Source of the DNA: Candidatus Spongiisociaceae bacterium
GTDB lineage: Bacteria; Actinomycetota; Acidimicrobiia; Spongiisociales; Spongiisociaceae
DNA length: 64,000 bases
Direction of reading: 5' to 3'
Assembly (NCBI GenBank): GCA_965243835.1
Contig: OZ251578.1
Span: forward strand, 277,573 to 341,572
The position numbers were made by a program, and so were the translations under genes. Numbering within the stretch: position 1 is the stretch's first letter; each line of letters opens with the position of its first letter. This document shows positions 1 through 64,000 of this stretch, piece by piece. A model generated the notes under the pieces. The model was not told the DNA's origin. It saw only the letters and a list, made by a program, of their open reading frames with translations, and made no database searches.

Positions 1-810
1 ACCGGTTCCTGCGCGATGGGACGACAGGTGGCCCCGGCGGTGGCCGGTCGGCTGGGCCGGTCGCTGTTGGAGTTGGGCGGCAACAACGCGATGATCGTGA
101 TGGACGACGCCGACCTGGATTTGGCGGTGCGGGCGGCCGTATTCGCGGCGGTGGGAACCGCCGGGCAACGATGCACCACCCTGCGCCGCCTGATCGTCCA
201 CTCCGATATCGCGGCGGACGTAACCGGACGGCTGGTCGAGGCTTACCGGAACATACCCATCGGCGACCCGTTGCGGGAGGGGATCCTGATGGGCCCGCTC
301 ATCTCCGACGAGGCGGTGGATGCCATGACAGCGGCCCTGGAAACCGCCCGCGGGCAGGGGGGCGAGATCCTGACCGGCGGCCAACGGGTGGCCATCGCGG
401 GCTTGGCCGACCGGTTCGTAACGCCCGCCCTGGTGCGCATCGGCCGGGACGCCCCCGTCTTGGCCGAGGAAACTTTCGCCCCCGTCCTGTATGTGACGGA
501 GGCACGCTCCTTGGAGGAGGCGATTGAGATCAACAACTCCGTCCCCCAGGGGCTGTCCTCGGCACTGTTCACCGATTCCCTGGCCGGGGCGGAGCGGTTT
601 CTGTCCCCCGAAGGTTCGGATTGCGGGCTGGCCAACATAAACGTCGGCACTTCCGGGGCGGAGATCGGCGGGGCCTTCGGAGGAGAGAAGGACACCGGCG
701 GCGGGAGGGAATCCGGTTCCGACGCCTGGAAAGCCTATATGCGCCGCCAGACCTGCACCGTCAGCCGGGGCGGGGAGTTGCCGTTGGCGCAGGGCATCGA
801 GTTCGGATGA
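1..810 (+). CDS. Aldehyde dehydrogenase family protein (ALDH7/piperideine-6-carboxylate dehydrogenase-like), 5' end outside window
   Basis: [10 protein letters not shown], catalytic [13 protein letters not shown]-terminal [29 protein letters not shown] typical of the ALDH7 subfamily; reading frame is open from nt 1. Confidence 0.8.
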
Positions 811-1478
811 CCGGGATGGACGAGTCCGCCGGCCACACCGCCCCCGATTCGGTGCACGAAAGCGGCACCGTCGCCGCCTGGAACGAACGTTATTCCACTC
901 GGGGGATGGTATGGGGCCGGGAGCCGAACCGGTTCGTAGCCGAGTTCGCGGCCGACCTGGAACCGCGCCGGGTGTTGGACCTGGGGTGCGGGCAGGGCCG
1001 CAACGCGGTGTGGCTGGCCGAACGGGGGCATCGTGTGACCGGGGTGGACCTGTCCGACGCGGGGATCGCCGACGCCCGCTCCCTGGCCGGGGAAGCGGGA
1101 GTGGAGGTTGATTTCCTGGTGGCGGATTTAGCAGGGGAGTGGACCCCGCCCGCCGGGGCCTTCGACCTGGTTCTGCTTTCCTATCTGCAACTTCCGCCGG
1201 AGAAACGGATACCGGTCCATGCTGAAGCGGCGCGGGCCCTGGCCCCGGGCGGGCAGTTGTTTCTGATCGCGCACCATAGCGACAACATCGAACGCGGGGT
1301 GGGCGGCCCGCCCTATCCGGAAGTGCTGTTCGACGAGGACCTTCTCGCCTCCGACTTCGCCGATCTGGAAATCCTGCGCAACGAGAAGGTTTTCCGACCG
1401 GTGGAGGGGCCGGACGGCGCGGTGCGCGACGCCCACGATGTTCTGTTCCTAGGCCGCAAACCGGTTCCGGCGGACTGA
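807..1478 (+). CDS. Class I SAM-dependent methyltransferase
   Basis: ATG overlaps the upstream stop (ATGA); motif [29 protein letters not shown]. Confidence 0.7.
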
Positions 1479-1653
1479 ACGGAGGCCGCCCGCTCCTCCC
1501 CGATTTTGGGGATGCGCCGCCGGGCGGCTAAAGTAAAGCGCAACGCCCCGCGTCCCCGGGAGTCGTCTTCCCGAGGACGGCGGGCGGCGAATTAAATAGG
1601 ACTTCGTCTTCGCCGGCGCTTACGGCGGGGCGCTAGTTGAAAAGGAGGACAAA

Positions 1654-2676
1654 TTGTCTTATCGGGCAATGTACATATGGTCGGACGGGACCGAGCCGAT
1701 GCCGTTGTTGCGCTCCAAGACCCACGTTTTCCCGGACGGGAAAGAGCCGGGCATCTGGGGTTTTGACGGGTCCAGCACCATGCAGGCCACCGGCGACGAT
1801 TCGGATGTGGTGTTGAACCCGGTGAAAGTGGTCCCGGACCCGTTGCGGGGCGGCGACGATGTATTGGTGCTCGCCGAATGCCTCAACACCGACAGTGAAA
1901 GGACGCCCCACCGGACCAACACCCGCGCCGCCTGCATGGCCGCCGCCGAGCGCTACCGCAGCCACGAGACCTGGTTCGGCATGGAGCAGGAGTACACGTT
2001 CTTCCAGGATGGCGGCCCGCTCGGTTTCCCGCGGCGGGGCTTTCCCGGACCGCAGGGTCCCTACTACTGCGGGGTGGGGGCCGGACGGGCGGCCGGTCGG
2101 GAAATCGTGGACAAGCACAGCCAGGCCTGCATGGACATCGGGTTGGCCCTCGTCGGCACCAACGCCGAAGTGCTGGTCGGACAGTGGGAGTTTCAGGTCG
2201 GCCCGTTGCCTTTGGAGGAAATGGCCGACCAGTTGACGCTGGCCCGGTGGCTTCTGTTGCGCATCGCCGAGGACTACGGCGTGGAGGTCAGTTTCGACGC
2301 CAAGCCGGTCCCGGGCGACTGGAACGGCGCCGGATGCCACACCAACTTCTCCACCCGGGAAATGCGGGAAAACTACGACGCCATCATCGAAGCCTGCGAG
2401 GCCCTCGGCCAGCCGGATCGGGTGACCCTGCACATCGCCAACTACGGGCACGGCATTGAGGACCGCCTGACCGGTCATCACGAAACCCAGCGCTACGACA
2501 CCTTCTCCTGGGGGGTGTCGGACCGGGGGGCTTCCATCCGCATTCCCTGGCATGTGCCCCACGAGGGCGGAGGATATGCGGAGGACCGCCGGCCCAACGC
2601 CAACTGCGACCCCTACCTGGTCACCCGGCTCATCACCGAGACGGTGTGCGAGGCCATCGAGGCGCAGGAGCAATAA
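1654..2676 (+). CDS. glnII: Glutamine synthetase type II (GSII)
   Basis: 340 aa; YIWSDGTEP...LRSKT...IWGFDGSST...FGMEQEYTFF matches eukaryote-like GSII of actinomycetes. Confidence 0.85.
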   Translation: MSYRAMYIWSDGTEPMPLLRSKTHVFPDGKEPGIWGFDGSSTMQATGDDSDVVLNPVKVVPDPLRGGDDVLVLAECLNTDSERTPHRTNTRAACMAAAERYRSHETWFGMEQEYTFFQDGGPLGFPRRGFPGPQGPYYCGVGAGRAAGREIVDKHSQACMDIGLALVGTNAEVLVGQWEFQVGPLPLEEMADQLTLARWLLLRIAEDYGVEVSFDAKPVPGDWNGAGCHTNFSTREMRENYDAIIEACEALGQPDRVTLHIANYGHGIEDRLTGHHETQRYDTFSWGVSDRGASIRIPWHVPHEGGGYAEDRRPNANCDPYLVTRLITETVCEAIEAQEQ

Positions 2677-2702
2677 GCGGCCAAGGGGGGAGGTGGGCGG
2701 AC

Positions 2703-2761
2703 GGGGGCTGGCTCGACAAGGGCCGGCCCCCATCTTTTAGGCCTCTTTAGGCCTTTTTTTG
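2703..2761 (+). terminator. Tandem GC hairpins, the second (aggcctctttaggcct) followed by a 7-T run; likely intrinsic terminator of glnII
   Basis: gggggctggc...gccggccccc then aggcc/ggcct stem and ttttttt, immediately after the glnII stop. Confidence 0.45.
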
Positions 2762-2796
2762 GGACTCTTAGGCGGGCGGCCCGGGCCGGAGGTCGC

Positions 2797-3450
2797 TCAG
2801 GTGCTTCCCTGCAGGATGATGTTGCGTATGTCGTCCGCCGCCAGATCGAACCCTTCGGCCTCGGCGCGGAACTTGAGCAGGGCGGTGCGCCGCAACTCCC
2901 CGGTGTCGGGGGCCCGCAGTCCCTGCAGGACTTCGCTGGCCGCGGCCGCGATCTGCAACGACGACTGCTGGGCGAATTGGTGGGCTTCGGTCAAGCCGGC
3001 CTGGGAGGCGGGGGGCGTGCGCAGGTCCACCGTTTGGCTGAACACCAAGGCGCGCGCTTCCAACTCTTCCATGGCGGTTTCGGTTTCCGAATAGGTGACA
3101 CCGCTTTCGTCCCGGTTGTCCCAGTCGGCGTTGGCCCGGTCCATATCCACCACCAGCTCGGCCAGGGTCTGCTGATCCTGGGTCAGGTTGTCCAGGTAGG
3201 TCTGCAGTTCGGCGGACAGCAGGGTGGTGGTGGTCGTGGACGGCTCTTCCACGGCCGGGTCTCCGGGGGCGGCGGTGGTAGCGGAGGGGGCGATGGTAGT
3301 GGTGGTGGAAGTAGTGGTGGAGGGGGGTTCGTCTTCGGGAATCTCGTCGGGGGAGAGACGTTGCACGAAAAACCAGGTGAAAGCGACCATGCCCAACACC
3401 ACAATCGGCAACACCCACCGTCCGGGTTTGGGATCAGGATTTCGGTACAT
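2797..3450 (-). CDS. Hypothetical membrane-anchored protein with Thr/Ser-rich linker
   Basis: N-terminal TM helix (WVLPIVVLGMVAFTWFF), PSTTTSTTTTIAPSATT low-complexity linker; no recognisable domain. Confidence 0.45.
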   Translation of the reverse strand: MYRNPDPKPGRWVLPIVVLGMVAFTWFFVQRLSPDEIPEDEPPSTTTSTTTTIAPSATTAAPGDPAVEEPSTTTTTLLSAELQTYLDNLTQDQQTLAELVVDMDRANADWDNRDESGVTYSETETAMEELEARALVFSQTVDLRTPPASQAGLTEAHQFAQQSSLQIAAAASEVLQGLRAPDTGELRRTALLKFRAEAEGFDLAADDIRNIILQGST

Positions 3451-3618
3451 CGCCTTTAACCATAGTGGGCAACTTGCGTCTAATCAGGATACCACTGAAA
3501 ACCGCAACCGCCGGTCAGCCTCCGCCTGCGTCCGAAACAAGAACGGCGGGAGCGGGACAGCAGCCCCGGCGCCTGTCCTTCCCGTTCCCTGTCGCCGGGG
3601 AATGATATTCTGAATTTT

Positions 3619-4860
3619 GTGCGACCAGAACTACGCCCGGTGACCAAGGAGCGAAGTAACCAGAACGGGTTTTCGCCGGACACGCAAAAGTGGCTGGCCG
3701 CGGCCCCGCGGGAGCGTCGCAAGCGATTGGGCCAATATATGACGCCCGCCCTGCTCCGGGACAGGCTCCTGGAACAGTGCGACCTTTTCGCCGGTATGCG
3801 GGTGCTGGATCCGGGGGCGGGGACCGGCGAATTCCTCAAATCGGTACTCGATCGCCAGCCGCAGGCGGAGGCGCATGGGTGGGATGTGGACCCGTCGGTT
3901 CTGTCGGTCGCGTGCGCCAACGCACCGGCGGCGCGCTTGGAGGAGCGCTCGGCGTTGGAGCCCTATCAGGGCGAGCCGTTTGACCTGGTGATCGGCAACC
4001 CCCCTTATTTTCAGTTCAACGCCCCCCGGGAAATCAGAACCTACTACGCCCGCGTGATTTCCGGCCGCGTAAATATTTTCTCCCTGTTTTTCCAAGCCGG
4101 TTTGGAGGCCCTCCGCCCCGGCGGGCAGTTGGCCTATGTAATACCCCCTTCTATGAACAACGGGGCCTACTTCGAGCGGTTGCGCGATTTTCTGATTGAG
4201 CATGCGGCGATCGAATTTTTGGAAATTCATCGCGACCAGGCGTTGTTCGACGGCGCCCAGACCCCGGTCCAGTTGCTCGTTCTCCGCAAGGGGGAGGCGG
4301 ACGCCGGCCGCCATGTGTTTATCAGGCGGAGCAGTCGCAACGGGTTTCGGCGCACCATTTTCTCGGAGCATCCGGCCGAGATGGAAGCTTCGTTTGCGGG
4401 TCGGAGCACCTTGTTCGATCTGGGGTATGAGGCCGTGACCGGTACCGTTGCCTGGAATCAACACAAGGCGGCCCTCCGCCGGGAGGAAGGGTCCGGGGTG
4501 GTGCCCTTGCTATGGGCGCACAACGTCCGGGACCAGGTTCGGTTGATGATGGACCACAAGCGGCCGCAGTTCATAACGAAGGATCGGCCCACCCTGTTCG
4601 GGCCCGCCATCGTGTCCAACCGCATCGTGGGGGCGGTCGGTTCCGCGGAGTTCAGGTGCGCGCTGGTGCCCGAAGGCATGGAGTTCGCAGCGGAGAATCA
4701 CATAAATGTAATTAGACGACATGGACAGTTTCCACCCAAGGCGACTTGGCGCGAGTTGCTGGATTCCCTGCAAGCCCCGCCGACGGCAACGCGGGTCGGC
4801 CTGCTCACCGGCAACACGCAGGTGTCGGCCACGGAACTGACACACCTTTTGCCTGTATGA
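3619..4860 (+). CDS. N6-adenine DNA methyltransferase (gamma-class; Eco57I/TaqI-like)
   Basis: GTG start; motif X GQYMTPALL, motif I VLDPGAGTGEF, motif IV VIGNPPYF. Confidence 0.8.
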   Translation: MRPELRPVTKERSNQNGFSPDTQKWLAAAPRERRKRLGQYMTPALLRDRLLEQCDLFAGMRVLDPGAGTGEFLKSVLDRQPQAEAHGWDVDPSVLSVACANAPAARLEERSALEPYQGEPFDLVIGNPPYFQFNAPREIRTYYARVISGRVNIFSLFFQAGLEALRPGGQLAYVIPPSMNNGAYFERLRDFLIEHAAIEFLEIHRDQALFDGAQTPVQLLVLRKGEADAGRHVFIRRSSRNGFRRTIFSEHPAEMEASFAGRSTLFDLGYEAVTGTVAWNQHKAALRREEGSGVVPLLWAHNVRDQVRLMMDHKRPQFITKDRPTLFGPAIVSNRIVGAVGSAEFRCALVPEGMEFAAENHINVIRRHGQFPPKATWRELLDSLQAPPTATRVGLLTGNTQVSATELTHLLPV

Positions 4861-4873
4861 GAAGCAAGGCTCG

Positions 4874-5752
4874 TTATCGGTCGATCCACAGATGGAAGCA
4901 GGCCGTCCTTACCCAGTGTTTAGCCGCAACACGCCCTTCCTTGCCCTGGTATGAGTTCTTATAGTTCGGGTAGATACGAACGGTGCGGTTGGACGAGATC
5001 CCCCGCACCCTGGCCTGCGCTCTGGGTATCCGAGATCCGCGGTTGGCGCCGGCTTTTCGAAAAATATAGTCGACGATGATGACTTCGTCTGCTTCAAAAG
5101 GGTTGGTTACCTTGACCCATCCCTTGCGCCAGTCGGCGTGCAACACGGTAGGCGCCGGCCATTCGGATTCCGGCTGTCCCAGAAGAGGGACTACCGCGCT
5201 TTTCTGCGTTATCCCATGGGCTACCGCGCGGGCGTAGTGCGCTACACGGTCGGGAGCGGGTTTTTCAACCGTGAGACGCTCCCGGAAATAATCGTACAGC
5301 CGCTCCACCGTACGTTCCTGCGAAGCCCGAACCCCCGCGAAGTCGCCGGCCAGCGCCATGCGACGGCGTTCCTGCATGGGGGCCGCCATGATGGAGTGGA
5401 GTTCCGTTTCATCTTCCATCATCCAGGCCACGGTTGAAATGCCCAGGTTGGCGTCCGTGACCTTTCCCGTCTTGAGCTCGATTTCCCTGTCGGAGCCGAC
5501 GACGGCCAGGTCCGAGCCTTTGATGTTGAGGTCGCTGGTACGGAAATTCGCATCCACTCCGAACATTTCCGCCAGCGTCTGACAAGCCCGTCGGATCCAC
5601 AAGCCCATCTCCTCCGGGGTTTTCCCCTTGAACAGGCCGGGACGGCGCTGGTCGGGCAGACAGGCGAGCCTGGGAACCAGGCCTTGCACGCAGTAGACGG
5701 GCACGGTCATTGCCTGATTGATCAGCCGTTCGAATTCGTCGAAGTTCGGCAT
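4874..5752 (-). CDS. Hypothetical protein convergent with the methyltransferase; candidate Type II restriction endonuclease
   Basis: Convergent, 13 nt from the MTase stop; possible PD-(D/E)XK arrangement GSDLAVVGSDREIELKTGK; no other recognisable domain. Confidence 0.35.
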   Translation of the reverse strand: MPNFDEFERLINQAMTVPVYCVQGLVPRLACLPDQRRPGLFKGKTPEEMGLWIRRACQTLAEMFGVDANFRTSDLNIKGSDLAVVGSDREIELKTGKVTDANLGISTVAWMMEDETELHSIMAAPMQERRRMALAGDFAGVRASQERTVERLYDYFRERLTVEKPAPDRVAHYARAVAHGITQKSAVVPLLGQPESEWPAPTVLHADWRKGWVKVTNPFEADEVIIVDYIFRKAGANRGSRIPRAQARVRGISSNRTVRIYPNYKNSYQGKEGRVAAKHWVRTACFHLWIDR

Positions 5753-5897
5753 AATGACCTCCTGACCTGGGCTTTTGCCGGTTTAGGGCCGGTTGGAAAA
5801 TAGGCGAAACAAGCTACTTGTCTTGGATCTTTTAATGGGGTATGTTGGTTAATGCGGGACAAACGAGCGAGGACGGGGGTGGAAACGGAGGACGGCG

Positions 5898-6719
5898 ATG
5901 TCCGCTTCTAGTTCACCCGAAGCCGGGGATGTGGTCACCGAGCACATCCCCTGGGAACAACTTACCATCCAACCGCCCAAGGACCGCAGGATGCTGTGGT
6001 ACGGGATCGCCGCCGGGGTGCTGGTGGTGGGCCTGCTGGCGGTGGTCATTTCCCGACTGGGCTCGTCGGGGGAGATGCAGCCGGTCATGCCGGCGGCCGC
6101 TCCCGCAGCGGCGGTTGCGCAACCGGCTCCGCCCCCGGCGGCTCCGGACCCGCTGGCGGTCGCCCCGGCGGCGGCCCCCGCTCCGGTTCCGGTGGCGGCT
6201 CCGCTCGCGGAACGGTCCCTGCTGTCGGAGGCCGACTTGATGGCCTCCGGCGGGGATGTTTCCCTGCGGTCGGCGGCGGCCGGCGCCGAATGGTTCGTGC
6301 TGGAGTTCTTCACCCTGGACCCGTCCGAGCCGTGGTTGGAGCGGGTAACCGCGGCTTCCGGGATGAGCATTCCCGCCGCGGCCGCCCCCGTCCCGCCCGG
6401 GGAGGAAACCGTCTCCTATGTGGAGTGGACCCGGGCCCGCTCGGTGGAGCAGATCGGCGCGGACCGCTTCCGGGTGTCGGTGTTGATGAGACGGATGGTC
6501 GCGCGGGACGGGTTGGTCTATCGCCGGCTCCCCGCGGAAGAAGCGGTGGTGGAAATGACTTTGGAGCCGGACGGCGCGGCGCGGGCGGCCTCCTTGCCCG
6601 TTCTGGGCCGCCCGGCGGCGTCGGCGCCCCGGGCACTGTCCCCGGAAACCATCGTGCGCCGTACGGACGAAACCGGCGTGGACTGGCCCGCTTCCGTCTT
6701 GGCGGCCGCCATGAGTTGA
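5898..6719 (+). CDS. Hypothetical Ala/Pro-rich membrane-anchored protein
   Basis: TM segment WYGIAAGVLVVGLLAVVI followed by a PAAAPAAAVAQPAPPPAAP linker; no domain recognised. Confidence 0.45.
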   Translation: MSASSSPEAGDVVTEHIPWEQLTIQPPKDRRMLWYGIAAGVLVVGLLAVVISRLGSSGEMQPVMPAAAPAAAVAQPAPPPAAPDPLAVAPAAAPAPVPVAAPLAERSLLSEADLMASGGDVSLRSAAAGAEWFVLEFFTLDPSEPWLERVTAASGMSIPAAAAPVPPGEETVSYVEWTRARSVEQIGADRFRVSVLMRRMVARDGLVYRRLPAEEAVVEMTLEPDGAARAASLPVLGRPAASAPRALSPETIVRRTDETGVDWPASVLAAAMS

Positions 6720-6751
6720 ACGCGACCTGCGCCGGCCGGCGACCCGCGCTT

Positions 6752-7009
6752 TCAGTCCGGGTAACGGGTTTCCAGGATGGAGCGGGCCCGGGGGATGATG
6801 GCCGCCCAATCGGCGTCGTCGGTTTTGGAGACGGTGAAGAAATCGGCGGTCAGGAACACGCTCGTCACTCCCTCCACGGCCAGCAACTCCGCGGCCGCCG
6901 GGTGCTCCGCGGTCGCGGCGTCCGTGTAGGAGGCCGGGCCCCCCACCGGTCGGCCGATCGTGAATTTACAGGCGTTGGGGTTGGGAGTGGGCTGGGCGTC
7001 GACCGTCAT
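6752..7009 (-). CDS. Nfu/NifU N-terminal domain-like scaffold protein (short)
   Basis: MTVDAQPTPNPNACKFTIGRPV...EGVTSVFLTADFFTVSK resembles Nfu_N; only the 3' 258 nt of a long spurious ORF is coding. Confidence 0.55.
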   Translation of the reverse strand: MTVDAQPTPNPNACKFTIGRPVGGPASYTDAATAEHPAAAELLAVEGVTSVFLTADFFTVSKTDDADWAAIIPRARSILETRYPD

Positions 7010-7120
7010 TTTCTTCTCCTCGGCGTCCCGTCGCTCCTTCCGACGCGACCGGTTCCTCCATCGTACCAGACCGCTCCTTCCCCCGCCGGAGGACGGGCTG
7101 GAGGGCGGCCGGAGGGCGTT

Positions 7121-8575
7121 ATGTCCGCCGCGGGTATTACCATCAACCCTATGTTGCGGATGTTGGAGTCGGAACTGCGGGGCATTCTGGGCGATGACCG
7201 GGTGCTGTCGGACCCGTTGGAGCGGTACGTGTTCGGCAAAGACGCCGGAATCGACCGGGGCGACCCCAGCCTGGTGGTGTTCCCGCACAACACCGGAGAG
7301 GTGGCCGCCGTCGTCAAATCCGCCAAAAAGCACGGGACGGCGGTGATCCCCCGCGGGGCGGGCACCGGCCTGGCGGGAGGAACGGTGCCCACCGGCCCGT
7401 CCGTGTTGCTGGTGGTCACCCGGATGAACCGGATCGGCGAAGTGTCGACGGAGGACCGGTGCGTATGGGTGCAGCCGGGGGTGGTCAACCTGGATTTGAC
7501 CAGGCACGTCACCCCCTTCGGGTTCCATTTCGCCCCCGACCCGTCCTCGCAGTCGGCATGCACCATCGGCGGCAACGTAGCCAACAATTCCGGCGGGCCG
7601 CATTGCCTGGCCGAAGGCACCACCGTCAATCACGTCTTGGCGATGGAGGTGGTCGTTTCCGACGGCGAGGTGATTACCGTGGGCGGAGCCGCCCCCGACC
7701 CGCCCGGCCTGGATTTGCGGGCCGCCCTGGTCGGATCCGAGGGGACGTTGGGGATCGTAACCGACGTGCTGGTCAAACTCACTCCCAACCCCCCGCAGGT
7801 GGGCACCCTGCTTTTGGCCTTCGAGCGGGTGACCGAGGCGGCGGCCACGGTGTCGGAGGTGATCGCCGCCGGGGTGGTGCCCGCCGCCTTGGAGATGATG
7901 GACCAGGCGATGGTGGAGGCGGTGGAACGGTTCGCCCGGGCCGGGTTCCCCACCGAGGCGGGGGCGGTGCTGATCGCCGAAGTGACCGGCCATCCCACGG
8001 CGGTGGAGGCCGAGTCCCTGCTCATCCGGCGCACCGCGGAGCGGAACGGGGCGTTCATCGTGCGGACGGCGGCCGATGAAGCCGAACGGGAGGACATTTG
8101 GCGGGGGCGGAAAGCGGCTTTCGGGGCCATCGCCCAGATGAAACCCGACTATTACCTGCATGACACGGTGGTTCCCCGCACCCGGTTGGCGGAGGCCATC
8201 GCCGGCGTCTACGAGATTTCCCGCCGGCATGACATCCCCATGCTGAACGTGTTTCACGCCGGGGACGGCAACCTGCATCCGCTGATGACTTTCGACGCCT
8301 CCGAGCCGGGGGTGCGGGAGCGGGTGGCGGCGGCCGGCAAAGACCTGATCGAGATGTGCGTGAAACTGGGCGGCGCGCTGTCCGGGGAACACGGGATCGG
8401 AGTGGAGAAACGGGACTTTATGCCGCTGGTGTTCACCGAAACCGACCTGGACGCGCAGGCCCGCATCCGGGAGGCTTTCGACCCGGACGGCCGGCTCAAC
8501 CCCAACAAGATCCTCCCCGAAGGCTCCCGCTGTTTTGATTTCGGCCGTCCGCCCCCCGAGGGCGCCTGGGTGTGA
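7121..8575 (+). CDS. glcD: Glycolate oxidase subunit GlcD (FAD-linked oxidase)
   Basis: FAD-binding PCMH domain (VIPRGAGTGLAGG), C-terminal GEHGIGVEKRDFM. Confidence 0.85.
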   Translation: MSAAGITINPMLRMLESELRGILGDDRVLSDPLERYVFGKDAGIDRGDPSLVVFPHNTGEVAAVVKSAKKHGTAVIPRGAGTGLAGGTVPTGPSVLLVVTRMNRIGEVSTEDRCVWVQPGVVNLDLTRHVTPFGFHFAPDPSSQSACTIGGNVANNSGGPHCLAEGTTVNHVLAMEVVVSDGEVITVGGAAPDPPGLDLRAALVGSEGTLGIVTDVLVKLTPNPPQVGTLLLAFERVTEAAATVSEVIAAGVVPAALEMMDQAMVEAVERFARAGFPTEAGAVLIAEVTGHPTAVEAESLLIRRTAERNGAFIVRTAADEAEREDIWRGRKAAFGAIAQMKPDYYLHDTVVPRTRLAEAIAGVYEISRRHDIPMLNVFHAGDGNLHPLMTFDASEPGVRERVAAAGKDLIEMCVKLGGALSGEHGIGVEKRDFMPLVFTETDLDAQARIREAFDPDGRLNPNKILPEGSRCFDFGRPPPEGAWV

Positions 8576-9657
8576 CGGCCGCGCCGGAGGCCGGGCGGGG
8601 CCCGTCCCATCCGCCGCGGGCGGTCCCGGAGACCGCCGAGGAGGCGGCCCGCTTGCTGGCCGACGCCTCCGCCGCCGGAACCCGGGTCCGGTTGCGGGGG
8701 GGCGGGACCGGGCAGGGCATCGGCTACCCGTTTCAGCCGGATTTAACGGTGTCCGCCGCCGGTTTGCGGCGGATCGTCGCCTGGGAGCCGGAGGACCTGA
8801 CGGTGGTAGTGGAGGCGGGCATGCCCATCCGGGAGTTGGAGGAAACCCTGGCGGAACGGGGCCAGACGGCGGTTCTGACCGAACGCCCCGGGGAGGGCAC
8901 GGTGGGAGGGGCTTTGGCGGCCGGGCGGTCGGGGTGGCGCCGGTTCCGCTACGGCCCGCTCCGGGACCGGGCTTTGGAAGTCACGTTGGCCACCGGGGAC
9001 GGGCGGCTGGTCACCGGCGGGGGGCGGCTGGTGAAAAACGTCACCGGCTACGACCTGCCCCGGCTGGCGGTGGGTTCGCTGGGTTCGCTGGGAATGATCG
9101 TCCGGGTCTGCCTGAAATTGTGGCCGTTGCCCCCGGCCCGGGCCACCGTGCGCGTCTCCTCCGCCGAGGAGGCTTTGGCCAAGTCCTACCGCCCGCTGGC
9201 CGTTTTGGAAACCGAACGGGGGGCTTCCGTGTTCCTGACGGGCACCCCGGAGGAAGTGGAGGGCCAGTCGGCCGCCCTGGGGGGAGACTCCTCCGCCGGC
9301 TGGGACTGGCCCGACCCGCCCGCCGGTCCGGTCCGGTTTTCGGTGCGCACCCCCCCTTCCCGGTTGCGGTCGGTCGCGGCCCGGTTGCGCTCCGCCGGTT
9401 TGTCCTATGCGGCGCAGTTCGGGGTGGGGGAGGCGACCGCGGCCGGGGAAGCCGACCCCGATTTCCTGAACGGCCTGCGCTCCCGGGCCGAAGCCGACGG
9501 CGGGAGCCTGGTGTTGTGGGACGCCCCCGCCGCGGTGCGGGAAGAGGTCGACCCGTGGGGAACCCCGCCCGCCTCGCTTCCCGTCCAACGGAAACTGGTT
9601 TCCCTGTTCGACCCGGAGCGGGTGGTTAATCCGGGCATCCTGCCGGGGCGTTTGTAA
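8572..9657 (+). CDS. glcE: Glycolate oxidase FAD-binding subunit GlcE
   Basis: GTGA overlap with the glcD stop; VRLRGGGTGQGIGYP, LVKNVTGYDL. Confidence 0.8.
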   Translation: MTAAPEAGRGPSHPPRAVPETAEEAARLLADASAAGTRVRLRGGGTGQGIGYPFQPDLTVSAAGLRRIVAWEPEDLTVVVEAGMPIRELEETLAERGQTAVLTERPGEGTVGGALAAGRSGWRRFRYGPLRDRALEVTLATGDGRLVTGGGRLVKNVTGYDLPRLAVGSLGSLGMIVRVCLKLWPLPPARATVRVSSAEEALAKSYRPLAVLETERGASVFLTGTPEEVEGQSAALGGDSSAGWDWPDPPAGPVRFSVRTPPSRLRSVAARLRSAGLSYAAQFGVGEATAAGEADPDFLNGLRSRAEADGGSLVLWDAPAAVREEVDPWGTPPASLPVQRKLVSLFDPERVVNPGILPGRL

Positions 9658-10874
9658 TGGGCTGGGTGACCGAACACGCCCCCCTGTGGGAGGATCTGAA
9701 CGGGTGCATCCAATGCGGCCTGTGCCTGCCGGTCTGCCCCACTTTCCGACTCACCGGCCAGGAAACCGCCTCCCCCCGGGGCCGGTTGACGGCCATGTCG
9801 GCCGTGGCGTTGGGGATGCCCGTGGACGACCGGTTCGCCGGAATGATGGGATTGTGCCTGCAGTGCCGGGCGTGCGAAACCGCCTGTCCGTCGTTCGTCC
9901 CGTTCGGCCGGGCGATGGAGGGGGCCCGGGCGGAGGTTGCGGCCCAGGCGCCGGGGGCGGGGCGGCGGGTGCGCCGTCTGGTCACCACCCGCTTGTTGCG
10001 CAGCCGCCGCGCCCTGCGTTCTCTCACCCTGCTGGCGGGAGCGGCCCGCCGCACCGGCCTGCACCGGCTGGCCCCCCGAACCATACGGGCTTCCATAACC
10101 GGTTTGCGCCCTCCGCCGCGGCGTCCTCGCCCGGAGCTGGCCCGCCCCGCGGCGGGGCGGTCGCGGGGCCGGGCGGCCCTGCTGACCGGGTGCGTGATGG
10201 ACGTTTGGTTTCCCGAGGTGCACGAGGCGGCGGCGGATTTGCTGGCCCGGGCCGGCTACGAGGTGATCGTCCCCCCCGACCAGACTTGTTGCGGGGCCCT
10301 GGCCGCCCACGACGGCTGGGCGGACGAAGCCCGGCGGATGGCGGCGGTCAACCGGGAGGCTTTCCGGGAAGCCGACCTGGTGGTGGCCGACGCCGCCGGG
10401 TGCGGGGCCCATTTGAAGGAATACGGACATTGGACGGAAGGCGGAGAGGAGTTGGCGGCCAAGACGGCGGACATCACCGAGGTGGTGGCGGAGGCGATCG
10501 CCGACGGGCGGTTGCCCCGGTTGCCGGAGGGGGGGAGGGAGGCGGCGGTGCAGGACCCGTGCCATCTGCGCCACGCGCAACGCATCGTCGACCAGCCCCG
10601 GGCGGTGCTGGCCGCGGCCGGTTTGCGTCCGGTGGAGATCGACCCGGGCGGGCAGTGTTGCGGAGCGGCCGGCCTGTACTCCGCGTTGGAACCGGAGATG
10701 TCGGCCATGCTGGGCCGGGCCAAGGCCGACCAGGTGCGGGTCAGCGGGGCGGACACGGTGGCTTCCGCCAACCCGGGATGCGAAATCCAGTTGCGGACTT
10801 TCCTGGGCCGGGAGGCGAGGGTGGCCCATCCGGTGGAGTTGTACCGGGAGGCGTTGGCGGAGGCGGGCCGGTGA
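9657..10874 (+). CDS. glcF: Glycolate oxidase iron-sulfur subunit GlcF
   Basis: Two 4Fe-4S motifs (CIQCGLCLPVCP, CLQCRACETACP) and CCG cysteine-rich domains; 1-nt overlap with glcE. Confidence 0.85.
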   Translation: MGWVTEHAPLWEDLNGCIQCGLCLPVCPTFRLTGQETASPRGRLTAMSAVALGMPVDDRFAGMMGLCLQCRACETACPSFVPFGRAMEGARAEVAAQAPGAGRRVRRLVTTRLLRSRRALRSLTLLAGAARRTGLHRLAPRTIRASITGLRPPPRRPRPELARPAAGRSRGRAALLTGCVMDVWFPEVHEAAADLLARAGYEVIVPPDQTCCGALAAHDGWADEARRMAAVNREAFREADLVVADAAGCGAHLKEYGHWTEGGEELAAKTADITEVVAEAIADGRLPRLPEGGREAAVQDPCHLRHAQRIVDQPRAVLAAAGLRPVEIDPGGQCCGAAGLYSALEPEMSAMLGRAKADQVRVSGADTVASANPGCEIQLRTFLGREARVAHPVELYREALAEAGR

Positions 10875-11506
10875 GCGGGTTGCGGGACGGCTGGTCCCGT
10901 CTGCGGTCGGGGGAGGGGATGCCCGGTTTCCTGCAAGCCGGTTCGGAGTTCCGCCGCTGGGCGGGGCTGTCCCTGCGTTCGCTGCGCACCGTGTGGGGGG
11001 TGGGGTTGGCGGTGGCGGGGACGGCGGTGACCGGAGCCGGGCTGGGCTTGTTGCTGCACGGGACCGGGGTGCGGACGTTGGACATGGCCCGGCCGGATTC
11101 CGAGGCCCTGTCGTCTGGGTTGGTGACCGCCCTCATCGGGACTTTTTTGCTGGGGCTGGCGGTGGAAAGCGGCCTGCGGGTCTTGGAGGACGCGCCCGGT
11201 GTCAAGGCCTGGGAGTCGGCGTTGGCGGCGGCGGCGGGCCTGGTGGCCTTCGTTCCGGTGACGTGGCTGTTGGCCGGGTTCGCCGACCGCCTGGTCGTCT
11301 TCTCCGACCTGTTCGGTTTAATCCCGGAGCAGCTTTTCCTGGTGGGGCGGAGCGGCGTTTCGGCGGCTCTGGCGGCGGGGGTTCCGCTGATGTGGCTGTT
11401 GCGGCATTTCGCCTCCCCCCGCTGGCGGGAGCACGCCCCGGCCCTGCTGTACGCGGCCTGGCTGACCGGTTTCATCTGGCTGTACCGCCCCCTCCTCCCC
11501 GCCTGA
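10871..11506 (+). CDS. Hypothetical polytopic membrane protein
   Basis: GTG start overlapping the glcF stop; several hydrophobic helices; its 3' end is the template for a degenerate copy at 11888-12015. Confidence 0.5.
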   Translation: MSGLRDGWSRLRSGEGMPGFLQAGSEFRRWAGLSLRSLRTVWGVGLAVAGTAVTGAGLGLLLHGTGVRTLDMARPDSEALSSGLVTALIGTFLLGLAVESGLRVLEDAPGVKAWESALAAAAGLVAFVPVTWLLAGFADRLVVFSDLFGLIPEQLFLVGRSGVSAALAAGVPLMWLLRHFASPRWREHAPALLYAAWLTGFIWLYRPLLPA

Positions 11507-11530
11507 CCGCCCATCCCGCGTAACGCCCCG

Positions 11531-11600
11531 CATAGAAACGACCCGCCCCCGGAGGGACGGGCCGTTTTAACCATAGGCATGCCTATGGCGCAGTTCTGAC
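11531..11600. repeat. R1 bipartite palindromic repeat (hairpin aaacgacccgcccc..gggacgggccgttt plus perfect palindrome ccataggcatgcctatgg)
   Basis: Three copies in this intergenic region (R1-R3). Confidence 0.8.
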
Positions 11601-11727
11601 GAGAAAGTATAGACGCCCGAAGGAACCCGTCAAGCCCTTCCCGCGTCGTCGGCAGTCGCGGGTGGAGCGGCAACGTCTGTTGCGGGTTACGACAGCGATG
11701 GGACAAGTGCCGGGGGCAGGCCCCCGT

Positions 11728-11796
11728 CATAGAAATGACCCGCCCCCGAAGGGACGGGTCATTCTGCCATGAGCGTACCCATGGCTGTGATGCGAC
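11728..11796. repeat. R2 copy of the same bipartite palindromic repeat (more diverged)
   Basis: catagaaatgacccgcccccgaagggacgggtcatt...gccatgagcgtacccatggc. Confidence 0.7.
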
Positions 11797-11887
11797 ATAC
11801 AAGTATACATGACCGCGACAACCCCGTCAATTCGGTTTCTCCGCTATCGACGTAACGGTGGGCGACGCCTGCTGCCGCAGGACGGGG

Positions 11888-12015
11888 GATTCCGTTGAGG
11901 CGGTTGTTGCGGCGCTTCGCCTCTCCCCGCTGGCAGGAGCGCGCCCCTGCGTCGCCGCCTGCGGGACGGCTGTCCGGTTTCATCCGGGCGTACCGCCCCC
12001 TCCTCCCCGCCTGGG
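11888..12015 (+). pseudogene. Degenerate (~80% identical) duplicate of the last ~125 nt of the upstream membrane-protein gene (11380-11506)
   Basis: gttgcggcgcttcgcctctccccgctggcaggagc...ccggtttcatccgggcgtaccgccccctcctccccgcctgg against the original gttgcggcatttcgcctccccccgctggcgggagc...ccggtttcatctggctgtaccgccccctcctccccgcctga. Confidence 0.7.
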
Positions 12016-12089
12016 CCTCCGGTCCCGCATACGCCCGGCCCGGGTTTATCATGACGGCTACGGCATAACCGCTGGGGTCCGGTTCCCGA

Positions 12090-12159
12090 CATAGAAACGA
12101 CCCGCCCCCGGAGGGACGGGCCGTTTTAACCATAGGTATACCTATGGCGCAGTTCTGAC
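12090..12159. repeat. R3 copy of the bipartite palindromic repeat; its tail supplies the RBS of the NYN gene
   Basis: Same hairpin; the second palindrome ccataggtatacctatgg carries compensatory changes relative to R1. Confidence 0.8.
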
Positions 12160-12171
12160 AAAGGAGTATAG

Positions 12172-12834
12172 GTGTCTGAAAACCATCTGTCAAATCGGTC
12201 ACGCGTATTCGGCTATGTGGATGGCTACAACGTCTACTACGGATTGCTGAGCAAAGGCTGGAAAAGGTTCTACTGGCTTGATTTACGGGCTTTGTTCACC
12301 ACTCTCTTGCTTCCGGGCGATGAGCTGGTTGCTGTCAAGTATTTCACCGCTAGAGGGCGAGGCCCCCAAGACTCCAACCGTCGCCAAGCTATTTACTTAG
12401 GGGCTCTCTCCTCGTCAGGCGGAGTGGAGATAATCAGCGGCCGGTTCGCCAGGCGGACGCGTAAGCACTGTTCCTACTGCGGGAATTATCTTCAGTGCCT
12501 GAAGTGCGAACGCAGCGACAGGCGGAACCAGGAAAAAACGACCGATGTCGCTATCGGCGTTAATTTGGTTGCGGATGCGCACGAAGGGCTGTACGACAAG
12601 GCCTTTCTGATGACCGGCGACAGCGACCTCATACCGGCGGTCAAGCATGTGGTGGACAGGTTGGGTAAAAGGGTGGTCGTTACCCCGCCGCCCGGACGAA
12701 GATCTGATCACCTGAATGAGGTGGGCTCCGGGGTGGCGTACTTTTCCGTCGGGGCCTTTAGGCGATCCCAGTTGCCGGAAGTGGTGATGGGGAGCGGGGG
12801 GCGGGAGTATCGGCGACCCGCCGCGTGGAGATGA
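12172..12834 (+). CDS. NYN/LabA-like (PIN-fold) nuclease domain protein with central zinc ribbon
   Basis: GTG start with aaggag RBS; FGYVDGYNVYY and TDVAIGVNLVADAHEGLYDKAFLMTGDSDLIPAV (NYN); CSYCGNYLQCLKCE. Confidence 0.7.
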   Translation: MSENHLSNRSRVFGYVDGYNVYYGLLSKGWKRFYWLDLRALFTTLLLPGDELVAVKYFTARGRGPQDSNRRQAIYLGALSSSGGVEIISGRFARRTRKHCSYCGNYLQCLKCERSDRRNQEKTTDVAIGVNLVADAHEGLYDKAFLMTGDSDLIPAVKHVVDRLGKRVVVTPPPGRRSDHLNEVGSGVAYFSVGAFRRSQLPEVVMGSGGREYRRPAAWR

Positions 12835-12844
12835 CGACGCCGGG

Positions 12845-14611
12845 TTACATCCGGTCGGGAATTTCGATGCCCAGCAGGTCCAGCAACAGTTCCAGGGCGC
12901 GGCGGACGACGGCGACCAGGGTAAGCCAAGAGGCCCGCCGGTGCGGGTCGGGTTCGGTGAGGATGTGGCAGGATTCGTAGAAGGAACTGAACCCGGCGGC
13001 CAGTTGGTATGCGTATTCGGCCAGCTGGTTGGGTGCCCGCAACTCCTCCGCCCGTTCCAGGGCTTCCGGCAGGGCCAGCAGATGCAACCACAGGCGCCGT
13101 TCCGGGCCGGCGTCGGGGGCGATGACCGGGCCGGGGGACAGGTCGCGCTCCCCGGCTTTGGCGAGGATGGAGGCCATCCGCACCGCCGCCATCTGCAGGT
13201 AGGGGCCGGTTTTGCCTTCCAGGGAGGTGAACCGTTTCGGTTGGAACACGTAGTTGGAGGTCCGGTTGTTGATCAGGTCCCCGAATTTGAGGGCGGCCAA
13301 GCCCACCTGCCGGGAGATGCGGTCCCGTTCCGCGTCCGGGTAGTCGGCGGCCAGGTCCGATTCGTCCAGTCGCCGGCGGGCTTCTTCGGCCACCAGCCGG
13401 ATCAGATCCTGCAAGGCCAGCACCTCCCCGGCCCGGGTTTTGTAGGGTTTGCCGTCTTTGCCGTTCATCGTCCCGAACGGGATGTGCTCCATCCGGGCGC
13501 GGGGGGCGATGCCGGTGCGCCGGGCGGCCCGGAACACCTGGGTGAAATGGTAGGACTGGCGGGCGTCCACCACGTACAGGATCAGGTCGGCCTCCAGCTC
13601 CTCGACCCGCATCCCAATGGCGGCCAGGTCGGTGGTGGAGTACAGGTAAGCCCCGCGCGAGGTGCGGACGACCAGCGGCGCGATTTCGGTTTTGTCGTCT
13701 TCTTCGGCTACTTCTACGACCACCGCCCCCTCCGACTCGCGGGCGACCCCGGCGGCGAGGGCGCCTTCCACCAGGGGGGCGAGGCGGTCCCGCACATCGC
13801 TTTCCCCATGCCACAAATCGAATTCCACTCCCAGGTCGGCGAAGTCCCGCTTTTGGGAGCGGCGGGAAACGGTCACGAAATGGTTCCACAGGGCTAGGTA
13901 GCCGGGGCGTCCCGCCTGCAGTTCGCCGGTGGCCCGGCGGGCGGCATCGGCGGTTTCCTCGTCGCGCTCGGCTTGGGCGGCGATCTGCGGATACCATTCC
14001 TGCAGGTCGGCCAGCGCGACCGGGGGTTCCTCCGGGTAGGGGCCGGAGCGGTCGGGGTCGAAGTAGGGGAGGTCGGGGAGGCGCCGTTGGGCGGCCACGA
14101 TCAGCATTCCCATCTGCAGGCCCCAGTCCCCGAAGTGGGCGTCCCCCCACACCCGGTGGCCGCGGAACCGGAGCAGGCGCTTCAGGCTGTCGCCGATGAT
14201 GGTGGAGCGCAAATGTCCGACATGCATGGCTTTGGCCACATTGGGCCCGGCGTAATCCACCACGATGTTGAGGGGATTTTCCACCGGCGGCGCCCCCGCC
14301 CGTTGCGGGTCGGCGGCCACCCGGTTCGCATATTCGGCCAAGGCGCGGTCGGTGAGGGAGAGGTTGATGAACCCGGGCCCCGCTACCGAGGCCTCGGCCA
14401 GCCGCGGGTCATCGGCGAGGCGGGCCGCCGCCTGTTCCGCCACCTCCCGGGGATTGCGCCCCCCGGATTTGGCGGCGGGCAGGGCCCCGTTGCATTGGAA
14501 CTGCCCCAAGTCCGGCCGGTTGGACGCCACTACCAACCCGTACCCGGGGTCGAACCCCAAGTCGGCGAAGGCGTTCCCCAGCAGGGCGGAGAGGTCGGAC
14601 AGCACGCTCAT
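12845..14611 (-). CDS. argS: Arginine--tRNA ligase
   Basis: 588 aa; class I aaRS HIGH-like motif (PNVAKAMHVGHLRST) and DALR anticodon-binding C-terminus. Confidence 0.9.
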   Translation of the reverse strand: MSVLSDLSALLGNAFADLGFDPGYGLVVASNRPDLGQFQCNGALPAAKSGGRNPREVAEQAAARLADDPRLAEASVAGPGFINLSLTDRALAEYANRVAADPQRAGAPPVENPLNIVVDYAGPNVAKAMHVGHLRSTIIGDSLKRLLRFRGHRVWGDAHFGDWGLQMGMLIVAAQRRLPDLPYFDPDRSGPYPEEPPVALADLQEWYPQIAAQAERDEETADAARRATGELQAGRPGYLALWNHFVTVSRRSQKRDFADLGVEFDLWHGESDVRDRLAPLVEGALAAGVARESEGAVVVEVAEEDDKTEIAPLVVRTSRGAYLYSTTDLAAIGMRVEELEADLILYVVDARQSYHFTQVFRAARRTGIAPRARMEHIPFGTMNGKDGKPYKTRAGEVLALQDLIRLVAEEARRRLDESDLAADYPDAERDRISRQVGLAALKFGDLINNRTSNYVFQPKRFTSLEGKTGPYLQMAAVRMASILAKAGERDLSPGPVIAPDAGPERRLWLHLLALPEALERAEELRAPNQLAEYAYQLAAGFSSFYESCHILTEPDPHRRASWLTLVAVVRRALELLLDLLGIEIPDRM

Positions 14612-14694
14612 GGCCTCCCAGCCTAAACCACCCGCCCGCCTACCGGGACCGCTATACTTTTAACCCTTGGTAACCGCCCAACAGGAACAGGCAG

Positions 14695-16686
14695 ATGCCG
14701 CTACGTGAAACCCTGGACAACATCCGCAACGGACCCACCCCCGGCAACGAGGAGTCGGCCAAGATGTGGATTCTGGTTCCCATCCTTCAGGATTTGGGTT
14801 GGCAACCGTTTGATATCCAGTGGGAATATCAGGTGGGCCGGAGCAAAGGAAGGGTGGATGCCGCCCTAACTGGGCCAAAGGGAGTTACGGCTTTCATCGA
14901 AGCCAAAGCCCCCGGCAACCGTTTGGACGATCACGTCGAGCAGGTTTTGGGATACGCGTTCCAGGAGGGGGCGAACATCTGCGCGCTGACCACCGGCCTG
15001 GAGTGGTGGTTGTACCTGCCCGCCGAGACGGACTACAACTTCGACGAACGCCGTTTCGCCGAGTTGCGTCTCAAGGACGACCCGGTGGAACAACTGGCCA
15101 CCGATTTCGTCGCCTTCCTAGGCAAGGAAACATTATTAGACGGAGAAGCCGAGAAAAAGGCCAAGCAAGTCCTAAAAGCCCGCCGCGAGGCCGAACACTT
15201 GGACAAGGAGGTCCCCGGCATCTGGCGCGAAATGCTGGTAACCCCCGACGAAGAGCTGATAGAGCTGGTAAGCAAACGCGTCTACGAAAAAACTAACCTC
15301 CGCCCCACCTCTCAACAGGTAAACTTCGCCCTCACAGGCCGCCTTTCCCCACCCTCTACCAGCCCACGACGACCCGTTGACCCCCCAAATAAAGAGATTA
15401 AACCACCAACCAGCACGCCAGGACCTACGGCGATTCGATTGTGGGGAGAGACACAATCAGTTAAAAGCAATGCGGATATTCTTAGATGCGTTATTGATGG
15501 TCTTCTCGAACGAGGTGAGACTGAGTTTGAGAATATACCTGGAATAGGCGGTATCACTCGTACTCCTTATCAGCCCAAAATGAAGGATTATTATCAAGTG
15601 GGCTCCACCGGCATTTACTTTGTTACAGGAAAGGGCAGAGCCGTTATTGAAGATACTTATCGGCTATTAGAACACTTTGATTATACCCGTTCAGATTTAG
15701 AAATTATATATGGCAAGATGCCTCCACCAAATGGTATGAAATTGTGGGGAAAATACTATCAAGTTAAATCTTGGATTAGCATTTTGGATATTGTAGTAGA
15801 TTCTCTCTATGAACGCCATGGACACAATTTTGAACCTGGACTCGAGCTTCGTAATCAAAGAGGACCTTATATTTCTCGGGAATCTTCAGATATAGAAAGG
15901 CCCCGTCAGGTAGGCGCAAAGGATCTCTATTTGGATCGTAACATCGGACATTTGGAGGTTAAAGAACGCGCCAAAGAATTGCTTGAGGCTTTTGGATACA
16001 AAGCTTCTGATCTAGAAATTATAGAGAAAGAAAAAGCAAGCGGCTTTGAGTTCTTGGGTAAATACCATGAGGTGAAGCACAATTATCAAGTGCTGGTTGG
16101 TGTCGCCGAAGTTCTCTTCGAACAGCATGGTAACGATTTTGAAGGGGCCCTTGATTTGAAAGGTATATTACGTAAACCTGAGAGTGTCTCTCCTAAAAAT
16201 TATCGCGAAGTGGGCTCTTCGGGTATTTTTGTGAGATTGCCGGACGCTAAATTTTTTTCTAGGTCTTATCAATTGGTAGAATACTTTGGGTATAAAGCCA
16301 GTGCTTTAAGAATTGATACTACAACAGGTTCAGTAAATTATTCTACATTAGATATATCCAGAAGCAAGAGATATGTAAAGCCGGTTCGTATTAGACTGTT
16401 TGACGAGTACCATAAAGTCAAACTATGGAAAGAGATAATAATGCGGCTTGCGGATGTGCTTTATAGACGGCATCGCTCTGATTTTGATCGTGTGTTGGGT
16501 TTAGGGACTGAAAAGAACCCTTATGCTTCTCGCCTTTCTGTAGTGTTGGAGTCAGCGTATGAAGTTGGTAATTCGGGTATTTATATCGAAACAGGGCTAA
16601 GTTCCGATAATGTCAAAAGGCGCTCCAAGAAATTGTTAGAAGAATTCGGATACAAACCCGAAGAGTTAGAAATACTGTTTGATTAG
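14695..16686 (+). CDS. HsdR_N-like (PD-(D/E)XK) nuclease domain protein with Pro/Thr linker and four tandem copies of a novel ~85-aa module
   Basis: N-terminus EYQVGRSKGRVDAALTG...AFIEAKAPG...ALTTGLEWWLY matches the Type I R-subunit N-terminal fold. Four repeats carry (W/F)G.Y..VK......LY.RH..dFe then Y.VGsSGIY....LLE.FGY...L.I. The repeat region is about 40% GC. Confidence 0.75.
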   Translation: MPLRETLDNIRNGPTPGNEESAKMWILVPILQDLGWQPFDIQWEYQVGRSKGRVDAALTGPKGVTAFIEAKAPGNRLDDHVEQVLGYAFQEGANICALTTGLEWWLYLPAETDYNFDERRFAELRLKDDPVEQLATDFVAFLGKETLLDGEAEKKAKQVLKARREAEHLDKEVPGIWREMLVTPDEELIELVSKRVYEKTNLRPTSQQVNFALTGRLSPPSTSPRRPVDPPNKEIKPPTSTPGPTAIRLWGETQSVKSNADILRCVIDGLLERGETEFENIPGIGGITRTPYQPKMKDYYQVGSTGIYFVTGKGRAVIEDTYRLLEHFDYTRSDLEIIYGKMPPPNGMKLWGKYYQVKSWISILDIVVDSLYERHGHNFEPGLELRNQRGPYISRESSDIERPRQVGAKDLYLDRNIGHLEVKERAKELLEAFGYKASDLEIIEKEKASGFEFLGKYHEVKHNYQVLVGVAEVLFEQHGNDFEGALDLKGILRKPESVSPKNYREVGSSGIFVRLPDAKFFSRSYQLVEYFGYKASALRIDTTTGSVNYSTLDISRSKRYVKPVRIRLFDEYHKVKLWKEIIMRLADVLYRRHRSDFDRVLGLGTEKNPYASRLSVVLESAYEVGNSGIYIETGLSSDNVKRRSKKLLEEFGYKPEELEILFD

Positions 16687-16701
16687 AAAGGAAGGAACAG
16701 T

Positions 16702-18960
16702 ATGTCTGGCTTGATTGACGTTAAATTGATAGACGGTACGGCGCGTACTATACGTGAGCTGTTTACCGGGCGTAAGTACGGGATAGAGTACTACCAGCGT
16801 GAATACACTTGGACGGAGTCCAATGTGGTGGAGTTGCTTGATGACCTAACCACTCGTTTTCTGGATGAATATACGGAAGGCGATGAGCGTCATAAGGTCG
16901 CCTCTTACCGTTATTATTTCCTGGGACCAATAGTTACCAACCTATCCGAAGAAGGGATACGTTACTTGGTGGATGGACAGCAACGCCTTACTACCCTAAC
17001 CTTATTGTTGATTTGTCTAGATCATATGTCTAAAGATGAGGATGGGGTGGAAAGTTTGGAACAGTTAGTTTATTCGCAAAAGTTCGGTTCACGCACATTT
17101 AACATAAACGTAGACGAGCGTGAAGAAGTGATGGCTACTATTCTGGATGGTTCTTCCTCTTTTGATACGGAGGACAAGTCGATATCGGTTCGCAATATAT
17201 GGGAGAGATATCAGAATGTAGTGGATCATTTTCCTGAAGAACTCAAAGGAGAATCATTAGTGTTTTTTATTGATTGGTTACTGGAACGGGTGGTACTAGT
17301 CGAGATAGGCACCACCGACCAGGATATGGCATTAGAGGTTTTTGAAACAATGAACGACCGGGGTTTGCGTTTATCCAATACCGATATGTTGAAAGCTTTT
17401 CTACTGAGCAAACTTGACGACCGTCAGCGAATTGAAAAGACGAACGAGCTATGGCGTAATCGTATAACGGAGCTGGCAGATTTAGATAAGAATGCTGACT
17501 CGGATTTTCTGAAGCATTGGTTACGCGGGCATTACGCCGATTCAATCCGGGAACAGAAACGGGGTGCTACTCCACGCGACTTCGATATAATTGGTACCGC
17601 GTATCATAAATGGGTGCGCGATAATTGTGAAAGAATAGGGTTGTATAATTCTAGTGATTTCATGGGTTTTGCCTATCAAGACTTTGACCGAATGAGCAAT
17701 AGATACAAGCAACTTCTGCAGGCTAGCTGGGAAATGACCCCTGGTTTGGAGCACTTATTTTACAACGCCACAGTGGGAATAACACTCCAATACTTGCCTA
17801 TTATAGCGGCTTTAACTCCCGATGATGATGAAGAAATTTTTCGATCAAAAACTCGTCTTATATCTGCTTATATTGACTTGTGGATGGCGAGGCTTATGGT
17901 TAACTATCGTAACTATGGATATTCAACTATTTTACATAGAATGTTTCGATTGAGTAAAGAACTCCGTAATCGAGAATTGCATGAAGTTCAAGAAATATTG
18001 GCGAATTGGGTAGCTGGCTTACCAGATTCCTTTGAGGGCGTTATGCATTTTCGGCTTCACGGTCAGAATCGTTGGCGCATTAAATACTTGTTGTCACGGA
18101 TGACAGCTTGGGTTGAGGCGAATTGCGACGGTAGCGGTCAGTTTGTTGATTATATGGATTCACAACGCCAAAGCCCTTATGAGGTGGAACATATTTGGGC
18201 TAATAAATACGCTCGACATATAGATGAGTTTGACAGCCCGGATGACTTCGATCGTAGTAGAAATCGTTTTGGTGCTTTAGTGCTTTTACCGAAGAGTTTC
18301 AACGCCAGCTATGGTGATAAGCCTTATTCAGAAAAGGTAGAACATTATTACGGTCAGAATTTATTGGCACGGTCGCTTCACCCTAGAACCTACGAGAATA
18401 ATCCTTCTTTTAAAGGATTTATAGCGAAGACAGGGTTGCCTTTTAAACCTTATCCCGATTCTTTTACAAAGGATAATATAGAAGAGAGACAGGATTTGTA
18501 TCGTCAGATTTGTGAGCAGATTTGGGATCCGGACACCTTGGGTTTGGGCGGAGGCGCATCACAATCAATCCCTAAAAGTACTAACCCTAAAATGACTAAA
18601 AGAAATATGTCTACATATGACATTTTGGGATTGGAGTTGTTTGGTGAATATTATCAGGCGGAACATAAATACCCAAAATACCAAGTACTACAAATTGTTG
18701 CTGATGAAGTCTACAAGAGGCACCGTGATGATTTTCATCGGGCGTTGGAGATCGGCGGCTTTGTAAGTGAGCCTTCTCCTCAAAACCCTGATGAATATTA
18801 TAAGATAGGGTCATCGGGAGTATATGTTCTTGCCGCCTCGGGGCTTTTTGATAAGTCGTATAAACTATTGGACCTTTTTGGTTACCAACGGGGGGCTCTT
18901 AGAATTGACACTTCGGAAGGGCCCATCAACCCTTCAACTTATGAGGTGGATGATGAGTAG
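16702..18960 (+). CDS. DUF262/DUF1524 (GmrSD/BrxU-like) Type IV restriction-type protein with one C-terminal copy of the shared module
   Basis: DUF262 hallmark YLVDGQQRLTTLTLLL; DUF1524 His-Me motif YEVEHIWANKYARH; C-terminal LGLELFGEYYQAEHKYPKYQVLQIVADEVYKRHRDDF...YYKIGSSGVYVL...LLDLFGYQRGALRI; RBS gaaaggaagg 7 nt upstream. Confidence 0.8.
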   Translation: MSGLIDVKLIDGTARTIRELFTGRKYGIEYYQREYTWTESNVVELLDDLTTRFLDEYTEGDERHKVASYRYYFLGPIVTNLSEEGIRYLVDGQQRLTTLTLLLICLDHMSKDEDGVESLEQLVYSQKFGSRTFNINVDEREEVMATILDGSSSFDTEDKSISVRNIWERYQNVVDHFPEELKGESLVFFIDWLLERVVLVEIGTTDQDMALEVFETMNDRGLRLSNTDMLKAFLLSKLDDRQRIEKTNELWRNRITELADLDKNADSDFLKHWLRGHYADSIREQKRGATPRDFDIIGTAYHKWVRDNCERIGLYNSSDFMGFAYQDFDRMSNRYKQLLQASWEMTPGLEHLFYNATVGITLQYLPIIAALTPDDDEEIFRSKTRLISAYIDLWMARLMVNYRNYGYSTILHRMFRLSKELRNRELHEVQEILANWVAGLPDSFEGVMHFRLHGQNRWRIKYLLSRMTAWVEANCDGSGQFVDYMDSQRQSPYEVEHIWANKYARHIDEFDSPDDFDRSRNRFGALVLLPKSFNASYGDKPYSEKVEHYYGQNLLARSLHPRTYENNPSFKGFIAKTGLPFKPYPDSFTKDNIEERQDLYRQICEQIWDPDTLGLGGGASQSIPKSTNPKMTKRNMSTYDILGLELFGEYYQAEHKYPKYQVLQIVADEVYKRHRDDFHRALEIGGFVSEPSPQNPDEYYKIGSSGVYVLAASGLFDKSYKLLDLFGYQRGALRIDTSEGPINPSTYEVDDE

Positions 18961-20626
18961 TTTTTTGGTTAAGGGGCCGGCTCAACTGAGCGGGCACTTT
19001 CAGCCGGTGGGGAACAAGAATGCGGCCCTGCCGATTATCGCCGCCTGTTTGCTGGCGGAGGGGCCGGTTACTTTGCGCAACGTGCCGATGATCGGGGATG
19101 TGGAGTCGCTACTGGCCATCCTGGAGGAAATGGGGGCCGCGGTGGACCGCCGGGGAGGGGGAACCATCCGCATCGACGCCCGCAATGTGGACTCGCCTGC
19201 GGTTTCGGCGGAGCTGGCGGGGGCGATTCGGGCCTCCATCCTGCTCGCCGGACCACTCTTGGCCCGGTTCGGGCAGGTGACAATTCCGCCTCCCGGCGGG
19301 GACGTCATCGGGCGTCGTCGCATCGACACGCATGTGCGGGGGCTGACCGCCATCGGCGCCCGCTACAAATACGAGGGCGGGCATTCTTTCACCGCCGACT
19401 CCCTCACCGGCGCCGACGTGTTCTTGGACGAGCCGTCGGTCACCGCCACCGAAAACCTGATAATGGCCGCTTCCAAAGCATGGGGCACCACCGTCATCCA
19501 GAACGCCGCCTGCGAACCGCACATCCAGGACCTGTGTCATTTCCTGAACTCGCTGGGGGCGCGCATCACCGGCATCGGCAGCAACATTCTCACCATCGAG
19601 GGGGCGGATTCGCTGAGCGGCGGCGAGCACGACATCGTTCCCGACCATATTGAGATCGGAAGCATGATCGTGTTGGCCGCCGTAACCGGTTCCGAAATAA
19701 CCATCGGCGGGATACGCTCCGGTGAGATCAGGCCCATCAACCTGGCTTGGCAACGGCTGGGCATCGATTACCACCTGCAAGCGGACGGCTCCGCCCTGGT
19801 CTGCGCCCATCAGAACCTCACCGTGTCCCCCGACTTGGGCGGCGCGGTGCCCAAAATAGAGGACGGGCCGTGGCCGTCCTTCCCGGCCGACCTGACCAGC
19901 ATCGCGGTGGTGGCCGCCACCCAGGCCACCGGTTCCATAATGATCCACGAGAAAATGTTCGAGTCGCGAATGTTCTTCGTGGACCGGCTGATCGGGATGG
20001 GGGCCCGCATCGTGCTGTGCGACCCGCACCGGGTGATGGTGCTCGGCCCCACCCCCTTGCATGCCAGCCCGGTGGCCAGCCCCGACATCCGGGCCGGGAT
20101 GGCCCTGCTCATCGCCGCCCTGGCCGCCGAAGGCCAAAGTCGCATCGATAACGTGGAACAGATCGAACGGGGCTACGAAGCCCTCGACAGCCGACTCACC
20201 GCCCTAGGAGCCCAAATCGAACGCCTCGACGGGTTGGAAAGCACCAGATCGGCGGTAGCCAAAAAACCGAAAACCAGGAAACGTTCCCAAACCCCTCCTC
20301 CTGCGGGTCTGCAAATACTAGGCCGCGAATTGCAACCGACGTCTTGGGCGGATGCAGTCCGGGAGACTGTTCGAGAGATGCTCGCCCGCCACCCCGATAT
20401 TTACCAGGAGACTATGTTGGGCCTCCCACGGTGGATTGATAGTAGTGGCGATAGCCGTCTCGCCTATCCGCTAGAATCCAGGCCGCCACACAGATACGGC
20501 ACAGTTATCGGCGGAGTAAGAGTATTTGATAATTACAACGCAATAGGAGCGAAAGAGGCTGTTGACATTGTTTTAAACGGATTTGGCTACCAAGCCGACG
20601 CCGTTCGCGAATGGACTTTGACATAG
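18950..20626 (+). CDS. murA: UDP-N-acetylglucosamine 1-carboxyvinyltransferase (MurA) homolog with ~130-aa C-terminal extension carrying the shared module
   Basis: [40 protein letters not shown] and a full two-lobe MurA/EPSPS core. Asp replaces the catalytic Cys ([15 protein letters not shown]). Tail ...[30 protein letters not shown]...[12 protein letters not shown]...[17 protein letters not shown]. The ATG overlaps the upstream gene by 11 nt. Confidence 0.85.
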
Positions 20627-20638
20627 GGGCCCCGCTGG

Positions 20639-20700
20639 GGTACAGTTTTTGTGAATGCTCCCCGCCGTCTGGGGCCAACCTGGACTGGCGGGGCTTATTT
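20639..20700. repeat. X1 repeat: hairpin gctccccgcc...ggcggggc with T-rich tail, directly after the murA stop
   Basis: A second copy (X2) lies at 20897-20960; could act as the murA terminator. Confidence 0.55.
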
Positions 20701-20721
20701 ATGGATAGGTGATATCCGATG

Positions 20722-20815
20722 CCTGCTGTAGGGAAACGATCACCGACCGGTTGACGCAGAACATTCGAATGCAACGGTTCAATCGCCAGCCGCACCCCCG
20801 CCGCCGTTGCCTCCT
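20722..20815 (-). pseudogene. Degenerate (~85% identical) duplicate of an internal segment (22575-22670) of the sugar-phosphate isomerase gene
   Basis: cctgctgtagggaaacgatcaccgaccggttgacgcagaacat... against cttgccgcagggaaacgatcaccgaccggtcggcgcagaacat...; the minus-strand translation retains RLAIEPLH. Confidence 0.7.
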
Positions 20816-20896
20816 CCTCCGCCTAAGTGCTCACCCTGTGGCGGAGCCGCGCGAAGCCGTTCGTCAATAGACGATTTGACAGGGGGTCCCGGTGGT

Positions 20897-20960
20897 GTAT
20901 AGTTTCTGTTAATGCTCCCCGCTGTCCGGGTCCTTGGGGCCTGAACTGGCGGGGATTTAG
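20897..20960. repeat. X2 repeat (second copy of the X1 hairpin element)
   Basis: gtatagtttctgttaatgctccccgctgtccgggtccttggggcctgaactggcggggattt. Confidence 0.55.
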
Positions 20961-21137
20961 TTATAGGGGCTTTGCGTTGAGGGGGAGTGAGGGTGAGGGT
21001 AAGTTCCGGTTGGGTTTGCCGGTGTAGAGGAGCACTTGGGTTCTGTCGTTACGGAATCCGAAGGCTCCGCCACCCCCTCCACCCCCACTATCTCCACCTC
21101 CCCCGAGTGTTCCACCCAGACGACGCGGCGTGTTGGT

Positions 21138-21950
21138 TTACAGGTTGGGAGGGACGGTAGTCATTTTATTCAAGGTTTCCTTGTCTAAATCGATAATGTT
21201 ATCCGCTAGTTTAGAAAGCTCACGGGACACACTATTCCGGTTGGGAGTAGCAACCGATACTCGAGTTCCCATATTTTGGGCGACACGTACAGCCTCCGTA
21301 AAGTCCCCATCTCCCGCAATGAGCACCGCCTTATCAATCTTTCCTTGTTGCGCCAACATCACCAAATCCAACACTAGCAAGGTATCCACTCCTTTCTGTT
21401 TGTGTTCTGGCTCGAAAGCCCCATTTTTTTCTAACTCGTTTATGAATTGAATTGGATCCTGCCCTAAATCGGACACCATTTTATTGAGGGTAGCTCTTAG
21501 ATCGCGTTCGTTTTTAGGTCTTATTTCAACTATACGTCCCAGTCGGAGTTCAAAGTCAGGGATCTGCACTAATTCAGACAGGATTTTTCGTTGAAATTTT
21601 GCTGATTTGTGGTAAGCGGGATAAGCACCATCATACCAATAGGTTTTATGAAGGTGTCCTTCGATGCCTCTGCACCAATCTGCAATCTCTTTGGTATTCA
21701 TTTGTATTCGCGTTTTGGGTATTGAATTACCGGAGAAATTTTTGCCTTCCGCTCGTAAATATCCAACATCTATAAAAACGGCATAACGAGAAGATGGTTC
21801 GTTTTGTTCGGCTGTCGTTGTGTTTTCTAGGAGTTTGAAAAAATACGTCTTGGTTTCGCCGATTTTTGCTCGTCTTTCGAGCTTGAGTGTTTCTTCTGGG
21901 TTGTCGGCGATGTCATAGTTTCCTGTATTTATTTTATTGTTTTCTTTCAT
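21138..21950 (-). CDS. NYN/LabA-like (PIN-fold) nuclease domain protein
   Basis: RYAVFIDVGYL...GVDTLLVLDLVMLAQQGKIDKAVLIAGDGDFTEAVRVAQNMGTRVSVA. Start chosen at MKENNK because of the gggagaag RBS; the ORF is open up to 22148. AT-rich. Confidence 0.65.
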   Translation of the reverse strand: MKENNKINTGNYDIADNPEETLKLERRAKIGETKTYFFKLLENTTTAEQNEPSSRYAVFIDVGYLRAEGKNFSGNSIPKTRIQMNTKEIADWCRGIEGHLHKTYWYDGAYPAYHKSAKFQRKILSELVQIPDFELRLGRIVEIRPKNERDLRATLNKMVSDLGQDPIQFINELEKNGAFEPEHKQKGVDTLLVLDLVMLAQQGKIDKAVLIAGDGDFTEAVRVAQNMGTRVSVATPNRNSVSRELSKLADNIIDLDKETLNKMTTVPPNL

Positions 21951-22231
21951 TTTTCTTTCTTCTCCCGTATCGGGTGGATTCCGCTTGTGTGCGGGTATCC
22001 CTTGTAATTTACCTAAAGGGGGGTAAGTTTCGGCTTTGTAAAATATTTCTAGGTGTTTGACAAAAAATCCCATAGGAAGCCCCAACGATGTCCCATAGGG
22101 GACCGTTGCTACCCCCTCTAGGGAAATCCAGTTTAGGGCAACGCCCAATATTTGTCAAACGGGCATCTACCTGGGCTTTTGCCAGGGGCAGGAGCGGGGT
22201 TCGTTGGACGGCGGCCCGTTCAGGGGGACGG

Positions 22232-23086
22232 TTATAGGTGGGGGGCTACCAGGGAGTTGTAGCGTTCTGTCATTTTTTTCAGGACCTGGGGGCCGGGTTG
22301 GTTCCAGATTTCCCGGTTGAAGATTTCCACTTCCACCGGGCCGGTGTAGCCGGCGGCGGCTACCGCTTGGGTGAAGCGGGCGAAATCGATCACGCCGTCG
22401 CCCATCATTCCCCGGCCTAGCAGCACATCGGGCAACGGGTCCAGCCAGTCGCATACCTGGTAGGAAAAAATCCTCCGTCCCGCCCGGTCGATCTGCTCCC
22501 ATGCCTGCGGGTCCCACCACATATTGAAAGTATCCACCGTTACCCCCACCGTCTCCTCGGGAAAGCCTTCGGCTATGTCCAGCGCTTGCCGCAGGGAAAC
22601 GATCACCGACCGGTCGGCGCAGAACATGGGGTGCAATGGTTCGATCGCCAGCCGCACCCCCGCCTCCCTCGCCGTTGGGACCACCGCCGCGATCCCCTCC
22701 TCCACCTGCCGTCGGGAAGCCTCCAAACCCGCCCCCTTGACCCCTCCGCACACCAGCACTATCACTTCGCACCCCACGGCCGCCGACTCCTCCACCACTC
22801 GCCGGTTCTCCTCCACCGCCCGCCGCCGACCGTCGGCGGAGTCGGCGGTGAAAAACCCTCCCCGGCAGTAGGTGGACACCCGCAGGCCGGCCTCCCGCAC
22901 CATGCGCCCCGCCGCCTCCGCACCGCCCGCGGCCCGCACCTGCTCCCGCCACAAGCCGATCCATCCGATGCTGGCCCGCACGCACCCGGCCGCCGCCTCC
23001 TCTACGCTCCAGTATTCGGTGGTTTTCTGGTTGAGGCTGAGCCGGCCCCCCCGGCCATCCCGCCCCGACCGTTCCGGCCCGGGCAT
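22232..23086 (-). CDS. Sugar phosphate isomerase/epimerase (xylose isomerase-like TIM barrel)
   Basis: AGVRLAIEPLH...TVGVTVDTFNMWWD; the start overlaps the upstream stop (ATGA). Confidence 0.75.
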   Translation of the reverse strand: MPGPERSGRDGRGGRLSLNQKTTEYWSVEEAAAGCVRASIGWIGLWREQVRAAGGAEAAGRMVREAGLRVSTYCRGGFFTADSADGRRRAVEENRRVVEESAAVGCEVIVLVCGGVKGAGLEASRRQVEEGIAAVVPTAREAGVRLAIEPLHPMFCADRSVIVSLRQALDIAEGFPEETVGVTVDTFNMWWDPQAWEQIDRAGRRIFSYQVCDWLDPLPDVLLGRGMMGDGVIDFARFTQAVAAAGYTGPVEVEIFNREIWNQPGPQVLKKMTERYNSLVAPHL

Positions 23087-24237
23087 CAAACTACTCCGGC
23101 GCAGGCCAGCACCGGGCGCATGCGACGGGCGGCCGCCTCCGGGTCGGACAGGACCCCGGCCGCATCCGCCAACCGCACCAGCTCGGCCAGGTGAATAATG
23201 GAACGGGCCCCCTCCTGTCCGTCCAGCATCCGGAAATGATCCTGGTGGCCGTTCAGATAGGCCAAAAACACCAACCCGGTTTTGTAATGAAACGTGGGGG
23301 GTTGGAAAATGTGGCGGGACAGGGGCACGGTGGGGGCCAGAATCCGGTGAAACTCTTCCGCATCCCCCCGGTCCAAGGCCGCCAAAGCCGCCGCCGCCGC
23401 GGGCGCGATAGCGTCGAAAATCCCCAGCAGGGCGTCGCTGTGACCCATGTCGTCGCCCGCAATCAGGTTGGGGAAGTTGAAGTCGTCCCCGGTGTAGCAA
23501 CGAACCCTCTCCGGCAGGCGCCGCCGGAACTCCACCTCCAACTCTTCGTCCAGCATGGACACTTTCACCCCCTCCACCGCCCGGGCATTGTCCGCGACGA
23601 TCGCAACCAGCGCCTCCATGGCCCGTTGCGGGTCGGCCCAACCCCAGTATCCTTGCAACGCCGGGTCGAACATCGGCCCCAGCCAATGCAGGATCACCGG
23701 CCGGTCCGCCTCCCCCAGCACCCGCTGATACACCCGGGCGTAATCCTCCGGCCCGCGCGCGCAGGCCGCCACCGCCCGGCTGGCCATCATCACCGCCGTC
23801 CCTCCCCGTTCCTGCACGAAAGCCAACTGCTCCAGATAGGCCGCCGTCGCCGCCTCCAGCGACCACCGCCCCTCCTCCAGTTCGTCGGTGTTGATTCCGC
23901 ACACCGCCCATCCCCCCTCCGCCCGCGCCTCAGCCAGGCACCGGTCGATCAGGATGCGCACCGCCCCCGCAGGCAGGCCCGTTCCCCGCTGGGCGGTGTC
24001 CATCGCCTCCGCCACCCCCAACCCGGCGGACCACAGAAAACGGCGATAGGACAGGGTGGCCTCCCAGTCCACGGCCCCCGTCCCCACCGGGTCGCCCCGC
24101 GGGTCGGCCGCCACATGGGCGGCCGCCAACGCCGCCCGCGACCGGGGAGGCCCGGCCGGGGCCGCGATTGGAGCGGCCCGGCCCAGGCGGTAGGTTTCCA
24201 CCGTCCCCTCCCGGGTGGGAAGGGGCAACTCGGTCAC
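23086..24237 (-). CDS. DUF993-like (DapA-like TIM-barrel) family protein
   Basis: GTGA overlap with the upstream gene; sits in a Gfo/Idh/MocA - DUF993 - xylose isomerase-like cluster; assignment from overall similarity only. Confidence 0.45.
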   Translation of the reverse strand: MTELPLPTREGTVETYRLGRAAPIAAPAGPPRSRAALAAAHVAADPRGDPVGTGAVDWEATLSYRRFLWSAGLGVAEAMDTAQRGTGLPAGAVRILIDRCLAEARAEGGWAVCGINTDELEEGRWSLEAATAAYLEQLAFVQERGGTAVMMASRAVAACARGPEDYARVYQRVLGEADRPVILHWLGPMFDPALQGYWGWADPQRAMEALVAIVADNARAVEGVKVSMLDEELEVEFRRRLPERVRCYTGDDFNFPNLIAGDDMGHSDALLGIFDAIAPAAAAALAALDRGDAEEFHRILAPTVPLSRHIFQPPTFHYKTGLVFLAYLNGHQDHFRMLDGQEGARSIIHLAELVRLADAAGVLSDPEAAARRMRPVLACAGVV

Positions 24238-25379
24238 GGCCGCACTTCGGCCAGGTCCGCCCAGCGCCGCTCCCGCCAGGAAAGCAGGGCCGCCTCCACC
24301 AGTTCCAAACCCCGCACCGCCCCGGCGAAAGTCCAGGGAAAAGGCTCCCCGGCCGCTACGTAACGCAGGAACGCCTCCCACTGCAGTTTGAAACCGTTGT
24401 CGGACGGCGGTTGCTCCACGGCCGTCCATCCCGCCCGGAAATCAATCGGGTTGGGAACATCCGGGTTCCACACCGGGCGGGGAGCGGCGGCCCGGTCCTG
24501 CCGGCGGCACTCGCGCAGGCCGGCCACCGCCGAGCCGTCCACGCCGTCCACTTGGAACATCGCCAAATCGTCCCGGTAGACCCTGGTCGTCCAGGAAGAG
24601 TTGATCTGGACCACCGCCCCCTCCCGCAACCGCATAATGGCGTAGGCGGCGTCGTCGGCGGTGGCCGGATAGGCCACCCCGTCTTCGTAACGGACGGGAA
24701 TGTGGGTTTGCCCCAGCGCGCACACCGACTCGATTTCCCCGAACAGGTCCTCCACCACGTACTGCCAGTGCGGAAACATGTCCAGGATGATGGAACCCCC
24801 CTCCTCGGCCCGGTAGTTCCAAGCGGGGCGTTGCGCCTCTCCGTCCAACCCTTCGTTTACCCAGTAGCCGAAATCGACCCGCACCGACAGGATGCGGCCG
24901 AAAAACCCCTGATCCAGCAGGGTGCGCAACCCCCGCAACCCGGGCAGGAACAACTTGTCGGCCACGATCCCGTGTTTGACCTCCTCCCGCTCGGCCCGGG
25001 CCAGCAGGCGCCGGGCGTCGGCGGCCGACTCCGCCAAAGGCTTCTCGCAGTAGACGGCTTTGCCCGCCTCCAAGGCCGCCTCCACCGCCTCCGCCCGCCG
25101 GTTGGTGGACTGCGCGTCGAAGTAGATTTCCACCTCCGGGTCGTCCAGGACTTCCCGCACATCGCAGGTCCACAGCTCCACATCGTGGGCGGCGGCCACC
25201 GCGGCCACCTTCTCCGGGTTGCGGCCCACCAGCACCGGCTCCGGAATGAGGCGGGAGCCGTCGGGCAGGGCGACCCCGCCCTGGTCGCGCAGGGGGATGA
25301 GGGAGCGGGCCAGGTGCTGGTTGCGCCCCATCCGCCCGGTGACCCCGTTCATGGCGATGCGGATGATCCGGTCTACCAT
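24234..25379 (-). CDS. Gfo/Idh/MocA family oxidoreductase
   Basis: N-terminal Rossmann IAMNGVTGRMG, EKPLAESAADARRL. Confidence 0.8.
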   Translation of the reverse strand: MVDRIIRIAMNGVTGRMGRNQHLARSLIPLRDQGGVALPDGSRLIPEPVLVGRNPEKVAAVAAAHDVELWTCDVREVLDDPEVEIYFDAQSTNRRAEAVEAALEAGKAVYCEKPLAESAADARRLLARAEREEVKHGIVADKLFLPGLRGLRTLLDQGFFGRILSVRVDFGYWVNEGLDGEAQRPAWNYRAEEGGSIILDMFPHWQYVVEDLFGEIESVCALGQTHIPVRYEDGVAYPATADDAAYAIMRLREGAVVQINSSWTTRVYRDDLAMFQVDGVDGSAVAGLRECRRQDRAAAPRPVWNPDVPNPIDFRAGWTAVEQPPSDNGFKLQWEAFLRYVAAGEPFPWTFAGAVRGLELVEAALLSWRERRWADLAEVRP

Positions 25380-25394
25380 CAGCCGTCCCCCGGT

Positions 25395-26459
25395 TTAGTC
25401 CCAGTCCAGCCAGGAGGGGAGCCGGTTCCGCTCCCGCAACGTGCCCACGATCCCGGACGGGAAAAACAGCAAAATCAACACCATCAAGGCCCCGGTGATG
25501 GCCAGGTTGATCTCCGAACCCCCGAACCACGTAAGCGAAATTTCGTCGAATGCTACGATCAGGATGGCCCCGATGACCGGTCCGGCCACCGCTCCCCGCC
25601 CGCCCACGATGGCCATCAGCACCATGCGGGCCGCCATGGCGATGATCAGGAAAATTACCGGCCGCAGGTAGGCGATCGAATACCCCCACAAGGCCCCCGC
25701 CACTCCGGGGAAGAAGGCGCTCAGGGCGAAGGCCATCAGCTTGTAACGCCGGGTGTTGATGCCCGACACTTCCGCTTTGACCTCGTCGGCGGCGATGGCC
25801 CGCAACGCCAAACCGAACTTGGAATGGGCCACCCGGTAGCCGAGGGCCACCGCCCCGACGGCCGCGGCCAGCATCGCATAGTAGAAAGGGACTTTTATCC
25901 AGGTCACGTCCAGCGGAACAAGGGGCAGGCTCACGCCGTTGGACCCGCCCAGGTAACTCCAGTTGTCCATCAGCAGGGTCACCACCAGCAACAGGGCGAT
26001 GGTGGAAATGATAAAAGACGGCCCCCGCGTCCGGTACGTGATCAGCCCGGCCACCACCCCCAGGCCCATGGCCACCGCCCCGGCCAGCAAAGCGGTGGCG
26101 AACGGGGACCAGCCGAACTCCAAAAGCAACATGCCGGAAACGTAACCGCCCACTCCCCAGAACACGTTGTGTCCCAGGGAGATGTAGCCGGTGTATCCCC
26201 CCAGGATGTTCCAGCTGGAGGTCAAGGCGATCCACATAAACGCCACCGTCCCCAACTGCAGCACGTAGTTGTAGGAGTCCATGCCCCGCCACAGCGGCAG
26301 GATTACGGATACGGCGATCGCCGTCCACAGCACCGTCCGGCGCAACGCCCCCGAGGGGCGCCGGCCTTCCTTGGGCGGCGGGGCGGCGGGGGAGGGGCCC
26401 CCGGTCGTTTCCTCCTCCTGTTGCGCGGTCGCGGGGGAGAGGGGGCGTTCTCCGGTCAT
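25395..26459 (-). CDS. Branched-chain amino acid ABC transporter permease (LivM-like)
   Basis: Ten or so TM helices with LivM-type conserved blocks; start set at MTGERP. Confidence 0.8.
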   Translation of the reverse strand: MTGERPLSPATAQQEEETTGGPSPAAPPPKEGRRPSGALRRTVLWTAIAVSVILPLWRGMDSYNYVLQLGTVAFMWIALTSSWNILGGYTGYISLGHNVFWGVGGYVSGMLLLEFGWSPFATALLAGAVAMGLGVVAGLITYRTRGPSFIISTIALLLVVTLLMDNWSYLGGSNGVSLPLVPLDVTWIKVPFYYAMLAAAVGAVALGYRVAHSKFGLALRAIAADEVKAEVSGINTRRYKLMAFALSAFFPGVAGALWGYSIAYLRPVIFLIIAMAARMVLMAIVGGRGAVAGPVIGAILIVAFDEISLTWFGGSEINLAITGALMVLILLFFPSGIVGTLRERNRLPSWLDWD

Positions 26460-27328
26460 ATCCGCACCTTTTTGCCGAACAGCCCGTGCGGGCGGATGAG
26501 CAACACGATGAACAGCACCCCGAAGAACGTGATGGGGGCCCACACCGGCCCGATGGTGTCGCTCACGAAGGAGGAAATGACCGCCAGCCCCAACGCCCCG
26601 ATCACCGCCCCTTTCAGACTGCCCAAACCGCCCAGCACGATCAGGGAGAGCAGGATGGCGATCCACTGCCAGTGCCGGGAGGGGAAGAAGGGGAATATGA
26701 AACTCACCAACGCCCCGGCCGCGCCCGCCACCGCCATCCCGATGCCGAAGGCGATGGTGGACACCCGGCGCACATCCACCCCCACGATCTGGGCCGCGTC
26801 CCGGTTTTGCATGGTGGCCCGCACCCCGTACCCGAGGCGGGTGAATTTGAGAAACAGCCACAGACCGGTGAGCAACAGGGAGCTGGTCAGCAGGGCGTAG
26901 AACTGGCCAGCGGGGATGAACAGGTCTCCCAAGGTGAACGCCTCCCGGGCGTAGGAGGTGTTGACGGTGCGGAAAATGCCGGTGAAGAAATAGGACATCA
27001 GGCCTTCCAGGACGAACGCCAGCCCGAAGGTGAGCAACACGGTCATTTCCGGGAACTTGGGGGAGCCTTCGATGCGGGGGAAAAGCAGGCGGTAGAGGCC
27101 CGCTCCCAGCAGGAAAAACAGGGGCAGGGCGGCCAGCATGGACAGCAACGGATCCACCCCCCAGCCCGCGAACAGGTAATAGCTGAAATAGGCGGCCAGC
27201 ACCACGAAGGCGGCGTGCGACAGGTTGACCACCCGCATCACCCCGAAGAGCAGGGTCAAGCCGGAGGCCATCAGCGCGTACACGCCCCCCAGCAATATCC
27301 CCAGAATCAGAACCTGAACGTAATGCAT
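26456..27328 (-). CDS. Branched-chain amino acid ABC transporter permease (LivH-like)
   Basis: MHYVQVLILGILLGGVYALMASGLTLLFGV. Confidence 0.8.
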   Translation of the reverse strand: MHYVQVLILGILLGGVYALMASGLTLLFGVMRVVNLSHAAFVVLAAYFSYYLFAGWGVDPLLSMLAALPLFFLLGAGLYRLLFPRIEGSPKFPEMTVLLTFGLAFVLEGLMSYFFTGIFRTVNTSYAREAFTLGDLFIPAGQFYALLTSSLLLTGLWLFLKFTRLGYGVRATMQNRDAAQIVGVDVRRVSTIAFGIGMAVAGAAGALVSFIFPFFPSRHWQWIAILLSLIVLGGLGSLKGAVIGALGLAVISSFVSDTIGPVWAPITFFGVLFIVLLIRPHGLFGKKVRI

Positions 27329-28080
27329 TACGACTCCGTCGCCGGGCCCGCCGGGGCGGCCAGCGACCCCAGGTAGAGGTCCCGGAGGCGCGGGTCGTCC
27401 AGTATCCGGTCGGAGGGCCCCTCGAACCGTTTGGTGCCCAAATCCAGCACAAAGGCCCGGTCGGTCGCCTCCAAACCTTTTTTGACGTTCTGCTCCACCA
27501 ACACCACCGTGATGCCCATCTCCGAGACCAATCGGCGGATGGCGTCGAACACCACCGCGTTGATCTGCGGGGCCAGCCCCAGGCTGGGTTCGTCGATCAT
27601 CATCAGTTTCGGTTCGATCATAAGGGCCCGGGCCAGGGCCAGAATCTGCTGTTCCCCGCCGGACATGGTTTGCGCCAGTTGCGAGGAACGTTCCGCCAAC
27701 CGGGGGAACATGGCAAAGGCCCGCTCCGTCCGATCCTCGATGAGTCGGCGATCGCGTACCAGGTATCCGCCCATTACCAGGTTTTCCTTGACGGTCATCT
27801 CCGGAAACAATGTTCGGTCCTGGGGGACGAAACAAACTCCGGCCCGCAACACCCGGTCCGGGCGCAACCCGCCGATGGGTTGGTCGGCGAAGGTGATGGT
27901 TCCGTCCCGGGGGGCCAGCAAGCCGGCCACCGTTTTCAGCAAGGTGGATTTGCCGGCCCCGTTGGGCCCGATTATGCAGTAGGCGCCTCCCTCTTCCATG
28001 CTCATCGACACGTCGGTGAGGATGTCCGGCCCCGGCCCGTATCCGGCCCGCACCCCGGAAATTTCCAGCAACGCCATCAC
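27328..28080 (-). CDS. ABC transporter ATP-binding protein (LivF-like)
   Basis: Walker A GPNGAGKST, signature LSGGEQQ, Walker B LMMIDEPS. Confidence 0.85.
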   Translation of the reverse strand: MMALLEISGVRAGYGPGPDILTDVSMSMEEGGAYCIIGPNGAGKSTLLKTVAGLLAPRDGTITFADQPIGGLRPDRVLRAGVCFVPQDRTLFPEMTVKENLVMGGYLVRDRRLIEDRTERAFAMFPRLAERSSQLAQTMSGGEQQILALARALMIEPKLMMIDEPSLGLAPQINAVVFDAIRRLVSEMGITVVLVEQNVKKGLEATDRAFVLDLGTKRFEGPSDRILDDPRLRDLYLGSLAAPAGPATES

Positions 28081-28811
28081 CCTTCTCCCAGGTAGGCGTC
28101 CAGCACCCGCCGGTCTTCCCGCACCGCCTGCGGCTCGTCTTGGATCACCACCTGTCCGTGGGCCATCACCACGATGGATTGGCCCAAGCGCATCACCAAA
28201 TCCATATTGTGCTCCACGATCAGAAAAGTGGTTCCTTGACGGTTCAGTTCCTGAATGCGGTCCATTATCCGCTCCAGCAGGGCCGGGTTGACGCCTCCGG
28301 CCGGTTCGTCCAGCAACACCATTTTCGGTTCGGACATCAAAATGGAAGCCAGTTCCAGCAGTTTGCGCTGGCCGTAGGAAAGCCGTTTGGCGGGTTCCTC
28401 GGCCAGACGTTCGATGCCGACGAACGTCAGGATGTCCATGGCCCGCCCCCGTTCCGCGGAGCGCATGCGCCCGCCCAGCAGGCTGGAGAGGTTGTTGGGC
28501 ACGGTGGAGGCCATCATATTTTCCAGCACGGTCATTTCCCGCAACTCCCGGGTGATTTGAAAGGTGCGCCCCATGCCCTGCTTGGCGATCTTGTGGGCCA
28601 TCAATCCGGTGATGTCCCGCCCTTCGAAGAGGACCCGCCCCGAGTCGGGAACCACCACCCCGGAGATGACGTCGAAGGCGGTGGTTTTGCCCGCCCCGTT
28701 GGGGCCGATGAGGGCCGTTATGGACCCGGCGGCCACCGAGAAGGACGCCCGGTCGACCGCCACCAACCCGCCGTAGGTTTTGGTGAGGTCGCGGATTTCC
28801 AGCAAGGCCAT
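28077..28811 (-). CDS. ABC transporter ATP-binding protein (LivG-like)
   Basis: Walker A GPNGAGKTT, signature SYGQRK, Walker B LLDEPAGG. Confidence 0.85.
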   Translation of the reverse strand: MALLEIRDLTKTYGGLVAVDRASFSVAAGSITALIGPNGAGKTTAFDVISGVVVPDSGRVLFEGRDITGLMAHKIAKQGMGRTFQITRELREMTVLENMMASTVPNNLSSLLGGRMRSAERGRAMDILTFVGIERLAEEPAKRLSYGQRKLLELASILMSEPKMVLLDEPAGGVNPALLERIMDRIQELNRQGTTFLIVEHNMDLVMRLGQSIVVMAHGQVVIQDEPQAVREDRRVLDAYLGEG

Positions 28812-28924
28812 CGGGGGTGATTCCGGTCAGGGAGCTCGGCGCCCCCTCAGCGCATCCCGGCGCGGCGGGCGGGGGAGGGGTCCGTTGTCACCGGGCCCCT
28901 CCCCGTCCTGACGCGTATGCCGGT

Positions 28925-30253
28925 TTACCAGTCCGGCTTGGGGTACTGCAGGTCGGTGGTTCCGGGGAACTCGCCTACCGGATACACGAACTCCAACTCT
29001 CCGTCTTGCCACTGGTTGACCAGGAAGCTGCGGGCCAAGGGCAGGCCCCGGTCGTCCCAGGAGAAGTCCCCCATAATGGTGGACACCGGGTTCTCCGGGG
29101 TGCGGGCGTGCAACCACTGCGACATGGCGGCGTTGTCGGGTCCCCCCGCGCCTTCTATGGCCTGGGCCATTCCCTGGCACACCGCAAACGGGATGGCTTC
29201 GTCCTCGTCCGGGGCTTTGCCGAAGTCTTCGGTGAAACCGTCGATGAAGTCCTGGTTGGTGTAGGTCTGACCGGCCAGGGAGCCGGAGAAGTTGGCCAAG
29301 GGGCTCCACACGGAGTGGATGACGATCCCGTTGGCGGTATCGCCCAGCGCGTCGTAGAACTCGGACTGGGCCCCCTGCGACATATACACCAGCGGAATCT
29401 GCGCGCCCACCGTTTGCAGGGCCTGCGCCAGCGAGATGGCTTCGTCGGGGGAGGCGGTGGCCGCCGCCAAAAAGTCCGGGTTGGCGGCGCTGATGGAGTT
29501 GGCCAGGGTCAGCCAGTCGGTGTACCCCACCGGCCACACCTCGTCGAAAACCAGTTCCATGCCCATATCGGTCAGATATCCGGGGGCCAGGGGGTAGGTC
29601 TCGTCCGAGCCGGGGATGCTCACGTCGCCGCCCATAAAGCCGTTGGCGATGGCCCCGGCGAAGAAGTCATCGGCGGCCACCACCGCGGCCCGCACCGGAG
29701 CGTTCTCGATGAGGCCCGACCCGGTGTAGTAGCCCACCAGGTCCACGATGGAGGAGCCGGTCAACTCGGCCGGCAACTGCTGGAAGTAGAACAGGTTCTG
29801 GTAGCCGCGGGCGTAGAGCCGCATGGCCCCGCTGGAGGGAACCGGGTAGACGTAGCCGTTCTGCTCGGCGACAGTGGAGGCCGGGAAGCCGAGCAGGCTG
29901 GAGAAGGTGCCCAGCAAGGCGTCCACGTTTTCCACGTTGATGAAGCGCTCGGTTTGGGTGACCGTTACTTCGGTGTCGCTGCGGTTGTCCTCCAACAGCA
30001 ACTCCACCGGACGGCCCAGGATTCCGCCCCGCTCGTTCAACTCGGCCACGCAGAACCGGTAACCGTCGGCGTGCTTGGAGCCGGGAATGGAGAACTCCCC
30101 GGTCAGGGGCAACGAAGCTCCCAGCACGATCGGGTCCGGCTCCTCCATAACGGGGGCGGCGGTGGTGGTAGTCGGGTCGGAGCCCGAATCGCCGCAGGCG
30201 GCCGCCGCCAGCGCCAATACCGCAATCAACGTTGTCCATTTCCAAGTTTTCAT
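28925..30253 (-). CDS. ABC transporter substrate-binding lipoprotein (LivK/Leu-Ile-Val binding family)
   Basis: Signal peptide with lipobox LAAAACG; ggagg RBS before MKTWKW; periplasmic binding protein type I fold. Confidence 0.8.
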   Translation of the reverse strand: MKTWKWTTLIAVLALAAAACGDSGSDPTTTTAAPVMEEPDPIVLGASLPLTGEFSIPGSKHADGYRFCVAELNERGGILGRPVELLLEDNRSDTEVTVTQTERFINVENVDALLGTFSSLLGFPASTVAEQNGYVYPVPSSGAMRLYARGYQNLFYFQQLPAELTGSSIVDLVGYYTGSGLIENAPVRAAVVAADDFFAGAIANGFMGGDVSIPGSDETYPLAPGYLTDMGMELVFDEVWPVGYTDWLTLANSISAANPDFLAAATASPDEAISLAQALQTVGAQIPLVYMSQGAQSEFYDALGDTANGIVIHSVWSPLANFSGSLAGQTYTNQDFIDGFTEDFGKAPDEDEAIPFAVCQGMAQAIEGAGGPDNAAMSQWLHARTPENPVSTIMGDFSWDDRGLPLARSFLVNQWQDGELEFVYPVGEFPGTTDLQYPKPDW

Positions 30254-30310
30254 CGTAACCTCCATGGTTATTGCCCGTCGCCGAGCCTTGGTCCGGGATT
30301 TGAGCCCATT

Positions 30311-30330
30311 ATACAAACGATTGCGAAAGG
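30311..30330. promoter_or_regulatory. Candidate LacI-family operator (tACAAACGATTGcg), site 1
   Basis: AA-N-CG-N-TT near-palindrome; same 12-mer recurs at 35106, 37375 and 38449. Confidence 0.4.
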
Positions 30331-30399
30331 GGCAAACGCCTGCTAAGGGGCGCGTCCAATTAATCGGCCATGTTAAAGGCCATGTTAAATAGGACCGTT

Positions 30400-31572
30400 T
30401 TATCGGGCGGGGCGCCGGGTTTCCGGCACCAGCGCCGCCGTTCCCCAGAATACCAGCAAAGTGAAAATCAGCAACGGGGCGGCGGCCGCCTCCCGTCCCC
30501 AGTTTTCGAACAGGGCGGCCGTTATAACCGGAGCGGCCAGAAAAGCGGCGTCGCCGGTGAGACGGTACGCCCCCAGGCGCCGTCCCAGTTTACCGTCCCC
30601 TTCGCTCAGGTCGGCCAGCGCCGCGTTGCCCACGTTCACGGCCACCGAACCCAGGGTGAGGAAAATGATGGCCGCCCACCAACCGGTGGGACCCCGCAAC
30701 CAGCCGAAGGCGGCCACGCCCAGCGCCTGCAGCCCCAGTCCGGGCAGCAAAGCCGCCTTGCGGCCCACCCGGTCGGCCGCATGTCCGGCGGCCAGGGCGG
30801 CCAGGAAGCGGATGGCCCCGCCCGCCCCGATGGCCAGGCCCACCGCGCCCGGCCCCCATCCCAGCTCCCCGTCTCCCACCAGCGGGATCAGGGTTTGAAT
30901 CAGGGCCCCGAAAACCGCGAACTGCGCGGCCGGGATCAGGTAGAGGACCGCCAAGGCCCGGGGGCGCGCCCGGACGGCGGATGAGGCCTCCCCGGAGGGG
31001 TCGGAGCCGAGCCGCACTCCCTTTCCCGAAAACAGATAGAAGAGGCCCATGGCCGCCGCCAGCCCCGCCCCGGCCGCGAACGCCCCCCGCCACCCCAGGA
31101 GGGAACCCAGCCCTCCCCCCGCCGCCGGGCCCGCCGCCTGTCCGGCCAGCATGGCCCCCGCGAACAGGGAAAGGGAGAGGCCGCGCCGGGCGCGGGGGAC
31201 GGCCGCGAAGGCGGCGGTGGCGGTGGTTATGGTCAAGGTGGACCCCGCCCCCATCACCAGGGCCGCCCCGTAGAGAAGCCCCGGGCCGGGGGCGAGGGCC
31301 GCGGCCAGGCCCCCCGCGGCCACTATGGCGGCCGCAACCATCATCAACCGGTCCGAGCGGCGATGTTCGATGGCCCATCCGGCGGGGAGGTCGGCCAGCA
31401 GGCGCCCCAGCGCGAACACCGACAGCAGACCGCCCAGCCCGGTGGCCGATATTTCCAGGTCCCGCCCGATGCCGGGCAGAAGGGGAGGGCGGAAGAAAGC
31501 GGCCGCGGTCAGGACGAACACGCCTAAGCCCACCCCGACCAGGGGCCCCCGTCCCCGGAGGGGGGAGGTCAA
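30400..31572 (-). CDS. MFS transporter
   Basis: 12 predicted TM helices; typical MFS loop 2-3 motif GRLLADLPAGW. Confidence 0.75.
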   Translation of the reverse strand: MTSPLRGRGPLVGVGLGVFVLTAAAFFRPPLLPGIGRDLEISATGLGGLLSVFALGRLLADLPAGWAIEHRRSDRLMMVAAAIVAAGGLAAALAPGPGLLYGAALVMGAGSTLTITTATAAFAAVPRARRGLSLSLFAGAMLAGQAAGPAAGGGLGSLLGWRGAFAAGAGLAAAMGLFYLFSGKGVRLGSDPSGEASSAVRARPRALAVLYLIPAAQFAVFGALIQTLIPLVGDGELGWGPGAVGLAIGAGGAIRFLAALAAGHAADRVGRKAALLPGLGLQALGVAAFGWLRGPTGWWAAIIFLTLGSVAVNVGNAALADLSEGDGKLGRRLGAYRLTGDAAFLAAPVITAALFENWGREAAAAPLLIFTLLVFWGTAALVPETRRPAR

Positions 31573-32591
31573 GGCCGGGCCGGAGCGGTGGAGGAGCGGA
31601 CTTCCAAAGTGGGCCGGAGGCGCACCGAGGAGACGGGGCGGGACTCGTCGGCCATCAGGGACAGCAGGGCCTCCCCCGCCGCGCCCCCCATCTCCCGGTA
31701 GGGAACGCGCACCGCCGTCATAGGGGGTTGCATCATTTCCAGCAGGGGCATGTCGTTGTAGCCGGTGACGGAAATGTCCCGCCCCGGTTCACGGCCCAGG
31801 GCCCGGATGGCCCGGTAGCATCCCAGCCCCAGCAGATCGTTGCCGGCCACGATGGCGGTCAGGTCGGGACGGCGCCCCAGCAAGGCCAAGCCCGCCCGGT
31901 AGCCGGGTTCCACCTGGAACCAGTCGGCTTCCTCCACCCGTCCCGGATCCGCCTCCAGCCCCTCGGCTTCCATCCACTCCAAAAAGGCCCGCCGGCGGGC
32001 CCAACCGGTGGACAGCCAGGACGGCCCCGCGATATGCCCGATGCGGCGATGTCCCAGTTCGGCCAGGTGCCGCACCGCCAAACCTACGCCCATGCGGTCG
32101 TCTCCCGCGATGGACGGGACGGACTCATCGTCCACCGTCCGGTTGACCAACACCACCGGAACCCCGCGTCCGGCGACGGCCGTCACCGAGGGATCGCGGC
32201 GGCTGACGGCGGCCACTAGCAGGCCGTCCGCCTGCCGGTCCAACATGGCCCTGATCACCGACTCGGCCTCCTGCTCCCCGTAGTCGGAGTTGCCGATCAG
32301 GGTCGAATATCCGCTTTCCGCCAACACCGCCTCCGCCCCGGCGATGATGGGTCCGAACAGCGGGTTCTCGATGTCGGGGATGACCATCCCCACCGACATG
32401 GTGCGGTTGGTGCGCAACCCCCGGGCCAGCGGGTGGGGGCGGTAGCCGAGGGCCCGGGCCGCTTCCAACACCCGCTTTTGGGTCTGCGGTTTGACCGCCG
32501 CCGCGGTGCGGGGGTTGAGAGCGCGGGAAACGGTGGAGGCATGCACTCCGGTTTTCCGGGCGATGTCCTGGAGGGTGGCGCGGCCGGTCAC
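31569..32591 (-). CDS. LacI family transcriptional regulator
   Basis: N-terminal HTH ATLQDIARKTGVHASTVSRALN; periplasmic-binding-like C-terminus. Confidence 0.85.
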   Translation of the reverse strand: MTGRATLQDIARKTGVHASTVSRALNPRTAAAVKPQTQKRVLEAARALGYRPHPLARGLRTNRTMSVGMVIPDIENPLFGPIIAGAEAVLAESGYSTLIGNSDYGEQEAESVIRAMLDRQADGLLVAAVSRRDPSVTAVAGRGVPVVLVNRTVDDESVPSIAGDDRMGVGLAVRHLAELGHRRIGHIAGPSWLSTGWARRRAFLEWMEAEGLEADPGRVEEADWFQVEPGYRAGLALLGRRPDLTAIVAGNDLLGLGCYRAIRALGREPGRDISVTGYNDMPLLEMMQPPMTAVRVPYREMGGAAGEALLSLMADESRPVSSVRLRPTLEVRSSTAPARP

Positions 32592-32642
32592 GGCCTTAGA
32601 GAATAACGACCGGGGCGGCCGTCCGGCGCGATACGGGTTCGG

Positions 32643-34217
32643 TCATTTTCGGTCCGCCAGGACGGCTTCCAGGGACAGGCCCAAGTCGGAGAGGAGCACC
32701 CGGGCCGCGTTGCGGCCGGGGGCGGCCGAGACGGAACCGCCGGGGTGGGTGGTGGCCCCCGTCTGGTAGAGGCCGGGGAGGGGAGTGCGGTGTCCTGCCC
32801 ATCCCGGAGCGGGCCGCAGGAGCCCGGACTGGGAGGGGTCCATGTCCCCGCCGTGACAGGAACCGTGCCAGTTGTGGGCGTTCATCCGTTCCAGGTCCAG
32901 CGGGCTTTTTACATGGGAGGCCAGAATGCGCTGGTCGGGGAAGGCGGCGTAACGGCGCAGATGCTCCAGGTGGGCCCGGGCCGTCTCCTCTTTTATTTCG
33001 TCCCAATGCCGGGGACCCTCGGCCAGCCGGTAGGGATGAAACCCCACCACCTTCAATGTGTGGCGTCCCGCCGGGGCCCGGTCGGGGTCGGTCACGGTGG
33101 GGCACAGCACCAGCAAGGGCGGGTCGTCCGTGGCCGCCCGCCCGGCGCGGAAATCGTCGGCGATGCGCAACAGCCGCTCCGCGGAGTGGGGGAGGCCCGC
33201 GGCCAGCGGAGCCAGCCCGGACCGGTCGAAGAGAGCCGGGGCGTTGGTGGCGTAGTGGGCGGCGAACATGGCCACTCCCGGTTGCCAGGCGCGCACCGCT
33301 TCCCGGAAATCGGCGTCCCACACCGCGGCGGGGGCCATTTCCGCCAAGTGCTTGATGTGAATGCCGGACAGCACCGCCCGCCGCGCCCGCAATCGCTCCC
33401 CTCCCTCCAACTCCACCCCCGCGCACCGCCCCCCTTCCCGGAGCAGGCCGGTCACCGCCCGCCCGGTGCGGATGACCCCGCCCCCGTCTTCGATCACCCG
33501 GGCCAAAGACAAAGGGAGGGCGGCCGATCCGCCCCGGGGGATGATCCAGGAGTTGGCCTGCCGTCCGTAGGGCAGGGAGAAAGCCAAGCGGGCGGTGCCC
33601 GCCCGTTGCGGGGGTTGCATGGTCATAAAGGCCATCCACAGCAGCGCCGCCCGGGAGGAAGGGTGCCGGAACCGTTCCTCGATGACTTGCAGGGCGGAGC
33701 GATGCCGCAACCGGCGCCAGCGGGCTCCCAGGGGATGGTCGGTCAACCGCTGGTCCAGGTCCGGCCCCCAGCCGAGGGGGGTGTGGTCGAAGGCGGAAAA
33801 CACCCCTTTGATGCGGTCGTATTCCTCGATCAGCGACCGGTAGCCGTCCCCGTCGGAGGGGGACAGGCGGGCGAACTCGGCGCAGGTGGCTTCCAGGTCC
33901 CGCCAGATGGTGATCGAGGTTCCGTCCGGGAAGGGGAGGTGGACCACCGGGTCCGGTTTCAGATATTCCAGGCCGTGTTCCCGCAGTCCCAGTTCATCGT
34001 TGCGCAACATGGGGTTGGATTGAATGATGTTGTGGGCGGTGGAGCAGGTGTCGTGCCGGAAGCCGGGCAGGGTCAGTTCCTCGGAGGCGGTGTCGCCGCC
34101 CACCGTCTCCCGGGCTTCCACCACCGTCACCGACAGCCCGGCCCGCACCAGGTAGGCGGCGGCCGCCAGGTTGTTGTGGCCCGCTCCGGCCACCGCCACG
34201 TCGCAATCGAAACTCAT
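32643..34217 (-). CDS. Phytoene desaturase-family NAD(P)/FAD-dependent oxidoreductase
   Basis: N-terminal DVAVAGAGHNNLAAAAYLVRAGLSVTVVE; C-terminal GLYQTGATTHPGGSVSAAPGRNAA. Confidence 0.75.
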   Translation of the reverse strand: MSFDCDVAVAGAGHNNLAAAAYLVRAGLSVTVVEARETVGGDTASEELTLPGFRHDTCSTAHNIIQSNPMLRNDELGLREHGLEYLKPDPVVHLPFPDGTSITIWRDLEATCAEFARLSPSDGDGYRSLIEEYDRIKGVFSAFDHTPLGWGPDLDQRLTDHPLGARWRRLRHRSALQVIEERFRHPSSRAALLWMAFMTMQPPQRAGTARLAFSLPYGRQANSWIIPRGGSAALPLSLARVIEDGGGVIRTGRAVTGLLREGGRCAGVELEGGERLRARRAVLSGIHIKHLAEMAPAAVWDADFREAVRAWQPGVAMFAAHYATNAPALFDRSGLAPLAAGLPHSAERLLRIADDFRAGRAATDDPPLLVLCPTVTDPDRAPAGRHTLKVVGFHPYRLAEGPRHWDEIKEETARAHLEHLRRYAAFPDQRILASHVKSPLDLERMNAHNWHGSCHGGDMDPSQSGLLRPAPGWAGHRTPLPGLYQTGATTHPGGSVSAAPGRNAARVLLSDLGLSLEAVLADRK

Positions 34218-35095
34218 CAGGTTCCGGAGAGGACGACCAGCAAGGACCCGCCCAACACGGCCGTTGCGCCGCCTATCAGCGGCGGGGAGGGCCGTTCCCG
34301 GGCCCCTCCCACCAACAAGGGGGCGGCGATGATCACGGTGGGGACGGCCAGCTGGTTCAAGGTGACCCCCACCGCCACCGTCACGATGTCAAAGGCTATC
34401 CACTGCACGGCGATGCAGAAGGAGACCAGGGCCCCGCCGGTCATCACCCACCGCCAGGCGGCTTTGGGGATGGGTCCGCCCGCCCGCCGGGAGCGGGTGG
34501 CCCCCAGCGCGATGCCGTAGGCCAGGGTGGAGGAAATAATTCCGATGGTCACGCCCAGCAGGGGGGAGTCCAAACCCTCCAGGCCGCGGCGGATGAACAG
34601 GGGGCTGGCGGCCCAGGTGAGGGCGGTGGCCACCGCGAACCAGGGCACCGCGCGCAGGGAAAGCGCGCCTCTGTTCCGCAACGACAGGACCGCCAGTCCC
34701 GTCACCACCAGCGACAACCCGGCCAGCATCACCAGGGTGAGCGGTTCGCCCAGGACCAGGGCGGCCAGGACGGCCCCCAGCAGGGGCGCGGAACCGGCCA
34801 CCGCCCCGGTGACGGCCGCCCCCGCTTTCTGCTGGCTGAGGGACAGGCAAGTCCACCCGACGAAGAAATGCACCAGGCCCGCCCCGGCGTAATACAGGTA
34901 AGAGACCAGGGGGGCGGAAGCCAGCAGGGCCAAGTCCTCGGCCGCGGCCACCCACGTGATCAACGCCGCCGCCGCCGTCGCCTGCACGATGAAAATCGCC
35001 CGGTAGGCGTCCAGTTGCTGGTTGGCCCGCCGGTTCACCGCCTGGAAAATCCCGAACCCGACGCCGGCCAGGGAGGCGTAGATGACTCCGGTCAT
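34217..35095 (-). CDS. EamA/DMT family transporter
   Basis: Ten TM helices, duplicated EamA halves. Confidence 0.75.
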   Translation of the reverse strand: MTGVIYASLAGVGFGIFQAVNRRANQQLDAYRAIFIVQATAAAALITWVAAAEDLALLASAPLVSYLYYAGAGLVHFFVGWTCLSLSQQKAGAAVTGAVAGSAPLLGAVLAALVLGEPLTLVMLAGLSLVVTGLAVLSLRNRGALSLRAVPWFAVATALTWAASPLFIRRGLEGLDSPLLGVTIGIISSTLAYGIALGATRSRRAGGPIPKAAWRWVMTGGALVSFCIAVQWIAFDIVTVAVGVTLNQLAVPTVIIAAPLLVGGARERPSPPLIGGATAVLGGSLLVVLSGT

Positions 35096-37347
35096 TCGCT
35101 CATCATACAATCGTTTGTAAAGCGGGCGGCCTCCTGTATGGCCCGCCACACCCGAAACGGGGTGAGCGGCGGGTCCAGCTGGCGCACCCCCAGCGGCCAC
35201 AGGGCGTCCGCCGTTGCGTTGAGAACTGCCGCAGGCAATCCGATGCACCCCGACTCCCCGGCTCCTTTCGCCCCCAACGGATTGGAAGGGGCCGGGGAGG
35301 AGAAGCGCCGGGTGGCAAAGGAGGGGACCTCGACGGCGGTGGGAAGGGGATAGTCCATGAAAGTGGAGGTGAGCGGTTGCCCGTCCGCGTCGTAGCGGAA
35401 CTCCTCGCACAGGGCCTCTCCCAGGCCTTGGGCCAGGGAGCCGTGCGCCTGCCCTTCCACGATCATCGGGTCCAGCACGGTTCCGCAATCGTCCACCGCC
35501 GCCGCCCGCACCAGCCGCACCTCCCCGGTGGCCGCCTCCGCCTCCACCTCCGCTACGTGCACGCCGTAGGGAAAGGTCTGCGCCCCCGCCGAGAAGCGCT
35601 CTTCCGCGGCCAGCGGCCCGGAGCGGGCCGTTTCCCACAGGGAAACCCCCGTCCCGGGGGCCCCCGCTACCCGGAACATTCCCTCCCGGTAGCGGAGGTC
35701 GGCGGGGTCCGCTTCCAGCATCCCCGCCGCCCGCCGGCGGGCTTCCTCCAGGACCCGGCGGGCGGCCCGCACCGCGGCCGAGGCCCCCAGCTGCGCGGAG
35801 CGGGAGGCGAAGGAGCCGGTCCCCTCCGCCACCAGGGCGGTGTCCCCGGCGATGACGCGCACCGGCCCGGTCTCGAAAATGCCGGAGGCCAGGTTGCTCC
35901 ACACCCGGGCGTGCCCTTGGCCGGAGTCTGCGGAACCGGTGCGCACCGTTATCTCCCGGCGCCGGGGGTCGACTTCCACCCGGGCGTATTCGTCGGAACG
36001 GGGGTCTCCGCCCGCCCGCTCTATAAAAGCCCCCACCCCCGCCCCTATCCAAGGTTGGCCCGGGCGGCGGCGGGCTTGGCGGCGGCGCAGGTCGGGCAGG
36101 TTCAGGAACTCCGCCGCCCGGCGCAAGGCCCGCGGGTAGTCGCCCGAGTCGTACCGGGCGCCTGCCGGGGCGGTCATCGGCAACCGGCGGGGCGGGATCA
36201 TGTTGCGCAGGCGCACCGCCACCGGGTCCAGGCCCAGGCGGCGGGCGAAGACGTCCACGGCCCGCTCCAAGGCCAGGGCCGCCTCCGGCCGCCCCGCCCC
36301 CCGGTAGGAGCCGGTGGGGGCGGTGTTGGTGACCACCGTCGTAGTTTCCACCTCCAGGCGCGGTATGTCGTAGAGGCCGGTGGCCACCAGACGGGAAAAA
36401 CGCGGGATCTGCGATCCGTTGTGGGGGTAGGCCCCCACCTCGGCCAGGATCTCGAGGCGGAGCCGGCGCAGGCGGCCGTCGGCGTCCCCCTCCAGAGCGA
36501 CCCGGTAGCGCTGGGCGCGTCCGTGGGTTCCGATCAGAAACTGCTCCCGGCGGGAGGCCGCCCACAGCACGGGGCGGTCCAGGCGGAGGGCGGCGGCCGC
36601 CGTCGTCAGGTATTCGGGAAAGAGCATCCCTTTCATGCCGAAGGCCCCGCCCACGTCGGGGACCGTCACCCGGATCCGGTCCGGTTCCATTCCCAGTCCG
36701 GCGGCCAGTTGCCCCCGCAACCGGTGCGGAGCCTGGTGTCCGCACCAGACGCGCAAACCGTCCCCGTCGGGGCGGGCCAGGATGGAGACCGGTTCGATGG
36801 GGGAGGGGGCCAGCCGCTGTCCGCCGATTTCCACGGTTACCCGGACCGCGGTCGGGCCGGGATCCTCCCCCGCCTCCAGGCATTCGGTCGCAACCACATT
36901 TCCCCCCGCGAACAGGGGCGGTCCCCCGGCCGCCCGCCGGGGGTCGGTCACCGCGGGGAGTTCCTCCAGGTCCGGCCACACCAATCCGGCGGCGTCTTCG
37001 GCCGCGGGCGCGGTGCGGGCGATGGCCACCGCCAGCGGGTCCCCCACGAAACGGGCCCGTTCCCGCACCAGGGGCGGACGGGTCATGGCCGGGGCGGGGG
37101 GTCCGCGTCCGGTGTTGCCGGGGATGTCCGCCAAGTCCAGGTCGGCGGCCCCGAAGACGGCCACCGTGCCGGGGAGGGCGACGGCCTCGGCTACGTCGAG
37201 GGAGCGGAGCAGGGCGTGGGGCAGGGGGCTGCGAACGAACCAGGCATGCAGGGTGGAGGAGTCGGCCAGGTCCGCTACGTAGCGGCCGGCCCCGGTCACC
37301 AGCCGCTCGTCGCCGGGTCGGCGATTGTTTCCGAATGAGTCGGCCAC
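35092..37347 (-). CDS. Xanthine dehydrogenase family molybdopterin-binding subunit (aldehyde oxidase/CO-DH large-subunit-like)
   Basis: 751 aa; GGAFGMKG, TGSYRGAG, AGESGCIG motifs. Confidence 0.85.
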   Translation of the reverse strand: MADSFGNNRRPGDERLVTGAGRYVADLADSSTLHAWFVRSPLPHALLRSLDVAEAVALPGTVAVFGAADLDLADIPGNTGRGPPAPAMTRPPLVRERARFVGDPLAVAIARTAPAAEDAAGLVWPDLEELPAVTDPRRAAGGPPLFAGGNVVATECLEAGEDPGPTAVRVTVEIGGQRLAPSPIEPVSILARPDGDGLRVWCGHQAPHRLRGQLAAGLGMEPDRIRVTVPDVGGAFGMKGMLFPEYLTTAAAALRLDRPVLWAASRREQFLIGTHGRAQRYRVALEGDADGRLRRLRLEILAEVGAYPHNGSQIPRFSRLVATGLYDIPRLEVETTTVVTNTAPTGSYRGAGRPEAALALERAVDVFARRLGLDPVAVRLRNMIPPRRLPMTAPAGARYDSGDYPRALRRAAEFLNLPDLRRRQARRRPGQPWIGAGVGAFIERAGGDPRSDEYARVEVDPRRREITVRTGSADSGQGHARVWSNLASGIFETGPVRVIAGDTALVAEGTGSFASRSAQLGASAAVRAARRVLEEARRRAAGMLEADPADLRYREGMFRVAGAPGTGVSLWETARSGPLAAEERFSAGAQTFPYGVHVAEVEAEAATGEVRLVRAAAVDDCGTVLDPMIVEGQAHGSLAQGLGEALCEEFRYDADGQPLTSTFMDYPLPTAVEVPSFATRRFSSPAPSNPLGAKGAGESGCIGLPAAVLNATADALWPLGVRQLDPPLTPFRVWRAIQEAARFTNDCMMSE
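35106..35124. promoter_or_regulatory. Candidate LacI-family operator, site 2 (tacaatcgtttgta, near-perfect palindrome)
   Basis: Immediately upstream of the EamA gene start. Confidence 0.4.
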
Positions 37348-37374
37348 TAGTCGGCCAAACTATCACAAACCGCG

Positions 37375-37394
37375 TCGCAAACGATTGCGCTGCG
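37375..37394. promoter_or_regulatory. Candidate LacI-family operator, site 3 (cgcaaacgattgcg)
   Basis: In the divergent promoter region between the Mo-enzyme and amidohydrolase genes. Confidence 0.4.
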
Positions 37395-37422
37395 GGGGCG
37401 CGGGGCCGGTTACGCTTGCGGA

Positions 37423-38421
37423 GTGATAATCGACGTGCACGCCCATTGCGTCCCTCCCGCTTTTTGGGAATGGTTGCGGGACAACGCCTCCCGGATGGGG
37501 ATGCGCCGGGAGGCGGACGGGGGCCTGCGCCTGCCCGGCGGGACGGCCGTCGGGCGGCCCCTGCCGGAACTGTCGGACTTGCCGGCCCGGTTGCGGGCTA
37601 TGGACCGCATGGGGATCGACCTCCAACTGCTGTCGGGCTGGATCGACCTGACCGCCTATCAGCTGGCCCCCCGCGAAGGGGAGGAATACGCCCGGGCCCA
37701 CAACCGGGCGTTGGCGGAGGAGGCCGCCCGTCGCCCCGACCGCTTGCGCGCCCTGGCCACCGTCCCCCTGCAGTCCCCGGACGCGGCGGCGGTCGCGTTG
37801 CGGGAGGCGATGGAGGAGATGGGCATGCGGGGAGCGCAGATCGCCACCACCGTGGCCGGAAAACGTTTGGATCGGGCCGGACTGGACCCTTTCTGGGCGG
37901 AGGCCGACCGGCTGGGGGCGGTGATTTTCCTGCATCCCCTGCATCCGTTGGCGGGCGTGGACCTGGAGGGGTATTTTCTGGAAAATGCGGTGGGGCGTCC
38001 GGCCGCCACCGCGGTGGCCGCCGCCGGCCTGATTATGTCGGGGACGGCGGAGCGTTATCCGGGAATCCGTTTCCTGCTGGCCCACGGCGGGGGTTTTCTT
38101 CCCTATCAGATGGGGCGCCTGGACCGGGCCTTCGCGGTCCGGCCCGACTTGGCGGCGGCCCGCATCCCCCGCCCGCCCGGTTATTACCTGCGGCGAATGT
38201 ACGCGGACACGGTACTGCACAACCCGTCGGTGCTGTCTTTTTTGGCGGAAACCCTGGGTCCGGGACGGGTTTTGTTGGGGAGCGACTATCCGTTTGCGAT
38301 GGGCCAGTCCGATCCGGCGGGAGCGGTGCGGGCGGCGGCTAGACTGCGGGACGCGGATCGCAGGGCGATCCTGGGGGAGAGCGCCGCCCGGCTCTTCAAA
38401 CTGGGCGACCACCGCCGATAG
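37423..38421 (+). CDS. Amidohydrolase-2 family protein (ACMSD-like metal-dependent hydrolase)
   Basis: GTG start; IIDVHAHCVPP metal-binding start, ...LAHGGG. Confidence 0.8.
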   Translation: MIIDVHAHCVPPAFWEWLRDNASRMGMRREADGGLRLPGGTAVGRPLPELSDLPARLRAMDRMGIDLQLLSGWIDLTAYQLAPREGEEYARAHNRALAEEAARRPDRLRALATVPLQSPDAAAVALREAMEEMGMRGAQIATTVAGKRLDRAGLDPFWAEADRLGAVIFLHPLHPLAGVDLEGYFLENAVGRPAATAVAAAGLIMSGTAERYPGIRFLLAHGGGFLPYQMGRLDRAFAVRPDLAAARIPRPPGYYLRRMYADTVLHNPSVLSFLAETLGPGRVLLGSDYPFAMGQSDPAGAVRAAARLRDADRRAILGESAARLFKLGDHRR

Positions 38422-38448
38422 CCCGCCCCGCCGGGCCCGGCGCCGAAA

Positions 38449-38469
38449 AAGCAAACGATTGCGAAAAGA
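38449..38469. promoter_or_regulatory. Candidate LacI-family operator, site 4 (agcaaacgattgcg)
   Basis: 10-30 nt upstream of the 38478 start. Confidence 0.4.
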
Positions 38470-38477
38470 GGAAGACC

Positions 38478-39413
38478 ATGCCCGAAAACGGATTCAACCA
38501 CCGGGTTGGCTGGATAGGCACCGGGCGAATGGGGTTCGCCTTGGCCAACCGGTTGCTGGACGCCGGCGCCGACTTGTGGGTTTACAACCGCACCCGTTCC
38601 AAAGCGGAGCCGTTGGCGGACAAAGGGGCGGTCATCGTCGACTCCCCGGACGGGTTGGCGGGGCGGGACATCGTGTTCACGATGGTGGCCGGGCCGGCCG
38701 ATGTGCTGGAGGTGACCCTGGGGTCCGGGGGGGTGCTGACCGCTTCCTCCGGTCGGCCCCGGGTGGTGGTGGACTCCACCACCATCGATCCCGCCAGTTC
38801 CCGGGAGTTGCGGGAGCGGGCGGCGGCGGCGGGAACCGAAGTGCTGGCCGCCCCGGTGTCGGGCAATCCGAAAGTGGTGGAGTCGGGGGGGATGACCGCG
38901 GTGGTGTCCGGCTCTGCGCAGGCCTGGGAAACCGCCCGCCCCTATCTGGAATGCCTGGGACGCAAGGTCACCTACGTGGGGGAGGGCGACTCGGCCCGTT
39001 TGGTCAAGATTTGCCACAACCTGATGCTGGGGGTGGTTGCCCAGTCCATGGCCGAAATCACCATGTTGGCCGAGGCGGCCGGGGTGTCCCGGGCCGACTT
39101 TCTGGAGTTCCTGAACGACAGCGTGATGGGTTCCGCATTCACCCGCTACAAGACCCCCGCCTTCGTGAACCTGGACTACGAGCCCACCTTTACCTGGCAT
39201 CTGCTGCGCAAAGACTTCGAACTGGGGTTGGCCGCCGGACGGGAGATGAACGTCCCGTTGCCGGTGTCCTCCCTGGTGCATCAAATGGTGATAGACGGCA
39301 TCGGACGCGGCTTCGGCGACCGGGACTTCGCGGCCTTGCTGAGCCGCCTGGCGGAGGGGTCGGGCCGGAATTTGCAACCGGAGGACCTCCAAGTTTCGGA
39401 CGGGTTGGGTTGA
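38478..39413 (+). CDS. NAD(P)-dependent oxidoreductase (3-hydroxyisobutyrate/6-phosphogluconate dehydrogenase NAD-binding family)
   Basis: VGWIGTGRMGFALANRLLDAGADLWVYNRT. Confidence 0.8.
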   Translation: MPENGFNHRVGWIGTGRMGFALANRLLDAGADLWVYNRTRSKAEPLADKGAVIVDSPDGLAGRDIVFTMVAGPADVLEVTLGSGGVLTASSGRPRVVVDSTTIDPASSRELRERAAAAGTEVLAAPVSGNPKVVESGGMTAVVSGSAQAWETARPYLECLGRKVTYVGEGDSARLVKICHNLMLGVVAQSMAEITMLAEAAGVSRADFLEFLNDSVMGSAFTRYKTPAFVNLDYEPTFTWHLLRKDFELGLAAGREMNVPLPVSSLVHQMVIDGIGRGFGDRDFAALLSRLAEGSGRNLQPEDLQVSDGLG

Positions 39414-39414
39414 G

Positions 39415-40890
39415 ATGACCGCCGCCTTGGGGCAAGCGGCCCTGACCCGGCTTCGGGAGGCGGGCCGGGACCGGATGCTGATCGGGGGGGAATGGACGCC
39501 CGCTTCCGACCGCGCGCAACTGGAGGTGCTGGACCCGGCCACCGCCCGCCCGGTGGCCGTCGTCCCCAACGGGTCGACCGACGACGCCCGGGCGGCGGTG
39601 GACGCGGCCGCGCAGGCCCTGCCGTCGTGGGCGCGCACCCCTCCCCGCCGCCGGGCCGGGATTCTGCGCCGTTGTTTTGAGTTGATGACGGACCGGGCCG
39701 ACGAACTAGCCGCCCTCATCGTGTTGGAAATGGGCAAAACTTTTGCCGAATCCCGGGGGGAAGTCGCCTACGCGGCCGAGTTTTTCCGGTGGTTTTCGGA
39801 GGAGGCGGTGCGGGCGGAGGGGTCCCTGTCCATCGCCCCCGCCGGGGACAAGCGCATTATGGCCATCGGACAGCCGAGCGGGGTGTGCCTGCTGATTACC
39901 CCGTGGAACTTCCCGGCCGCGATGGCGACCCGCAAGCTGGCCCCGGCCTTGGCCGCCGGATGCTCCGTCATTCTGAAACCGGCCTCCGACACGCCCCTCA
40001 CCGCCTTGGCGGTGGCCGGTTTGATGGAAGAAGCGGGGGTTCCGCCGGGGGTGGTGAACGTTCTGCCCTCCAACCGTTCGGCGGAGGCGGTTCCCGTCAT
40101 CCTGCGCGACCCGCGCGTGCGCAAGTTGTCCTTCACCGGCTCCACCGAAGTGGGGCGCATTCTGCTGGAGCAAGCGGCCGAAAACATCGTTTCCGCCTCC
40201 ATGGAGTTGGGCGGCAACTCCCCTTTTCTGGTGTTGGAGGACGCGGACGTAGCGGCGGCGGTGGAGGGGGCGATGGTCGCCAAGATGCGCAACGGCGGCC
40301 AGTCGTGCATAGCCGCCAACCGGTTTTACGCGCACGCCGCGGTAGCGGACGAGTTCGCCCGGATGTTCAGCGCCGCCATGAGCCGGATGCGGGTCGGTCC
40401 GGGAATGGAAGAGGGAGTGGACCTGGGTCCGCTCATCAACCGCCGGGCGCAACGGGACATGGAGGAGACGGTGGCCGCCGCCCGGGATTCGGGTTCCCGC
40501 CTGCTCACCGGCGGGGCCGCCCCCGACCGGGAAGGGTTCTTCTTCGCGCCCACCGTTTTGCACCAAACGCCCGCCGACTCGCCGGTTCTGGACAACGAGA
40601 TTTTCGGTCCCGTAGCCCCCATCACCGTCTTTGAAAGCGAGGAGCGGGCCATCGCCTTGGCCAACGACGCCGTGCACGGGTTGGCCGCCTATGTGTACAG
40701 CTCCGACCTGTCCCGGGCCTTGCGGACGGCCGAAGCCCTGGAGTCGGGGATGGTGGGGATCAACCGGGGGCTGATTTCCGATCCGGCCGCCCCCTTCGGA
40801 GGGGTGAAGCAGAGCGGACTGGGACGGGAAGGCGGGCACGAGGGAATGAAAGAGTTCCAAGAAATCAAATACATAGCCGTCGACTGGTAA
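39415..40890 (+). CDS. NAD(P)-dependent aldehyde dehydrogenase (succinate-semialdehyde dehydrogenase-like)
   Basis: MELGGNSPFLV, catalytic NGGQSCIAANRFY. Confidence 0.85.
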   Translation: MTAALGQAALTRLREAGRDRMLIGGEWTPASDRAQLEVLDPATARPVAVVPNGSTDDARAAVDAAAQALPSWARTPPRRRAGILRRCFELMTDRADELAALIVLEMGKTFAESRGEVAYAAEFFRWFSEEAVRAEGSLSIAPAGDKRIMAIGQPSGVCLLITPWNFPAAMATRKLAPALAAGCSVILKPASDTPLTALAVAGLMEEAGVPPGVVNVLPSNRSAEAVPVILRDPRVRKLSFTGSTEVGRILLEQAAENIVSASMELGGNSPFLVLEDADVAAAVEGAMVAKMRNGGQSCIAANRFYAHAAVADEFARMFSAAMSRMRVGPGMEEGVDLGPLINRRAQRDMEETVAAARDSGSRLLTGGAAPDREGFFFAPTVLHQTPADSPVLDNEIFGPVAPITVFESEERAIALANDAVHGLAAYVYSSDLSRALRTAEALESGMVGINRGLISDPAAPFGGVKQSGLGREGGHEGMKEFQEIKYIAVDW

Positions 40891-40976
40891 CCCCGTCCGA
40901 CGCCGGAGCCCGATGGTTCGGGAGGGCGGGGGCGACCCGGGGCGGGGTAGCGGGGCGGGGGTTGTAATATGGGGGT

Positions 40977-41840
40977 ATGAACAACCTGAAGACGGTGGCT
41001 CTGCTGAGCTTCATGAGCGCCTTGGTGTGGCTGTTGGGGATCGCCCTGTTCCGGGGGGTGACGGGGATCGTCATCGGACTGGCGCTGGCGGTGGGTATCA
41101 ACCTGGTCGTCTACTTCTTCTCCGACAAGTTGGCCTTGCGGGCCAGCAAGGCCCGGCCGCTGGAGGAGCATGAGGCCCCCGGCCTTTACTCCACCGTCCG
41201 CCACCTGGCCGCCCTCGCCGAAATGCCGATGCCGTCCCTGCACATCATCGACTCCCCCCAGCCCAACGCCTTCGCCACCGGGCGCCACCCCCGCCATGCG
41301 GCGGTGGCGGTCACCACCGGCATCCTGGAGGTTATGACGCAGGACGAGCTGGAGGGGGTGCTGGCCCACGAACTGTCCCATGTCCGCAACCGGGACATCC
41401 TCATTTCCTCCATCGCGGCCATGCTGGCCGCCGCCCTGACCATCTTCGCCCGCATGGCTTTCTGGTTCGGAGGCGGCCGGGATCGCAACGCCCTCAACCT
41501 GATCCTGACCATCGCGGCCCTGATTCTGGCCCCGGTGGCGGGCGTCATTATCCGCATGGCCATCTCCCGGGCCCGGGAATATCAGGCGGACGCCACCGGA
41601 GCCGAGATGACCGGGCAACCGCTCAGCCTGGCCCGGGCTTTGGACAAGATCGGATCGGCCACCAAACGGACGCCGCTGGAGGTCAATCCCACGGTCAGCC
41701 CCCTGTTCATCGACGACCCTTTGAAAGCCTTCGGACGCCGGGACGGCCGGCGCCCGGGGACCTTTGGGAAAATGTTCGCCACCCATCCGCCGATCGAGGA
41801 TCGCATCCGCCGCCTGGAGGAGATGTATTACCGCCACTGA
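40977..41840 (+). CDS. htpX: Zinc metalloprotease HtpX (M48)
   Basis: HELSHVRNRD zinc motif, N-terminal TM helices. Confidence 0.85.
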   Translation: MNNLKTVALLSFMSALVWLLGIALFRGVTGIVIGLALAVGINLVVYFFSDKLALRASKARPLEEHEAPGLYSTVRHLAALAEMPMPSLHIIDSPQPNAFATGRHPRHAAVAVTTGILEVMTQDELEGVLAHELSHVRNRDILISSIAAMLAAALTIFARMAFWFGGGRDRNALNLILTIAALILAPVAGVIIRMAISRAREYQADATGAEMTGQPLSLARALDKIGSATKRTPLEVNPTVSPLFIDDPLKAFGRRDGRRPGTFGKMFATHPPIEDRIRRLEEMYYRH

Positions 41841-41917
41841 ACCGCGGCGGTTGGTTTCCCAAACCTTTCGCCTGCGGCTAGTATTCGCAAACCGCCCGCG
41901 CCGGGCGGCGCCTCGGA

Positions 41918-42001
41918 GCCGGGATGCCCGAGCGGCCAAAGGGAGCAGACTGTAAATCTGCCGGCTAAGCCTACGGAGGTTCGAATCCTTCTCCCGGCAC
42001 C
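41918..42001 (+). tRNA. tRNA-Tyr (GTA)
   Basis: Acceptor gccggga/tcccggc, anticodon loop actgtaaatc, long variable arm, TPsiC ggttcgaatcc. Confidence 0.8.
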
Positions 42002-42049
42002 GACCAGAACCGGACCGAACCCGGAACTGGTATCCTGACAAGACCCATC

Positions 42050-42123
42050 GCCCCCTTAGCTCAGTTGGCCAGAGCGCCTCCATGGTAAGGAGGAGGTCTC
42101 CGGTTCGAATCCGGAAGGGGGCT
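42050..42123 (+). tRNA. tRNA-Thr (GGT)
   Basis: Acceptor gccccct/agggggc, anticodon loop atggtaa. Confidence 0.8.
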
Positions 42124-42144
42124 CGACGGCCTTGGGCCGCAGGC

Positions 42145-42218
42145 GGCGGCGTAGCTCAGTCGGTAAGAGCGCTCGACTCATAATCGAGAGGTCGGCAGTT
42201 CAAGTCTGCCCGCCGCTA
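42145..42218 (+). tRNA. tRNA-Met (CAT), elongator type (could be tRNA-Ile2/lysidine)
   Basis: D arm gctcagtcggtaagagc, anticodon loop ctcataa, T arm ggcagttcaagtctgcc; anticodon stem lacks the initiator 3xGC signature. Confidence 0.7.
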
Positions 42219-42297
42219 CAATCAACCCGAATCAACCCGACCAACCCGTAAAACACCCGGTCAACCGGACCGCAAAGACGCAAAGGAGGAGCAAACG

Positions 42298-43488
42298 ATG
42301 GCTAAGGCGAGGTTTGAGCGTTCGAAGCCGCATGTGAATGTGGGGACGATGGGTCATATTGATCATGGGAAGACGACGTTGACGGCGGCGGTGACGCGGG
42401 TGTTGGCGGAGCGGGTGGGGGGTGTGAATGTTTTTTCGGCGTTTGAGGATATTGATAAGGCGCCGGAGGAGCGGGAGCGGGGGATTACGATTTCGATTGC
42501 GCATGTGGAGTATGAGACGGCTTTGCGTCATTATGCGCATGTGGATATGCCGGGGCATGCGGATTATATTAAGAATATGATTACGGGGGCGGCGCAGGTG
42601 GATGGGGCGGTGTTGGTGGTGTCGGCGGCGGATGGGCCGATGCCGCAGACGCGGGAGCATGTGTTGTTGGCGCGGCAGGTGGGGGTGCCGTGTGTGGTGG
42701 TGGCGTTGAATAAGGTGGATTTGGTGGATGATGGGGAGTTGTTGGATTTGGTGGAGTTGGAGGTGCGGGAGTTGTTGGGGGAGTATGGGTTTGATGGGGA
42801 TGGGGCGCCGGTGGTGCGGGTGTCGGCCCTGTTGGCGTTGGAGGGTGATGAGGGGGCGGGGGATGGGGTGATGGAGCTTTTGGGGGCGGTGGATGGGTTT
42901 GTGCCGGTGCCGGAGCGGCCGGTGGATTTGCCGTTTTTGATGCCGATTGAGGATGTGTTTTCGATTACGGGGCGGGGGACGGTGGTGACGGGGAAGGTGG
43001 AGTCGGGGGTGTTGCGGGTGGGGGGGGATGTGGAGGTGGTGGGGATTAGGGAGACGCGGCGGTCGGTGGCGACGGGGGTGGAGATGTTTCGGAAGTTGTT
43101 GGATGAGGGGAGGGCGGGGGATAATGTGGGTGTGTTGCTGAGGGGGGTGGGGAAGGATGAGGTGGAGCGGGGGCAGGTGTTGGCGGCTCCGGGGTCGATT
43201 ACGCCGCATACGGTGTTTGATGCGCAGGTGTATGTGTTGACTAGGGAGGAGGGGGGTCGGCATAATCCGTTTTTCGGGGGTTATCAGCCGCAGTTTTATT
43301 TCCGGACGACGGACGTGACGGGTCGGGTGGAGTTGCCGGGGGGGGTGGAGATGGTGATGCCGGGGGATAACACGGTGATGACCGTCACCCTGGGTTCCCC
43401 GATCGCGATGGACGAGGGGCTGCGGTTCGCCATCCGGGAAGGCGGACGCACCGTCGGCGCCGGCACCGTCACCAAAATCCACAAATAG
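42298..43488 (+). CDS. tuf: Elongation factor Tu, with highly anomalous G/T-only third-position codon usage over the first ~360 codons
   Basis: G1 [11 protein letters not shown]3 DMPGHADY, G4 NKVD; aaggagga RBS; codon anomaly described in findings. Confidence 0.85.
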
Positions 43489-43515
43489 GATCATCCGCCG
43501 ACCAAGGGAGGCGTA

Positions 43516-43695
43516 ATGGCTAAAAAAGGCAATCGCATCAAAATCACCCTGGAATGCACCGAGGCCAAGGCGGAGGGCAGGCCCCCGTCCCGGTACATCA
43601 CCACCAAGAACCGCAACAACACGCAGGGGCGGTTGGAGCTCCGCAAATACAATCCGTTCCTGCGCCGGCACACCCTGCACCGCGAGATCCGTTAG
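43516..43695 (+). CDS. rpmG: 50S ribosomal protein L33
   Basis: [59 protein letters not shown]; aagggagg RBS; not in the supplied ORF track because it is under 60 aa. Confidence 0.85.
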
Positions 43696-43739
43696 GCCGC
43701 CGGCCCGCGCCGGACGGGTTGCGCAAGGCGGGCGGAACG

Positions 43740-44612
43740 GTGAGTTCCCTGGAATCCCTGGCGGGGCGTTCCTATGGGCCCTTTCGGTTGCGGCTGGCGG
43801 CCGAGAAGGTAGCCGAATACGTGCACGCCACGGGCGATGAACCGGAGCGCTGGACCGAATACGCCCCGCCCTCCTATGCGGGAGCGGTTCTGTTTACGGC
43901 CGCCCCCTCCTTTCTGAACGATCCGCAGGCGGCCGCCGCCGCCCGGTTGCTCATCCACGGCGAGCAGACTTTCCGCTGGCCCGCCCCTTGGCGGGTCGAT
44001 GCGCGGGTCGTCGCCCGGGGGCGGGTGGAGCGCATCCGGGAACGGGGGGGAGTGGCTTTCGCCACATTTGTGATGGAGGCCTCCGACGAGGCGGGGCGGC
44101 CGGTGCTGTCTTCCAAATCGGTGTTTTTGATGTCGGGGGAGCGCCCCCCCGGGGGAGAGGCCCCGGAGCGCCCGCCGCCCACCCCCGAAGCCCGGCGGGA
44201 AACCGCCCTCCCCGTTCCGGGTCCGGTTCCCGAGGCGGGAGGTTCCTTTCCGCCTTTGCCCAAGTCGGCCAGCCGGGCCGACCTGGTGCGCTACGCGGCC
44301 GCGGCCGCCGATTTCAACCCGGTGCATTGGGATCACCGCCGGGCGGTGGAGTCGGGGGTGGGCGGGGTGATCTGCCACGGCCTGCTGTTGGCGGCCTGGG
44401 CGACGCAACCCGCCGTGGCCGCCGTCCGCCGCCCCGACCCGCTGGCCGAGGCCCGATTTCGGTTCCGGGCCCCGTTGCCCCCCGACGTCCAAGCCCGGGT
44501 GGAGGCGGCGGTTGCGGAACGCTCCGGGGGGTCGGCGACGGTGAAATCAACCGTGGCGTCGGGGTCGGAAGAGAACGTGTCCGCTTCCCTGCACCTGCGG
44601 GAGGATCTATGA
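43740..44612 (+). CDS. Fused double hotdog (MaoC-like) (3R)-hydroxyacyl-ACP dehydratase, HadA/HadB-like
   Basis: GTG start; C-terminal hydratase motif DFNPVHWDHRRA...GGVICHG; position between rpmG and tRNA-Trp matches mycobacterial hadABC. Confidence 0.7.
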   Translation: MSSLESLAGRSYGPFRLRLAAEKVAEYVHATGDEPERWTEYAPPSYAGAVLFTAAPSFLNDPQAAAAARLLIHGEQTFRWPAPWRVDARVVARGRVERIRERGGVAFATFVMEASDEAGRPVLSSKSVFLMSGERPPGGEAPERPPPTPEARRETALPVPGPVPEAGGSFPPLPKSASRADLVRYAAAAADFNPVHWDHRRAVESGVGGVICHGLLLAAWATQPAVAAVRRPDPLAEARFRFRAPLPPDVQARVEAAVAERSGGSATVKSTVASGSEENVSASLHLREDL

Positions 44613-44708
44613 CGGGTTCGGGCGGCGGGGTTGCGGTAGGGTGGCGGTGATGAACGCGCGCGCCGCATCCGGGACGGGGGAGAACGCGCCGCCCTGCGGG
44701 AGGGGCCG

Positions 44709-45284
44709 GTGACCGCGCCTGGTAACCCGGCCCCCGACCGGCGGGTCAAAACGGACATCAGCCGCTTGGTAGAGCGCTCTCGGCAGGGCGACGGGGCGGC
44801 CTTCAGCGAGTTGGTTCGCATACATCAACCGGAGGTTTACACTTTGGCCGTTCGTTTGACGGGCGACCGCACTTTGGCGGCGGACGTAACCCAGGAGGCG
44901 ATGGTGCGCGCGTGGCGTTCCATCGGCCGCTTCCGCGGGGAGGCGGCTTTCTCCACCTGGCTGTACCGGATCACCGCCAATACGGCTTGGACCTGGAAAG
45001 GACGGGCCGCTCGGCATGCCGGGGCGGAGCTGGACCAGGCTCCCCCCCGGTTGCTCGCCGACCGGAGCCGCGACCCGGAAGCGGCCGGGGAACGGGCCGA
45101 GTTGCGGGCCCGGTTGGATCGGGCCCTGGGCCAGTTGCCCGCCGCGCAGCGGAGCATGGTGATTCTCAAAGACGTATACGGATGGTCGCATAAGGAGATC
45201 GCCGACGCGTTGTCCATTTCGGTGACGGCGGCCAAGGTGCGGTTGCACCGCGCTCATCTCAAACTGCGGGAACTGCTGAGGTGA
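44709..45284 (+). CDS. ECF-type RNA polymerase sigma factor
   Basis: Region 2 FSELVRIHQPEVYTLAVRLTGDRTLAADVTQEAMVRAW, region 4 SMVILKDVYGWSHKEIADALSISVTAAKVRLHRA. Confidence 0.8.
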   Translation: MTAPGNPAPDRRVKTDISRLVERSRQGDGAAFSELVRIHQPEVYTLAVRLTGDRTLAADVTQEAMVRAWRSIGRFRGEAAFSTWLYRITANTAWTWKGRAARHAGAELDQAPPRLLADRSRDPEAAGERAELRARLDRALGQLPAAQRSMVILKDVYGWSHKEIADALSISVTAAKVRLHRAHLKLRELLR

Positions 45285-45288
45285 GACA

Positions 45289-45702
45289 ATGACCGGCTCC
45301 CGCGCCTGGACCGCCCGCCTCGCCCGCTCCCGCCCGGGACGGGAACTGGCGCGCCGCGGCCGGTGCGCGGCGGCGTCCGCCCTCCTCTATTCGGTGGAGT
45401 CGGGGGAGCGCGCCTTCCCCGCCCCGTTGCGCCGTCACTTTCGGTCCTGCCTGTCCTGTCAGGCGGCGGCCGGTCGGCAACGGCGGGCGCTGAGCCTGTT
45501 GCGGTCGTTGCGGGAAGTCGTCGAGCCGCTCCCTCCCGGTTGGTCCGCCGTTCCCTTTCCGTCCGCGGTGCGGGTCCCCTCCTTTGCGGAAACCCTTTCT
45601 CGCCGGAGTCGGGCGGCGATGGTTTCCACGGTGTCGGTGGTGTCGGTGGCGGCGGTGGGGGCGGCCTGGGCCGGGATCAAAGCCCGCGCCCAGACCGGCT
45701 GA
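45289..45702 (+). CDS. Zinc-finger anti-sigma factor (HxxxCxxC) with C-terminal TM helix
   Basis: HFRSCLSC motif; TM MVSTVSVVSVAAVGAAWAGI; ATG 4 nt after the sigma gene stop. Confidence 0.65.
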   Translation: MTGSRAWTARLARSRPGRELARRGRCAAASALLYSVESGERAFPAPLRRHFRSCLSCQAAAGRQRRALSLLRSLREVVEPLPPGWSAVPFPSAVRVPSFAETLSRRSRAAMVSTVSVVSVAAVGAAWAGIKARAQTG

Positions 45703-45747
45703 CCCGCCCCGGTTTCCATCCGCGGGCTCTCCCCATCGCGCATTGTC

Positions 45748-45778
45748 CGGCCATCGGTTTAGACAGCGGAGGGCATCT
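45748..45778 (+). promoter_or_regulatory. Sigma-70-like promoter upstream of tRNA-Trp/secE (-35 ttagac, 18-nt spacer, -10 tataat)
   Basis: ggtttagacagcggagggcatctcgtatataatggg, about 25 nt before the tRNA. Confidence 0.45.
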
Positions 45779-45801
45779 CGTATATAATGGGGGTCCGGCC
45801 G

Positions 45802-45877
45802 AGGGGCGTAGCTCGAAATTGGTTAGAGCGCCGGTCTCCAAAACCGGAGGTTGGGGGTTCGAGTCCCTCCGCCCCTG
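45802..45877 (+). tRNA. tRNA-Trp (CCA)
   Basis: Acceptor aggggcg/cgcccct, anticodon loop ctccaaa. Confidence 0.85.
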
Positions 45878-45907
45878 CCCCGCTAAAACACCCGACAGGA
45901 AGAAAAA

Positions 45908-46222
45908 ATGAACCGCGAGATGAGACGACTCGCCGAGCGCGAGGAACGCCGCAAAGGCGGGCGCGAAGAGCGCGGCCGCCGGTCGCCCACGACCGGGTCC
46001 GGTGCTCCCGCCGGCGAGAAACAAAATATATTTAAACGGTTGCTCGGGTTCCTGCGCGAGGTACGGGTGGAACTTATGCGGGTGGCTTGGCCGAGCCGCA
46101 AGCAGATGGTCGCTTTTACCACCGTTACCCTTATCACCTCCGCCGCCCTTACCGGGTTCGTTTTCCTGCTGGACATCGCCTTCGGGCGGGTGGTGATCAC
46201 CTTTATCCGGACGTTGACGTAA
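45908..46222 (+). CDS. secE: Preprotein translocase subunit SecE
   Basis: Basic N-terminus, single C-terminal TM helix, conserved position before nusG. Confidence 0.85.
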   Translation: MNREMRRLAEREERRKGGREERGRRSPTTGSGAPAGEKQNIFKRLLGFLREVRVELMRVAWPSRKQMVAFTTVTLITSAALTGFVFLLDIAFGRVVITFIRTLT

Positions 46223-47229
46223 TGAGCGCGTCCGAGCGCTCCCCCGACCTTGAGGTCGAAACCGTCGAGGAAGATTCTTCTTCGGTCGGCACCTTGGGGG
46301 CCGCTTTCCTGCAGGCCGGGTTCGGCGCCGACGGCACCATGCTCCCGCCGGAGGAACTCCCCGAAATACCCGAGGAGGAGGCTCCGGCAGCGGAGGAGGG
46401 AGCCGAGGGCTCGCTGGACGATGAACTGCCGGAGTGGGCCAGGCGAAGTGCCCCCGAACCCGATGAAGACCCCGATCCGTGGGGGTTGACATCTGCCGCG
46501 CAGGCGGTCGCGCCTGCGGCCTTGGACGACGCGGAGGCGACCGGTCCCCCGCCCGGCTCGGAGGAGGCTTGGTCCTTCAGCGAGGGAGTGGCGGCCCGGT
46601 CGGAGAGGACGGAGGGCGTCGCCCCCCCCGCGGTTGTCGAGCCGGAGCCGGAGCCGGCGGAAGCCGGGGAGGAGGACCCGACCAGTCCCTTCGACCTGCC
46701 CGGCGACTGGTTTGTGATCAACTCCTACTCCGGGCATGAGAAAAAGGTGAAAGCCAACCTGTCCACCCGCACCACCACCATGCATATGGAAGATCGCATC
46801 TTCGACGTGGTCATCCCCACCGAGAAGGTGGTGGAAATCAAAGGGGGGCGCAAGGAGGAAGTGGAACGCAAAATGTTCCCCGGTTACCTCTTGGTGCGGA
46901 TGTATATGGACGACGATTCCTGGCTGATGGTGCGGAATACGCCGGGGGTGACCGCTTTCGTGGGCAGCGGAACCAAGCCGGTTCCCCTTTCCCGCCGGGA
47001 AGTGGAGCGGTTTCTGGGTCTCAAAAAAGAAGCCTCCAAGAAGCCGCCCCGGTTCAAGCCCGCCTGGGAGATCGGGGAGACGGTGCGGGTGGTGGCCGGT
47101 CCCTTCGCCGACTTCAACGGGATCGTGGAGGACATCAACGTCGATCAACAGAAGGTGACCGTTCTGGTGGAAATTTTCGGCCGGGATACCCCGACCGAGC
47201 TCGGGTTCGAGGACATTCAGAAGCAGTGA
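46222..47229 (+). CDS. nusG: Transcription termination/antitermination factor NusG, with long acidic Pro/Glu-rich N-terminal extension
   Basis: TAATG overlap with secE; NGN domain WFVINSYSGHEKKV, C-terminal KOW ETVRVVAGPFADFNGIVEDIN. Confidence 0.85.
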   Translation: MSASERSPDLEVETVEEDSSSVGTLGAAFLQAGFGADGTMLPPEELPEIPEEEAPAAEEGAEGSLDDELPEWARRSAPEPDEDPDPWGLTSAAQAVAPAALDDAEATGPPPGSEEAWSFSEGVAARSERTEGVAPPAVVEPEPEPAEAGEEDPTSPFDLPGDWFVINSYSGHEKKVKANLSTRTTTMHMEDRIFDVVIPTEKVVEIKGGRKEEVERKMFPGYLLVRMYMDDDSWLMVRNTPGVTAFVGSGTKPVPLSRREVERFLGLKKEASKKPPRFKPAWEIGETVRVVAGPFADFNGIVEDINVDQQKVTVLVEIFGRDTPTELGFEDIQKQ

Positions 47230-47238
47230 GGACTGATA

Positions 47239-47667
47239 ATGGGTAGAAAAACGGTAACCGCCATTCTGAAACTGCAGATACCGGCCGGGGAGGCCAGTCC
47301 GGCCCCTCCGGTTGGGCCGGCCTTGGGTCAGTACGGGGTGAACATTATGGAGTTCGTCAAGGCGTACAACGACGCCACTGCCGGCCAGGCGGGCACCATT
47401 ATCCCCGCCGAGATCACCATCTACGGCGACCATTCGTTCACTTTCATCACCAAAACCCCCCCGGCGGCGGTGTTGCTCCGGCAAGCGGCCCGGATCGAGA
47501 AAGGCTCCGCCGAGCCGCATGTCGACAAGGTGGCGACGGTAACCAGGGAGCAGTTGCGCGGCATCGCCGAAACCAAACTGCCCGATCTGAACACCGACGA
47601 TGTGGAAAGCGCCATGAAGATCGTGGCCGGAACCGCCCGTTCCATGGGAATAGAAGTCGAGAGCTAG
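47239..47667 (+). CDS. rplK: 50S ribosomal protein L11
   Basis: [31 protein letters not shown]. Confidence 0.9.
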
Positions 47668-47723
47668 GTCTCGCAAGTTGGGAGAGCCGCCGCCGGCGGT
47701 TCGCACGGACCAAGGAGGAAAAG

Positions 47724-48431
47724 ATGGCCCGTTCGGGTAAAAGATACAACGCGGCGCGGGCGTCCTACGACAAGTACGCCGCCTATCAGCCGGAGCAGGC
47801 GGTGGAGTTGGTCAAGCAGATGGCCACCGCCTCCTTCGACGAGACGGTGGAGGCCGCTTACCGGTTGGGGATCGACGCCCGCCAGGCCGATCAGGGGTTG
47901 CGGGGCACGGTCAGTTTGCCGCACGGCACCGGCAAGACGGTGCGGGTGGCGGTGTTCGCCTCCGGCGAACGTCAGAATGAAGCCGAGCAGGCCGGGGCCG
48001 AGGTGGTGGGCGGCGAGGAGTTGGTGGAGTCCATCGCCGGCGGCGGGGAGTTGGCTTTCGACGTGGCCATCGCCACCCCCGACATGATGCCCAAAGTAGG
48101 CAAGTTGGGGAAGGTGCTGGGCCCGCGCGGCCTGATGCCCAACCCCAAGTCCGGCACCGTGACCATGGAGGTGGGCCGGACTGTGGAAGAGTTCAAGGGG
48201 GGCCGGATCGAATACCGCAACGACCGGTTGGGAAACGTGGCCGCCCCCATCGGCCGGGCCTCTTTCGAGGCGCGCTCCCTGTTCGAGAACCTGGCGGCCC
48301 TGACCGCCGAGATCCTGCGGGCCAAACCGCCTTCCGCCAAAGGGGCCTACGTGCGCAACCTGTCCCTGTCCTCCACCATGGGCCCCGGCGTCAAAGTGGA
48401 CGTCTCCCGCCTGGACCGCCTAACGGCCTAA
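47724..48431 (+). CDS. rplA: 50S ribosomal protein L1
   Basis: aaggagga RBS; [18 protein letters not shown]. Confidence 0.9.
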
Positions 48432-48483
48432 CCCGCCCCCGGCCGGGGCGCGGGCTGGGCCCGTACGACTTGCGGGCGGGGGG

Positions 48484-49692
48484 TCAGATGCCGGGGGAAC
48501 CGGAGGCGGGGGAACCGGGTTCGGGGCCGGTGGCCGCGGGCAGGGAGGCCGCCGACCAGTCCGACCACGATCCGGGGTAGAGCATCGGTTCCGGGTAGCC
48601 GGCCATGCGCAAGGCCAGAATGTTGTGGCAGGCGGTCACCCCGCTGCCGCAGGAACTGACAATCGGGCGCTCCGGGTCCAACCCCAGGTCGGCGAACCGG
48701 GCAGCCAGGTCGTCCGGGCTTTTGAACACCCCTTCTTCGGTCAGGTTGCCGGCGTAGGGCGCGGAGAGGGCGGTGGGGATGTGTCCGGCGACGGGATCCA
48801 CCGTTTCTTCCTCCCCCCGGTAACGTTCCGCCTCCCGGGCGTCGATAACCTGCACCGCTCCCAGCCGGGACAGCAGTTCGTCGCGGTCGATGACGGAGGT
48901 GGGGTCGGAGGCCGCCTCGTAAACGACCGGCTCCGGGGAGGGTGTAACCCCGGTGGTCAGATAGCCTTCCGCCGTCCAGCGGGCGAAGCCTCCGTCCAAC
49001 ACGCTCACCCGCCCATGGCCGAGGTTGCGCAACATCCACCACAGCCGGGCGGCGATGGCTCCCGGTCCCTGGTCGTAGACCACGACATGATGGCGGGGCC
49101 CGATTCCGCACGAGCCGAGGAGGGCCGCAAACTCGTTCCGGTCGGGGAGCGGATGACGCCCCGGCCCCTCCGCCGCCGACAAGTGTTTTTCCACATCCAG
49201 GAATACGGCTCCCGGCAGGTGGGACTCATCGTATTCCCGTCGGCCTTGCTCGACATCGGCCAGGTACCAGCGGGTGTCCACGATCCGCACCGCGCGGTCG
49301 GTCAGACGGGAGGCCAGCCATTCGCAGGAGACGATCGGTTGCTCCGCGGCTCCGCACCCCACCCGTTGCACGATTTTACGGGTGGCGTCGGCGGTGGTTT
49401 TAGCGGTGGTTTTAGCGGCCGTTTTGACCGTGGAGCCGGTGGCCCCCGCCAACGTTCCCAGGGCCTGGCCGGCTCCGGCCCGCACCTGCGGGTCGCGCAC
49501 CGTCTTCGACAGAGCCGAACCCAGGTGCCGGGTGGCGGATTTGAACTCGTCCCAGGCGTCCTTCACCTCGCCGCTTTCTTCGTCCGGGCCGCCGGTGAAA
49601 TGGGCCCCCAGACGGGAACCCAAGTCGGAGAACTTTTCGTTGACCTCCCGCCAAGTGGGCTCGGCGGGGCCCTCTCCTCTAACATCTTCCAT
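48484..49692 (-). CDS. Sulfurtransferase (tandem rhodanese domains, SseA-like) with ~110-aa N-terminal extension
   Basis: Two rhodanese domains, active-site CGSGVTAC. Confidence 0.8.
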   Translation of the reverse strand: MEDVRGEGPAEPTWREVNEKFSDLGSRLGAHFTGGPDEESGEVKDAWDEFKSATRHLGSALSKTVRDPQVRAGAGQALGTLAGATGSTVKTAAKTTAKTTADATRKIVQRVGCGAAEQPIVSCEWLASRLTDRAVRIVDTRWYLADVEQGRREYDESHLPGAVFLDVEKHLSAAEGPGRHPLPDRNEFAALLGSCGIGPRHHVVVYDQGPGAIAARLWWMLRNLGHGRVSVLDGGFARWTAEGYLTTGVTPSPEPVVYEAASDPTSVIDRDELLSRLGAVQVIDAREAERYRGEEETVDPVAGHIPTALSAPYAGNLTEEGVFKSPDDLAARFADLGLDPERPIVSSCGSGVTACHNILALRMAGYPEPMLYPGSWSDWSAASLPAATGPEPGSPASGSPGI

Positions 49693-49693
49693 T

Positions 49694-50569
49694 ATGAAAC
49701 TCCATCTGCTCGATGCTACCTATGAGTTGTTTCGGGCCTATTTCGGGTTTCCGTCCCGGCAGGCTCCCGACGGCTCCGAAGTCGGGGCCGTATACGGCAT
49801 TTTAGATACCACCCTGAGACTACTCGGACAACGGGACGTAACCCATTTGGGGGCGGCCACGGACCAGGTGATCGAGTCGTTCCGCAACCGGATGTTCGAC
49901 GGCTACAAAACGGGGGAGGGGGTGGAGCCGGAGCTCTTGGCGCAGTTTCCGCTGGCCGAGGAGGCGTTGCGGGCCTTGGGGGTGACGGTGTGGGCCATGC
50001 GGGAGTTCGAAGCGGACGACGCCCTGGCCACCGCCGCCCTGCGCTGGTCCGGGGATGTGGAGCAGGTGGTGATTCTCAGCCCGGACAAGGACCTGATGCA
50101 GTGCGTGGTGGGCGACCGGGTGGTGTCCTACAACCGGCGGGAGCGCAAGCTCTACGACGAGGCGGGGGTGGTGGAGAAGTTCGGGGTTCCGCCGGTGTCG
50201 ATCCCCGACTACCTGGCCCTGGTGGGGGACAGCGCCGACGGGGTGCCGGGAATAGCCGGGTGGGGGGCCAAATCCACCGCCGCGGTGCTGGCCCGCTACG
50301 GCAAGCTGGAACGAATCCCGACCGAGGCGGCCCGGTGGGAGGCGACGGTGCGGGGGGCGGCCCGCCTGTCGGCCAATCTGGAGGCGGACCGGGAGCGCGC
50401 CCTGCTCTACCGGAGATTGACCCGCCTGCGCCGGGACGTCCCCCTGGACGAGTCGCTGTCGGACCTGCAGTGGCGGGGGGCCCGCCCCCGGGAGTTCACC
50501 GCCCTGTGCGACCGCCTCGGCTTCCCCAACCTGGCCCGCCGCCCCCATCGCTGGCTCCCCGACTCCTAG
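49694..50569 (+). CDS. 5'-3' exonuclease (FEN/Pol I N-terminal domain family)
   Basis: LLDATYELFRAYFG, EADDALAT, H3TH LVGDSADGVPGIAGWGAKSTAAVL. Confidence 0.75.
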   Translation: MKLHLLDATYELFRAYFGFPSRQAPDGSEVGAVYGILDTTLRLLGQRDVTHLGAATDQVIESFRNRMFDGYKTGEGVEPELLAQFPLAEEALRALGVTVWAMREFEADDALATAALRWSGDVEQVVILSPDKDLMQCVVGDRVVSYNRRERKLYDEAGVVEKFGVPPVSIPDYLALVGDSADGVPGIAGWGAKSTAAVLARYGKLERIPTEAARWEATVRGAARLSANLEADRERALLYRRLTRLRRDVPLDESLSDLQWRGARPREFTALCDRLGFPNLARRPHRWLPDS

Positions 50570-51110
50570 CCCAGCCGTTGGCAAAAGGTTCGGTCTCGGG
50601 CGGAATCGGGGAGGCCGCCCGCGTTCGGCGGCAGATTTTGACCAAGGCGATGACGGGCAGGCTCACCATTACGGCCACCGTCGCCAACGCGATCCAGCCA
50701 TGGTTACGCAACAGAAAGGCCGCCCCCAGGCAGGAAAGGGTAAGAATGAAGGAAGTTATCATTCCCGCCGTCTCGGTGCGGAACGCGGATTTGACGTCTT
50801 TGAACTCTTTGCCCCTCCGCTGGTTGCCGATTTGCTCGGACAGGTCGAACAATTGACGAGCCGTGCCCGGTGATTGCTCCTCCGCTTTGCCCAGAGCCTG
50901 CGGGGATAGAACAGGGCCGGGAATTGCCAGTTCGGTCCAGGCTTGGGACATGTCGCCGAACACCATTTGCCAGTCCCGTTCCCAAGCCTTCCCCGGTTGC
51001 GACGCCGACCCGTTATTTCCGCCGTCGATGCCGCCCAACAGGTCGTAGCAACGCACCACCCCGCGCCAGAATGAGGGAGGGGAGGCAAACAGGCGGTTGG
51101 CGAGGGTCAT
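50496..51110 (-). CDS. Hypothetical membrane protein (start uncertain; overlaps the 3' end of the exonuclease gene)
   Basis: Two TM helices (ITSFILTLSCLGAAFLL, IALATVAVMVSLPVIAL); no domain recognised. Confidence 0.3.
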   Translation of the reverse strand: MTLANRLFASPPSFWRGVVRCYDLLGGIDGGNNGSASQPGKAWERDWQMVFGDMSQAWTELAIPGPVLSPQALGKAEEQSPGTARQLFDLSEQIGNQRRGKEFKDVKSAFRTETAGMITSFILTLSCLGAAFLLRNHGWIALATVAVMVSLPVIALVKICRRTRAASPIPPETEPFANGWARSRGASDGGGGPGWGSRGGRTGR

Positions 51111-51144
51111 GGTTAGCTCCTTGGCGAAGATTGCCGTAGGGAGG

Positions 51145-51591
51145 TTAGCGGCGGGAGCGGGCTTGGGTTACCAGGGTGAGGAACTCGGGCACCGGGTAGC
51201 GGCCTATGGCCTCGCCGATCACCTCCAAGGGCAGGTGCTCCAGTTTGCGGAACCGGATGCAACTTTTGCCCATGTCCAGCCGCTTGCCGGTGGCCCGGTA
51301 GGCGTCCAGGAAACTTTCCCGGGCCTGGTCGTCGGCGTACACCCCGGTCAGGTAGACGGCCATGTGATTCTTCTGGGAGGCCAAAGCGGCGTACATCAGC
51401 GGCTGGCCGTTGTAGGTGTCGGGCTGGACGGCCAGCGGCACCTCGTAGGCGATCATCCCCCAGCGCATCGCCTCCTCGTAGCCCTCCGGCAGGTTGGACA
51501 GGATAACGTCCCGCACCGTCCCGATCGCCGCCCGCCGCTCCTCCGGCAACCCGGCCAGATATTCGTCCACCGTGGCCGCGTCCGAACGCAT
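51145..51591 (-). CDS. DUF1801 (YdhG-like) domain protein
   Basis: TVDEYLAGLPEERRAAIGTVRDVIL...GKSCIRFRKLEHLP. Confidence 0.55.
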   Translation of the reverse strand: MRSDAATVDEYLAGLPEERRAAIGTVRDVILSNLPEGYEEAMRWGMIAYEVPLAVQPDTYNGQPLMYAALASQKNHMAVYLTGVYADDQARESFLDAYRATGKRLDMGKSCIRFRKLEHLPLEVIGEAIGRYPVPEFLTLVTQARSRR

Positions 51592-51673
51592 GGCCCGCCT
51601 CCTTTCCGTTGGCTCCGCCGCCCCGCACGCTAGCAGGAGCGCCCGCCGCCCCGCCCTCCGCCGCCGGGCTGGT

Positions 51674-51702
51674 TTGACACCCCGTCCGGATGGTGTAACA
51701 TA
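51674..51702 (+). promoter_or_regulatory. Candidate promoter (-35 ttgaca, -10 taacat) driving the SAM riboswitch
   Basis: ggtttgacaccccgtccggatggtgtaacatag. Confidence 0.35.
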
Positions 51703-51713
51703 GACGGCACGAC

Positions 51714-51800
51714 GCGCTCATCCAGAGCGGTGGAGGGACAGGCCCTGCGAAACCGCGGCAACCGTATGACCGGTGCCAATGCCTGAACGATGAGATAAGC
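51714..51800 (+). promoter_or_regulatory. SAM-I (S-box) riboswitch aptamer
   Basis: ctcatccagagcggtggagggacaggccctgcgaaaccgcggcaaccgtatgaccggtgccaatgcctgaacgatgag matches the S-box consensus (P1 ctcatc/gatgag, GGTGGAGGGAC, GGCAACC, GGTGCCAAT). Confidence 0.7.
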
Positions 51801-51861
51801 CGACGGCGGTAACTCCGCTCGCGGCGCTTCGAGGAGCGCGTAGGACGAGAGGAGAAAAACG

Positions 51862-51966
51862 ATGGGAAACCAACCTCTCCCGACCGCCCCCCTGCGGGGC
51901 GGGGGATTCATGTGTTGTCCGGGCTCTCGGGTGATCCACCCGGGCGGCCCGCAACGTCGCTCGTAA
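51862..51966 (+). CDS. Small ORF (34 aa, MGNQPLPTAPLRGGGFMCCPGSRVIHPGGPQRRS) downstream of the riboswitch with a gaggag RBS; possibly a leader peptide
   Basis: RBS plus ATG only; no homology evidence. Confidence 0.2.
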   Translation: MGNQPLPTAPLRGGGFMCCPGSRVIHPGGPQRRS

Positions 51967-52077
51967 CGAACGCACCACCCGAGAGCAAACCCAAGCCCGC
52001 GGCGGCTTGGCGCGGCGTTCAGAAACCCACCTAAGGGGCCGGGCCCCTCGACCAACCCCGGGCGCGCCCCCTGTTTC

Positions 52078-52104
52078 ACAACTACGCAACTACGCAACTA
52101 CGCA
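52078..52104 (+). repeat. Tandem octamer repeat (caactacg x3) directly upstream of the OsmC-like gene RBS
   Basis: acaactacgcaactacgcaactacgcaa. Confidence 0.8.
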
Positions 52105-52119
52105 AAAGGAGATGATGGA

Positions 52120-52680
52120 ATGACTGTTACGGCAACCCCCGTGGCCAACGGGGTCAACGTGGAAGCCCTGCTGGGGGCCCGGGACGCCCTGGGCGAGACC
52201 CCGGAGGCGGGCCGGTTCACCTGGCGGGCCACCAACGAGTGGGTGCACGGAACCCACAGCCGCTCTTCGGTGGAAGGCTATTTCGGCCTGGGCGAGGAGC
52301 ACAACCACAAGGCGGCCTACGACTTCGAGGCCGATCATCCGCTGGTGTTCGCCGCCGAGGACAACGCGGCCACTCCGGTGGAAATCGTGCTGGTGGGGCT
52401 GGCCAGCTGCCTGACGGCCGGCGTTGCGGCGGTGGCCCAGAACCGGGAAATCCAGTTGCGGTCGGTGAAAGCCACCGTGGAAGGCGACATGGACATCGCC
52501 GGCATCCTGGGGGCCGACCCCGACGTCCGCAACGGGTTCAGCGACATCCGGGTTACCTACGACATCGACGCCGACGGCTCCCCGGAGGACATCCAAGCCT
52601 TGGTGGCCCAAAGCCAGAAGCGGTCGGCGGTGTTCGACATCGTCACCAACCCGACCAACGTGCGCGTCGCGGTCGCCTAG
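52120..52680 (+). CDS. OsmC/Ohr family peroxiredoxin-like protein
   Basis: aaaaggag RBS; LVGLASCLTAGVAAVA with conserved Cys, DIVTNPTNV. Confidence 0.8.
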   Translation: MTVTATPVANGVNVEALLGARDALGETPEAGRFTWRATNEWVHGTHSRSSVEGYFGLGEEHNHKAAYDFEADHPLVFAAEDNAATPVEIVLVGLASCLTAGVAAVAQNREIQLRSVKATVEGDMDIAGILGADPDVRNGFSDIRVTYDIDADGSPEDIQALVAQSQKRSAVFDIVTNPTNVRVAVA

Positions 52681-52687
52681 CCGGACT

Positions 52688-53941
52688 ATGCGCGTCGACG
52701 CGGTCGTAATCGGGGCCGGGCACGCCGGCTTGGCGGTGAGCCGCCTCCTCACCGCCCGCTCCATCGAGCATGTGGTGCTGGAGCGGGGGGAGGTGGCCCA
52801 GTCCTGGCGCACCCAGCGCTGGGATTCGTTGCGGTTGCTCACCCCCAACTGGCTGACCCGCCTGCCCGGTTTGGAATACGACGGCGACGACCCGGACGGG
52901 TTTATGACCATGCCGGAGGTGATCGACTTCATCGACCGCTACGCCCTGCTGGCCGACGCCCCGGTGCGCACCAACACCCGGGTTACCGCCCTGCGCCCCG
53001 CCGACGACGGCTTCCGGGTGGCGACCGACCGGGGGGAGTGGACCTGCCGGACGGCGGTGCTGGCCACCGGCGGGTTCAACCTCCCCCGGGTGCCGCCGCT
53101 GGTGGCGGGGTTTCCCAACTCCATCGACTCGGTTACCCCCTACGATTACCGCCGCCCGTCCGACTTGGCGGAGGGGGGCGTGCTGGTGGTGGGGGCGTCG
53201 GCTACCGGCATCCAACTGGCCGAAGAGATTCACGCCTCCGGGCGGCCGGTCACGTTGGCGGTGGGGGAGCATGTGCGGATGGTGCGCACCTACCGGGGCA
53301 AGGACATCCAATGGTGGATGTTGCGCACCGGCCGGCTGGACGAACGATACGACCAAGTGGAGGACCTGGCCCGGGCCCGGCGGGTCCCCTCCCCGCAGTT
53401 GATCGGTTCCCCGGAGCGGCGCACCCTGGACTTGAACGGCCTCGCCGACCAAGGGGTGCGGCTGGCGGGCCGTCTGGCCGGAGTCTCGGGGTCCACCCTG
53501 CAGTTCTCCGGGTCGTTGCGCAACAAATGCCAACTGGCCGACCTGAAACTGGGGCGGTTGCTGGACGAGTTCGACGAATGGGCCCGGCACGCCGGGCGCA
53601 ACGGGGAGTTCGGCCCCGCCCGCCGCCCGGAGCCGACCCGGGTGGAGGACTCGCCTTTGCTGACCCTGGACTTGTCCCGCGGAGAGATAAAAACGGTGCT
53701 GTGGGCCACCGGCTTCGATCCGGACTATTCCTGGTTGGAGGTCCCGGTCCTGGACCGCAAAGGCCGGTTGCGCCACCAGGGCGGGGTGGTGACCGACTGG
53801 CCCGGGATGTACCGGATCGGGTTGAACTTCCTGCGCCGCCGCAAGTCCAGTTTCATCCACGGCGCGGGAGACGACGCCCGCGACCTGGTGGACCACTTGG
53901 AGCGCCACCTGCGCCGCCGGGTCCCGGCCGGAGTGTGCTGA
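52688..53941 (+). CDS. FAD-dependent oxidoreductase (flavin monooxygenase-like)
   Basis: VDAVVIGAGHAGLAVSRLL, second dinucleotide motif VLVVGASATGIQLAEEI. Confidence 0.7.
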   Translation: MRVDAVVIGAGHAGLAVSRLLTARSIEHVVLERGEVAQSWRTQRWDSLRLLTPNWLTRLPGLEYDGDDPDGFMTMPEVIDFIDRYALLADAPVRTNTRVTALRPADDGFRVATDRGEWTCRTAVLATGGFNLPRVPPLVAGFPNSIDSVTPYDYRRPSDLAEGGVLVVGASATGIQLAEEIHASGRPVTLAVGEHVRMVRTYRGKDIQWWMLRTGRLDERYDQVEDLARARRVPSPQLIGSPERRTLDLNGLADQGVRLAGRLAGVSGSTLQFSGSLRNKCQLADLKLGRLLDEFDEWARHAGRNGEFGPARRPEPTRVEDSPLLTLDLSRGEIKTVLWATGFDPDYSWLEVPVLDRKGRLRHQGGVVTDWPGMYRIGLNFLRRRKSSFIHGAGDDARDLVDHLERHLRRRVPAGVC

Positions 53942-54107
53942 AACCGACTCCCGGGGGGCCGCCGCAGACAGGACGGCGCCCCTCCCTCATTTCCGAAGAG
54001 CCCCTGAACCGCTAGTTGGCCGTTTGCCACGGGTAAAATGTCACAGGGGCGGGTTATGTTGAAAGCAGGTTACGGGAAATACCCGTGGACCTCCCGGGAA
54101 AGGAGGC

Positions 54108-57086
54108 ATGATGGCCCAGGCGGGAGCGAGGACGGCGGAGATGGCCGGCAGGGTTATCTCCGGGCAAGCCGAGGACGACATCAGAGCCGCCCTGCGCAAC
54201 CTGTTAGAAGAGATGGGCGCCGCACGCGCCGCGCAACTTTCGTTCGCCGGCGGCGATGAAGCGGATATGGTGATTGAGGAGTGGTCCGTCGTCATCGAGA
54301 CCAAAAGCAAGGGCATTAGCGACTTCTCGGCTCCGGGTAGCGGAAGCCGCGTCGGGGAAACCGCTTTTGATCAACTGGGCCGTTATCATGGTCATTTGGA
54401 TGGCCTTCCCGAATACACGCAACAAAAGGGTAGTTGGCTAGGTGTTATTACCAACGGCAGACGGTGGTCGACGCGGATCTGGTCGGATCAGGGCGCGGTG
54501 GAGCTGGCAAGCGATCGGGAGTTTCTGCCGGGAAACGAAGCCGCCTTGATAGAATGGTTGTCTAACTTGTTGATAGAAAGGCGAAAGTATCAACCTTTCC
54601 CATCGGATCCGGGTGAAGTATTTAATCCTTTTGCCAACGAACTTTTGATGATGACCCAGACGGACTGGCCTAATTCTCAAAAGAAATCCTATGCTACGCA
54701 AAAGGATTTGTGGCTGGAAATACTTGAAGGATCAGGTATGGGGGTAGTTACCGACGAGGAAGCTTTGTTTCGCCGTCATTGTTTTCTAGTATCGCTAGCG
54801 CGAGCGGTGGAAGCGTCTATGGAGAAGGACCCTCCCCCTGTTCTTGATTCAAATAGGATGGTGGGATTTTCATCTTGGGTGGCAGAAACGAATGATGGTA
54901 GAGAGTGGTTGGATAAAATGTACAAACAAGTGCTTTCTTATGATTGGCAGAATACAGGTCGTGACGCTTTACGTGAAGTGTATGAAACAACCGTAGACAA
55001 AAGAAACCGGCACGCGTTTGGAGAATACTATACCCCTGGTTGGGTGGCGGCTATGGTGGTAGAGCGGGTATTGGATGATGACTGGCTCAGCCGCTGTTTA
55101 ACGGCCGGTGAGAGCCCTCAGCCCGGCTACGGTGTTCTGGATCCCGCTTGTGGTTCCGGCACCTTTTTGTATCATGCGGCCAAAAGAATATACTCTTATT
55201 TGAACACCGCACCGGACGCATCCCGGCTACTGGATGTACAGAAGGCGGATATTGTGGCTAATCTGGTTGTGGGAATAGATATTCATCCGGTTGCAGTGGA
55301 GTTGGCGAAGATTACGTTGCTCACGGCCTTTCCGCCCGGGGTTTCACCTCGCAGGGGAAAAGACGCCCTGAGGGTTTTCCAAGGGGATGCGTTGCTGGCT
55401 GATTGGCAGACGCATGCCCTGTTTCGTAATCCCGAGTTGGAAGGCGAATTATATGAGTTTGAATCACCTCAAGGAAGAGAATATTTTATACCTCGCTTTT
55501 TTGCCCTCCGGCCTGAATTTGGGCAACAGATTAAGACGATGTTGGATGCTGTTATTCGCGGCGATCATCTTCCCCGGCATTTGTTGGAAGGTGACGAAAG
55601 TTTGGATCAGTTGTTATTGGAAAGTTATGATACTCTAAAAACTCTCGTACAAGTAGAGCAAAATGGGGTTTGGGCGTGGCGTATTTTCAATTCCGTATCT
55701 CCGCTACTGCTCTCCTTAACCAAGGTAGATAGAATTGTGGCTAACCCACCGTGGGTGGTAATGTCTTCTATACAAGATCGCCGGAAAAGGGTTTGCGAAA
55801 GCCTGCTTAAAGATCATCAACTTTGGCCTGGAAAGAATTTGGCCGCTAAAACCAATCTGGCGGCTCTTTTCGTATTCCGTACGGCAGTCGAATATTTACA
55901 CTATAAACGAAAAGGAAATTTCGCCTGCGGTTGGGTACTTCCCTGGGGATCTTTGCAAGGTGAAAACTGGGGGTTTTTGCGAGAGAAGATTAGTCCCGAA
56001 ACACTAGATTTGGGCGATGTCAAACAGCCTCCTTTTACTGGTGATGTGTCCTGTGTTTGGTTTGAAGGATCTGCTATAACCGATGATAAATTAAATAAGA
56101 TAGCTAATAACGTTTCCGGCCAAATTGTGTCGCGCGATGCCGACGATTGGAGTTTAGCCCAAACCAGACTCAGAATTTCAACAGCTGAAATACCCCGCCA
56201 AGAAACTTCCGGCTACTACGACGGGAAAAAATCATTGTTTAGGCAAGGTGCCTCCCTTGTACCTCATACCCTGGTCAAGATACAAGAATCTCGGACGTCG
56301 CCATCCGGAAACGACCGTTTGTTAATTACAACGGCCGCCAGCGTAAAAGGTGTCTGGGCCAATATCTCTCCTCATAAAGACCAAGAGATTCCAAAAAGAT
56401 GGTCCAAGGAAACCGCGGGGGGAGAACACCTGCTTCCCTTCGTATTAAGGATGCCCTTTGATAGATTCGTCATCCCTGTTAACTCTACGGGGAAGAATCT
56501 AATGTCGGAATCAGCATCATTGCAAGAAGAATATTGGTGGAACGCCAACAAGGATTATTCCGAAAATGCGGGGGGCGGACAGAGCACTCCTAGAACTTTA
56601 TATTCCCAAATAGATCATCATCAAAAATTGTCTTCTCAATTATCAAGGAAAGATGGTTGGGTAGTAACCTACAATAAATCTGGTTCTAGATTAAGGTCCG
56701 CCCGTACTAATAAACGCCGTTTAATACTTATGGATCAGCTTTATTGGTATACGTGCGACTCCGAGGAGGAGTCTGGATACCTGGTTAGTTTGATGAACTC
56801 TGATTACCTACAGGTACATTTTAGATACGCAAAAACCTCCTGGCGTGATTTTCATACCAACCCCTGGAAAAAGGTGCCGATACCAAAGTACGACCCTGGC
56901 GACGCTACTCACCGAAAACTGGCGAATCTGTGTTTGGATGCCGAAAGTATCGCCATGGGATTTCTCCGGAGTAGCACCGCCCGGGGCTTGGGGCAGCCGG
57001 CAACTTCCAAATTGATAAGAGCCGAGATCGTCGAAAACGGCCTGATGGCGGCAATAGACAACCAGGTCGAAAAAATAATTCCCTAA
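54108..57086 (+). CDS. Type IIG/IIL-like fused restriction endonuclease - N6-adenine DNA methyltransferase (MmeI-like architecture)
   Basis: N-terminal HsdR_N/Mrr-like PD-(D/E)XK (GGDEADMVIEEWSVVIETKSKG...GVITNGRRWSTRIW). MTase motif X EYYTPGWV, motif I VLDPACGSGTFLY, motif IV IVANPPWV. Long C-terminal putative specificity region. About 45% GC after a GC-rich first 300 nt. Confidence 0.7.
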   Translation: MMAQAGARTAEMAGRVISGQAEDDIRAALRNLLEEMGAARAAQLSFAGGDEADMVIEEWSVVIETKSKGISDFSAPGSGSRVGETAFDQLGRYHGHLDGLPEYTQQKGSWLGVITNGRRWSTRIWSDQGAVELASDREFLPGNEAALIEWLSNLLIERRKYQPFPSDPGEVFNPFANELLMMTQTDWPNSQKKSYATQKDLWLEILEGSGMGVVTDEEALFRRHCFLVSLARAVEASMEKDPPPVLDSNRMVGFSSWVAETNDGREWLDKMYKQVLSYDWQNTGRDALREVYETTVDKRNRHAFGEYYTPGWVAAMVVERVLDDDWLSRCLTAGESPQPGYGVLDPACGSGTFLYHAAKRIYSYLNTAPDASRLLDVQKADIVANLVVGIDIHPVAVELAKITLLTAFPPGVSPRRGKDALRVFQGDALLADWQTHALFRNPELEGELYEFESPQGREYFIPRFFALRPEFGQQIKTMLDAVIRGDHLPRHLLEGDESLDQLLLESYDTLKTLVQVEQNGVWAWRIFNSVSPLLLSLTKVDRIVANPPWVVMSSIQDRRKRVCESLLKDHQLWPGKNLAAKTNLAALFVFRTAVEYLHYKRKGNFACGWVLPWGSLQGENWGFLREKISPETLDLGDVKQPPFTGDVSCVWFEGSAITDDKLNKIANNVSGQIVSRDADDWSLAQTRLRISTAEIPRQETSGYYDGKKSLFRQGASLVPHTLVKIQESRTSPSGNDRLLITTAASVKGVWANISPHKDQEIPKRWSKETAGGEHLLPFVLRMPFDRFVIPVNSTGKNLMSESASLQEEYWWNANKDYSENAGGGQSTPRTLYSQIDHHQKLSSQLSRKDGWVVTYNKSGSRLRSARTNKRRLILMDQLYWYTCDSEEESGYLVSLMNSDYLQVHFRYAKTSWRDFHTNPWKKVPIPKYDPGDATHRKLANLCLDAESIAMGFLRSSTARGLGQPATSKLIRAEIVENGLMAAIDNQVEKIIP

Positions 57087-57105
57087 GACCGGTTGCCGGA
57101 AGAGG

Positions 57106-57663
57106 TCATGGAGGGCTTGGCGGGCGGCTCCGACTCCGCACATTCCGCGCACGCCGGGCCCGGGCGGGGCCCAGGGCCCCGGCGGCGATGTCCCCGCCCC
57201 GGTAGTTGGGGTTGTATTCCTCCAGGTCGGCGGGGGTCAGCACATTGCGGGCCAGCATCGCGTCGCCGAAGCCGGGCGCGTACCGCTCGATTTGCCCCTC
57301 GATCAGTTCCCACATCGCAGGACCCTCCCGGGACTCATCGCGATACCCGTTGGGAACCTGGGCGTACGCCCAGGTGGTGTGGCGCCCCGGCGGGGCCCGG
57401 CCGGGATCGAATAGGCTTTGCTGGCCGACCAGAACGAAGGGATGCCGCGCCGCCCGCCCCGCGGCTACGGAGCGCAGGGCGGCGTCTACCTCCCCGGCTT
57501 CGCCTCCCAGATGCACCACCCCCGCCCGATGGCATTCGGGAGCGGTCCACGGGATGGGCGCGGCCAAGGCGTAGTCCGCTTTGTAGCAAGAGGGTGACAA
57601 CGTTGCCGTTTTGCCGCCTCCCGCTCCTAGTTCAACACGAGGATGGGCGCCAGGTCCAGGCAA
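57106..57663 (-). pseudogene. Remnant (C-terminal ~185 aa) of a phytoene desaturase-family FAD oxidoreductase, lacking the N-terminal FAD-binding domain and with a corrupted 3' end
   Basis: DPGRAPPGRHTTWAYAQVP...IERYAPGFGDAMLARNVLTPADLEEYNPNYRGGDI matches the C-terminal block of the intact paralog at 32643-34217; no Rossmann N-terminus upstream. Confidence 0.45.
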
Positions 57664-57750
57664 ATAGGGGCGGCCGGTGGGACTCCGGGGGGTCCTGTTA
57701 TGCGACCACCCCCGTGTTCGCGCGGAACGGGTTGCCGGTTGAGCCCGGTC

Positions 57751-58836
57751 TCAGGCGACATCGGCGGCGGATGTTGCGACGGGCGGGTTCCGGCGGTCCG
57801 CCAGCCGGGGCGTAGCCTGCGGTGAAGGAGGCGGGTCGGCGCGCAATGCGGACACCGCATTCACCTTGCGTTGCAACACGTTGGTGCGGGTGGAGGTTAG
57901 AGCTCCAAAAGACTTGTTCAAGGCGTTCAAGTCTTTTTCCACTTTGTTCGCCGCTACAATGTAGAGGTCCCATTGTTGTTCAAATTCGGATACCGCCTTG
58001 ATAATTTCCTGTCCGTGGGCCACCATCTGGAACGCGTCCATAACACTGCGGATCATCATCAGAATCGGAAACAGGTTGGCGGGTGAACACAAAACTACCT
58101 TGCGGGTTTCCGTGTATCGCACCAGGGAATTCTTCTGTTGCAAGATGATGCCCCACACCGATTCCACCGGGATGAACAGCAACGTGAACCCCACCCCGTC
58201 CTCATCTTGAACGTATCCCCGCTTTGTTATCGTTTTGACATGGCGATCTACATCAGACATAAACCGTTTTAGATGTTGATCCGCCTCCGGTTTGGTTTCG
58301 GCTTCCGCGTAGCGGCGGTAGTTGTCCAGCGGGAATTTGACATCCATATGCAACACCTTACCCTCCGGTAGCAGGAAAGTGAAGTCGGGCTTTGTACCGT
58401 TGGCTATTTTTGCCTGCTTGCGGTAGTTGACCTCTTCCATCATCCCCGCCGCCCGGATTACGTCCTCCGCCATCCGCTCCCCCCAGAGTCCCCGGTTTCG
58501 GGAATCATCCAGCAGGTTCTGCAACTGGCCGGTAGCGGCGGTCAGGGCGTCGTTGCTTTTGGCCACCTCCGACAGCCGTTCCCCGGTTTTCCCGCCTTGT
58601 TCCGCCAAGTCTTTCATCAGGCCTTGCACCTTGTCCAGCGATTCGCGCATCTGTTCGCGAACCCCTTCCAGGCCGGTCGTCAGGCCGGCGCTCAAAGCCG
58701 CCAGCGGGTCCGGGGCCGGGATCGCCTCCGCCGCTTCCCTCCGCCGGTTGCGTTTCCGCAGGGCGCTTGCCGTCCACCAAACCGCCGGCGCAACCAGCAG
58801 GATAAAGAGCGCAATGCCGATAATGGTGGCATCCAT
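57751..58836 (-). CDS. rmuC: DNA recombination protein RmuC
   Basis: N-terminal TM helix, coiled-coil, C-terminal RmuC block (LLFIPVESVWG...VVLCSPANLFPILMMI). Confidence 0.8.
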   Translation of the reverse strand: MDATIIGIALFILLVAPAVWWTASALRKRNRRREAAEAIPAPDPLAALSAGLTTGLEGVREQMRESLDKVQGLMKDLAEQGGKTGERLSEVAKSNDALTAATGQLQNLLDDSRNRGLWGERMAEDVIRAAGMMEEVNYRKQAKIANGTKPDFTFLLPEGKVLHMDVKFPLDNYRRYAEAETKPEADQHLKRFMSDVDRHVKTITKRGYVQDEDGVGFTLLFIPVESVWGIILQQKNSLVRYTETRKVVLCSPANLFPILMMIRSVMDAFQMVAHGQEIIKAVSEFEQQWDLYIVAANKVEKDLNALNKSFGALTSTRTNVLQRKVNAVSALRADPPPSPQATPRLADRRNPPVATSAADVA

Positions 58837-59087
58837 AGTTGCATCCTCCTTTGCCAATCGGGGCATGTATTGCCGATGTAAGGCAGTGTAAAGAGGGGGT
58901 GTGACAAACGGACGGCTATTCCCGTAACAGCCCCCGTTCCATGGAGGTGACATCCCTTTCAGGTTTCATCACCGGGGCGGCTGTGCACTTAGGGACGATT
59001 TAGCGGAGCTCCGATTACCTAGGAGGGAGACGATCGCGGCCGCGTGGGTGCTGGATGATGTGGATGCGGCCCGGCCCGGCGCGCCGA

Positions 59088-59729
59088 TTACCCTAGGAGG
59101 GCGACGATCGCGGCGCCCAATATTAGGGCCGCCGCCATTAGAACCGTTAAGCCAAACACGGATAGGCATCCCCGTTTGGGGGAACCGGTTTGGTATTGAT
59201 AGCCTGGTCGCTCCCGTTTCGAATACTGTGATGTCGTGCTTTCGGATTCCAAATACCCTTTGATGCGGTCTGCGGCGGAGGAGGCTTTGGAATGTATTTC
59301 CTCCAACGCCGCGAGCAGATTGGGCGTTTCCCGGTCGGCGGTTGCCGCCATCATCTCAAAGTTATGACGCATTCCCTGCTTGGTAAGGTTGGCCGACCCC
59401 AACAAGACGGCGCTTTTTGTCCGACCCTTGACAATCCAAGCCTTAGCGTGGGCGATAGATTCCCCGCCCGCCGTGTTTTTGCTGTACCAGTTCAATACAT
59501 TGACATCCCGGCGGTCAAGGAACTCCAAGGCTGTTTCATTGTCTTCTTCCGTAGCCTTGTCGAAACGGAACCGTTTGGCTTCACCGATAATCAGCGTTAC
59601 GGGCCGGCCGATGGTGCGCTTATGCAACCAGGCCAACCCCCAGACGCTGGTGTATCCGGTCAGAACAAACAGGCGGCCATGCGGATGCTCATCCAGGAAC
59701 TTGATGATGCGGTCTTCAGCGTTGGGCAT
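59088..59729 (-). CDS. Phospholipase D-like (single HKD motif) nuclease-family protein with C-terminal TM anchor
   Basis: HKD motif HAKAWIVKGRTKSAVLLGSANLT; C-terminal LSVFGLTVLMAAALILGAAIVALLG. Confidence 0.6.
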   Translation of the reverse strand: MPNAEDRIIKFLDEHPHGRLFVLTGYTSVWGLAWLHKRTIGRPVTLIIGEAKRFRFDKATEEDNETALEFLDRRDVNVLNWYSKNTAGGESIAHAKAWIVKGRTKSAVLLGSANLTKQGMRHNFEMMAATADRETPNLLAALEEIHSKASSAADRIKGYLESESTTSQYSKRERPGYQYQTGSPKRGCLSVFGLTVLMAAALILGAAIVALLG

Positions 59730-59764
59730 ATGGCGTCCTTTCGGTTAGGGGAGTCGGGGAGATT

Positions 59765-60538
59765 TTAGCGGGCGGTCCAGCCGCCGTCCACGGGCAACAC
59801 CGTTCCGGTGATGTAACTGGCGGCGTCGGAGGCGAGGAACAAGGCCGCCCCTTGGATTTCACATAGCTCCCCCCACCGTTTCAAGGCCACATCCTGGTTT
59901 ATAACCCGCACTGCGTGCGGGGTGTGTTGATGGTCGATGTTGAGGGCGGTGAGGAAGGGGCCGGGGGCGATGGCGTTGACCAGTACGCCGGCGTCCGCCC
60001 ATTCCATGGCCAGGGCCCGGGTGAGTTGGATGATCGCCCCTTTGCTGGTGGTGTAGGCGGTGCGGTCGGCCACTCCCACCAGTCCGAAAGTGGAGGAAAT
60101 GTTTACGACCCTCCCCTGGCCGGATTTTTTGAGGTGCGGGGCGGCGGCTTTGCACATCGCCCACGCCCCGGTCAGGTTGACCGCCATGGAACGTTCAAAA
60201 TCGGCTCGGCTGATTTCGTCTATGGGGCCGCGCACGATGATGCCCGCGTTGTTGACCAGAATGTCAAGGCCGCCCAGTTCGTCCGCCGTCCGGGCGACCG
60301 CCCGGGTTGCGTCCTCGTCCAAACTCACATCTCCCGGAATGGCGATGACCGTCCCGCCGGTGGTTTCCCCGATCCGCCGGGCGGTGTCGCTCAGGGTTTG
60401 CGGGTTGCGGCTCATCACGGCCACGGACGCCCCCGCCCAAGACAGGGCTTCGGCGATCGCCTCCCCCAACCCTTGAGACCCCCCGGTAACCAAAGCCGCC
60501 CGCCCCGTCAGCCGAAACATTTCAAGAGGATTTTCCAA
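59765..60538 (-). CDS. SDR family oxidoreductase
   Basis: TGGSQGLGEAIAEAL, NNAG, catalytic YTTSKGA. Confidence 0.85.
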   Translation of the reverse strand: MENPLEMFRLTGRAALVTGGSQGLGEAIAEALSWAGASVAVMSRNPQTLSDTARRIGETTGGTVIAIPGDVSLDEDATRAVARTADELGGLDILVNNAGIIVRGPIDEISRADFERSMAVNLTGAWAMCKAAAPHLKKSGQGRVVNISSTFGLVGVADRTAYTTSKGAIIQLTRALAMEWADAGVLVNAIAPGPFLTALNIDHQHTPHAVRVINQDVALKRWGELCEIQGAALFLASDAASYITGTVLPVDGGWTAR

Positions 60539-60682
60539 ACCCGCCTCCCATTGCGATACGCCGTAGGCCGAACTCTACCCATTCCTGCCGCGTTTCCATA
60601 TAAGTATGGCAATTACCCAAACGCCAAGTAAGCCGCCGCCCCCCACAGGAACACAAAGAGGCGATGAACGAGAGCCCAAAGG

Positions 60683-63600
60683 GCCGCAATGAGGGAGGGG
60701 CGAATTCGCCCCTCGTAGGTACGATTATTTTTGGATATGGCATTCACCCGTTTCTGCCGCAATGAGGGAGGGGCGAATTCGCCCCTCGTAGGCCGGCGAT
60801 CCAGTCCGGGTTGGCGGCGGCGGCGGTGCCGCAATGAGGGAGGGGCGAATTCGCCCCTCGTAGGCCGAAGCCGAACGCCGATAATGACCCCCCAACGCCA
60901 GCCGCAATGAGGGAGGGGCGAATTCGCCCCTCGTAGCCAACCATAAGTTTTTGGTGTTGTCCTGGTCTTCCGGGCCGCAATGAGGGAGGGGCGAATTCGC
61001 CCCTCGTAGGGTAGACCCAAGACGCCGCCGCTACATCGTATACGAGCCGCAATGAGGGAGGGGCGAATTCGCCCCTCGTAGAACCGGTTCCCCGGGGTTC
61101 GCCGCCGGCGCGGGTCGGCCGCAATGAGGGAGGGGCGAATTCGCCCCTCGTAGGAATCTCGTCCGTGTCCGGTTCCACCGGGATCACCTGCCGCAATGAG
61201 GGAGGGGCGAATTCGCCCCTCGTAGCCTTACGAACTGCGTGAAATGGCCGAGCGGGGGAAGCCGCAATGAGGGAGGGGCGAATTCGCCCCTCGTAGTCGG
61301 GAATGCTCTTTCCGGCTCGTTCGGCTTCTTCCACGCCGCAATGAGGGAGGGGCGAATTCGCCCCTCGTAGCGCCCCCCCCGGCCTATCCCGCCCGAACCC
61401 CTACCCGGCCGCAATGAGGGAGGGGCGAATTCGCCCCTCGTAGTGCCATCATTGACGTGTTTGTCAACAAGGTAGAAATCAAGCCGCAATGAGGGAGGGG
61501 CGAATTCGCCCCTCGTAGTCCGCCCGTTAGAGGCTTCTACGCCGGCTTCTATCGCGCCGCAATGAGGGAGGGGCGAATTCGCCCCTCGTAGCCACAAGAA
61601 ATCACCCAACACCTGCCCCACACTTCCGGCCGCAATGAGGGAGGGGCGAATTCGCCCCTCGTAGCCGCCGGACGGGGGGGTGGTAGATTCTTGGTTGTCA
61701 TGCCGCAATGAGGGAGGGGCGAATTCGCCCCTCGTAGGGCCGGGTTTTATGATGTGTCTCCATAGCCAGAAGGCGCCGCAATGAGGGAGGGGCGAATTCG
61801 CCCCTCGTAGGGGGCATTGGGGGACGGCTTCTAGCCGATGGGGGACTGCCGCAATGAGGGAGGGGCGAATTCGCCCCTCGTAGGGATTTGCCGAGGCCTC
61901 CCCTAACCGGATACCAGCCGCCGCAATGAGGGAGGGGCGAATTCGCCCCTCGTAGCCTCCTCCGCGGCCTCTGCGGTAGGCCTGCGGGAGCGGGCCGCAA
62001 TGAGGGAGGGGCGAATTCGCCCCTCGTAGCCGGCGCATCAGCTCTGGGAAGGTGTCCGCCCTCGTGCCGCAATGAGGGAGGGGCGAATTCGCCCCTCGTA
62101 GGAAGACCCCATCACCTTCACCTGCCCATCCACAACCCGCCGCAATGAGGGAGGGGCGAATTCGCCCCTCGTAGTCTATAGGCTCAGCAATGAAGTTGTT
62201 AGTTCCTACGCAGCCGCAATGAGGGAGGGGCGAATTCGCCCCTCGTAGTAAGAAACCTCGTTCCCTTCCCCGCCGATAATATAGGGCCGCAATGAGGGAG
62301 GGGCGAATTCGCCCCTCGTAGACCCGGACGATCCGGGCGGGGGCAACCCTCCCCCGGTGCCGCAATGAGGGAGGGGCGAATTCGCCCCTCGTAGGCGGGC
62401 GGTAAAGCGAGCGGTGAGGGCTCCACGAACAAGCCGCAATGAGGGAGGGGCGAATTCGCCCCTCGTAGCTCCGCGTAATCCTTCGCGGCCGAATCGCATA
62501 GACGAGCCGCAATGAGGGAGGGGCGAATTCGCCCCTCGTAGAGACACTGGCCGGATTACCATCGCTGGCCTGGGCGGTGCCGCAATGAGGGAGGGGCGAA
62601 TTCGCCCCTCGTAGTGGCCTGATGGCCTGGCGATCTCGCCGATGTCGGCCTGCCGCAATGAGGGAGGGGCGAATTCGCCCCTCGTAGACGGGCGGGTAAG
62701 TTGCGTGATATTGGCTCTTTCGTTGCCGCAATGAGGGAGGGGCGAATTCGCCCCTCGTAGGCAAACCGGCTCCCCCCGGCGCCAACCAGTGAAAGGGCCG
62801 CAATGAGGGAGGGGCGAATTCGCCCCTCGTAGATTTGCGGGGCAAGCCACTCCGCCGCCGTGTCCGGGCTGCCGCAATGAGGGAGGGGCGAATTCGCCCC
62901 TCGTAGGGCCCCGATACACTGTCCGCCAGCTGCTCCTGGAGCCGGCCGCAATGAGGGAGGGGCGAATTCGCCCCTCGTAGGGTGGGGGCTTTGCCGGGGG
63001 AACAAATGGGACTATTCGGGCCGCAATGAGGGAGGGGCGAATTCGCCCCTCGTAGCGCCATCACCGCCATCACCGACCTACTCACCACCCTGCCGCAATG
63101 AGGGAGGGGCGAATTCGCCCCTCGTAGACGCCCTGGCCGAGAGCGCAGTGTCCTTGATGCCCGCGCCGCAATGAGGGAGGGGCGAATTCGCCCCTCGTAG
63201 GTTTTATAGTTCATTCTTGGCCTTCGTTCTTATCCAGGCCGCAATGAGGGAGGGGCGAATTCGCCCCTCGTAGGGGCTTGTCCGTCTTCGTCTATCGTCC
63301 CTTCCGGGTAGCCGCAATGAGGGAGGGGCGAATTCGCCCCTCGTAGGAGCAGAAGCGGAGGGGGCTGGGGGGGAGGGGGAGACGCCGCAATGAGGGAGGG
63401 GCGAATTCGCCCCTCGTAGTCACCGCCCCGCCAATCACCGCCCCCCGCCACCGCCCGCCGCAATGAGGGAGGGGCGAATTCGCCCCTCGTAGGCGCTGGA
63501 GCGAGGGAAGCGTATCCGGCCTCATATCCGGCCGCAATGAGGGAGGGGCGAATTCGCCCCTCGTAGTTCCGGGTCGGCGGCGACCCGGCGGGCGGCTTGG

Positions 63601-64000
63601 TCGCCGCAATGAGGGAGGGGCGAATTCGCCCCTCGTAGGGGTGGATCAGCCGCTGAACGAGTTGCTGGTGGACAGGCCGCAATGAGGGAGGGGCGAATTC
63701 GCCCCTCGTAGTCGGGGAGCATTGCGCTCCCCCCTCATTGAAGCGGTGCCGCAATGAGGGAGGGGCGAATTCGCCCCTCGTAGAACACATCCCCCGACAA
63801 CCCATACTCCTGGCTAACGTGCCGCAATGAGGGAGGGGCGAATTCGCCCCTCGTAGACGTCCTTTCTTGTTAGGGTTTTATTCCCCTCCGTTGGCCGCAA
63901 TGAGGGAGGGGCGAATTCGCCCCTCGTAGTAGGACCACCCTCGTTGCCGGGCCGCCTGGTTAGCGAGCCGCAATGAGGGAGGGGCGAATTCGCCCCTCGT
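60683..64000. CRISPR. CRISPR array: 36-bp repeat GCCGCAATGAGGGAGGGGCGAATTCGCCCCTCGTAG, 46 repeats (last truncated by the window end), 45 spacers of 34-41 bp
   Basis: Repeat starts located by eye at 60683, 60756, 60828, 60901, 60974 ... 63967, period about 73 bp; the repeat contains a perfect 16-nt palindrome GGGGCGAATTCGCCCC; no cas genes in the window. Confidence 0.95.

Follow-up and report, generated by a model that had tools for sequence, protein, structure and literature searches.

Genomic context of murA

We analysed a 64-kb stretch of DNA (the window) from an Acidimicrobiia sponge symbiont (Ca. Spongiisociaceae). It contains one copy of murA, which encodes UDP-N-acetylglucosamine 1-carboxyvinyltransferase, a textbook essential enzyme and antibiotic target. 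The gene follows two nuclease genes in the same orientation, and these start divergently from argS (Table 1).

Table 1. Features of the argS-murA region, in window coordinates
Feature	Position	Strand	Remarks
argS (arginyl-tRNA synthetase)	12845..14611	-	Pfam tRNA-synt_1d, DALR_1, Arg_tRNA_synt_N; conserved left flank, divergent from array; syntenic in all relatives
argS/ORF1 divergent intergenic region	14612..14694	.	same position as argS/murA intergenic region of empty-site L013; putative array promoter
ORF1, 663 aa	14695..16686	+	N-terminal PD-(D/E)xK nuclease, HSDR_N type (weak match), then four tandem SeqA-C-like repeats
GmrSD-family Type IV restriction enzyme, 752 aa	16702..18960	+	one C-terminal SeqA-C-like domain at 18613-18921
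Shine-Dalgarno-like GAGGTGG for murA	18943..18949	+	within last codons of GmrSD, 4-10 nt before murA start
murA ORF	18950-20626	+	alternative first ATG 18950; likeliest start 18953, stop 20626
MurA catalytic core	18953..20227	+	aa 1-425 from second ATG; TIGR01072, PDB matches, AF2 model, dN/dS
Basic, Pro-rich disordered linker	20228..20299	+	low pLDDT, retained positive charge
Divergent SeqA-C-like domain of MurA	20300..20626 (stop codon included)	+	aa 450-557
GC-rich hairpin, then U-rich stretch	20646..20705	+	directly after murA stop; probable operon terminator

The repeats of ORF1 (at ~15415-16683) score ~131 bits each, and the gene is equivalent to two genes of L004/L006 that have been joined in frame (gene 1 of L004 plus the repeats of gene 2). 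The GmrSD protein combines GmrSD_N (DUF262, PF03235, E 8e-32) and GmrSD_C (DUF1524, His-Me finger, PF07510, E 2e-9) in a single chain, shows a DGQQR motif in its translation and carries a SeqA-C-like repeat of 125.7 bits. With PADLOC, this gene was labelled HEC-06, Orf5 and mREase_IV, and no match was returned for MurA or ORF1. No Rfam family was found in or near the locus.

We found the order argS, array, murA and AP_endonuc_2-DUF993-GFO_IDH-ABC in L001-L007, L091 and L092, and the order argS, array and murA also in relatives of 70% identity (L008, L011, L012 and L014). L013 is an empty site, where argS and murA are ~100 nt apart with nothing in between. The argS/murA/AP-endonuclease frame is common to all Ca. 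Spongiisociaceae relatives, L013 included. On the right flank of the window, the frame at 22167-22985 (-) has no Pfam match, and from synteny with L006 we infer an AP_endonuc_2 homologue on this flank.

In nearly every relative, the slot between argS and murA is filled by a variable nuclease array that is oriented as murA. The last gene of the array is always murA, usually overlapping the preceding stop codon. Across the family, the arrays contain HSDR_N-type PD-(D/E)xK proteins with one to four SeqA-C-like domains, with or without a GmrSD, which itself may or may not have such a domain. The GmrSD tail is missing in L007, L002 and L010, and its presence or absence comes down to an indel of ~390 nt. 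Comparison of the loci indicates a remodelling of the array in which SeqA-C-like cassettes are gained, lost and fused in frame.

The two upstream genes share with reader-plus-nuclease Type IV enzymes (GmrSD/HEC-06) the pattern of a nuclease domain joined to one or several putative modified-DNA readers. What sets them apart is a SeqA-C-like reader that is arranged in tandem, with up to four copies here and up to six in the wider family. Among reader-plus-nuclease enzymes, the DpnI/HhiV4I type of m6A-dependent winged-helix fusion endonuclease serves as a comparison (PMC11037411), and Iyer, Zhang and Aravind drew attention to fusions of SeqA domains in R-M contexts (PMC4738411). The array nucleases are predicted to be modification-dependent and belong to a large uncharacterised family, whose members are candidate methyl-adenine-dependent Type IV enzymes. 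The host has a type IIG-like N6-adenine methyltransferase. GATC has an observed/expected ratio of 0.83; the statistics for GATC and other palindromes are uninformative.

The junction of GmrSD and murA

Bases 18950-18960 read ATGATGAGTAG; the GmrSD ORF (16702-18960) ends here with TAG at 18958-18960. A first-pass annotation, made from the DNA letters, had placed the ATG of murA inside the last codons of the upstream gene. The overlap holds, but the start is more likely the second ATG (18953), which is preferred based on the homologues and the MurA N-terminal consensus MxxFxVxGP, giving an overlap of 8 nt with the GmrSD stop (ATGAGTAG overlap). The GAGGTGG motif is also present in L007, whose GmrSD ends earlier. 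A start/stop overlap with a Shine-Dalgarno sequence inside the upstream gene is the layout of a coupled pair, and it also occurs in L004-L006. Overlap and Shine-Dalgarno sequence together suggest translational coupling of GmrSD and murA.

The preceding gene overlaps murA by 1 nt or 8 nt in L002, L010 and L004-L006, and there is a gap before murA of 59 nt in L001/L003 and of 35 nt in L008. Because of these gaps, and because promoter-like matches are present inside GmrSD, murA may keep its own promoter. The hairpin behind murA has a fold energy of -39.5 kcal/mol (z -2.7) and is conserved in L004-L006. It lies within a unit of ~105 nt that is repeated at 20852-20957 with 76.6% identity.

The MurA core is that of a housekeeping enzyme

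The murA product matches PF00275 in Pfam over residues 7-412 (E 8e-64). It reaches 462.8 bits with the murA equivalog TIGR01072, above the curated NCBIfam cut-off of 392.7 and over model positions 1-416 of 416, and 479.5 with NF006873 (cut-off 297). MurA structures of the PDB match across residues 2-425 (E 1e-85), the alignment with 6q0a shows the same PGGD loop, and the AF2 model of the core is confident. In an alignment of 53 homologues that includes the window protein, Lys22 and PGGD117 are invariant, with Asp replacing Cys115 of E. coli. The invariant stretches are N21-K22-N23 and P114-G115-G116-D117..G120-R121-R122-R123, the latter in the Cys/Asp115 loop (PGG[CD]xIGxR). An Asp at the Cys115 position is typical of MurA from Actinomycetota.

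The core has a GC content of 0.65 (GC3 0.82) and a dN/dS of 0.03-0.14, i.e. it is under strong constraint, and its DNA identity among relatives tracks the identity of the flanks. The full-length, GC-rich and host-like core described in the first-pass annotation is thus confirmed by both family models and composition. By all these sequence measures, the gene is an ordinary, vertically inherited housekeeping murA with an intact enzyme core. It resembles the Asp-type TIGR01072 enzymes of Actinomycetota (e.g. MurA of M. tuberculosis) in being a full-length two-domain enzyme with Lys22 and with Asp at the Cys115 position. It differs from them in closing a restriction-enzyme array and in carrying a C-terminal linker and domain of ~132 aa, otherwise absent among the top 120 homologues.

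The MurA tail is related to the C-terminal domain of SeqA

The closest MurA homologues fall into two length classes, 556-561 aa and 426 aa, and the difference between them corresponds to ~132 extra residues in the window MurA. To our knowledge, extra domains almost never occur on MurA. The extension of ~130 aa and intermediate GC that had been reported for this protein was found again: the tail has a GC content of 0.535 (GC3 0.51), which lies between those of GmrSD (0.43) and the MurA core (0.65). It consists of a basic disordered linker and a domain of ~108 aa. Linker residues 428-446 have a pLDDT <50, and the linker evolves with a dN/dS of 0.3-0.8, or is saturated; its sequence is not conserved, yet all eight variants have a linker net charge between +3 and +6. 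The pI of the domain is in the acidic to neutral range (5.3-8.7), compared to a family median of 9.0.

Between MurA residues 421 and 558, neither PF03925 (SeqA) nor any other Pfam family is matched at E <= 0.1, and the whole protein matches PF00275 only. In BLASTP and with an HMM of five sequences, the MurA tail had a marginal similarity of 4 bits to the tails of the nucleases. The homology to the tails of the two nuclease genes, which the first-pass annotation had claimed, shows only when profiles are compared. With hhalign, eight MurA tails aligned to 22 local repeats with a probability of 92.4% (E 5e-7, 95 columns) and to 145 unrelated family representatives with 96.7% (E 4e-10). The SeqA-C-like family has 748 representatives, in which the domain is nearly always C-terminal and present in one to six copies. 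PF03925 is matched by 41 of 120 family members (best E 1.4e-17), whose N-termini are mostly nucleases, and the family profile matches solved SeqA chains with E 6e-6 to 2e-4. By this transitive route, the MurA tail is related to SeqA at the profile level, and it can be assigned to the SeqA-C fold. According to these profile comparisons, the MurA tail and the nuclease repeats belong to a family related to the C-terminal hemimethylated-DNA-binding domain of SeqA (PF03925), an affiliation that the first-pass annotation had missed.

The SeqA C-terminal domain binds hemimethylated GATC. Guarne et al. are said to have found in 2002 that SeqA of E. coli contacts DNA through Arg116/Thr117/Arg118 and Asn150/Asn152. 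The MurA tails have G-D-S-R at the first of these sites, invariant across tails: the equivalents of Gly115 and Arg118 are kept and the Arg116 position is Asp. The Asn150 equivalent is N in five of the eight tails and the Asn152 equivalent in six, and most tails keep N-x-N at 150-152. Apart from these residues and the family-level sequence relation, which make up its likeness to the SeqA domain (PDB 1LRR, 3FMT, 3SK7), the tail differs from SeqA: it comes without the N-terminal oligomerisation domain, is acidic, has Asp for Arg116 and is attached to a metabolic enzyme. The SLED domain of Scml2 (PDB 2MEM) differs in being a domain of a eukaryotic Polycomb protein. Because of the low pI, the invariant Asp at Arg116, the variable Asn150/Asn152 positions and the missing direct Pfam match to SeqA, DNA binding by the tail is doubtful.

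When a profile is built from nothing but the MurA tails, its matches to the family are weak (21 bits at best), which makes the tail a family outlier. A recent duplication of a neighbouring tail was rejected because of these weak matches. We found no MurA-type tail in IMG/VR and no other context for this tail type in JGI metagenome contigs or IMG/VR. One JGI contig (n=1) gave a match that we regard as spurious: on translation it had an NGFGYDAD-like motif alone in common with the tail, its frame was broken by stop codons, and the opposite strand offered a more convincing ORF.

Distribution of the tail and selection

The first-pass annotation had proposed to compare the murA loci of relatives. 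In our comparison, the extension is confined to relatives with a core identity of at least 94%; tail-less relatives have a core identity of 90.6% or less. At the protein level, homologues of 556-561 aa have identities of 87-98% and those of 426 aa identities of 91% or less. The fusion was recovered from different samples and by different assemblers, in seven or more protein clusters.

The tail evolves with a dN/dS of 0.09-0.26 at a dS of 0.3-1.5, and none of the eight variants has a premature stop codon. From these substitution patterns, we conclude that the tail is held by purifying selection. Synonymous sites have diverged 2-5 times as much in the tail as in the core; the history of the tail may thus differ from that of the core, for instance by recombination, instead of going back to a single ancestral gain.

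We also considered whether a tailed GmrSD goes with a tailed MurA. This correlation is contradicted by L007, which has a tailed MurA and a tail-less GmrSD; the MurA tail is thus independent of the GmrSD tail. Furthermore, HSDR_N-SeqA-C nucleases are also present in L001, L003 and L010, where MurA has no tail. As tail-less relatives have the same kinds of nucleases, the tail is not required for the existence of the array.

Origin and role of the tail

Taken as a whole, the locus is probably best explained as a housekeeping murA that closes a variable nuclease array and has acquired a SeqA-C-like cassette as a nuclease-free binding module. The gene would be transcribed from the array promoter and translationally coupled to GmrSD. 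In the relatives with at least 94% core identity, a cassette of basic disordered linker and very divergent SeqA-C-like domain has been added after the last codons of murA. This cassette may be the linker and reader part of what was once a nuclease gene, joined to murA in a deletion-type fusion like the one behind the four-repeat ORF1. The tail could then serve as a nucleic-acid or nucleoid-binding module without a nuclease, with the abundant and constitutively made MurA as its carrier, and might tie MurA functionally to the neighbouring Type IV enzymes while leaving its chemistry unchanged.

The first-pass annotation had suggested that an island integrated into the 3' end of a housekeeping murA and rewired its expression and its C-terminus. 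The rewiring survives broadly, in modified form. The site of integration does not, as the array lies upstream, between the divergent argS/murA promoter region and murA. Island and tail are also not one event: the array is old, family-wide and variable, whereas the tail is a separate gain found in the relatives of at least 94% core identity only.

An unlikely alternative is that the locus, which is prone to recombination, once made an in-frame fusion by accident and that the tail is its nearly neutral leftover, functionless by itself and tolerated at the free C-terminus of MurA. The constraint would then reflect the need to fold and to spare an essential enzyme from degradation. The narrow distribution agrees with this, as do the in-frame cassette fusions and indels that the locus is shown to make, the degenerate putative DNA-contact positions of an acidic outlier domain, and the tail-less relatives that do well beside the same neighbours. 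However, a useless tail could be dropped at no cost by one stop codon, and yet the ORF is complete in all eight variants, with the low dN/dS kept up at a dS of up to >1 and the positive charge of the linker retained despite the turnover of its sequence.

Somewhat less likely than such a leftover is a working reader of modified DNA or of the nucleoid that moved from a nuclease to an essential cell-wall enzyme. It might be a competitor or immunity factor stoichiometrically coupled to the Type IV enzymes, or it might sequester or regulate MurA depending on how the chromosome is methylated or replicated, in the manner of SeqA at oriC. Unlike the reader-plus-nuclease Type IV enzymes, the MurA fusion has no nuclease.

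A narrower version, in which the nuclease-free reader protects self DNA or tunes the SeqA-C nucleases by competing for sites or by binding the nucleases, is slightly less plausible again. Coupling of the murA start to the GmrSD stop could set a fixed ratio between the two, similar to an immunity protein or antitoxin. The tail and the nuclease readers share a fold family, purifying selection acts on the tail, and proteins of ~100 aa that consist of this domain alone exist in the family, although they may be fragments. In addition, self DNA may be marked by m6A, given the N6-adenine methyltransferase of the host. In L007, however, the MurA tail is paired with a tail-less GmrSD, and the HSDR_N-SeqA-C nucleases of L001, L003 and L010 stand beside a tail-less MurA. 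A shared specificity is unlikely since the tail differs so strongly from the copies on the nucleases, and SeqA-C domains are not known to bind one another.

We consider it very improbable that the gene is a second, system-dedicated MurA paralogue of a defence island, i.e. a decoy or guard against phage MurA inhibitors or an enolpyruvyl transferase for another substrate; a second copy as decoy, sensor or altered transferase had been the other suggestion of the first-pass annotation. The tight linkage and the start/stop overlap with a Type IV enzyme would fit, as would the unusual domain fusion. Against it stand the equivalog-level score, the intact catalytic residues and the constraint on the core, as well as the chromosomal position, which is conserved in a frame that reaches down to 70% identity and includes L013 with murA alone beside argS. 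Furthermore, GC and GC3 match the host, divergence tracks the flanks, PADLOC has no such component, and a genome scan with peptide patterns of close relatives, which is blind to distant paralogues, found one locus per relative genome.

Lastly, an artefact of assembly (a chimeric junction) or of gene calling (an overlooked stop codon) can be dismissed with near certainty: all data are metagenome-derived, but seven or more clusters, which come from different samples and two assembly sources (ENA, Logan), have the tailed ORF without interruption, with codon-level substitutions patterned as in translated sequence.

Implications

Judged by homology and substitution patterns, MurA is fused at this locus to a SeqA-like domain that probably stems from the pool of reader domains of the neighbouring restriction enzymes, an unusual fusion that is kept under selection. 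Its narrow distribution limits the weight of this finding. Provided that DNA or the nucleases are ligands of the tail, the fusion would be a natural example of a defence module recruited onto a housekeeping enzyme or, alternatively, of how a defence locus can anchor itself to a gene that is essential. Should the tail indeed act as a reader, peptidoglycan synthesis would be linked to DNA-modification sensing or restriction in a way that was not known before. The tail aside, the locus is a clear family-wide defence hotspot between an essential gene and its presumed promoter.

Identity and start of the murA gene

A complete MurA is encoded at the end of the array, i.e. the nuclease genes between argS and murA, which here comprise ORF1 and a GmrSD gene. 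In the 558-aa product starting at 18950, PF00275 matches residues 7-412 (E 8e-64), the equivalog model TIGR01072 (murA; NCBIfam) is covered over its whole length and scores 462.8 bits, above its cut-off of 392.7, and alignments to solved MurA structures span residues 2-427, with E values of about 1e-85 to 1e-78. A 53-sequence alignment shows no variation at Lys22 or in the PGGD117-x-IGRRR loop. The position of E. coli Cys115 is occupied by Asp, as is usual in Actinomycetota. The full-length MurA described in the first-pass annotation is thus borne out.

That annotation also placed the murA ATG within the last codons of a DUF262/DUF1524 gene of Type IV restriction, and both points hold. The upstream gene encodes a GmrSD-family enzyme (GmrSD_N E 8e-32, GmrSD_C E 2e-9; PADLOC labels HEC-06, Orf5 and mREase_IV), whose TAG stop (18958-18960) lies in the murA start region (bases 18950-18960, ATGATGAGTAG). 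The genes as called in relatives, like the N-terminal consensus MxxFxVxGP, point to the second ATG, at 18953, as the probable start, so that the two genes would overlap by 8 nt. GAGGTGG is found 4-10 nt 5' of the murA start, and the murA Shine-Dalgarno (SD) sequence sits within GmrSD.

Features of the window
Feature	Position	Strand	Content
NYN-domain ORF	12172-12834	+	further NYN-domain ORF adjoining argS; ordinary
ORF1	14695-16686		four tandem repeats of about 100 aa
GmrSD gene	16702-18960		one C-terminal repeat
murA ORF	18824-20626		MurA with tail
Repeat unit, copy 1	20596-20700		last ~30 nt of murA-tail coding, sigma-70-like promoter, GC-rich hairpin, then U-rich stretch
Promoter, copy 1	20618-20646		near-consensus sigma-70-like, TTGACA-17-TACAGT
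Repeat unit, copy 2	20852-20957
Promoter, copy 2	20876-20903		near-consensus sigma-70-like, TTGACA-16-TATAGT
NYN ORF	21138-22148	-	336 aa, low GC; C-terminal NYN, Pfam E 1e-13; PADLOC NYN and HEC-09
tRNA cluster and riboswitch	41918-42219, 45802-45879, 51715-51796		Tyr, Thr, Met, plus Trp; SAM riboswitch; ordinary
Second low-GC island	54108-57086	+	992-aa protein; N6_Mtase, MmeI_Mtase and Eco57I matches

A housekeeping murA and an accessory array

We compared the window with the murA loci of relatives (handles L001-L014, L091 and L092). The closest named genomes are MAGs of sponge symbionts from Ca. Spongiisociaceae (Acidimicrobiia, Actinomycetota). Every relative in the genus-level group of the window (L001-L007, L010, L091, L092) shares a common frame of argS (-), a variable array (+) and murA (+), and the right flank consists of AP_endonuc_2, DUF993, GFO_IDH and an ABC transporter, all (-). 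At about 70% MurA identity (L008, L009, L011, L012, L014), the order of argS, HSDR_N-SeqA-C genes and murA is retained, with an extra Fic gene in the array of L008. L013 (CBDCOH010000002.1, 7900-8004) is an empty site, where argS adjoins murA: about 100 nt separate the two divergent genes, and nuclease genes are missing. The sequence before the L013 murA has no obvious SD, and GGAGGTG or GGGAG precedes murA in array-bearing relatives.

The DNA identity of the MurA core, i.e. the enzyme part, follows that of the flanks (e.g. in L001, 85.8% for the core vs 80-82% for the flanks). Furthermore, core dN/dS is 0.03-0.14, core GC3 is host-like at 0.82 (array GC 40-43%), and the 64-kb window contains a single murA. 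Synteny, the empty site, core and flank identity, dN/dS, GC3 and the single copy in the window together say that this is, as judged from sequence, a vertically inherited housekeeping murA, and that the array was inserted, as an accessory element, between murA and the argS/murA promoter region. A dedicated paralogue, such as the second copy (decoy or sensor) proposed previously, is poorly supported in view of the equivalog score, the conserved frame, the empty site and the core tracking its flanks. The other earlier proposal, that the island rewired murA, stands in that a housekeeping gene appears to have been altered by the island; however, the island lies upstream and is old, and the tail, i.e. 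the C-terminal extension, would be a separate SeqA-like gain.

Array content differs among almost all relatives, with one or two HSDR_N proteins that carry 1-4 SeqA-C repeats. GmrSD is missing in L001 and L003, lacks a tail in L002, L007 and L010, and carries one in the window, L004-L006 and L091; this tail is a discrete indel of ~390 nt, with the murA SD and start kept on either side. ORF1 of the window (663 aa; one nuclease domain) corresponds to gene 1 of L004 plus, in frame, the two repeats of its gene 2 (L004 5040-7755): a 777-nt deletion took out the gene 1 stop together with the nuclease domain encoded by gene 2. At the level of sequence, this comparison is direct evidence of repeat-mediated cassette shuffling at the locus.

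The MurA tail as a SeqA-C-like domain

The nearest MurA homologues form two length classes: seven clusters have 556-561 aa (87-98% identity), whereas all the others, including one at 91% identity, have about 426 aa. An artefactual fusion, to be set beside these seven clusters, is poorly supported. The extra ~132 residues consist of a basic Pro-rich linker and a domain of ~108 aa. In the full-length AF2 model the linker comes out as disordered (pLDDT <50, residues 428-446), and it keeps a net charge of +3 to +6 in every variant despite sequence turnover.

The repeats of ORF1 and GmrSD each reach about 126-132 bits against a local HMM; the alignment of this HMM with the MurA tail runs end to end but scores only 4 bits. 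Profile-profile comparison settles the homology of the ~130-aa extension to both nuclease tails, as claimed at first pass: the tail matches the 22 local repeats with 92.4% probability (E 5e-7) and 145 independent family representatives with 96.7% (E 4e-10). The idea that the tail is a recent copy of a neighbour was rejected, as a profile of the eight tails gave no family member above 21 bits.

With the six copies from the window as query, a full HMMER scan across 1.84 billion representative proteins (E <= 1e-3) yielded 748 proteins, in which the domain is nearly always C-terminal and present in 1-6 copies (family-wide, proteins P0122-P0270 and loci L008-L014); a 1147-aa member carries six. Nuclease domains of the HSDR_N, Mrr, HNH or GmrSD type predominate as N-terminal partners. 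Among 120 of these proteins scanned with Pfam, PF03925, the C-terminal domain of SeqA, was present in 41 (best E 1.4e-17), N-terminal HSDR_N in 45 and HSDR_N_2 in 28, with Mrr_cat, HNH, GmrSD_N, RmuC, HEPN and others being rarer. A family profile of 58 sequences matches solved SeqA chains (E 6e-6 to 2e-4). The tails of MurA, ORF1 and GmrSD are thus SeqA-C-like domains. In SeqA, this fold reads hemimethylated GATC. Fusions that involve SeqA domains are already on record from R-M contexts (PMC4738411). The family members are candidate methyl-adenine-dependent Type IV restriction enzymes.

When aligned to SeqA, whose contact roles we take to be those of Guarne et al. 2002, the MurA tail retains Gly115 and Arg118, shows Asp without exception at position 116 and carries N-x-N at positions 150-152 in most alleles, not all. 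The tail domain ranges from acidic to neutral, compared with a median pI of 9.0 across the family. With such mixed contact residues and charge, DNA binding by the MurA tail is plausible but uncertain.

History of the tail and of the downstream region

Core identity to the window is at least 94% among tailed MurAs and at most 90.6% among tail-less ones, and this separation is compatible with a single gain. No other context for a MurA-type tail was found in JGI metagenomes or IMG/VR. Tail dN/dS is 0.09-0.26 (dS 0.3-1.5), truncated alleles were not found, and the linker is far less constrained than the domain; these estimates show purifying selection on the tail. Tail dS is 2-5x core dS, which may result from weak codon bias (GC3 0.51) or from recombination.

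In tail-less relatives murA directly abuts AP_endonuc_2, and the space 3' of tailed murA is variable. The NYN ORF of the window lies between the murA tail and AP_endonuc_2 and is missing from L004-L007, L004-L006 have a small ORF, and L091 has two successive ORFs of 83 and 133 aa, the latter with a weak PIN match; the two possibly form a toxin-antitoxin pair. This region is therefore a second variable slot. A ~105-nt unit is present there in duplicate (76.6% identity). Copy 1, with a strong hairpin 3' of the murA stop (-39.5 kcal/mol), is kept in L004-L006 and not in L007; the unit could act as the operon terminator, encode a small RNA or be the scar of a recombination event.

Proposed mechanism and implications

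As the last gene of the array, murA has a conserved position and usually overlaps the previous stop. We infer that the array promoter would drive murA, with coupling to GmrSD. A deletion-type event may have created the tail by fusing murA to the linker-plus-reader part of what was once a nuclease gene. The tail would serve as a nuclease-free binding module with MurA as its carrier, rather than modify MurA chemistry. Among the rival explanations, the tail might be a neutral remnant, or it might have an immunity or competitor role.

The fusion of MurA to a SeqA-like domain, an architecture of narrow distribution, appears not to have been described before; our literature search found no description of a MurA fusion of this kind. 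Lastly, domain matches mark the 992-aa protein of the second low-GC island as a restriction-modification fusion that is type IIG/IIL-like, so that m6A marks may be present on host DNA; this possibility bears on the SeqA-like readers.

What the first reader, a model, noticed from the sequence alone, without database searches (positions are those of the whole stretch)
20639..22232. Second NYN-domain gene with the same signature: hairpin repeats flanking a degenerate fragment of the adjacent isomerase gene
Between the murA stop and the second NYN gene (21138-21950, minus strand), two copies of a hairpin repeat (X1 20639-20700, X2 20897-20960; stem ccccgcc/ggcgggg) bracket an ~85%-identical copy (20722-20815) of an internal segment of the intact sugar-phosphate isomerase gene at 22575-22670. 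Both NYN genes in the window are therefore associated with repeat elements plus a pseudo-copy of about 100 bp of a nearby host gene. This recurring structure suggests the NYN genes are cargo or boundary markers of a duplicative element that delimits the 14.7-22.1 kb island.
Basis: seen in the sequence. Interest (0 to 1): 0.5.

Follow-up and report, generated by a model that had tools for sequence, protein, structure and literature searches.

The report
NYN-linked RNA hairpin, duplicated by recombination
The repeated hairpin next to this nuclease gene is a copy of a widespread small RNA element, absent from the RNA-family library, that accompanies NYN-type RNase genes in many bacteria; its second copy and the stray isomerase fragment look like leftovers of local recombination, not the ends of a mobile island.

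Summary
X1 and X2 are about 83% identical direct repeats. A 91-nt piece (20721-20811) matches the isomerase gene at 84.6%.

The mobile-island interpretation does not hold. Close relatives vary piece by piece, and argS, murA and NYN2 keep their order in all of them. No recombinase gene is present. Both X copies lie on one side of NYN2.

Each X is a promoter-like site, a 6-nt leader and a 15-bp bulged hairpin with a U-rich tail. A covariance model built on it found the same element next to NYN genes:
- 22 of 31 genome loci found by the hairpin pattern alone carry a NYN gene just downstream.
- 69 of 79 metagenome loci chosen by NYN protein alone carry X, or 74 of 75 with upstream sequence if weaker hits count.
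- 14 of 15 base pairs show compensatory changes.
- No Rfam 15 family matches it.

It usually lies 3-31 nt upstream of the NYN gene. In a minority it abuts the stop codon convergently, as in this window's relatives.

The murA-NYN2 spacer is a pile of remnants: X1, isomerase piece, dead murA end, X2, tail of a phd-like gene, half an X. The most likely cause is recombination between divergent alleles in a hypervariable neighbourhood of defence-type genes. The function of X is inferred, not shown.

The parts
18941..20626 (+). murA with a C-terminal extension of about 146 aa. Its stop codon overlaps the -35 hexamer of X1 (TTGACATAG).
   Evidence: Pfam EPSP_synthase matches residues 49-454 of the 600-aa ORF. 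Relatives carry a 550-562 aa murA. The start at 18941 is inferred from those lengths.
20596..20715 (+). X1 unit. It holds the functional last ~30 nt of murA, -35 at 20618-20623, -10 at 20641-20646, a likely transcription start A at 20654, the hairpin at 20660-20693 and a U-rich tail.
   Evidence: Repeat and alignment. Promoter scan. Model R1 hit at 20646-20707, 67.4 bits. Fold -28.5 kcal/mol, z = -4.2. Promoter and start register across 102 instances.
20721..20811 (+). Degenerate fragment of the isomerase gene (gene nt 353-442). It is non-coding and lies in the same orientation as the gene.
   Evidence: 84.6% identity over 91 nt to 22584-22673, E = 3e-22. It is 98% identical in L006/L007 and absent in L005. 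L001's remnant shares the breakpoint at gene nt 442.
20812..20851 (.). Junction sequence of unknown origin, about 40 nt.
   Evidence: It has no significant match to the isomerase gene, murA, L001 or the L011 leader. All scores fall within the shuffle range.
20852..20975 (+). X2 unit. It holds a dead copy of the murA 3' end (TGG changed to TAG), -35 at 20876-20881, -10 at 20898-20903, a likely start A at 20911, the hairpin at 20917-20954 and a tail.
   Evidence: Model R1 hit at 20903-20968, 59 bits. In L005 the same X type adjoins the live murA end, with TGG intact.
20976..21108 (+). Remnant of the last ~45 nt and the 3' flank of a phd-like antitoxin-type gene. The gene is intact only in relative L011.
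   Evidence: Local alignment to L011 and L005. The L011 ORF gives a weak TIGR01552 phd_fam match, E = 0.0017, below the curated cut-off. The segment is not significantly structured, z = -0.9 and -1.7.
21109..21137 (+). Degenerate 3' half of an older X copy, abutting the NYN2 stop codon.
   Evidence: It aligns with the 3' half of the single X that abuts the NYN2 stop in L001, L003 and L008. A weak R1 hit lies at the matching place in L011.
21138..21950 (-). NYN2, a 270-aa NYN-domain protein encoded by low-GC DNA (about 41% GC).
   Evidence: Pfam NYN E = 5.8e-14. Weak PADLOC 'NYN' match, E = 3.4e-8. Homologues at 73-86% identity sit beside murA in all relatives.
22232..23080 (-). Intact sugar-phosphate isomerase/epimerase-like TIM-barrel gene. 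It contains the source segment 22584-22673.
   Evidence: Pfam AP_endonuc_2 E = 4e-38. Weak NCBIfam epimerase/isomerase matches. The gene is 94.7% identical in L006 and 95.3% in L005.
11377..12180 (+). The parallel structure at NYN1. In order: membrane-gene 3' end (11377-11505), R1 (11526-11621), partial R (11691-11763), dead copy of the gene end (11885-12013), and R2 (12085-12180), which contains the NYN1 ribosome-binding site and start codon.
   Evidence: Comparison with L008 (has NYN1) and L001, L003 and L009 (lack it) is.
12172..12834 (+). NYN1, a 220-aa NYN-domain protein of the PADLOC HEC-09 family.
   Evidence: PADLOC HEC-09 E = 1.2e-58 over the full length. ORF listing. HEC-09 is described as an NYN candidate that gave no phage defence in tests (bioRxiv 10.1101/2024.01.29.577857).

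Best explanation
X is a small transcription unit for a structured RNA. It consists of a sigma-70-like promoter, a start at a nearly invariant A, a 6-nt leader (A-M-U-S-C-U), a 15-bp hairpin with one bulged U, and a U-rich tail. The transcript would be about 50 nt if it ends at that tail.

The element belongs to a widespread family that Rfam 15 does not hold. The family lies next to NYN-domain RNase genes, mostly in Actinomycetota; the few named ArgRS relatives of this window are Acidimicrobiia MAGs at about 65% identity. The usual layout is promoter, X, 3-31 nt, NYN start codon. A minority layout, shared by this window's relatives, has X running convergently into the NYN stop codon.

Shown: family membership, the secondary structure, the fixed promoter distance and the link to NYN genes.

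Inferred: the X RNA is recognised by the NYN protein, either as a regulator of its expression (a terminator-type leader) or as an inhibitor or substrate of the nuclease.

The second X copy and the isomerase fragment are not functional boundaries. The murA-NYN2 spacer is a stack of rearrangement remnants: X1, isomerase remnant, dead murA end, X2, tail of a phd-like gene, half an X.

The most likely origin is recombination between two divergent alleles of this hypervariable locus. One allele resembled L011 (murA-X1-isomerase remnant-phd). The other resembled L005 (murA-X2-phd remnant). One crossover would have been homologous, inside murA. The other would have been illegitimate, about 30 nt before the resident murA stop. 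That would duplicate the murA end plus X and trap the isomerase remnant between the copies.
For: X as an RNA motif:
- A pattern-only scan of 185,579 species genomes gave 31 loci. In 22 of them a NYN gene starts 18-181 nt downstream on the same strand. One more locus has a 28-aa NYN remnant.
- Of 79 metagenome loci chosen by NYN protein alone and searched whole, 69 have X at E < 1e-7. Sixty-two are upstream on the same strand, with the end of the model hit 3-31 nt (median 13) from the start codon. Three are convergent and abut the stop codon. Four are divergent.
- Of the 11 remaining loci of the 80, five have no or almost no upstream sequence and five have weaker upstream hits of 25-32 bits. 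Only L063 has none.
- On those 69 instances 95% of cells are paired, 14 of 15 pairs show changes on both sides, and 0 of 500 shuffles reach the observed covariation.
- Across 102 distinct instances the -10 pattern TAnnnT sits at -18 to -13, and A at -6 occurs in 101 of 102.
- Rfam has no match in the window or in 16 canonical loci.
- The + strand is the homologous orientation in the window: 67 and 59 bits, against 16 and 12 bits on the - strand.
- X is better conserved than its flanks: 96-97% against 88-89% in the L001 group, and 94-99% against 86-93% in the window group.

The spacer as a recombination scar:
- L005 has a single X of the X2 type, fused to a live murA end. L006 and L007 have the window's structure. 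L011 has X1, a 49-nt isomerase remnant and an intact phd-like ORF. The L001 group has one X abutting the NYN2 stop.
- Window X1 resembles L011's X1. Window X2 resembles L005's X.
- The sequence after X2 is homologous to the phd 3' end and its flank.
- The phd-like gene sits on the other side of NYN2 in the L001 group, next to an in-place isomerase remnant that also ends at gene nt 442.
- Divergence is mosaic. The murA catalytic part and the isomerase gene are 94-100% identical between the window and L005/L006/L011. The murA extension is 55-85%, X1 about 85%, and the NYN2 5' half 81-87%.
Against: - No transcript data exist. The promoter, the start site and termination at the hairpin are predictions.
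- The NYN2 subfamily is not generally linked to X. Four distant homologues (37-39% identity) have none within 3 kb. X beside NYN2 could therefore be a relic of a lost canonical NYN gene rather than a working partner.
- Eight of the 31 pattern-only loci and two viral contigs carry X with no NYN gene detected.
- The order of DNA events cannot be fixed. The 40 nt at 20812-20851 match nothing. X1 and X2 are themselves mosaic relative to the L001-type X: the hairpin of X1 and the promoter spacer of X2 are the parts that resemble it. A tandem duplication in place, followed by deletions, fits nearly as well.
- The window's murA-extension allele is not close to that of any sampled relative, so the proposed donor allele has not been observed.
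Confidence: 0.6

Rival explanations
1. The NYN genes are cargo or boundary markers of a duplicative mobile element. Its insertion copies about 100 bp of host sequence, and the element delimits the 14.7-22.1 kb island.
For: Both NYN genes have a duplicated hairpin plus a duplicated host-gene piece beside them. NYN1 and its flank duplication are present or absent together among relatives. The DNA around both genes is low in GC and carries defence-type genes.
Against: - No recombinase or transposase domain was found in the eight largest ORFs between 12.8 and 26.9 kb.
- Both X copies lie on one side of NYN2, and none lies at 14.7 kb.
- NYN1 is outside the proposed island.
- murA and argS are core genes with conserved order, and the blocks vary independently among ten relatives.
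- X is a conserved RNA gene found next to NYN genes in other phyla, with no host-gene fragments noted in the flanks read.
Confidence: 0.07
2. Tandem duplication in place, followed by deletions. A segment of about 2 kb, running from the murA end through X and NYN2 into the isomerase gene, was duplicated. Most of the first copy was then deleted. That leaves X1, the isomerase piece and the duplication junction in front of the dead murA end and X2.
For: - It predicts the observed order and orientation: X1, isomerase piece (direct), junction, dead murA end, X2.
- X1/X2 and fragment/gene are about equally diverged, at roughly 15%.
- It can also derive the L001-type and L011-type layouts by deletions between direct repeats.
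Against: - It requires 15% divergence between copies in genomes that differ by only 2-5% in flanking genes.
- L005, which is as close to the window as L006 is, would need a secondary loss.
- No junction sequence can be traced.
- X1 and X2 match two different alleles seen separately in relatives.
Confidence: 0.22
3. X1 and X2 are only intrinsic terminators of murA and NYN2, duplicated by chance. They have no RNA-specific role.
For: The hairpin is GC-rich and followed by a U-rich tail. It lies between convergent genes.
Against: - Terminators do not keep their sequence, a bulged U, a 6-nt leader and a promoter at a fixed distance across phyla.
- The element is found in 74 of 75 NYN-selected loci that have upstream sequence.
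- The pairs covary.
Confidence: 0.05
4. The fragment is functional. Read-through from the X1 promoter produces an RNA antisense to the isomerase mRNA, which would couple the NYN locus to sugar metabolism.
For: - The fragment lies 28 nt downstream of the X1 hairpin (20693 to 20721).
- On the + strand it is antisense to the gene, with perfect runs of about 21 nt.
- It is 98% conserved between the window and L006.
Against: - It is absent in L005 and cut to 49 nt in L011.
- It shares a breakpoint with a decaying in-place remnant in L001.
- Its conservation is no higher than that of the neighbouring sequence.
- No expression data exist.
Confidence: 0.04

Closest known systems
Type III toxin-antitoxin systems (ToxIN, CptIN, TenpIN)
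   Same: The canonical layout is promoter, short structured RNA, terminator-like hairpin, RNase gene. Read-through would set the ratio of RNA to protein. Neighbouring genes in some loci read are of defence or mobile type: a transposase-like ORF in L036, a helicase-like ORF in L029 and a GmrSD-like ORF in L020, judged by eye from translations and not searched.
   Different: X is a single hairpin, not tandem repeats. The protein is a NYN/PIN-like domain protein, not ToxN, CptN or TenpN. Toxicity and processing of the RNA are untested. In 10% of loci the RNA gene is convergent with or divergent from the nuclease gene.
Regnase-1/MCPIP1 autoregulation: a eukaryotic NYN/PIN-like RNase that cleaves a stem-loop in its own mRNA (from general knowledge)
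   Same: A NYN-type RNase gene whose own transcript carries a conserved stem-loop. This suggests recognition or cleavage of the stem-loop by the gene's own product.
   Different: Regnase-1 is eukaryotic and its stem-loop is in the 3' UTR. No sequence relationship of the RNA is claimed, and nothing was tested here.
Cis-regulatory leader hairpins, attenuators and 5'-terminal stabiliser stem-loops of bacterial mRNAs (Rfam 'Cis-reg' class)
   Same: A hairpin sits a few nucleotides from the predicted transcript start and 17-45 nt before the start codon, with a U-rich tail.
   Different: No Rfam 15 family matches. No alternative antiterminator structure can form, because only 6 nt precede the stem. 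The element also occurs convergent with NYN genes, divergent from them, or without one.
Homology-facilitated illegitimate recombination, and attL/attR-type duplication of a gene's 3' end (from general knowledge)
   Same: A live and a dead copy of a gene's 3' end, in direct orientation, flank inserted DNA. The copies are diverged as expected when one comes from a different allele.
   Different: No integrase gene is present. The insert is only about 137 bp. The inserted DNA is itself a remnant of local genes.
PADLOC HEC-09 (NYN candidate) and HEC-06 (GmrSD-like) defence genes
   Same: NYN1 matches HEC-09 over its full length (E = 1.2e-58). The 752-aa protein matches HEC-06, Orf5 and SspE models.
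   Different: HEC-09 gave no protection in the published test. NYN2 and the canonical X-linked NYN proteins match HEC-09 only at domain level (E about 1e-6 to 1e-7).

Membership tests
X hairpin RNA family (model R1, built here; not in Rfam) | A 15-bp hairpin with a conserved outer stem CCCCGYC/GGCGGGG and one bulged U on the 3' side. | tested here: met
   X1 scores 67.4 bits and X2 59.0 bits over all 62 model positions. Both fold at about -28 kcal/mol. Caveat: both window copies were among the 40 sequences used to build R1, so they match it partly by construction. They also match the hairpin pattern that found 31 loci in other genomes.
X hairpin RNA family (model R1, built here; not in Rfam) | Leader A-M-U-S-C-U, and a -10 hexamer 13-18 nt upstream of the stem. 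| tested here: met
   The window leaders are AATGCT in both copies. The -10 hexamers are TACAGT and TATAGT, at -19 to -14 from the stem, one position off the family register. The -35 hexamer is TTGACA in both.
X hairpin RNA family (model R1, built here; not in Rfam) | Adjacency to a NYN-domain gene, usually upstream on the same strand. | tested here: inconclusive
   X is adjacent to NYN2 but convergent with it. X2 lies about 180 nt from the stop. In the L001, L003 and L008 relatives X overlaps the stop. The same convergent geometry occurs in 3 of 69 canonical loci. NYN2 belongs to a different NYN subfamily, and four of its distant homologues have no X.
Genomic island or mobile element bounded by direct repeats | An integrase, transposase or other recombinase gene inside or beside the island. 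| tested here: not met
   The eight largest ORFs at 12.8-26.9 kb gave tRNA-synthetase, GmrSD, EPSP synthase, NYN, AP_endonuc_2 and DUF993 matches only. Smaller ORFs were not scanned.
Genomic island or mobile element bounded by direct repeats | Copies of the repeat at both ends of the island. | tested here: not met
   The only two X copies are 257 bp apart on one side of NYN2. The R copies lie at 11.5-12.2 kb. No copy lies at 14.7 kb.
Genomic island or mobile element bounded by direct repeats | Presence or absence of the whole island as one unit among relatives. | tested here: not met
   argS ... murA-NYN2 is constant. NYN1, GmrSD, the nuclease-like genes and the X1+fragment unit vary separately.
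Type III toxin-antitoxin system | An antitoxin made of tandem direct RNA repeats upstream of the toxin gene. | tested here: not met
   Canonical loci carry a single hairpin. The two copies in the window are 257 bp apart and convergent with NYN2.
Type III toxin-antitoxin system | The toxin is an endoribonuclease that is neutralised by the RNA and processes it. | not testable with these tools
   The NYN domain is a predicted RNase fold (Pfam PF01936). No activity or toxicity data exist.
Diversity-generating retroelement (template/variable repeat pair) | A reverse transcriptase gene nearby, and mismatches confined to adenines of the template copy. | tested here: not met
   No reverse transcriptase domain was found. 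The 14 differences are mixed transitions and transversions plus a 1-nt indel.
Any Rfam 15 family | A score at or above the family's gathering threshold. | tested here: not met
   In the window only tRNAs and a SAM riboswitch reached threshold. Nothing was credible at E <= 10 on 20500-21200 or on L036. There were no hits in 16 canonical loci.
NYN domain proteins (PF01936) | A Pfam NYN match above the gathering score. | tested here: met
   NYN2 scores 53.3 bits against a cut-off of 24.2. NYN1 was assigned through PADLOC HEC-09 (E = 1.2e-58) and PADLOC NYN (E = 6.3e-6). NYN1 was not scanned against Pfam.

The most novel reading that the evidence does not exclude
X is not only a leader. It is the RNA half of a widespread two-part module: a small hairpin RNA plus a NYN RNase. 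In this reading the roughly 50-nt RNA is made in excess from its own promoter and binds, inhibits or is cleaved by the NYN protein. That would make it a single-hairpin relative of type III toxin-antitoxin or abortive-infection systems. The RNA gene could then sit upstream of the nuclease gene, convergent with it or divergent from it, and could be kept, and even duplicated, beside a NYN gene of another subfamily, as in this window.
Probability: 0.3. Interest if true: 0.75.

Novelty: new member of a known kind. Interest (0 to 1): 0.5.

Why it matters
The duplicated hairpin and the gene fragment are ordinary recombination debris. They should not be read as the ends of a mobile element.

The hairpin itself is a sharply defined RNA element. 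It has strong covariation support. It is found beside nearly every member of one NYN nuclease subfamily in Actinomycetota and in several other phyla. Rfam 15 does not hold it, and the full-text searches found nothing on it.

Bacterial NYN proteins, including the defence candidate HEC-09, have no established partners or regulators. A conserved RNA that travels with them gives a direct and testable handle on how these RNases are controlled or what they recognise.

The locus also shows housekeeping genes (argS, murA) interleaved with hypervariable defence-type genes. This includes a murA with a fast-evolving extra domain.

Tried and rejected
- **Known RNA families.** Rfam at gathering and at E <= 10, and ARAGORN, found nothing at X.
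- **Template/variable repeat of a diversity-generating retroelement.** There is no reverse transcriptase gene and the mismatches are not adenine-specific.
- **Integron attC site.** By eye, the flanks of X do not fit the R''/R' core consensus. This was not tested formally.
- **A second NYN paralogue similar to NYN2 in the window.** tblastn found none. NYN1 is related only at domain level.
- **The 170 bp after X2 as a structured RNA.** The z-scores are -0.9 and -1.7, not significant. The segment is a gene remnant instead.
- **A shared operator motif, CCTATGG, upstream of both NYN genes.** Six of the window's eight sites are there. The NYN2 sites are not conserved in most relatives, so this was dropped as chance.
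- **A general link between X and the NYN2 subfamily.** Four distant homologues have no X.
- **Tracing the 40-nt junction 20812-20851.** No match rises above the shuffle range.
- **Looking up the source contig by exact NYN2 protein.** It is not on record, so the rest of the genome could not be scanned.
- **Literature searches** for the motif sequence, for NYN with RNA motifs, and for NYN with RNA antitoxins found nothing relevant.


Full report
**1. The observation**

X1 and X2 are direct repeats. A local alignment gives 20596-20702 vs 20852-20964, with 87 identical positions in 114 columns.

The repeat is longer than stated. It begins in the last ~30 nt of murA and includes a near-consensus promoter-like site: TTGACA-17-TACAGT in X1 and TTGACA-16-TATAGT in X2. 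The murA stop codon lies inside the X1 -35 region (TTGACATAG). The X2 copy of the murA end has TGG changed to TAG, so it is a dead copy.

The isomerase-like fragment is real. 20721-20811 matches 22584-22673 at 77/91 = 84.6%, with one indel and in the same orientation (E = 3e-22).

The gene at 21138-21950 is a NYN-domain protein (Pfam E = 5.8e-14).

It has the matching structure: the 3' end of the upstream membrane-protein gene (11377-11505) is copied at 11885-12013 (81%), and the hairpin-containing R element is copied at 11526-11621 and 12085-12180 (88%). R2 contains the NYN1 start codon.

**2. The supposed island**

The host DNA is 65-70% GC. There are two separate low-GC blocks, 15.4-18.9 kb and 21.1-22.1 kb, with high-GC murA between them.

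The genes in order are:
- argS
- a nuclease-like protein with four internal repeats of about 100 aa (14695-16686)
- a GmrSD-type enzyme (16702-18960)
- murA with a 146-aa C-terminal extension
- NYN2
- a TIM-barrel isomerase/epimerase
- DUF993

PADLOC assigns NYN1 to the candidate defence family HEC-09 (E = 1.2e-58) and the GmrSD protein to HEC-06, Orf5 and SspE models. HEC-09 is a NYN candidate that gave no protection when tested (bioRxiv 10.1101/2024.01.29.577857).

The region is a stretch of defence-type genes interleaved with housekeeping genes. It is not one inserted block. No recombinase domain was found in the large ORFs.

**3. Relatives**

NYN2 has close homologues (73-86% identity) on metagenome contigs. 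Ten such contigs were read.
- All carry NYN2 next to murA. The murA products called complete on these contigs are 550-562 aa, so they include the extension.
- argS lies nearby wherever the contig is long enough.
- NYN1 is present in L008 but absent in L001, L003 and L009.
- GmrSD is present in some and absent in others.
- The far side of NYN2 is the isomerase operon in L005, L006 and L011. It is an aminotransferase cluster in the L001, L003 and L008 group.

These pieces vary independently, which contradicts a single island.

The spacer alignment shows four states:
- The L001 group has one X, whose tail overlaps the NYN2 stop codon.
- L005 has one X, of the X2 type, fused to a live murA end.
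- L006 and L007 match the window: X1, fragment, dead murA end, X2.
- L011 has X1, 49 nt of the fragment, and then an intact 87-aa ORF with weak similarity to phd-family antitoxins (E = 0.0017, below the curated cut-off).

**4. What X is**

A scan of one genome per species with the hairpin pattern alone returned 31 loci. They come from Streptomyces, Kitasatospora, Microbispora, Actinoallomurus, Acidimicrobiia, Thermoleophilia, and from Chloroflexota and Planctomycetota MAGs.

In 22 of them a NYN gene of about 200 aa (MxDRVVVFLDYQNVY ... EKGIDV ... STDTDL) starts 18-181 nt downstream on the same strand. One more has a 28-aa remnant of such a gene.

I built a covariance model (R1) and then took 80 metagenome loci selected only by this NYN protein family.
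- 69 carry X at E < 1e-7.
- Of the other 11, five have no or almost no upstream sequence, five have weaker upstream hits of 25-32 bits, and only one has none.
- In 62 loci the model hit ends 3-31 nt (median 13) before the start codon.
- In three loci X is convergent and abuts the stop codon within 2 nt.
- In four loci X is divergent, 64-87 nt upstream.

On these 69 instances 95% of cells pair. Fourteen of 15 pairs have compensatory changes, for example CCTCGCC/GGCGAGG, CCCCACC/GGTGGGG and CCCCGGC/GCCGGGG. No shuffle in 500 reaches the observed covariation, and versions with the 3' partner slid by 1-3 columns fall to 32-54% paired.

Anchoring 102 distinct instances on the stem shows TAnnnT at -18 to -13, a weak TTG at -42 to -40, and A at -6 in 101 of 102. 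That A is where a transcript from this promoter should start.

X is therefore a promoter, a 6-nt leader, a bulged 15-bp hairpin and a U-rich tail.

Rfam 15 has no matching family in the window or in canonical loci. Full-text searches found nothing on it.

In the window only X1 and X2 match. The + strand is clearly the homologous orientation (67 and 59 bits, against 16 and 12).

The few named relatives of this window's ArgRS are Acidimicrobiia MAGs, at about 65% identity. That suggests the organism belongs to the group where the motif is common.

**5. How X relates to NYN2**

NYN2 is only distantly related to the canonical X-linked NYN proteins. Four distant NYN2 homologues have no X. The pairing with NYN2 is therefore specific to this lineage.

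Even so, the L001-group geometry, with the X tail overlapping the NYN stop convergently, is the same as in canonical loci L089, L095 and L102. X is also better conserved than the surrounding spacer in both groups of relatives.

I infer that X is functional here and can act without being the 5' leader of the nuclease mRNA. This is the main argument for a role in trans. It is an inference only.

**6. What the fragment and the rest of the spacer are**

Three comparisons bear on this.
- The 170 bp after X2 are homologous to the last ~45 nt and the 3' flank of L011's phd-like ORF.
- The same phd-like gene (79-81% amino-acid identity) lies on the other side of NYN2 in the L001 group.
- In L001 it is preceded by an in-place remnant of the isomerase gene (gene nt 311-442 and 676-730). 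The first piece ends at nt 442, exactly where the window's fragment ends. L011's piece covers nt 341-389.

The fragment is thus part of an old 'isomerase remnant + phd' unit. It was not freshly copied from the neighbouring gene.

Next to the NYN2 stop there is also a degenerate 3' half of an X (21109-21137). It lies in the position that the single X occupies in the L001 group.

The spacer therefore reads, in order: X1, isomerase remnant, 40 nt that match nothing, dead murA end, X2, phd remnant, half X, NYN2.

**7. How it arose**

Sliding-window identity shows a mosaic.
- The murA catalytic part and the isomerase gene are 94-100% identical between the window and L005, L006 and L011.
- The murA C-terminal extension (20208-20620) is only 55-85% identical.
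- X1 is about 85% identical.
- The NYN2 5' half is 81-87%, while its 3' half is 98-100% against L006.

This is the pattern of frequent exchange of divergent alleles.

Window X1 resembles L011's X1. Window X2 is nearly identical to L005's X.

The simplest account is recombination between an L011-like allele and an L005-like allele. One crossover would be homologous, within murA. The other would be an illegitimate join about 30 nt before the resident murA stop. This duplicates 'murA end + X' and leaves the isomerase remnant between the copies.

A tandem duplication in place followed by deletions explains the order equally well. It fits the divergence pattern and the existence of L005 less well, so I rank it second.

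The NYN1 flank has the same look. In L008 a 171-bp second copy of the gene end (92-93% identical) sits between the two R elements that the NYN1-less relatives already have.

**8. Comparison with known systems**

The canonical layout of promoter, short RNA, terminator-like hairpin and RNase gene works most like a type III toxin-antitoxin locus. It fails that family's defining features that could be tested: there are no tandem repeats and the nuclease fold is different.

It also recalls Regnase-1, a NYN-type RNase that acts on a stem-loop in its own mRNA. That comparison rests on general knowledge and was not tested.

As a sequence family X is new to Rfam. As a kind of thing, a conserved leader or small RNA beside the gene it serves, it is familiar.

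**9. Verdict**

- The mobile-island interpretation is rejected.
- The duplication and the fragment are recombination debris.
- The hairpin is a member of a widespread NYN-associated RNA motif that is not in Rfam 15 and was not found in the literature searched. Its function remains to be tested.

**Limits**
- No expression data exist.
- The rest of the source genome could not be read.
- The collection scans were capped, so the frequency of X away from NYN genes is only roughly known.

Noticed in passing
window 20186-20626 and 15385-16686: MurA carries a C-terminal extension of about 146 aa, and related contigs have it too. It shows weak similarity (pairwise E = 3e-5) to the four ~100-aa repeats of the nuclease-like protein at 14695-16686. 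This extension is hypervariable: 55-85% nucleotide identity to relatives whose murA catalytic part is 94-100% identical.
   Followed up: partly
window 21533-21880 (NYN2 5' half): The N-terminal half of NYN2 is 81-87% identical to every relative. The C-terminal half is 98-100% identical to L006. The gene appears to be mosaic or under diversifying pressure.
   Followed up: partly
window 12172-12834 and 16702-18960: NYN1 is a full-length match to the PADLOC candidate HEC-09. The 752-aa GmrSD protein matches HEC-06, Orf5 and SspE models. Defence-type genes are interleaved with argS and murA instead of forming one island.
   Followed up: partly
L011:1406-1669; L001:9007-9237; L003 and L008:9527-9757: A phd-like ORF of 76-87 aa always lies next to NYN2 in relatives. 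It is convergent with NYN2 in L011 and divergent from it in the L001 group. The window, L005 and L006 keep only its last ~45 nt, yet NYN2 is intact there. NYN2 therefore does not appear to depend on this ORF.
   Followed up: partly
window 11571-11588 and 12130-12147: An 18-bp perfect palindrome, CCATAGGYATRCCTATGG, lies inside R1 and R2, 25-40 nt before the NYN1 start. A perfect 18-nt palindrome also occurs at the matching place in relatives, including those without NYN1. It could be an operator or an RNA hairpin.
   Followed up: partly
L124:2363-2424 and L125:3494-3556, 3159-3213: Two IMG/VR viral contigs carry X with no NYN gene detected by tblastn. L125 has two X copies about 340 bp apart, both antisense to the flanking ORFs.
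   Followed up: partly
L050, L051, L071, L105: In four canonical NYN loci X lies 64-87 nt upstream of the NYN gene on the opposite strand, reading away from it. What X precedes there was not examined.
   Followed up: no
window 14695-16686: A 663-aa protein with a D...E-x-K motif and a weak HSDR_N match (E = 0.028) at its N-terminus, followed by four repeats of an uncharacterised domain. No Pfam, NCBIfam or PADLOC family matches the repeats. Relatives carry one or two shorter versions of 343-470 aa.
   Followed up: no
window 20812-20851: Forty nucleotides between the isomerase remnant and the dead murA end match nothing in the window or in the relatives.
   Followed up: yes
window 51715-51796; 41918-42219; 45802-45879: A SAM riboswitch and a tRNA cluster (Tyr, Thr, Met, and separately Trp). 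These are ordinary features unrelated to the finding.
   Followed up: no

What the first reader, a model, noticed from the sequence alone, without database searches (positions are those of the whole stretch)
54108..57663. AT-rich Type IIG-like fused endonuclease-methyltransferase inserted next to a decayed oxidoreductase gene
A 992-aa single polypeptide combines an N-terminal Mrr/HsdR_N-like PD-(D/E)XK domain, gamma-class N6-adenine MTase motifs (YYTP, DPACGSGTFLY, NPPW) and a long C-terminal putative specificity region. It is markedly AT-rich compared with its flanks. Twenty nt beyond its stop, a convergent ORF (57106-57663) retains only the C-terminal third of a phytoene-desaturase-family oxidoreductase, with a scrambled end. 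The arrangement is consistent with the RM gene, or a later event, having destroyed that gene.
Basis: partly seen in the sequence, partly recalled or inferred. Interest (0 to 1): 0.5.

Follow-up and report, generated by a model that had tools for sequence, protein, structure and literature searches.

The report
Horizontally acquired single-chain restriction-modification gene
A sponge-associated actinobacterium has picked up a stand-alone gene for an enzyme that both methylates and cuts DNA at a specific site, landing at the very end of an oxidoreductase gene that is now a dead remnant; this is a well-known kind of defence enzyme and is ordinary.

Summary
ORF 54108-57086 (+) encodes an intact 992-aa protein with 49% GC (GC3 0.49), against GC3 of about 0.90 in its flanks.

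It has the full architecture of a Type IIG/IIL restriction-modification enzyme:
- a helical spacer;
- a gamma-class N6-adenine methyltransferase with GEYYTP, DPACGSG and NPPW invariant in 120/120;
- a C-terminal target-recognition region; the methyltransferase-plus-recognition module superposes on CamA, M.BseCI, DrdV and MmeI.

It stands alone among housekeeping genes in five unrelated loci and is under purifying selection (dN/dS 0.12-0.18).

In the closest genome (L007, Ca. Spongiisociaceae), the 3,157 bp at 53934-57090 are replaced by 64 bp. An intact 481-aa FAD oxidoreductase sits there, convergent with the flavoprotein gene.

The window keeps only about 143 in-frame residues of that oxidoreductase. 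The RM insertion removed just its last four codons and stop. The bulk was lost through a 76-bp frameshifting deletion and a 5' truncation at a rearrangement junction next to RmuC.

Verdict: a new member of a known kind, from an uncharacterised subfamily outside the MmeI family proper. Interest is low.

The parts
53934..57090 (+). Segment absent from the closest genome. These 3,157 bp replace 64 bp (L007 11247-11310) between the convergent flavoprotein and oxidoreductase genes.
   Evidence: blastn of window against L007: 51147-53933 aligns with L007 8473-11246 (86%), and 57091-57170 aligns with L007 11311-11390 (82.5%).
54020..54107 (+). Conserved leader of about 90 nt that travels with the gene. 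It contains a Shine-Dalgarno-like GGAAAGGAGG just upstream of the ATG.
   Evidence: The alignment of window/L001 with L002/L003 (a different chromosomal locus) becomes conserved from about [30 protein letters not shown] onward. The sequence was read.
54108..57086 (+). 992-aa single-chain Type IIG/IIL-like restriction-modification enzyme (stop codon included).
54108..54587 (+). PD-(D/E)XK nuclease domain, residues 1-160. Catalytic D53 is at 54264-54266 and E64-T-K66 at 54297-54305. Also QxxxY (89-93) and TNG (115-117).
54588..54962 (+). Helical spacer, residues 161-285, connecting the nuclease to the methyltransferase.
   Evidence: Helices 168-181, 189-209, 217-237, 253-276 in the model. The profile aligns in register with MmeI residues 284-375 directly after its 156-300 spacer (domain limits from PMC4833311).
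54963..55967 (+). [quoted passage not shown] GEYYTP is at 55020-55037, motif I LDPACGSGTFL at 55137-55169, motif IV NPPW at 55743-55754.
   Evidence: Pfam N6_Mtase 5e-10 and PADLOC REase_MTase_IIG 2.9e-40. Motifs invariant in 120/120 homologues. Coordinates.
55968..57083 (+). Target-recognition region (about residues 621-880) and C-terminal helical bundle (about 881-992).
57091..57585 (-). Pseudogene remnant of a CrtI/amine-oxidase-family FAD oxidoreductase. The mechanical ORF 57106-57663 overlaps it. It keeps about residues 280-422 of 481 in frame, plus the last 21 codons (57090-57152) in another frame.
   Evidence: tblastn of the L007 orthologue: 74% identity over 143 aa at 57594-57169, and 76% over 21 aa at 57152-57090. 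76-bp deletion relative to L007. The N-terminal FAD-binding part is absent, although L007 has it. L001 has lost a further 259 bp.

Best explanation
The 992-aa protein is a stand-alone, single-polypeptide Type IIG/IIL restriction-modification enzyme.

Inferred mechanism, by analogy with MmeI, DrdV and BpuSI:
- The C-terminal recognition region and the methyltransferase domain clamp a short, probably asymmetric DNA site and flip out one adenine.
- On host DNA, that adenine is N6-methylated using AdoMet.
- On unmodified incoming DNA, molecules bound at several sites bring their N-terminal PD-(D/E)XK domains together. Each domain has a single active site (D53/E64/K66). Together they cut both strands at a fixed distance from the site, set by the helical spacer.
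- Because one recognition domain serves both activities, no separate methylase or specificity gene is needed.

History of the locus:
- The gene arrived by horizontal transfer as a bare cassette of about 3.1 kb (a 90-nt leader plus the ORF).
- It landed at the extreme 3' end of a convergent FAD oxidoreductase gene in a sponge-associated Acidimicrobiia (Ca. Spongiisociaceae-like) chromosome.
- That oxidoreductase is now a pseudogene. It lost its last four codons and stop at the insertion junction. It then (order unknown) lost 76 bp internally and its 5' two-thirds, at a rearrangement junction with the RmuC-PLD-SDR block.

Shown here: architecture, folds, motif conservation, solitary context, foreign composition, purifying selection, the empty site in a relative, and the pseudogene status.
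Inferred only: enzymatic activities, recognition sequence, cleavage distance, single-strand methylation, and the order of the decay events.
For: - Intact ORF with foreign composition.
- Methyltransferase motifs and family hits.
- More than 1,200 full-length homologues of about 1,000 aa. D53/E64/K66/Q89/Y93 are each kept in at least 110 of 120, and GEYYTP/DPACGSG/NPPW are invariant.
- High-confidence models.
- MmeI is the best PDB sequence match of the family profile, in register (3e-5).
- MmeI and DrdV domain order and mechanism come from PMC4833311, PMC2731913 and bioRxiv 10.1101/2021.01.06.425610.
- No conserved partner genes in five unrelated contexts.
- 82-85% identical copies sit between two tRNA-Met genes in other contigs. 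The shared DNA is limited to the leader plus the ORF.
- dN/dS 0.12-0.18 overall and below 0.5 in every domain.
- Empty site and intact oxidoreductase in L007, and in L009, L022, L024 and L025.
- Remnant mapping.
Against: - No activity, methylome or recognition sequence is available.
- Pfam has no model that recognises the N-terminal or the recognition region. Those assignments therefore rest on predicted structure plus motif conservation.
- The nuclease domain is the least constrained part: dN/dS 0.3-0.5 against L002/L003, with only 65-75% identity.
- The first 190 bp of the ORF are 65% GC, unlike the rest. This is unexplained.
- No integrase, transposase, target-site duplication or terminal repeats flank the cassette. 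The transfer mechanism is therefore unknown.
- L007 is only 82-86% identical in DNA, so the exact ancestral 3' end of the oxidoreductase is uncertain.
Confidence: 0.84

Rival explanations
1. It is effectively an orphan or regulatory adenine methyltransferase, and its N-terminal nuclease domain is vestigial or repurposed (for example for DNA binding or oligomerisation only).
Against: The catalytic D...ExK triad plus QxxxY is retained in at least 110 of 120 homologues. The domain folds as a canonical nuclease closest to active Type IIG/IIL nuclease domains. It remains under purifying selection (dN/dS below 0.5). CamA and BseCI lack any such domain.
Confidence: 0.07
2. It is the methyltransferase/specificity component of a multi-gene defence system. 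Candidates are BREX PglX, MADS MAD2, DISARM DrmMI, or a system shared with the neighbouring RmuC and PLD nuclease genes.
For: Weak hits to PglX, MAD2 and DrmMI models. A DrmC-like PLD nuclease and an RmuC gene lie 0.7-2.6 kb downstream. PglX/BrxX is among the top structural matches.
Against: All system-specific NCBIfam scores are far below cutoff: PglX 32 against 400, MAD2 32 against 720, DrmC 32 against 133. No brx, pglZ, drmA/B or mad genes are nearby. Copies 82-85% identical, and more distant homologues, occur without RmuC or PLD in four other contexts. The SDR-PLD-RmuC block occurs without this gene in L090. PglX has no N-terminal PD-(D/E)XK nuclease, whereas this protein does.
Confidence: 0.04
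3. The gene is a recently acquired passenger that is not expressed or is inactive in this host. Type IIG genes are often found disrupted or silent.
For: Codon usage is very different from the host's (GC3 0.49 against 0.90). No sigma-70-like promoter was detected upstream. The MmeI family paper reports several naturally disrupted homologues.
Against: The ORF is intact with all motifs. The syntenic orthologue in L001 differs at 7% of residues with dN/dS 0.18, which indicates selection since the insertion. A strong Shine-Dalgarno sequence and a conserved leader are retained. The promoter scan is uninformative for Actinomycetota.
Confidence: 0.05

Closest known systems
MmeI (Type IIL; PDB 5HR4) and the MmeI family
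   Different: Only about 12-14% identity. Pfam MmeI_Mtase scores below its gathering score (23.7 against 27). MmeI_N, MmeI_hel, MmeI_TRD and MmeI_C do not hit. Recognition site and cleavage distance are unknown.
DrdV (Type IIL; PDB 7LO5) and BpuSI (Type IIG; PDB 3S1S)
   Different: Sequence identity is 10-15%. The family profile barely detects DrdV (E 0.17). Oligomerisation-dependent cleavage, as in DrdV, is inferred here and not shown.
CamA and M.BseCI / M.TaqI-type gamma-class adenine methyltransferases
   Different: They lack the N-terminal nuclease and helical spacer and are pure methylases.
BREX PglX/BrxX
   Different: PglX is about 1,200 aa, has no PD-(D/E)XK nuclease, and works only with BrxA/B/C, PglZ and BrxL. 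None of those is present here, and scores are far below cutoff.

Membership tests
Type IIG/IIL single-chain restriction-modification enzymes | N-terminal PD-(D/E)XK nuclease domain with catalytic D...(D/E)XK | tested here: met
Type IIG/IIL single-chain restriction-modification enzymes | Gamma-class N6-adenine methyltransferase in the same polypeptide (motif order X, I, IV with NPPY/F/W) | tested here: met
   GEYYTP 305-310, DPACGSG 345-351 and NPPW 546-549 are invariant in 120/120. Pfam N6_Mtase 5e-10 and PADLOC REase_MTase_IIG 2.9e-40.
Type IIG/IIL single-chain restriction-modification enzymes | Fused C-terminal target-recognition domain shared by both activities | tested here: met
   This was tested at fold level only. 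The region after the methyltransferase superposes with the recognition domains of CamA (465 of 547 residues), BseCI and MmeI (565 of 751). No Pfam model hits it.
Type IIG/IIL single-chain restriction-modification enzymes | Self-sufficient: no separate methylase, specificity or helicase gene required or adjacent | tested here: met
   Neighbours are unrelated housekeeping genes in the window/L001, L002/L003, L087, L088 and L089.
Type IIG/IIL single-chain restriction-modification enzymes | AdoMet-dependent site-specific methylation, and cleavage at a fixed distance from the site | not testable with these tools
   Needs enzyme assays or methylome data.
MmeI family sensu stricto (Pfam MmeI_N, MmeI_hel, MmeI_Mtase, MmeI_TRD, MmeI_C) | Significant matches to the MmeI-specific domain models across the whole protein | tested here: not met
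   Only MmeI_Mtase hits, at 23.7 bits against a gathering score of 27, covering residues 343-405. No hit to the other four models. The profile against the MmeI sequence reaches only E 3e-5 over 87 residues.
BREX PglX | Score above the NCBIfam equivalog cutoff, and presence of BREX partner genes | tested here: not met
   BREX_2_MTaseX scores 32.2 bits against a cutoff of 400, and BREX_1 18.8 against 500. No brx or pglZ genes in any of the five contexts.
MADS MAD2 / DISARM DrmMI | Score above the family cutoff, and the system's partner genes | tested here: not met
   MAD2 scores 32.1 against 720. The nearby PLD scores 32 against 133 for DrmC. The RM gene occurs without PLD/RmuC elsewhere, and PLD/RmuC occur without it.
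CrtI/amine-oxidase-family FAD oxidoreductase (for ORF 57106-57663) | Full-length protein of about 480-520 aa with an N-terminal FAD-binding Rossmann domain | tested here: not met
   The window retains only about residues 280-422 in frame, and has no Pfam hit. The L007 orthologue has NAD_binding_8 and Amino_oxidase domains. The window copy is therefore a pseudogene.

The most novel reading that the evidence does not exclude
This family may be an uncharacterised subfamily of Type IIL-like enzymes. Only 384 clusters at 50% identity carry this particular N-terminal nuclease domain among 1.84 billion representatives. The subfamily could have its own recognition sequences and cleavage geometry. Its members also appear to spread as a naked 'leader plus ORF' cassette into unrelated chromosomal sites. 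One copy lies at a gene's 3' end here; another lies between duplicated tRNA-Met genes elsewhere. No recombinase or repeats have been recognised, which hints at an unknown mode of RM gene mobility.
Probability: 0.25. Interest if true: 0.35.

Novelty: new member of a known kind. Interest (0 to 1): 0.2.

Why it matters
Mostly as annotation. A protein that public records label only 'N-6 DNA methylase' is very probably a complete restriction-modification enzyme.

The locus is also a clean natural example, with the empty site in hand, of a single-gene RM cassette inserting into a symbiont chromosome, alongside collateral decay of a gene. Sponge symbionts are already known to be enriched in RM and CRISPR defences (PMC5649159), so this fits the expected pattern.

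Practical value would come only if the subfamily yields new recognition specificities for enzyme engineering, as the MmeI family did.

Tried and rejected
- Pfam on six N-terminal fragments at E up to 10 gave no meaningful hit. The only result was a faint PDDEXK_9 match at 0.074 in one sequence.
- A phmmer search of the single sequence against PDB gave nothing significant. Only the family profile reached MmeI.
- My first comparison with the paralogue used the wrong strand and was meaningless; it was redone.
- My first script picked a spurious overlapping ORF for the L007 oxidoreductase; this was corrected.
- I searched for direct or inverted repeats, or an inverted copy of the oxidoreductase 3' end, flanking the insertion. 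None scored above shuffled controls (p 0.12-0.9).
- The promoter/terminator scan found nothing upstream and is uninformative.
- There are no homopolymer or short tandem repeats suggesting phase variation.
- Close relatives were sought in viral contigs and JGI metagenomes; none were found. The family profile in viral contigs found only 23-28% identical relatives, and their matches start after the nuclease domain.
- The idea that RM, RmuC and PLD form one system was rejected on context grounds.
Full report
**Observation.** The window has a 992-codon ORF at 54108-57086 on the plus strand. Sliding-window GC drops from 0.67-0.72 to 0.44-0.52 across it. Gene GC is 0.49 and GC3 0.49. The two upstream genes, OsmC and a Pyr_redox_3 flavoprotein, have GC3 0.90-0.91. 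Nineteen nucleotides after the stop, a convergent 185-codon ORF (57106-57663, minus strand) begins its C-terminal end.

**What the large protein is: sequence evidence.**
- Pfam sees only the start of an N6_Mtase domain (5e-10), plus sub-threshold MmeI_Mtase and Eco57I.
- The best PADLOC model is REase_MTase_IIG (2.9e-40, residues 281-617).
- NCBIfam hits to BREX PglX and MADS MAD2 are more than ten-fold below their cutoffs.
- A database search returned more than 1,200 homologues. Nearly all are about 1,000 aa and align end to end. Where named at all, they are called 'N-6 DNA methylase' or 'SAM-dependent DNA methyltransferase'.
- In an alignment of 120 of them, the methyltransferase motifs are invariant.
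- The N-terminal residues are kept as follows: D53 in 113, E64 in 110 (plus 4 D), K66 in 114, Q89 in 117, Y93 in 114. The remainder are mostly gaps.
- The pattern D-x10-E-x-K followed by QxxxY and T-x-G is that of HsdR-N/MmeI-type PD-(D/E)XK nucleases. MmeI has D70-x9-E80-x-K82 (PMC2731913).
- The family profile finds MmeI as its best PDB sequence, in register (profile 289-375 against MmeI 284-375, E 3e-5).

**Structure.**
- AlphaFold2 with the 120-sequence alignment gave a confident full-length model (pLDDT 92, pTM 0.85).
[quoted passage not shown] This is the topology described for MmeI-family nuclease domains.
- The methyltransferase and the region after it therefore form the usual gamma-class methyltransferase-plus-recognition module.
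- The domain order and boundaries parallel those of MmeI: nuclease 1-155, spacer 156-300, methyltransferase 301-620, recognition domain 621-825, helical bundle 826-919 (PMC4833311).

**Context and selection.**
- The gene has no conserved partner.
- The 93% orthologue sits in a syntenic contig (L001).
- The 85% and 82% copies (L002; L003-L006) lie in a different locus, after a UPF0182 gene and between two tRNA-Met genes.
- A 50% homologue lies between selB and whiB (L087). More distant ones lie among unrelated housekeeping genes (L088, L089).
- DNA shared between the two loci of the close copies starts about 90 nt upstream of the ATG and ends at the stop codon. The mobile unit is therefore essentially leader plus ORF.
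- No integrase, repeats or target duplication were found.
- Pairwise dN/dS is 0.18 (L001), 0.12 (L002) and 0.15 (L003). Every domain is below 0.5, and the nuclease domain is the least constrained.
- A profile of the nuclease domain alone finds only 384 cluster representatives among 1.84 billion. Among the 150 listed, the match always starts near the N-terminus, and about half are about 900-1,060 aa; the shorter ones may be fragments.
- Plasmid-borne relatives are 24-28% identical and annotated 'N-6 DNA methylase', once 'restriction endonuclease BseRI'.
- No close relative is phage-borne.

**Host and the empty site.**
- The flanking flavoprotein places the window in sponge-associated Acidimicrobiia. 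The best genome hit is a Candidatus Spongiisociaceae chromosome (L007, 85%).
- In L007, OsmC and the flavoprotein are followed, 38 bp later, by a convergent intact oxidoreductase of 481 aa. It carries NAD_binding_8 and Amino_oxidase domains.
- The same adjacency is seen in L009, L022, L024 and L025.
- At the DNA level, window 51147-53933 matches L007 8473-11246 and window 57091-57170 matches L007 11311-11390. Thus 3,157 bp (53934-57090) replace 64 bp.

**The decayed gene.**
- The window retains L007-orthologue residues about 280-422 at 74% identity, and the last 21 codons in a different frame.
- Between these, 76 bp present in L007 (11391-11466) are missing, which shifts the frame after GGDIAAGA.
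- L007 ends ...FRQPPPPD-stop. The window reads ...FRQP and then runs straight into the antisense of the RM gene's 3' end. The RM insertion therefore removed only the last four codons and the stop.
- The 5' 825 bp or so, which encode the FAD-binding domain, are gone. Homology stops at 57585, 165 bp from the RmuC stop.
- L001 has lost a further 259 bp (57368-57626), as expected for a neutral remnant.
- The downstream SDR-PLD-RmuC block is itself lineage-native rather than part of the cassette. It recurs at 63% PLD identity in another sponge Acidimicrobiia contig that lacks this RM gene (L090).
- L007 is not collinear with the window beyond this point. The 5' truncation therefore coincides with a rearrangement junction.
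The refinement is that most of the damage was not done by the RM insertion.
- The paralogue at 32643-34217 (minus strand) is only 35% identical over 111 aa and is not the relevant comparator.

**Mechanism (inferred).** By analogy with MmeI, BpuSI and DrdV:
- The recognition region and methyltransferase bind a specific, probably asymmetric site and flip one adenine for N6-methylation.
- Unmodified DNA with several sites recruits further molecules.
- Their single-active-site nuclease domains pair up to cut both strands at a distance set by the helical spacer.
- One recognition domain for both activities explains why the gene can move and function alone.

None of the enzymology is shown here.

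**Classification and novelty.**
- All sequence- and structure-testable features of Type IIG/IIL enzymes are met.
- The MmeI-family-specific Pfam models, BREX PglX, MADS MAD2 and DISARM are tested and not met.
- The protein is therefore a new member of a known kind, belonging to an uncharacterised, modest-sized subfamily.
- RM enrichment in sponge symbionts is already documented (PMC5649159).
- A specialist would not be surprised, so interest is low (0.2).

Noticed in passing
window 60683-64000 (runs off the window end): A large CRISPR array of about 46 copies of the 36-nt repeat GCCGCAATGAGGGAGGGGCGAATTCGCCCCTCGTAG, with a period of about 73 nt. The 676-aa ORF at 61184-63214 is an artefact of the array. 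No cas genes were looked for in the window.
   Followed up: partly
L001 16262-16298 and 16746-18266: The syntenic contig keeps a single CRISPR repeat, followed by phage-like genes (HK97-type Peptidase_S78 prohead protease). This is probably a collapsed array or an assembly join through a spacer.
   Followed up: no
window 57751-60538 (minus strand): RmuC (400 aa), a small PLD-family nuclease (213 aa, HKD motif, DrmC/NgoFVII-like) and an SDR form a block with intermediate GC (GC3 0.66-0.79). The SDR-PLD-RmuC order recurs at 63% PLD identity in another sponge Acidimicrobiia contig (L090). A PLD homologue in L093 lies about 3 kb after cas4/cas1-cas2, and in L092 the PLD gene stands alone. This may be a PLD-RmuC nuclease pair with a defence role, located next to CRISPR arrays.
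   Followed up: partly
L002 7340-7417 and 10747-10824; L003 8987-9064 and 12272-12349: In other contigs, the 82-85% identical RM gene lies exactly between two tRNA-Met(CAT) genes. This suggests insertion into, or duplication of, a tRNA-Met locus.
   Followed up: partly
window 54108-54300: The first 190 bp or so of the RM ORF are 65% GC, against 46-50% for the rest. The nuclease domain is only 65-75% identical to the L002/L003 copies, while the methyltransferase is 89-92% identical. The nuclease domain also has lower dS and higher dN. This could reflect local amelioration or a recombination patch.
   Followed up: no
window 1-6700 and 51147-53933 against L007 832-7538 and 8473-11246: About 44 kb of the window (6.7-51.1 kb, including ribosomal-protein/NusG/SecE genes according to L001) is not collinear with the closest genome, L007. 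The RM locus therefore lies beside a large rearrangement breakpoint.
   Followed up: no
L087 6001-9582 and L090 5814-7284: A 50% identical RM homologue (L087) and the RmuC end of the SDR-PLD-RmuC block (L090) each abut the same whiB-nfeD neighbourhood in different sponge Acidimicrobiia contigs. This suggests a recurrent variable spot.
   Followed up: no
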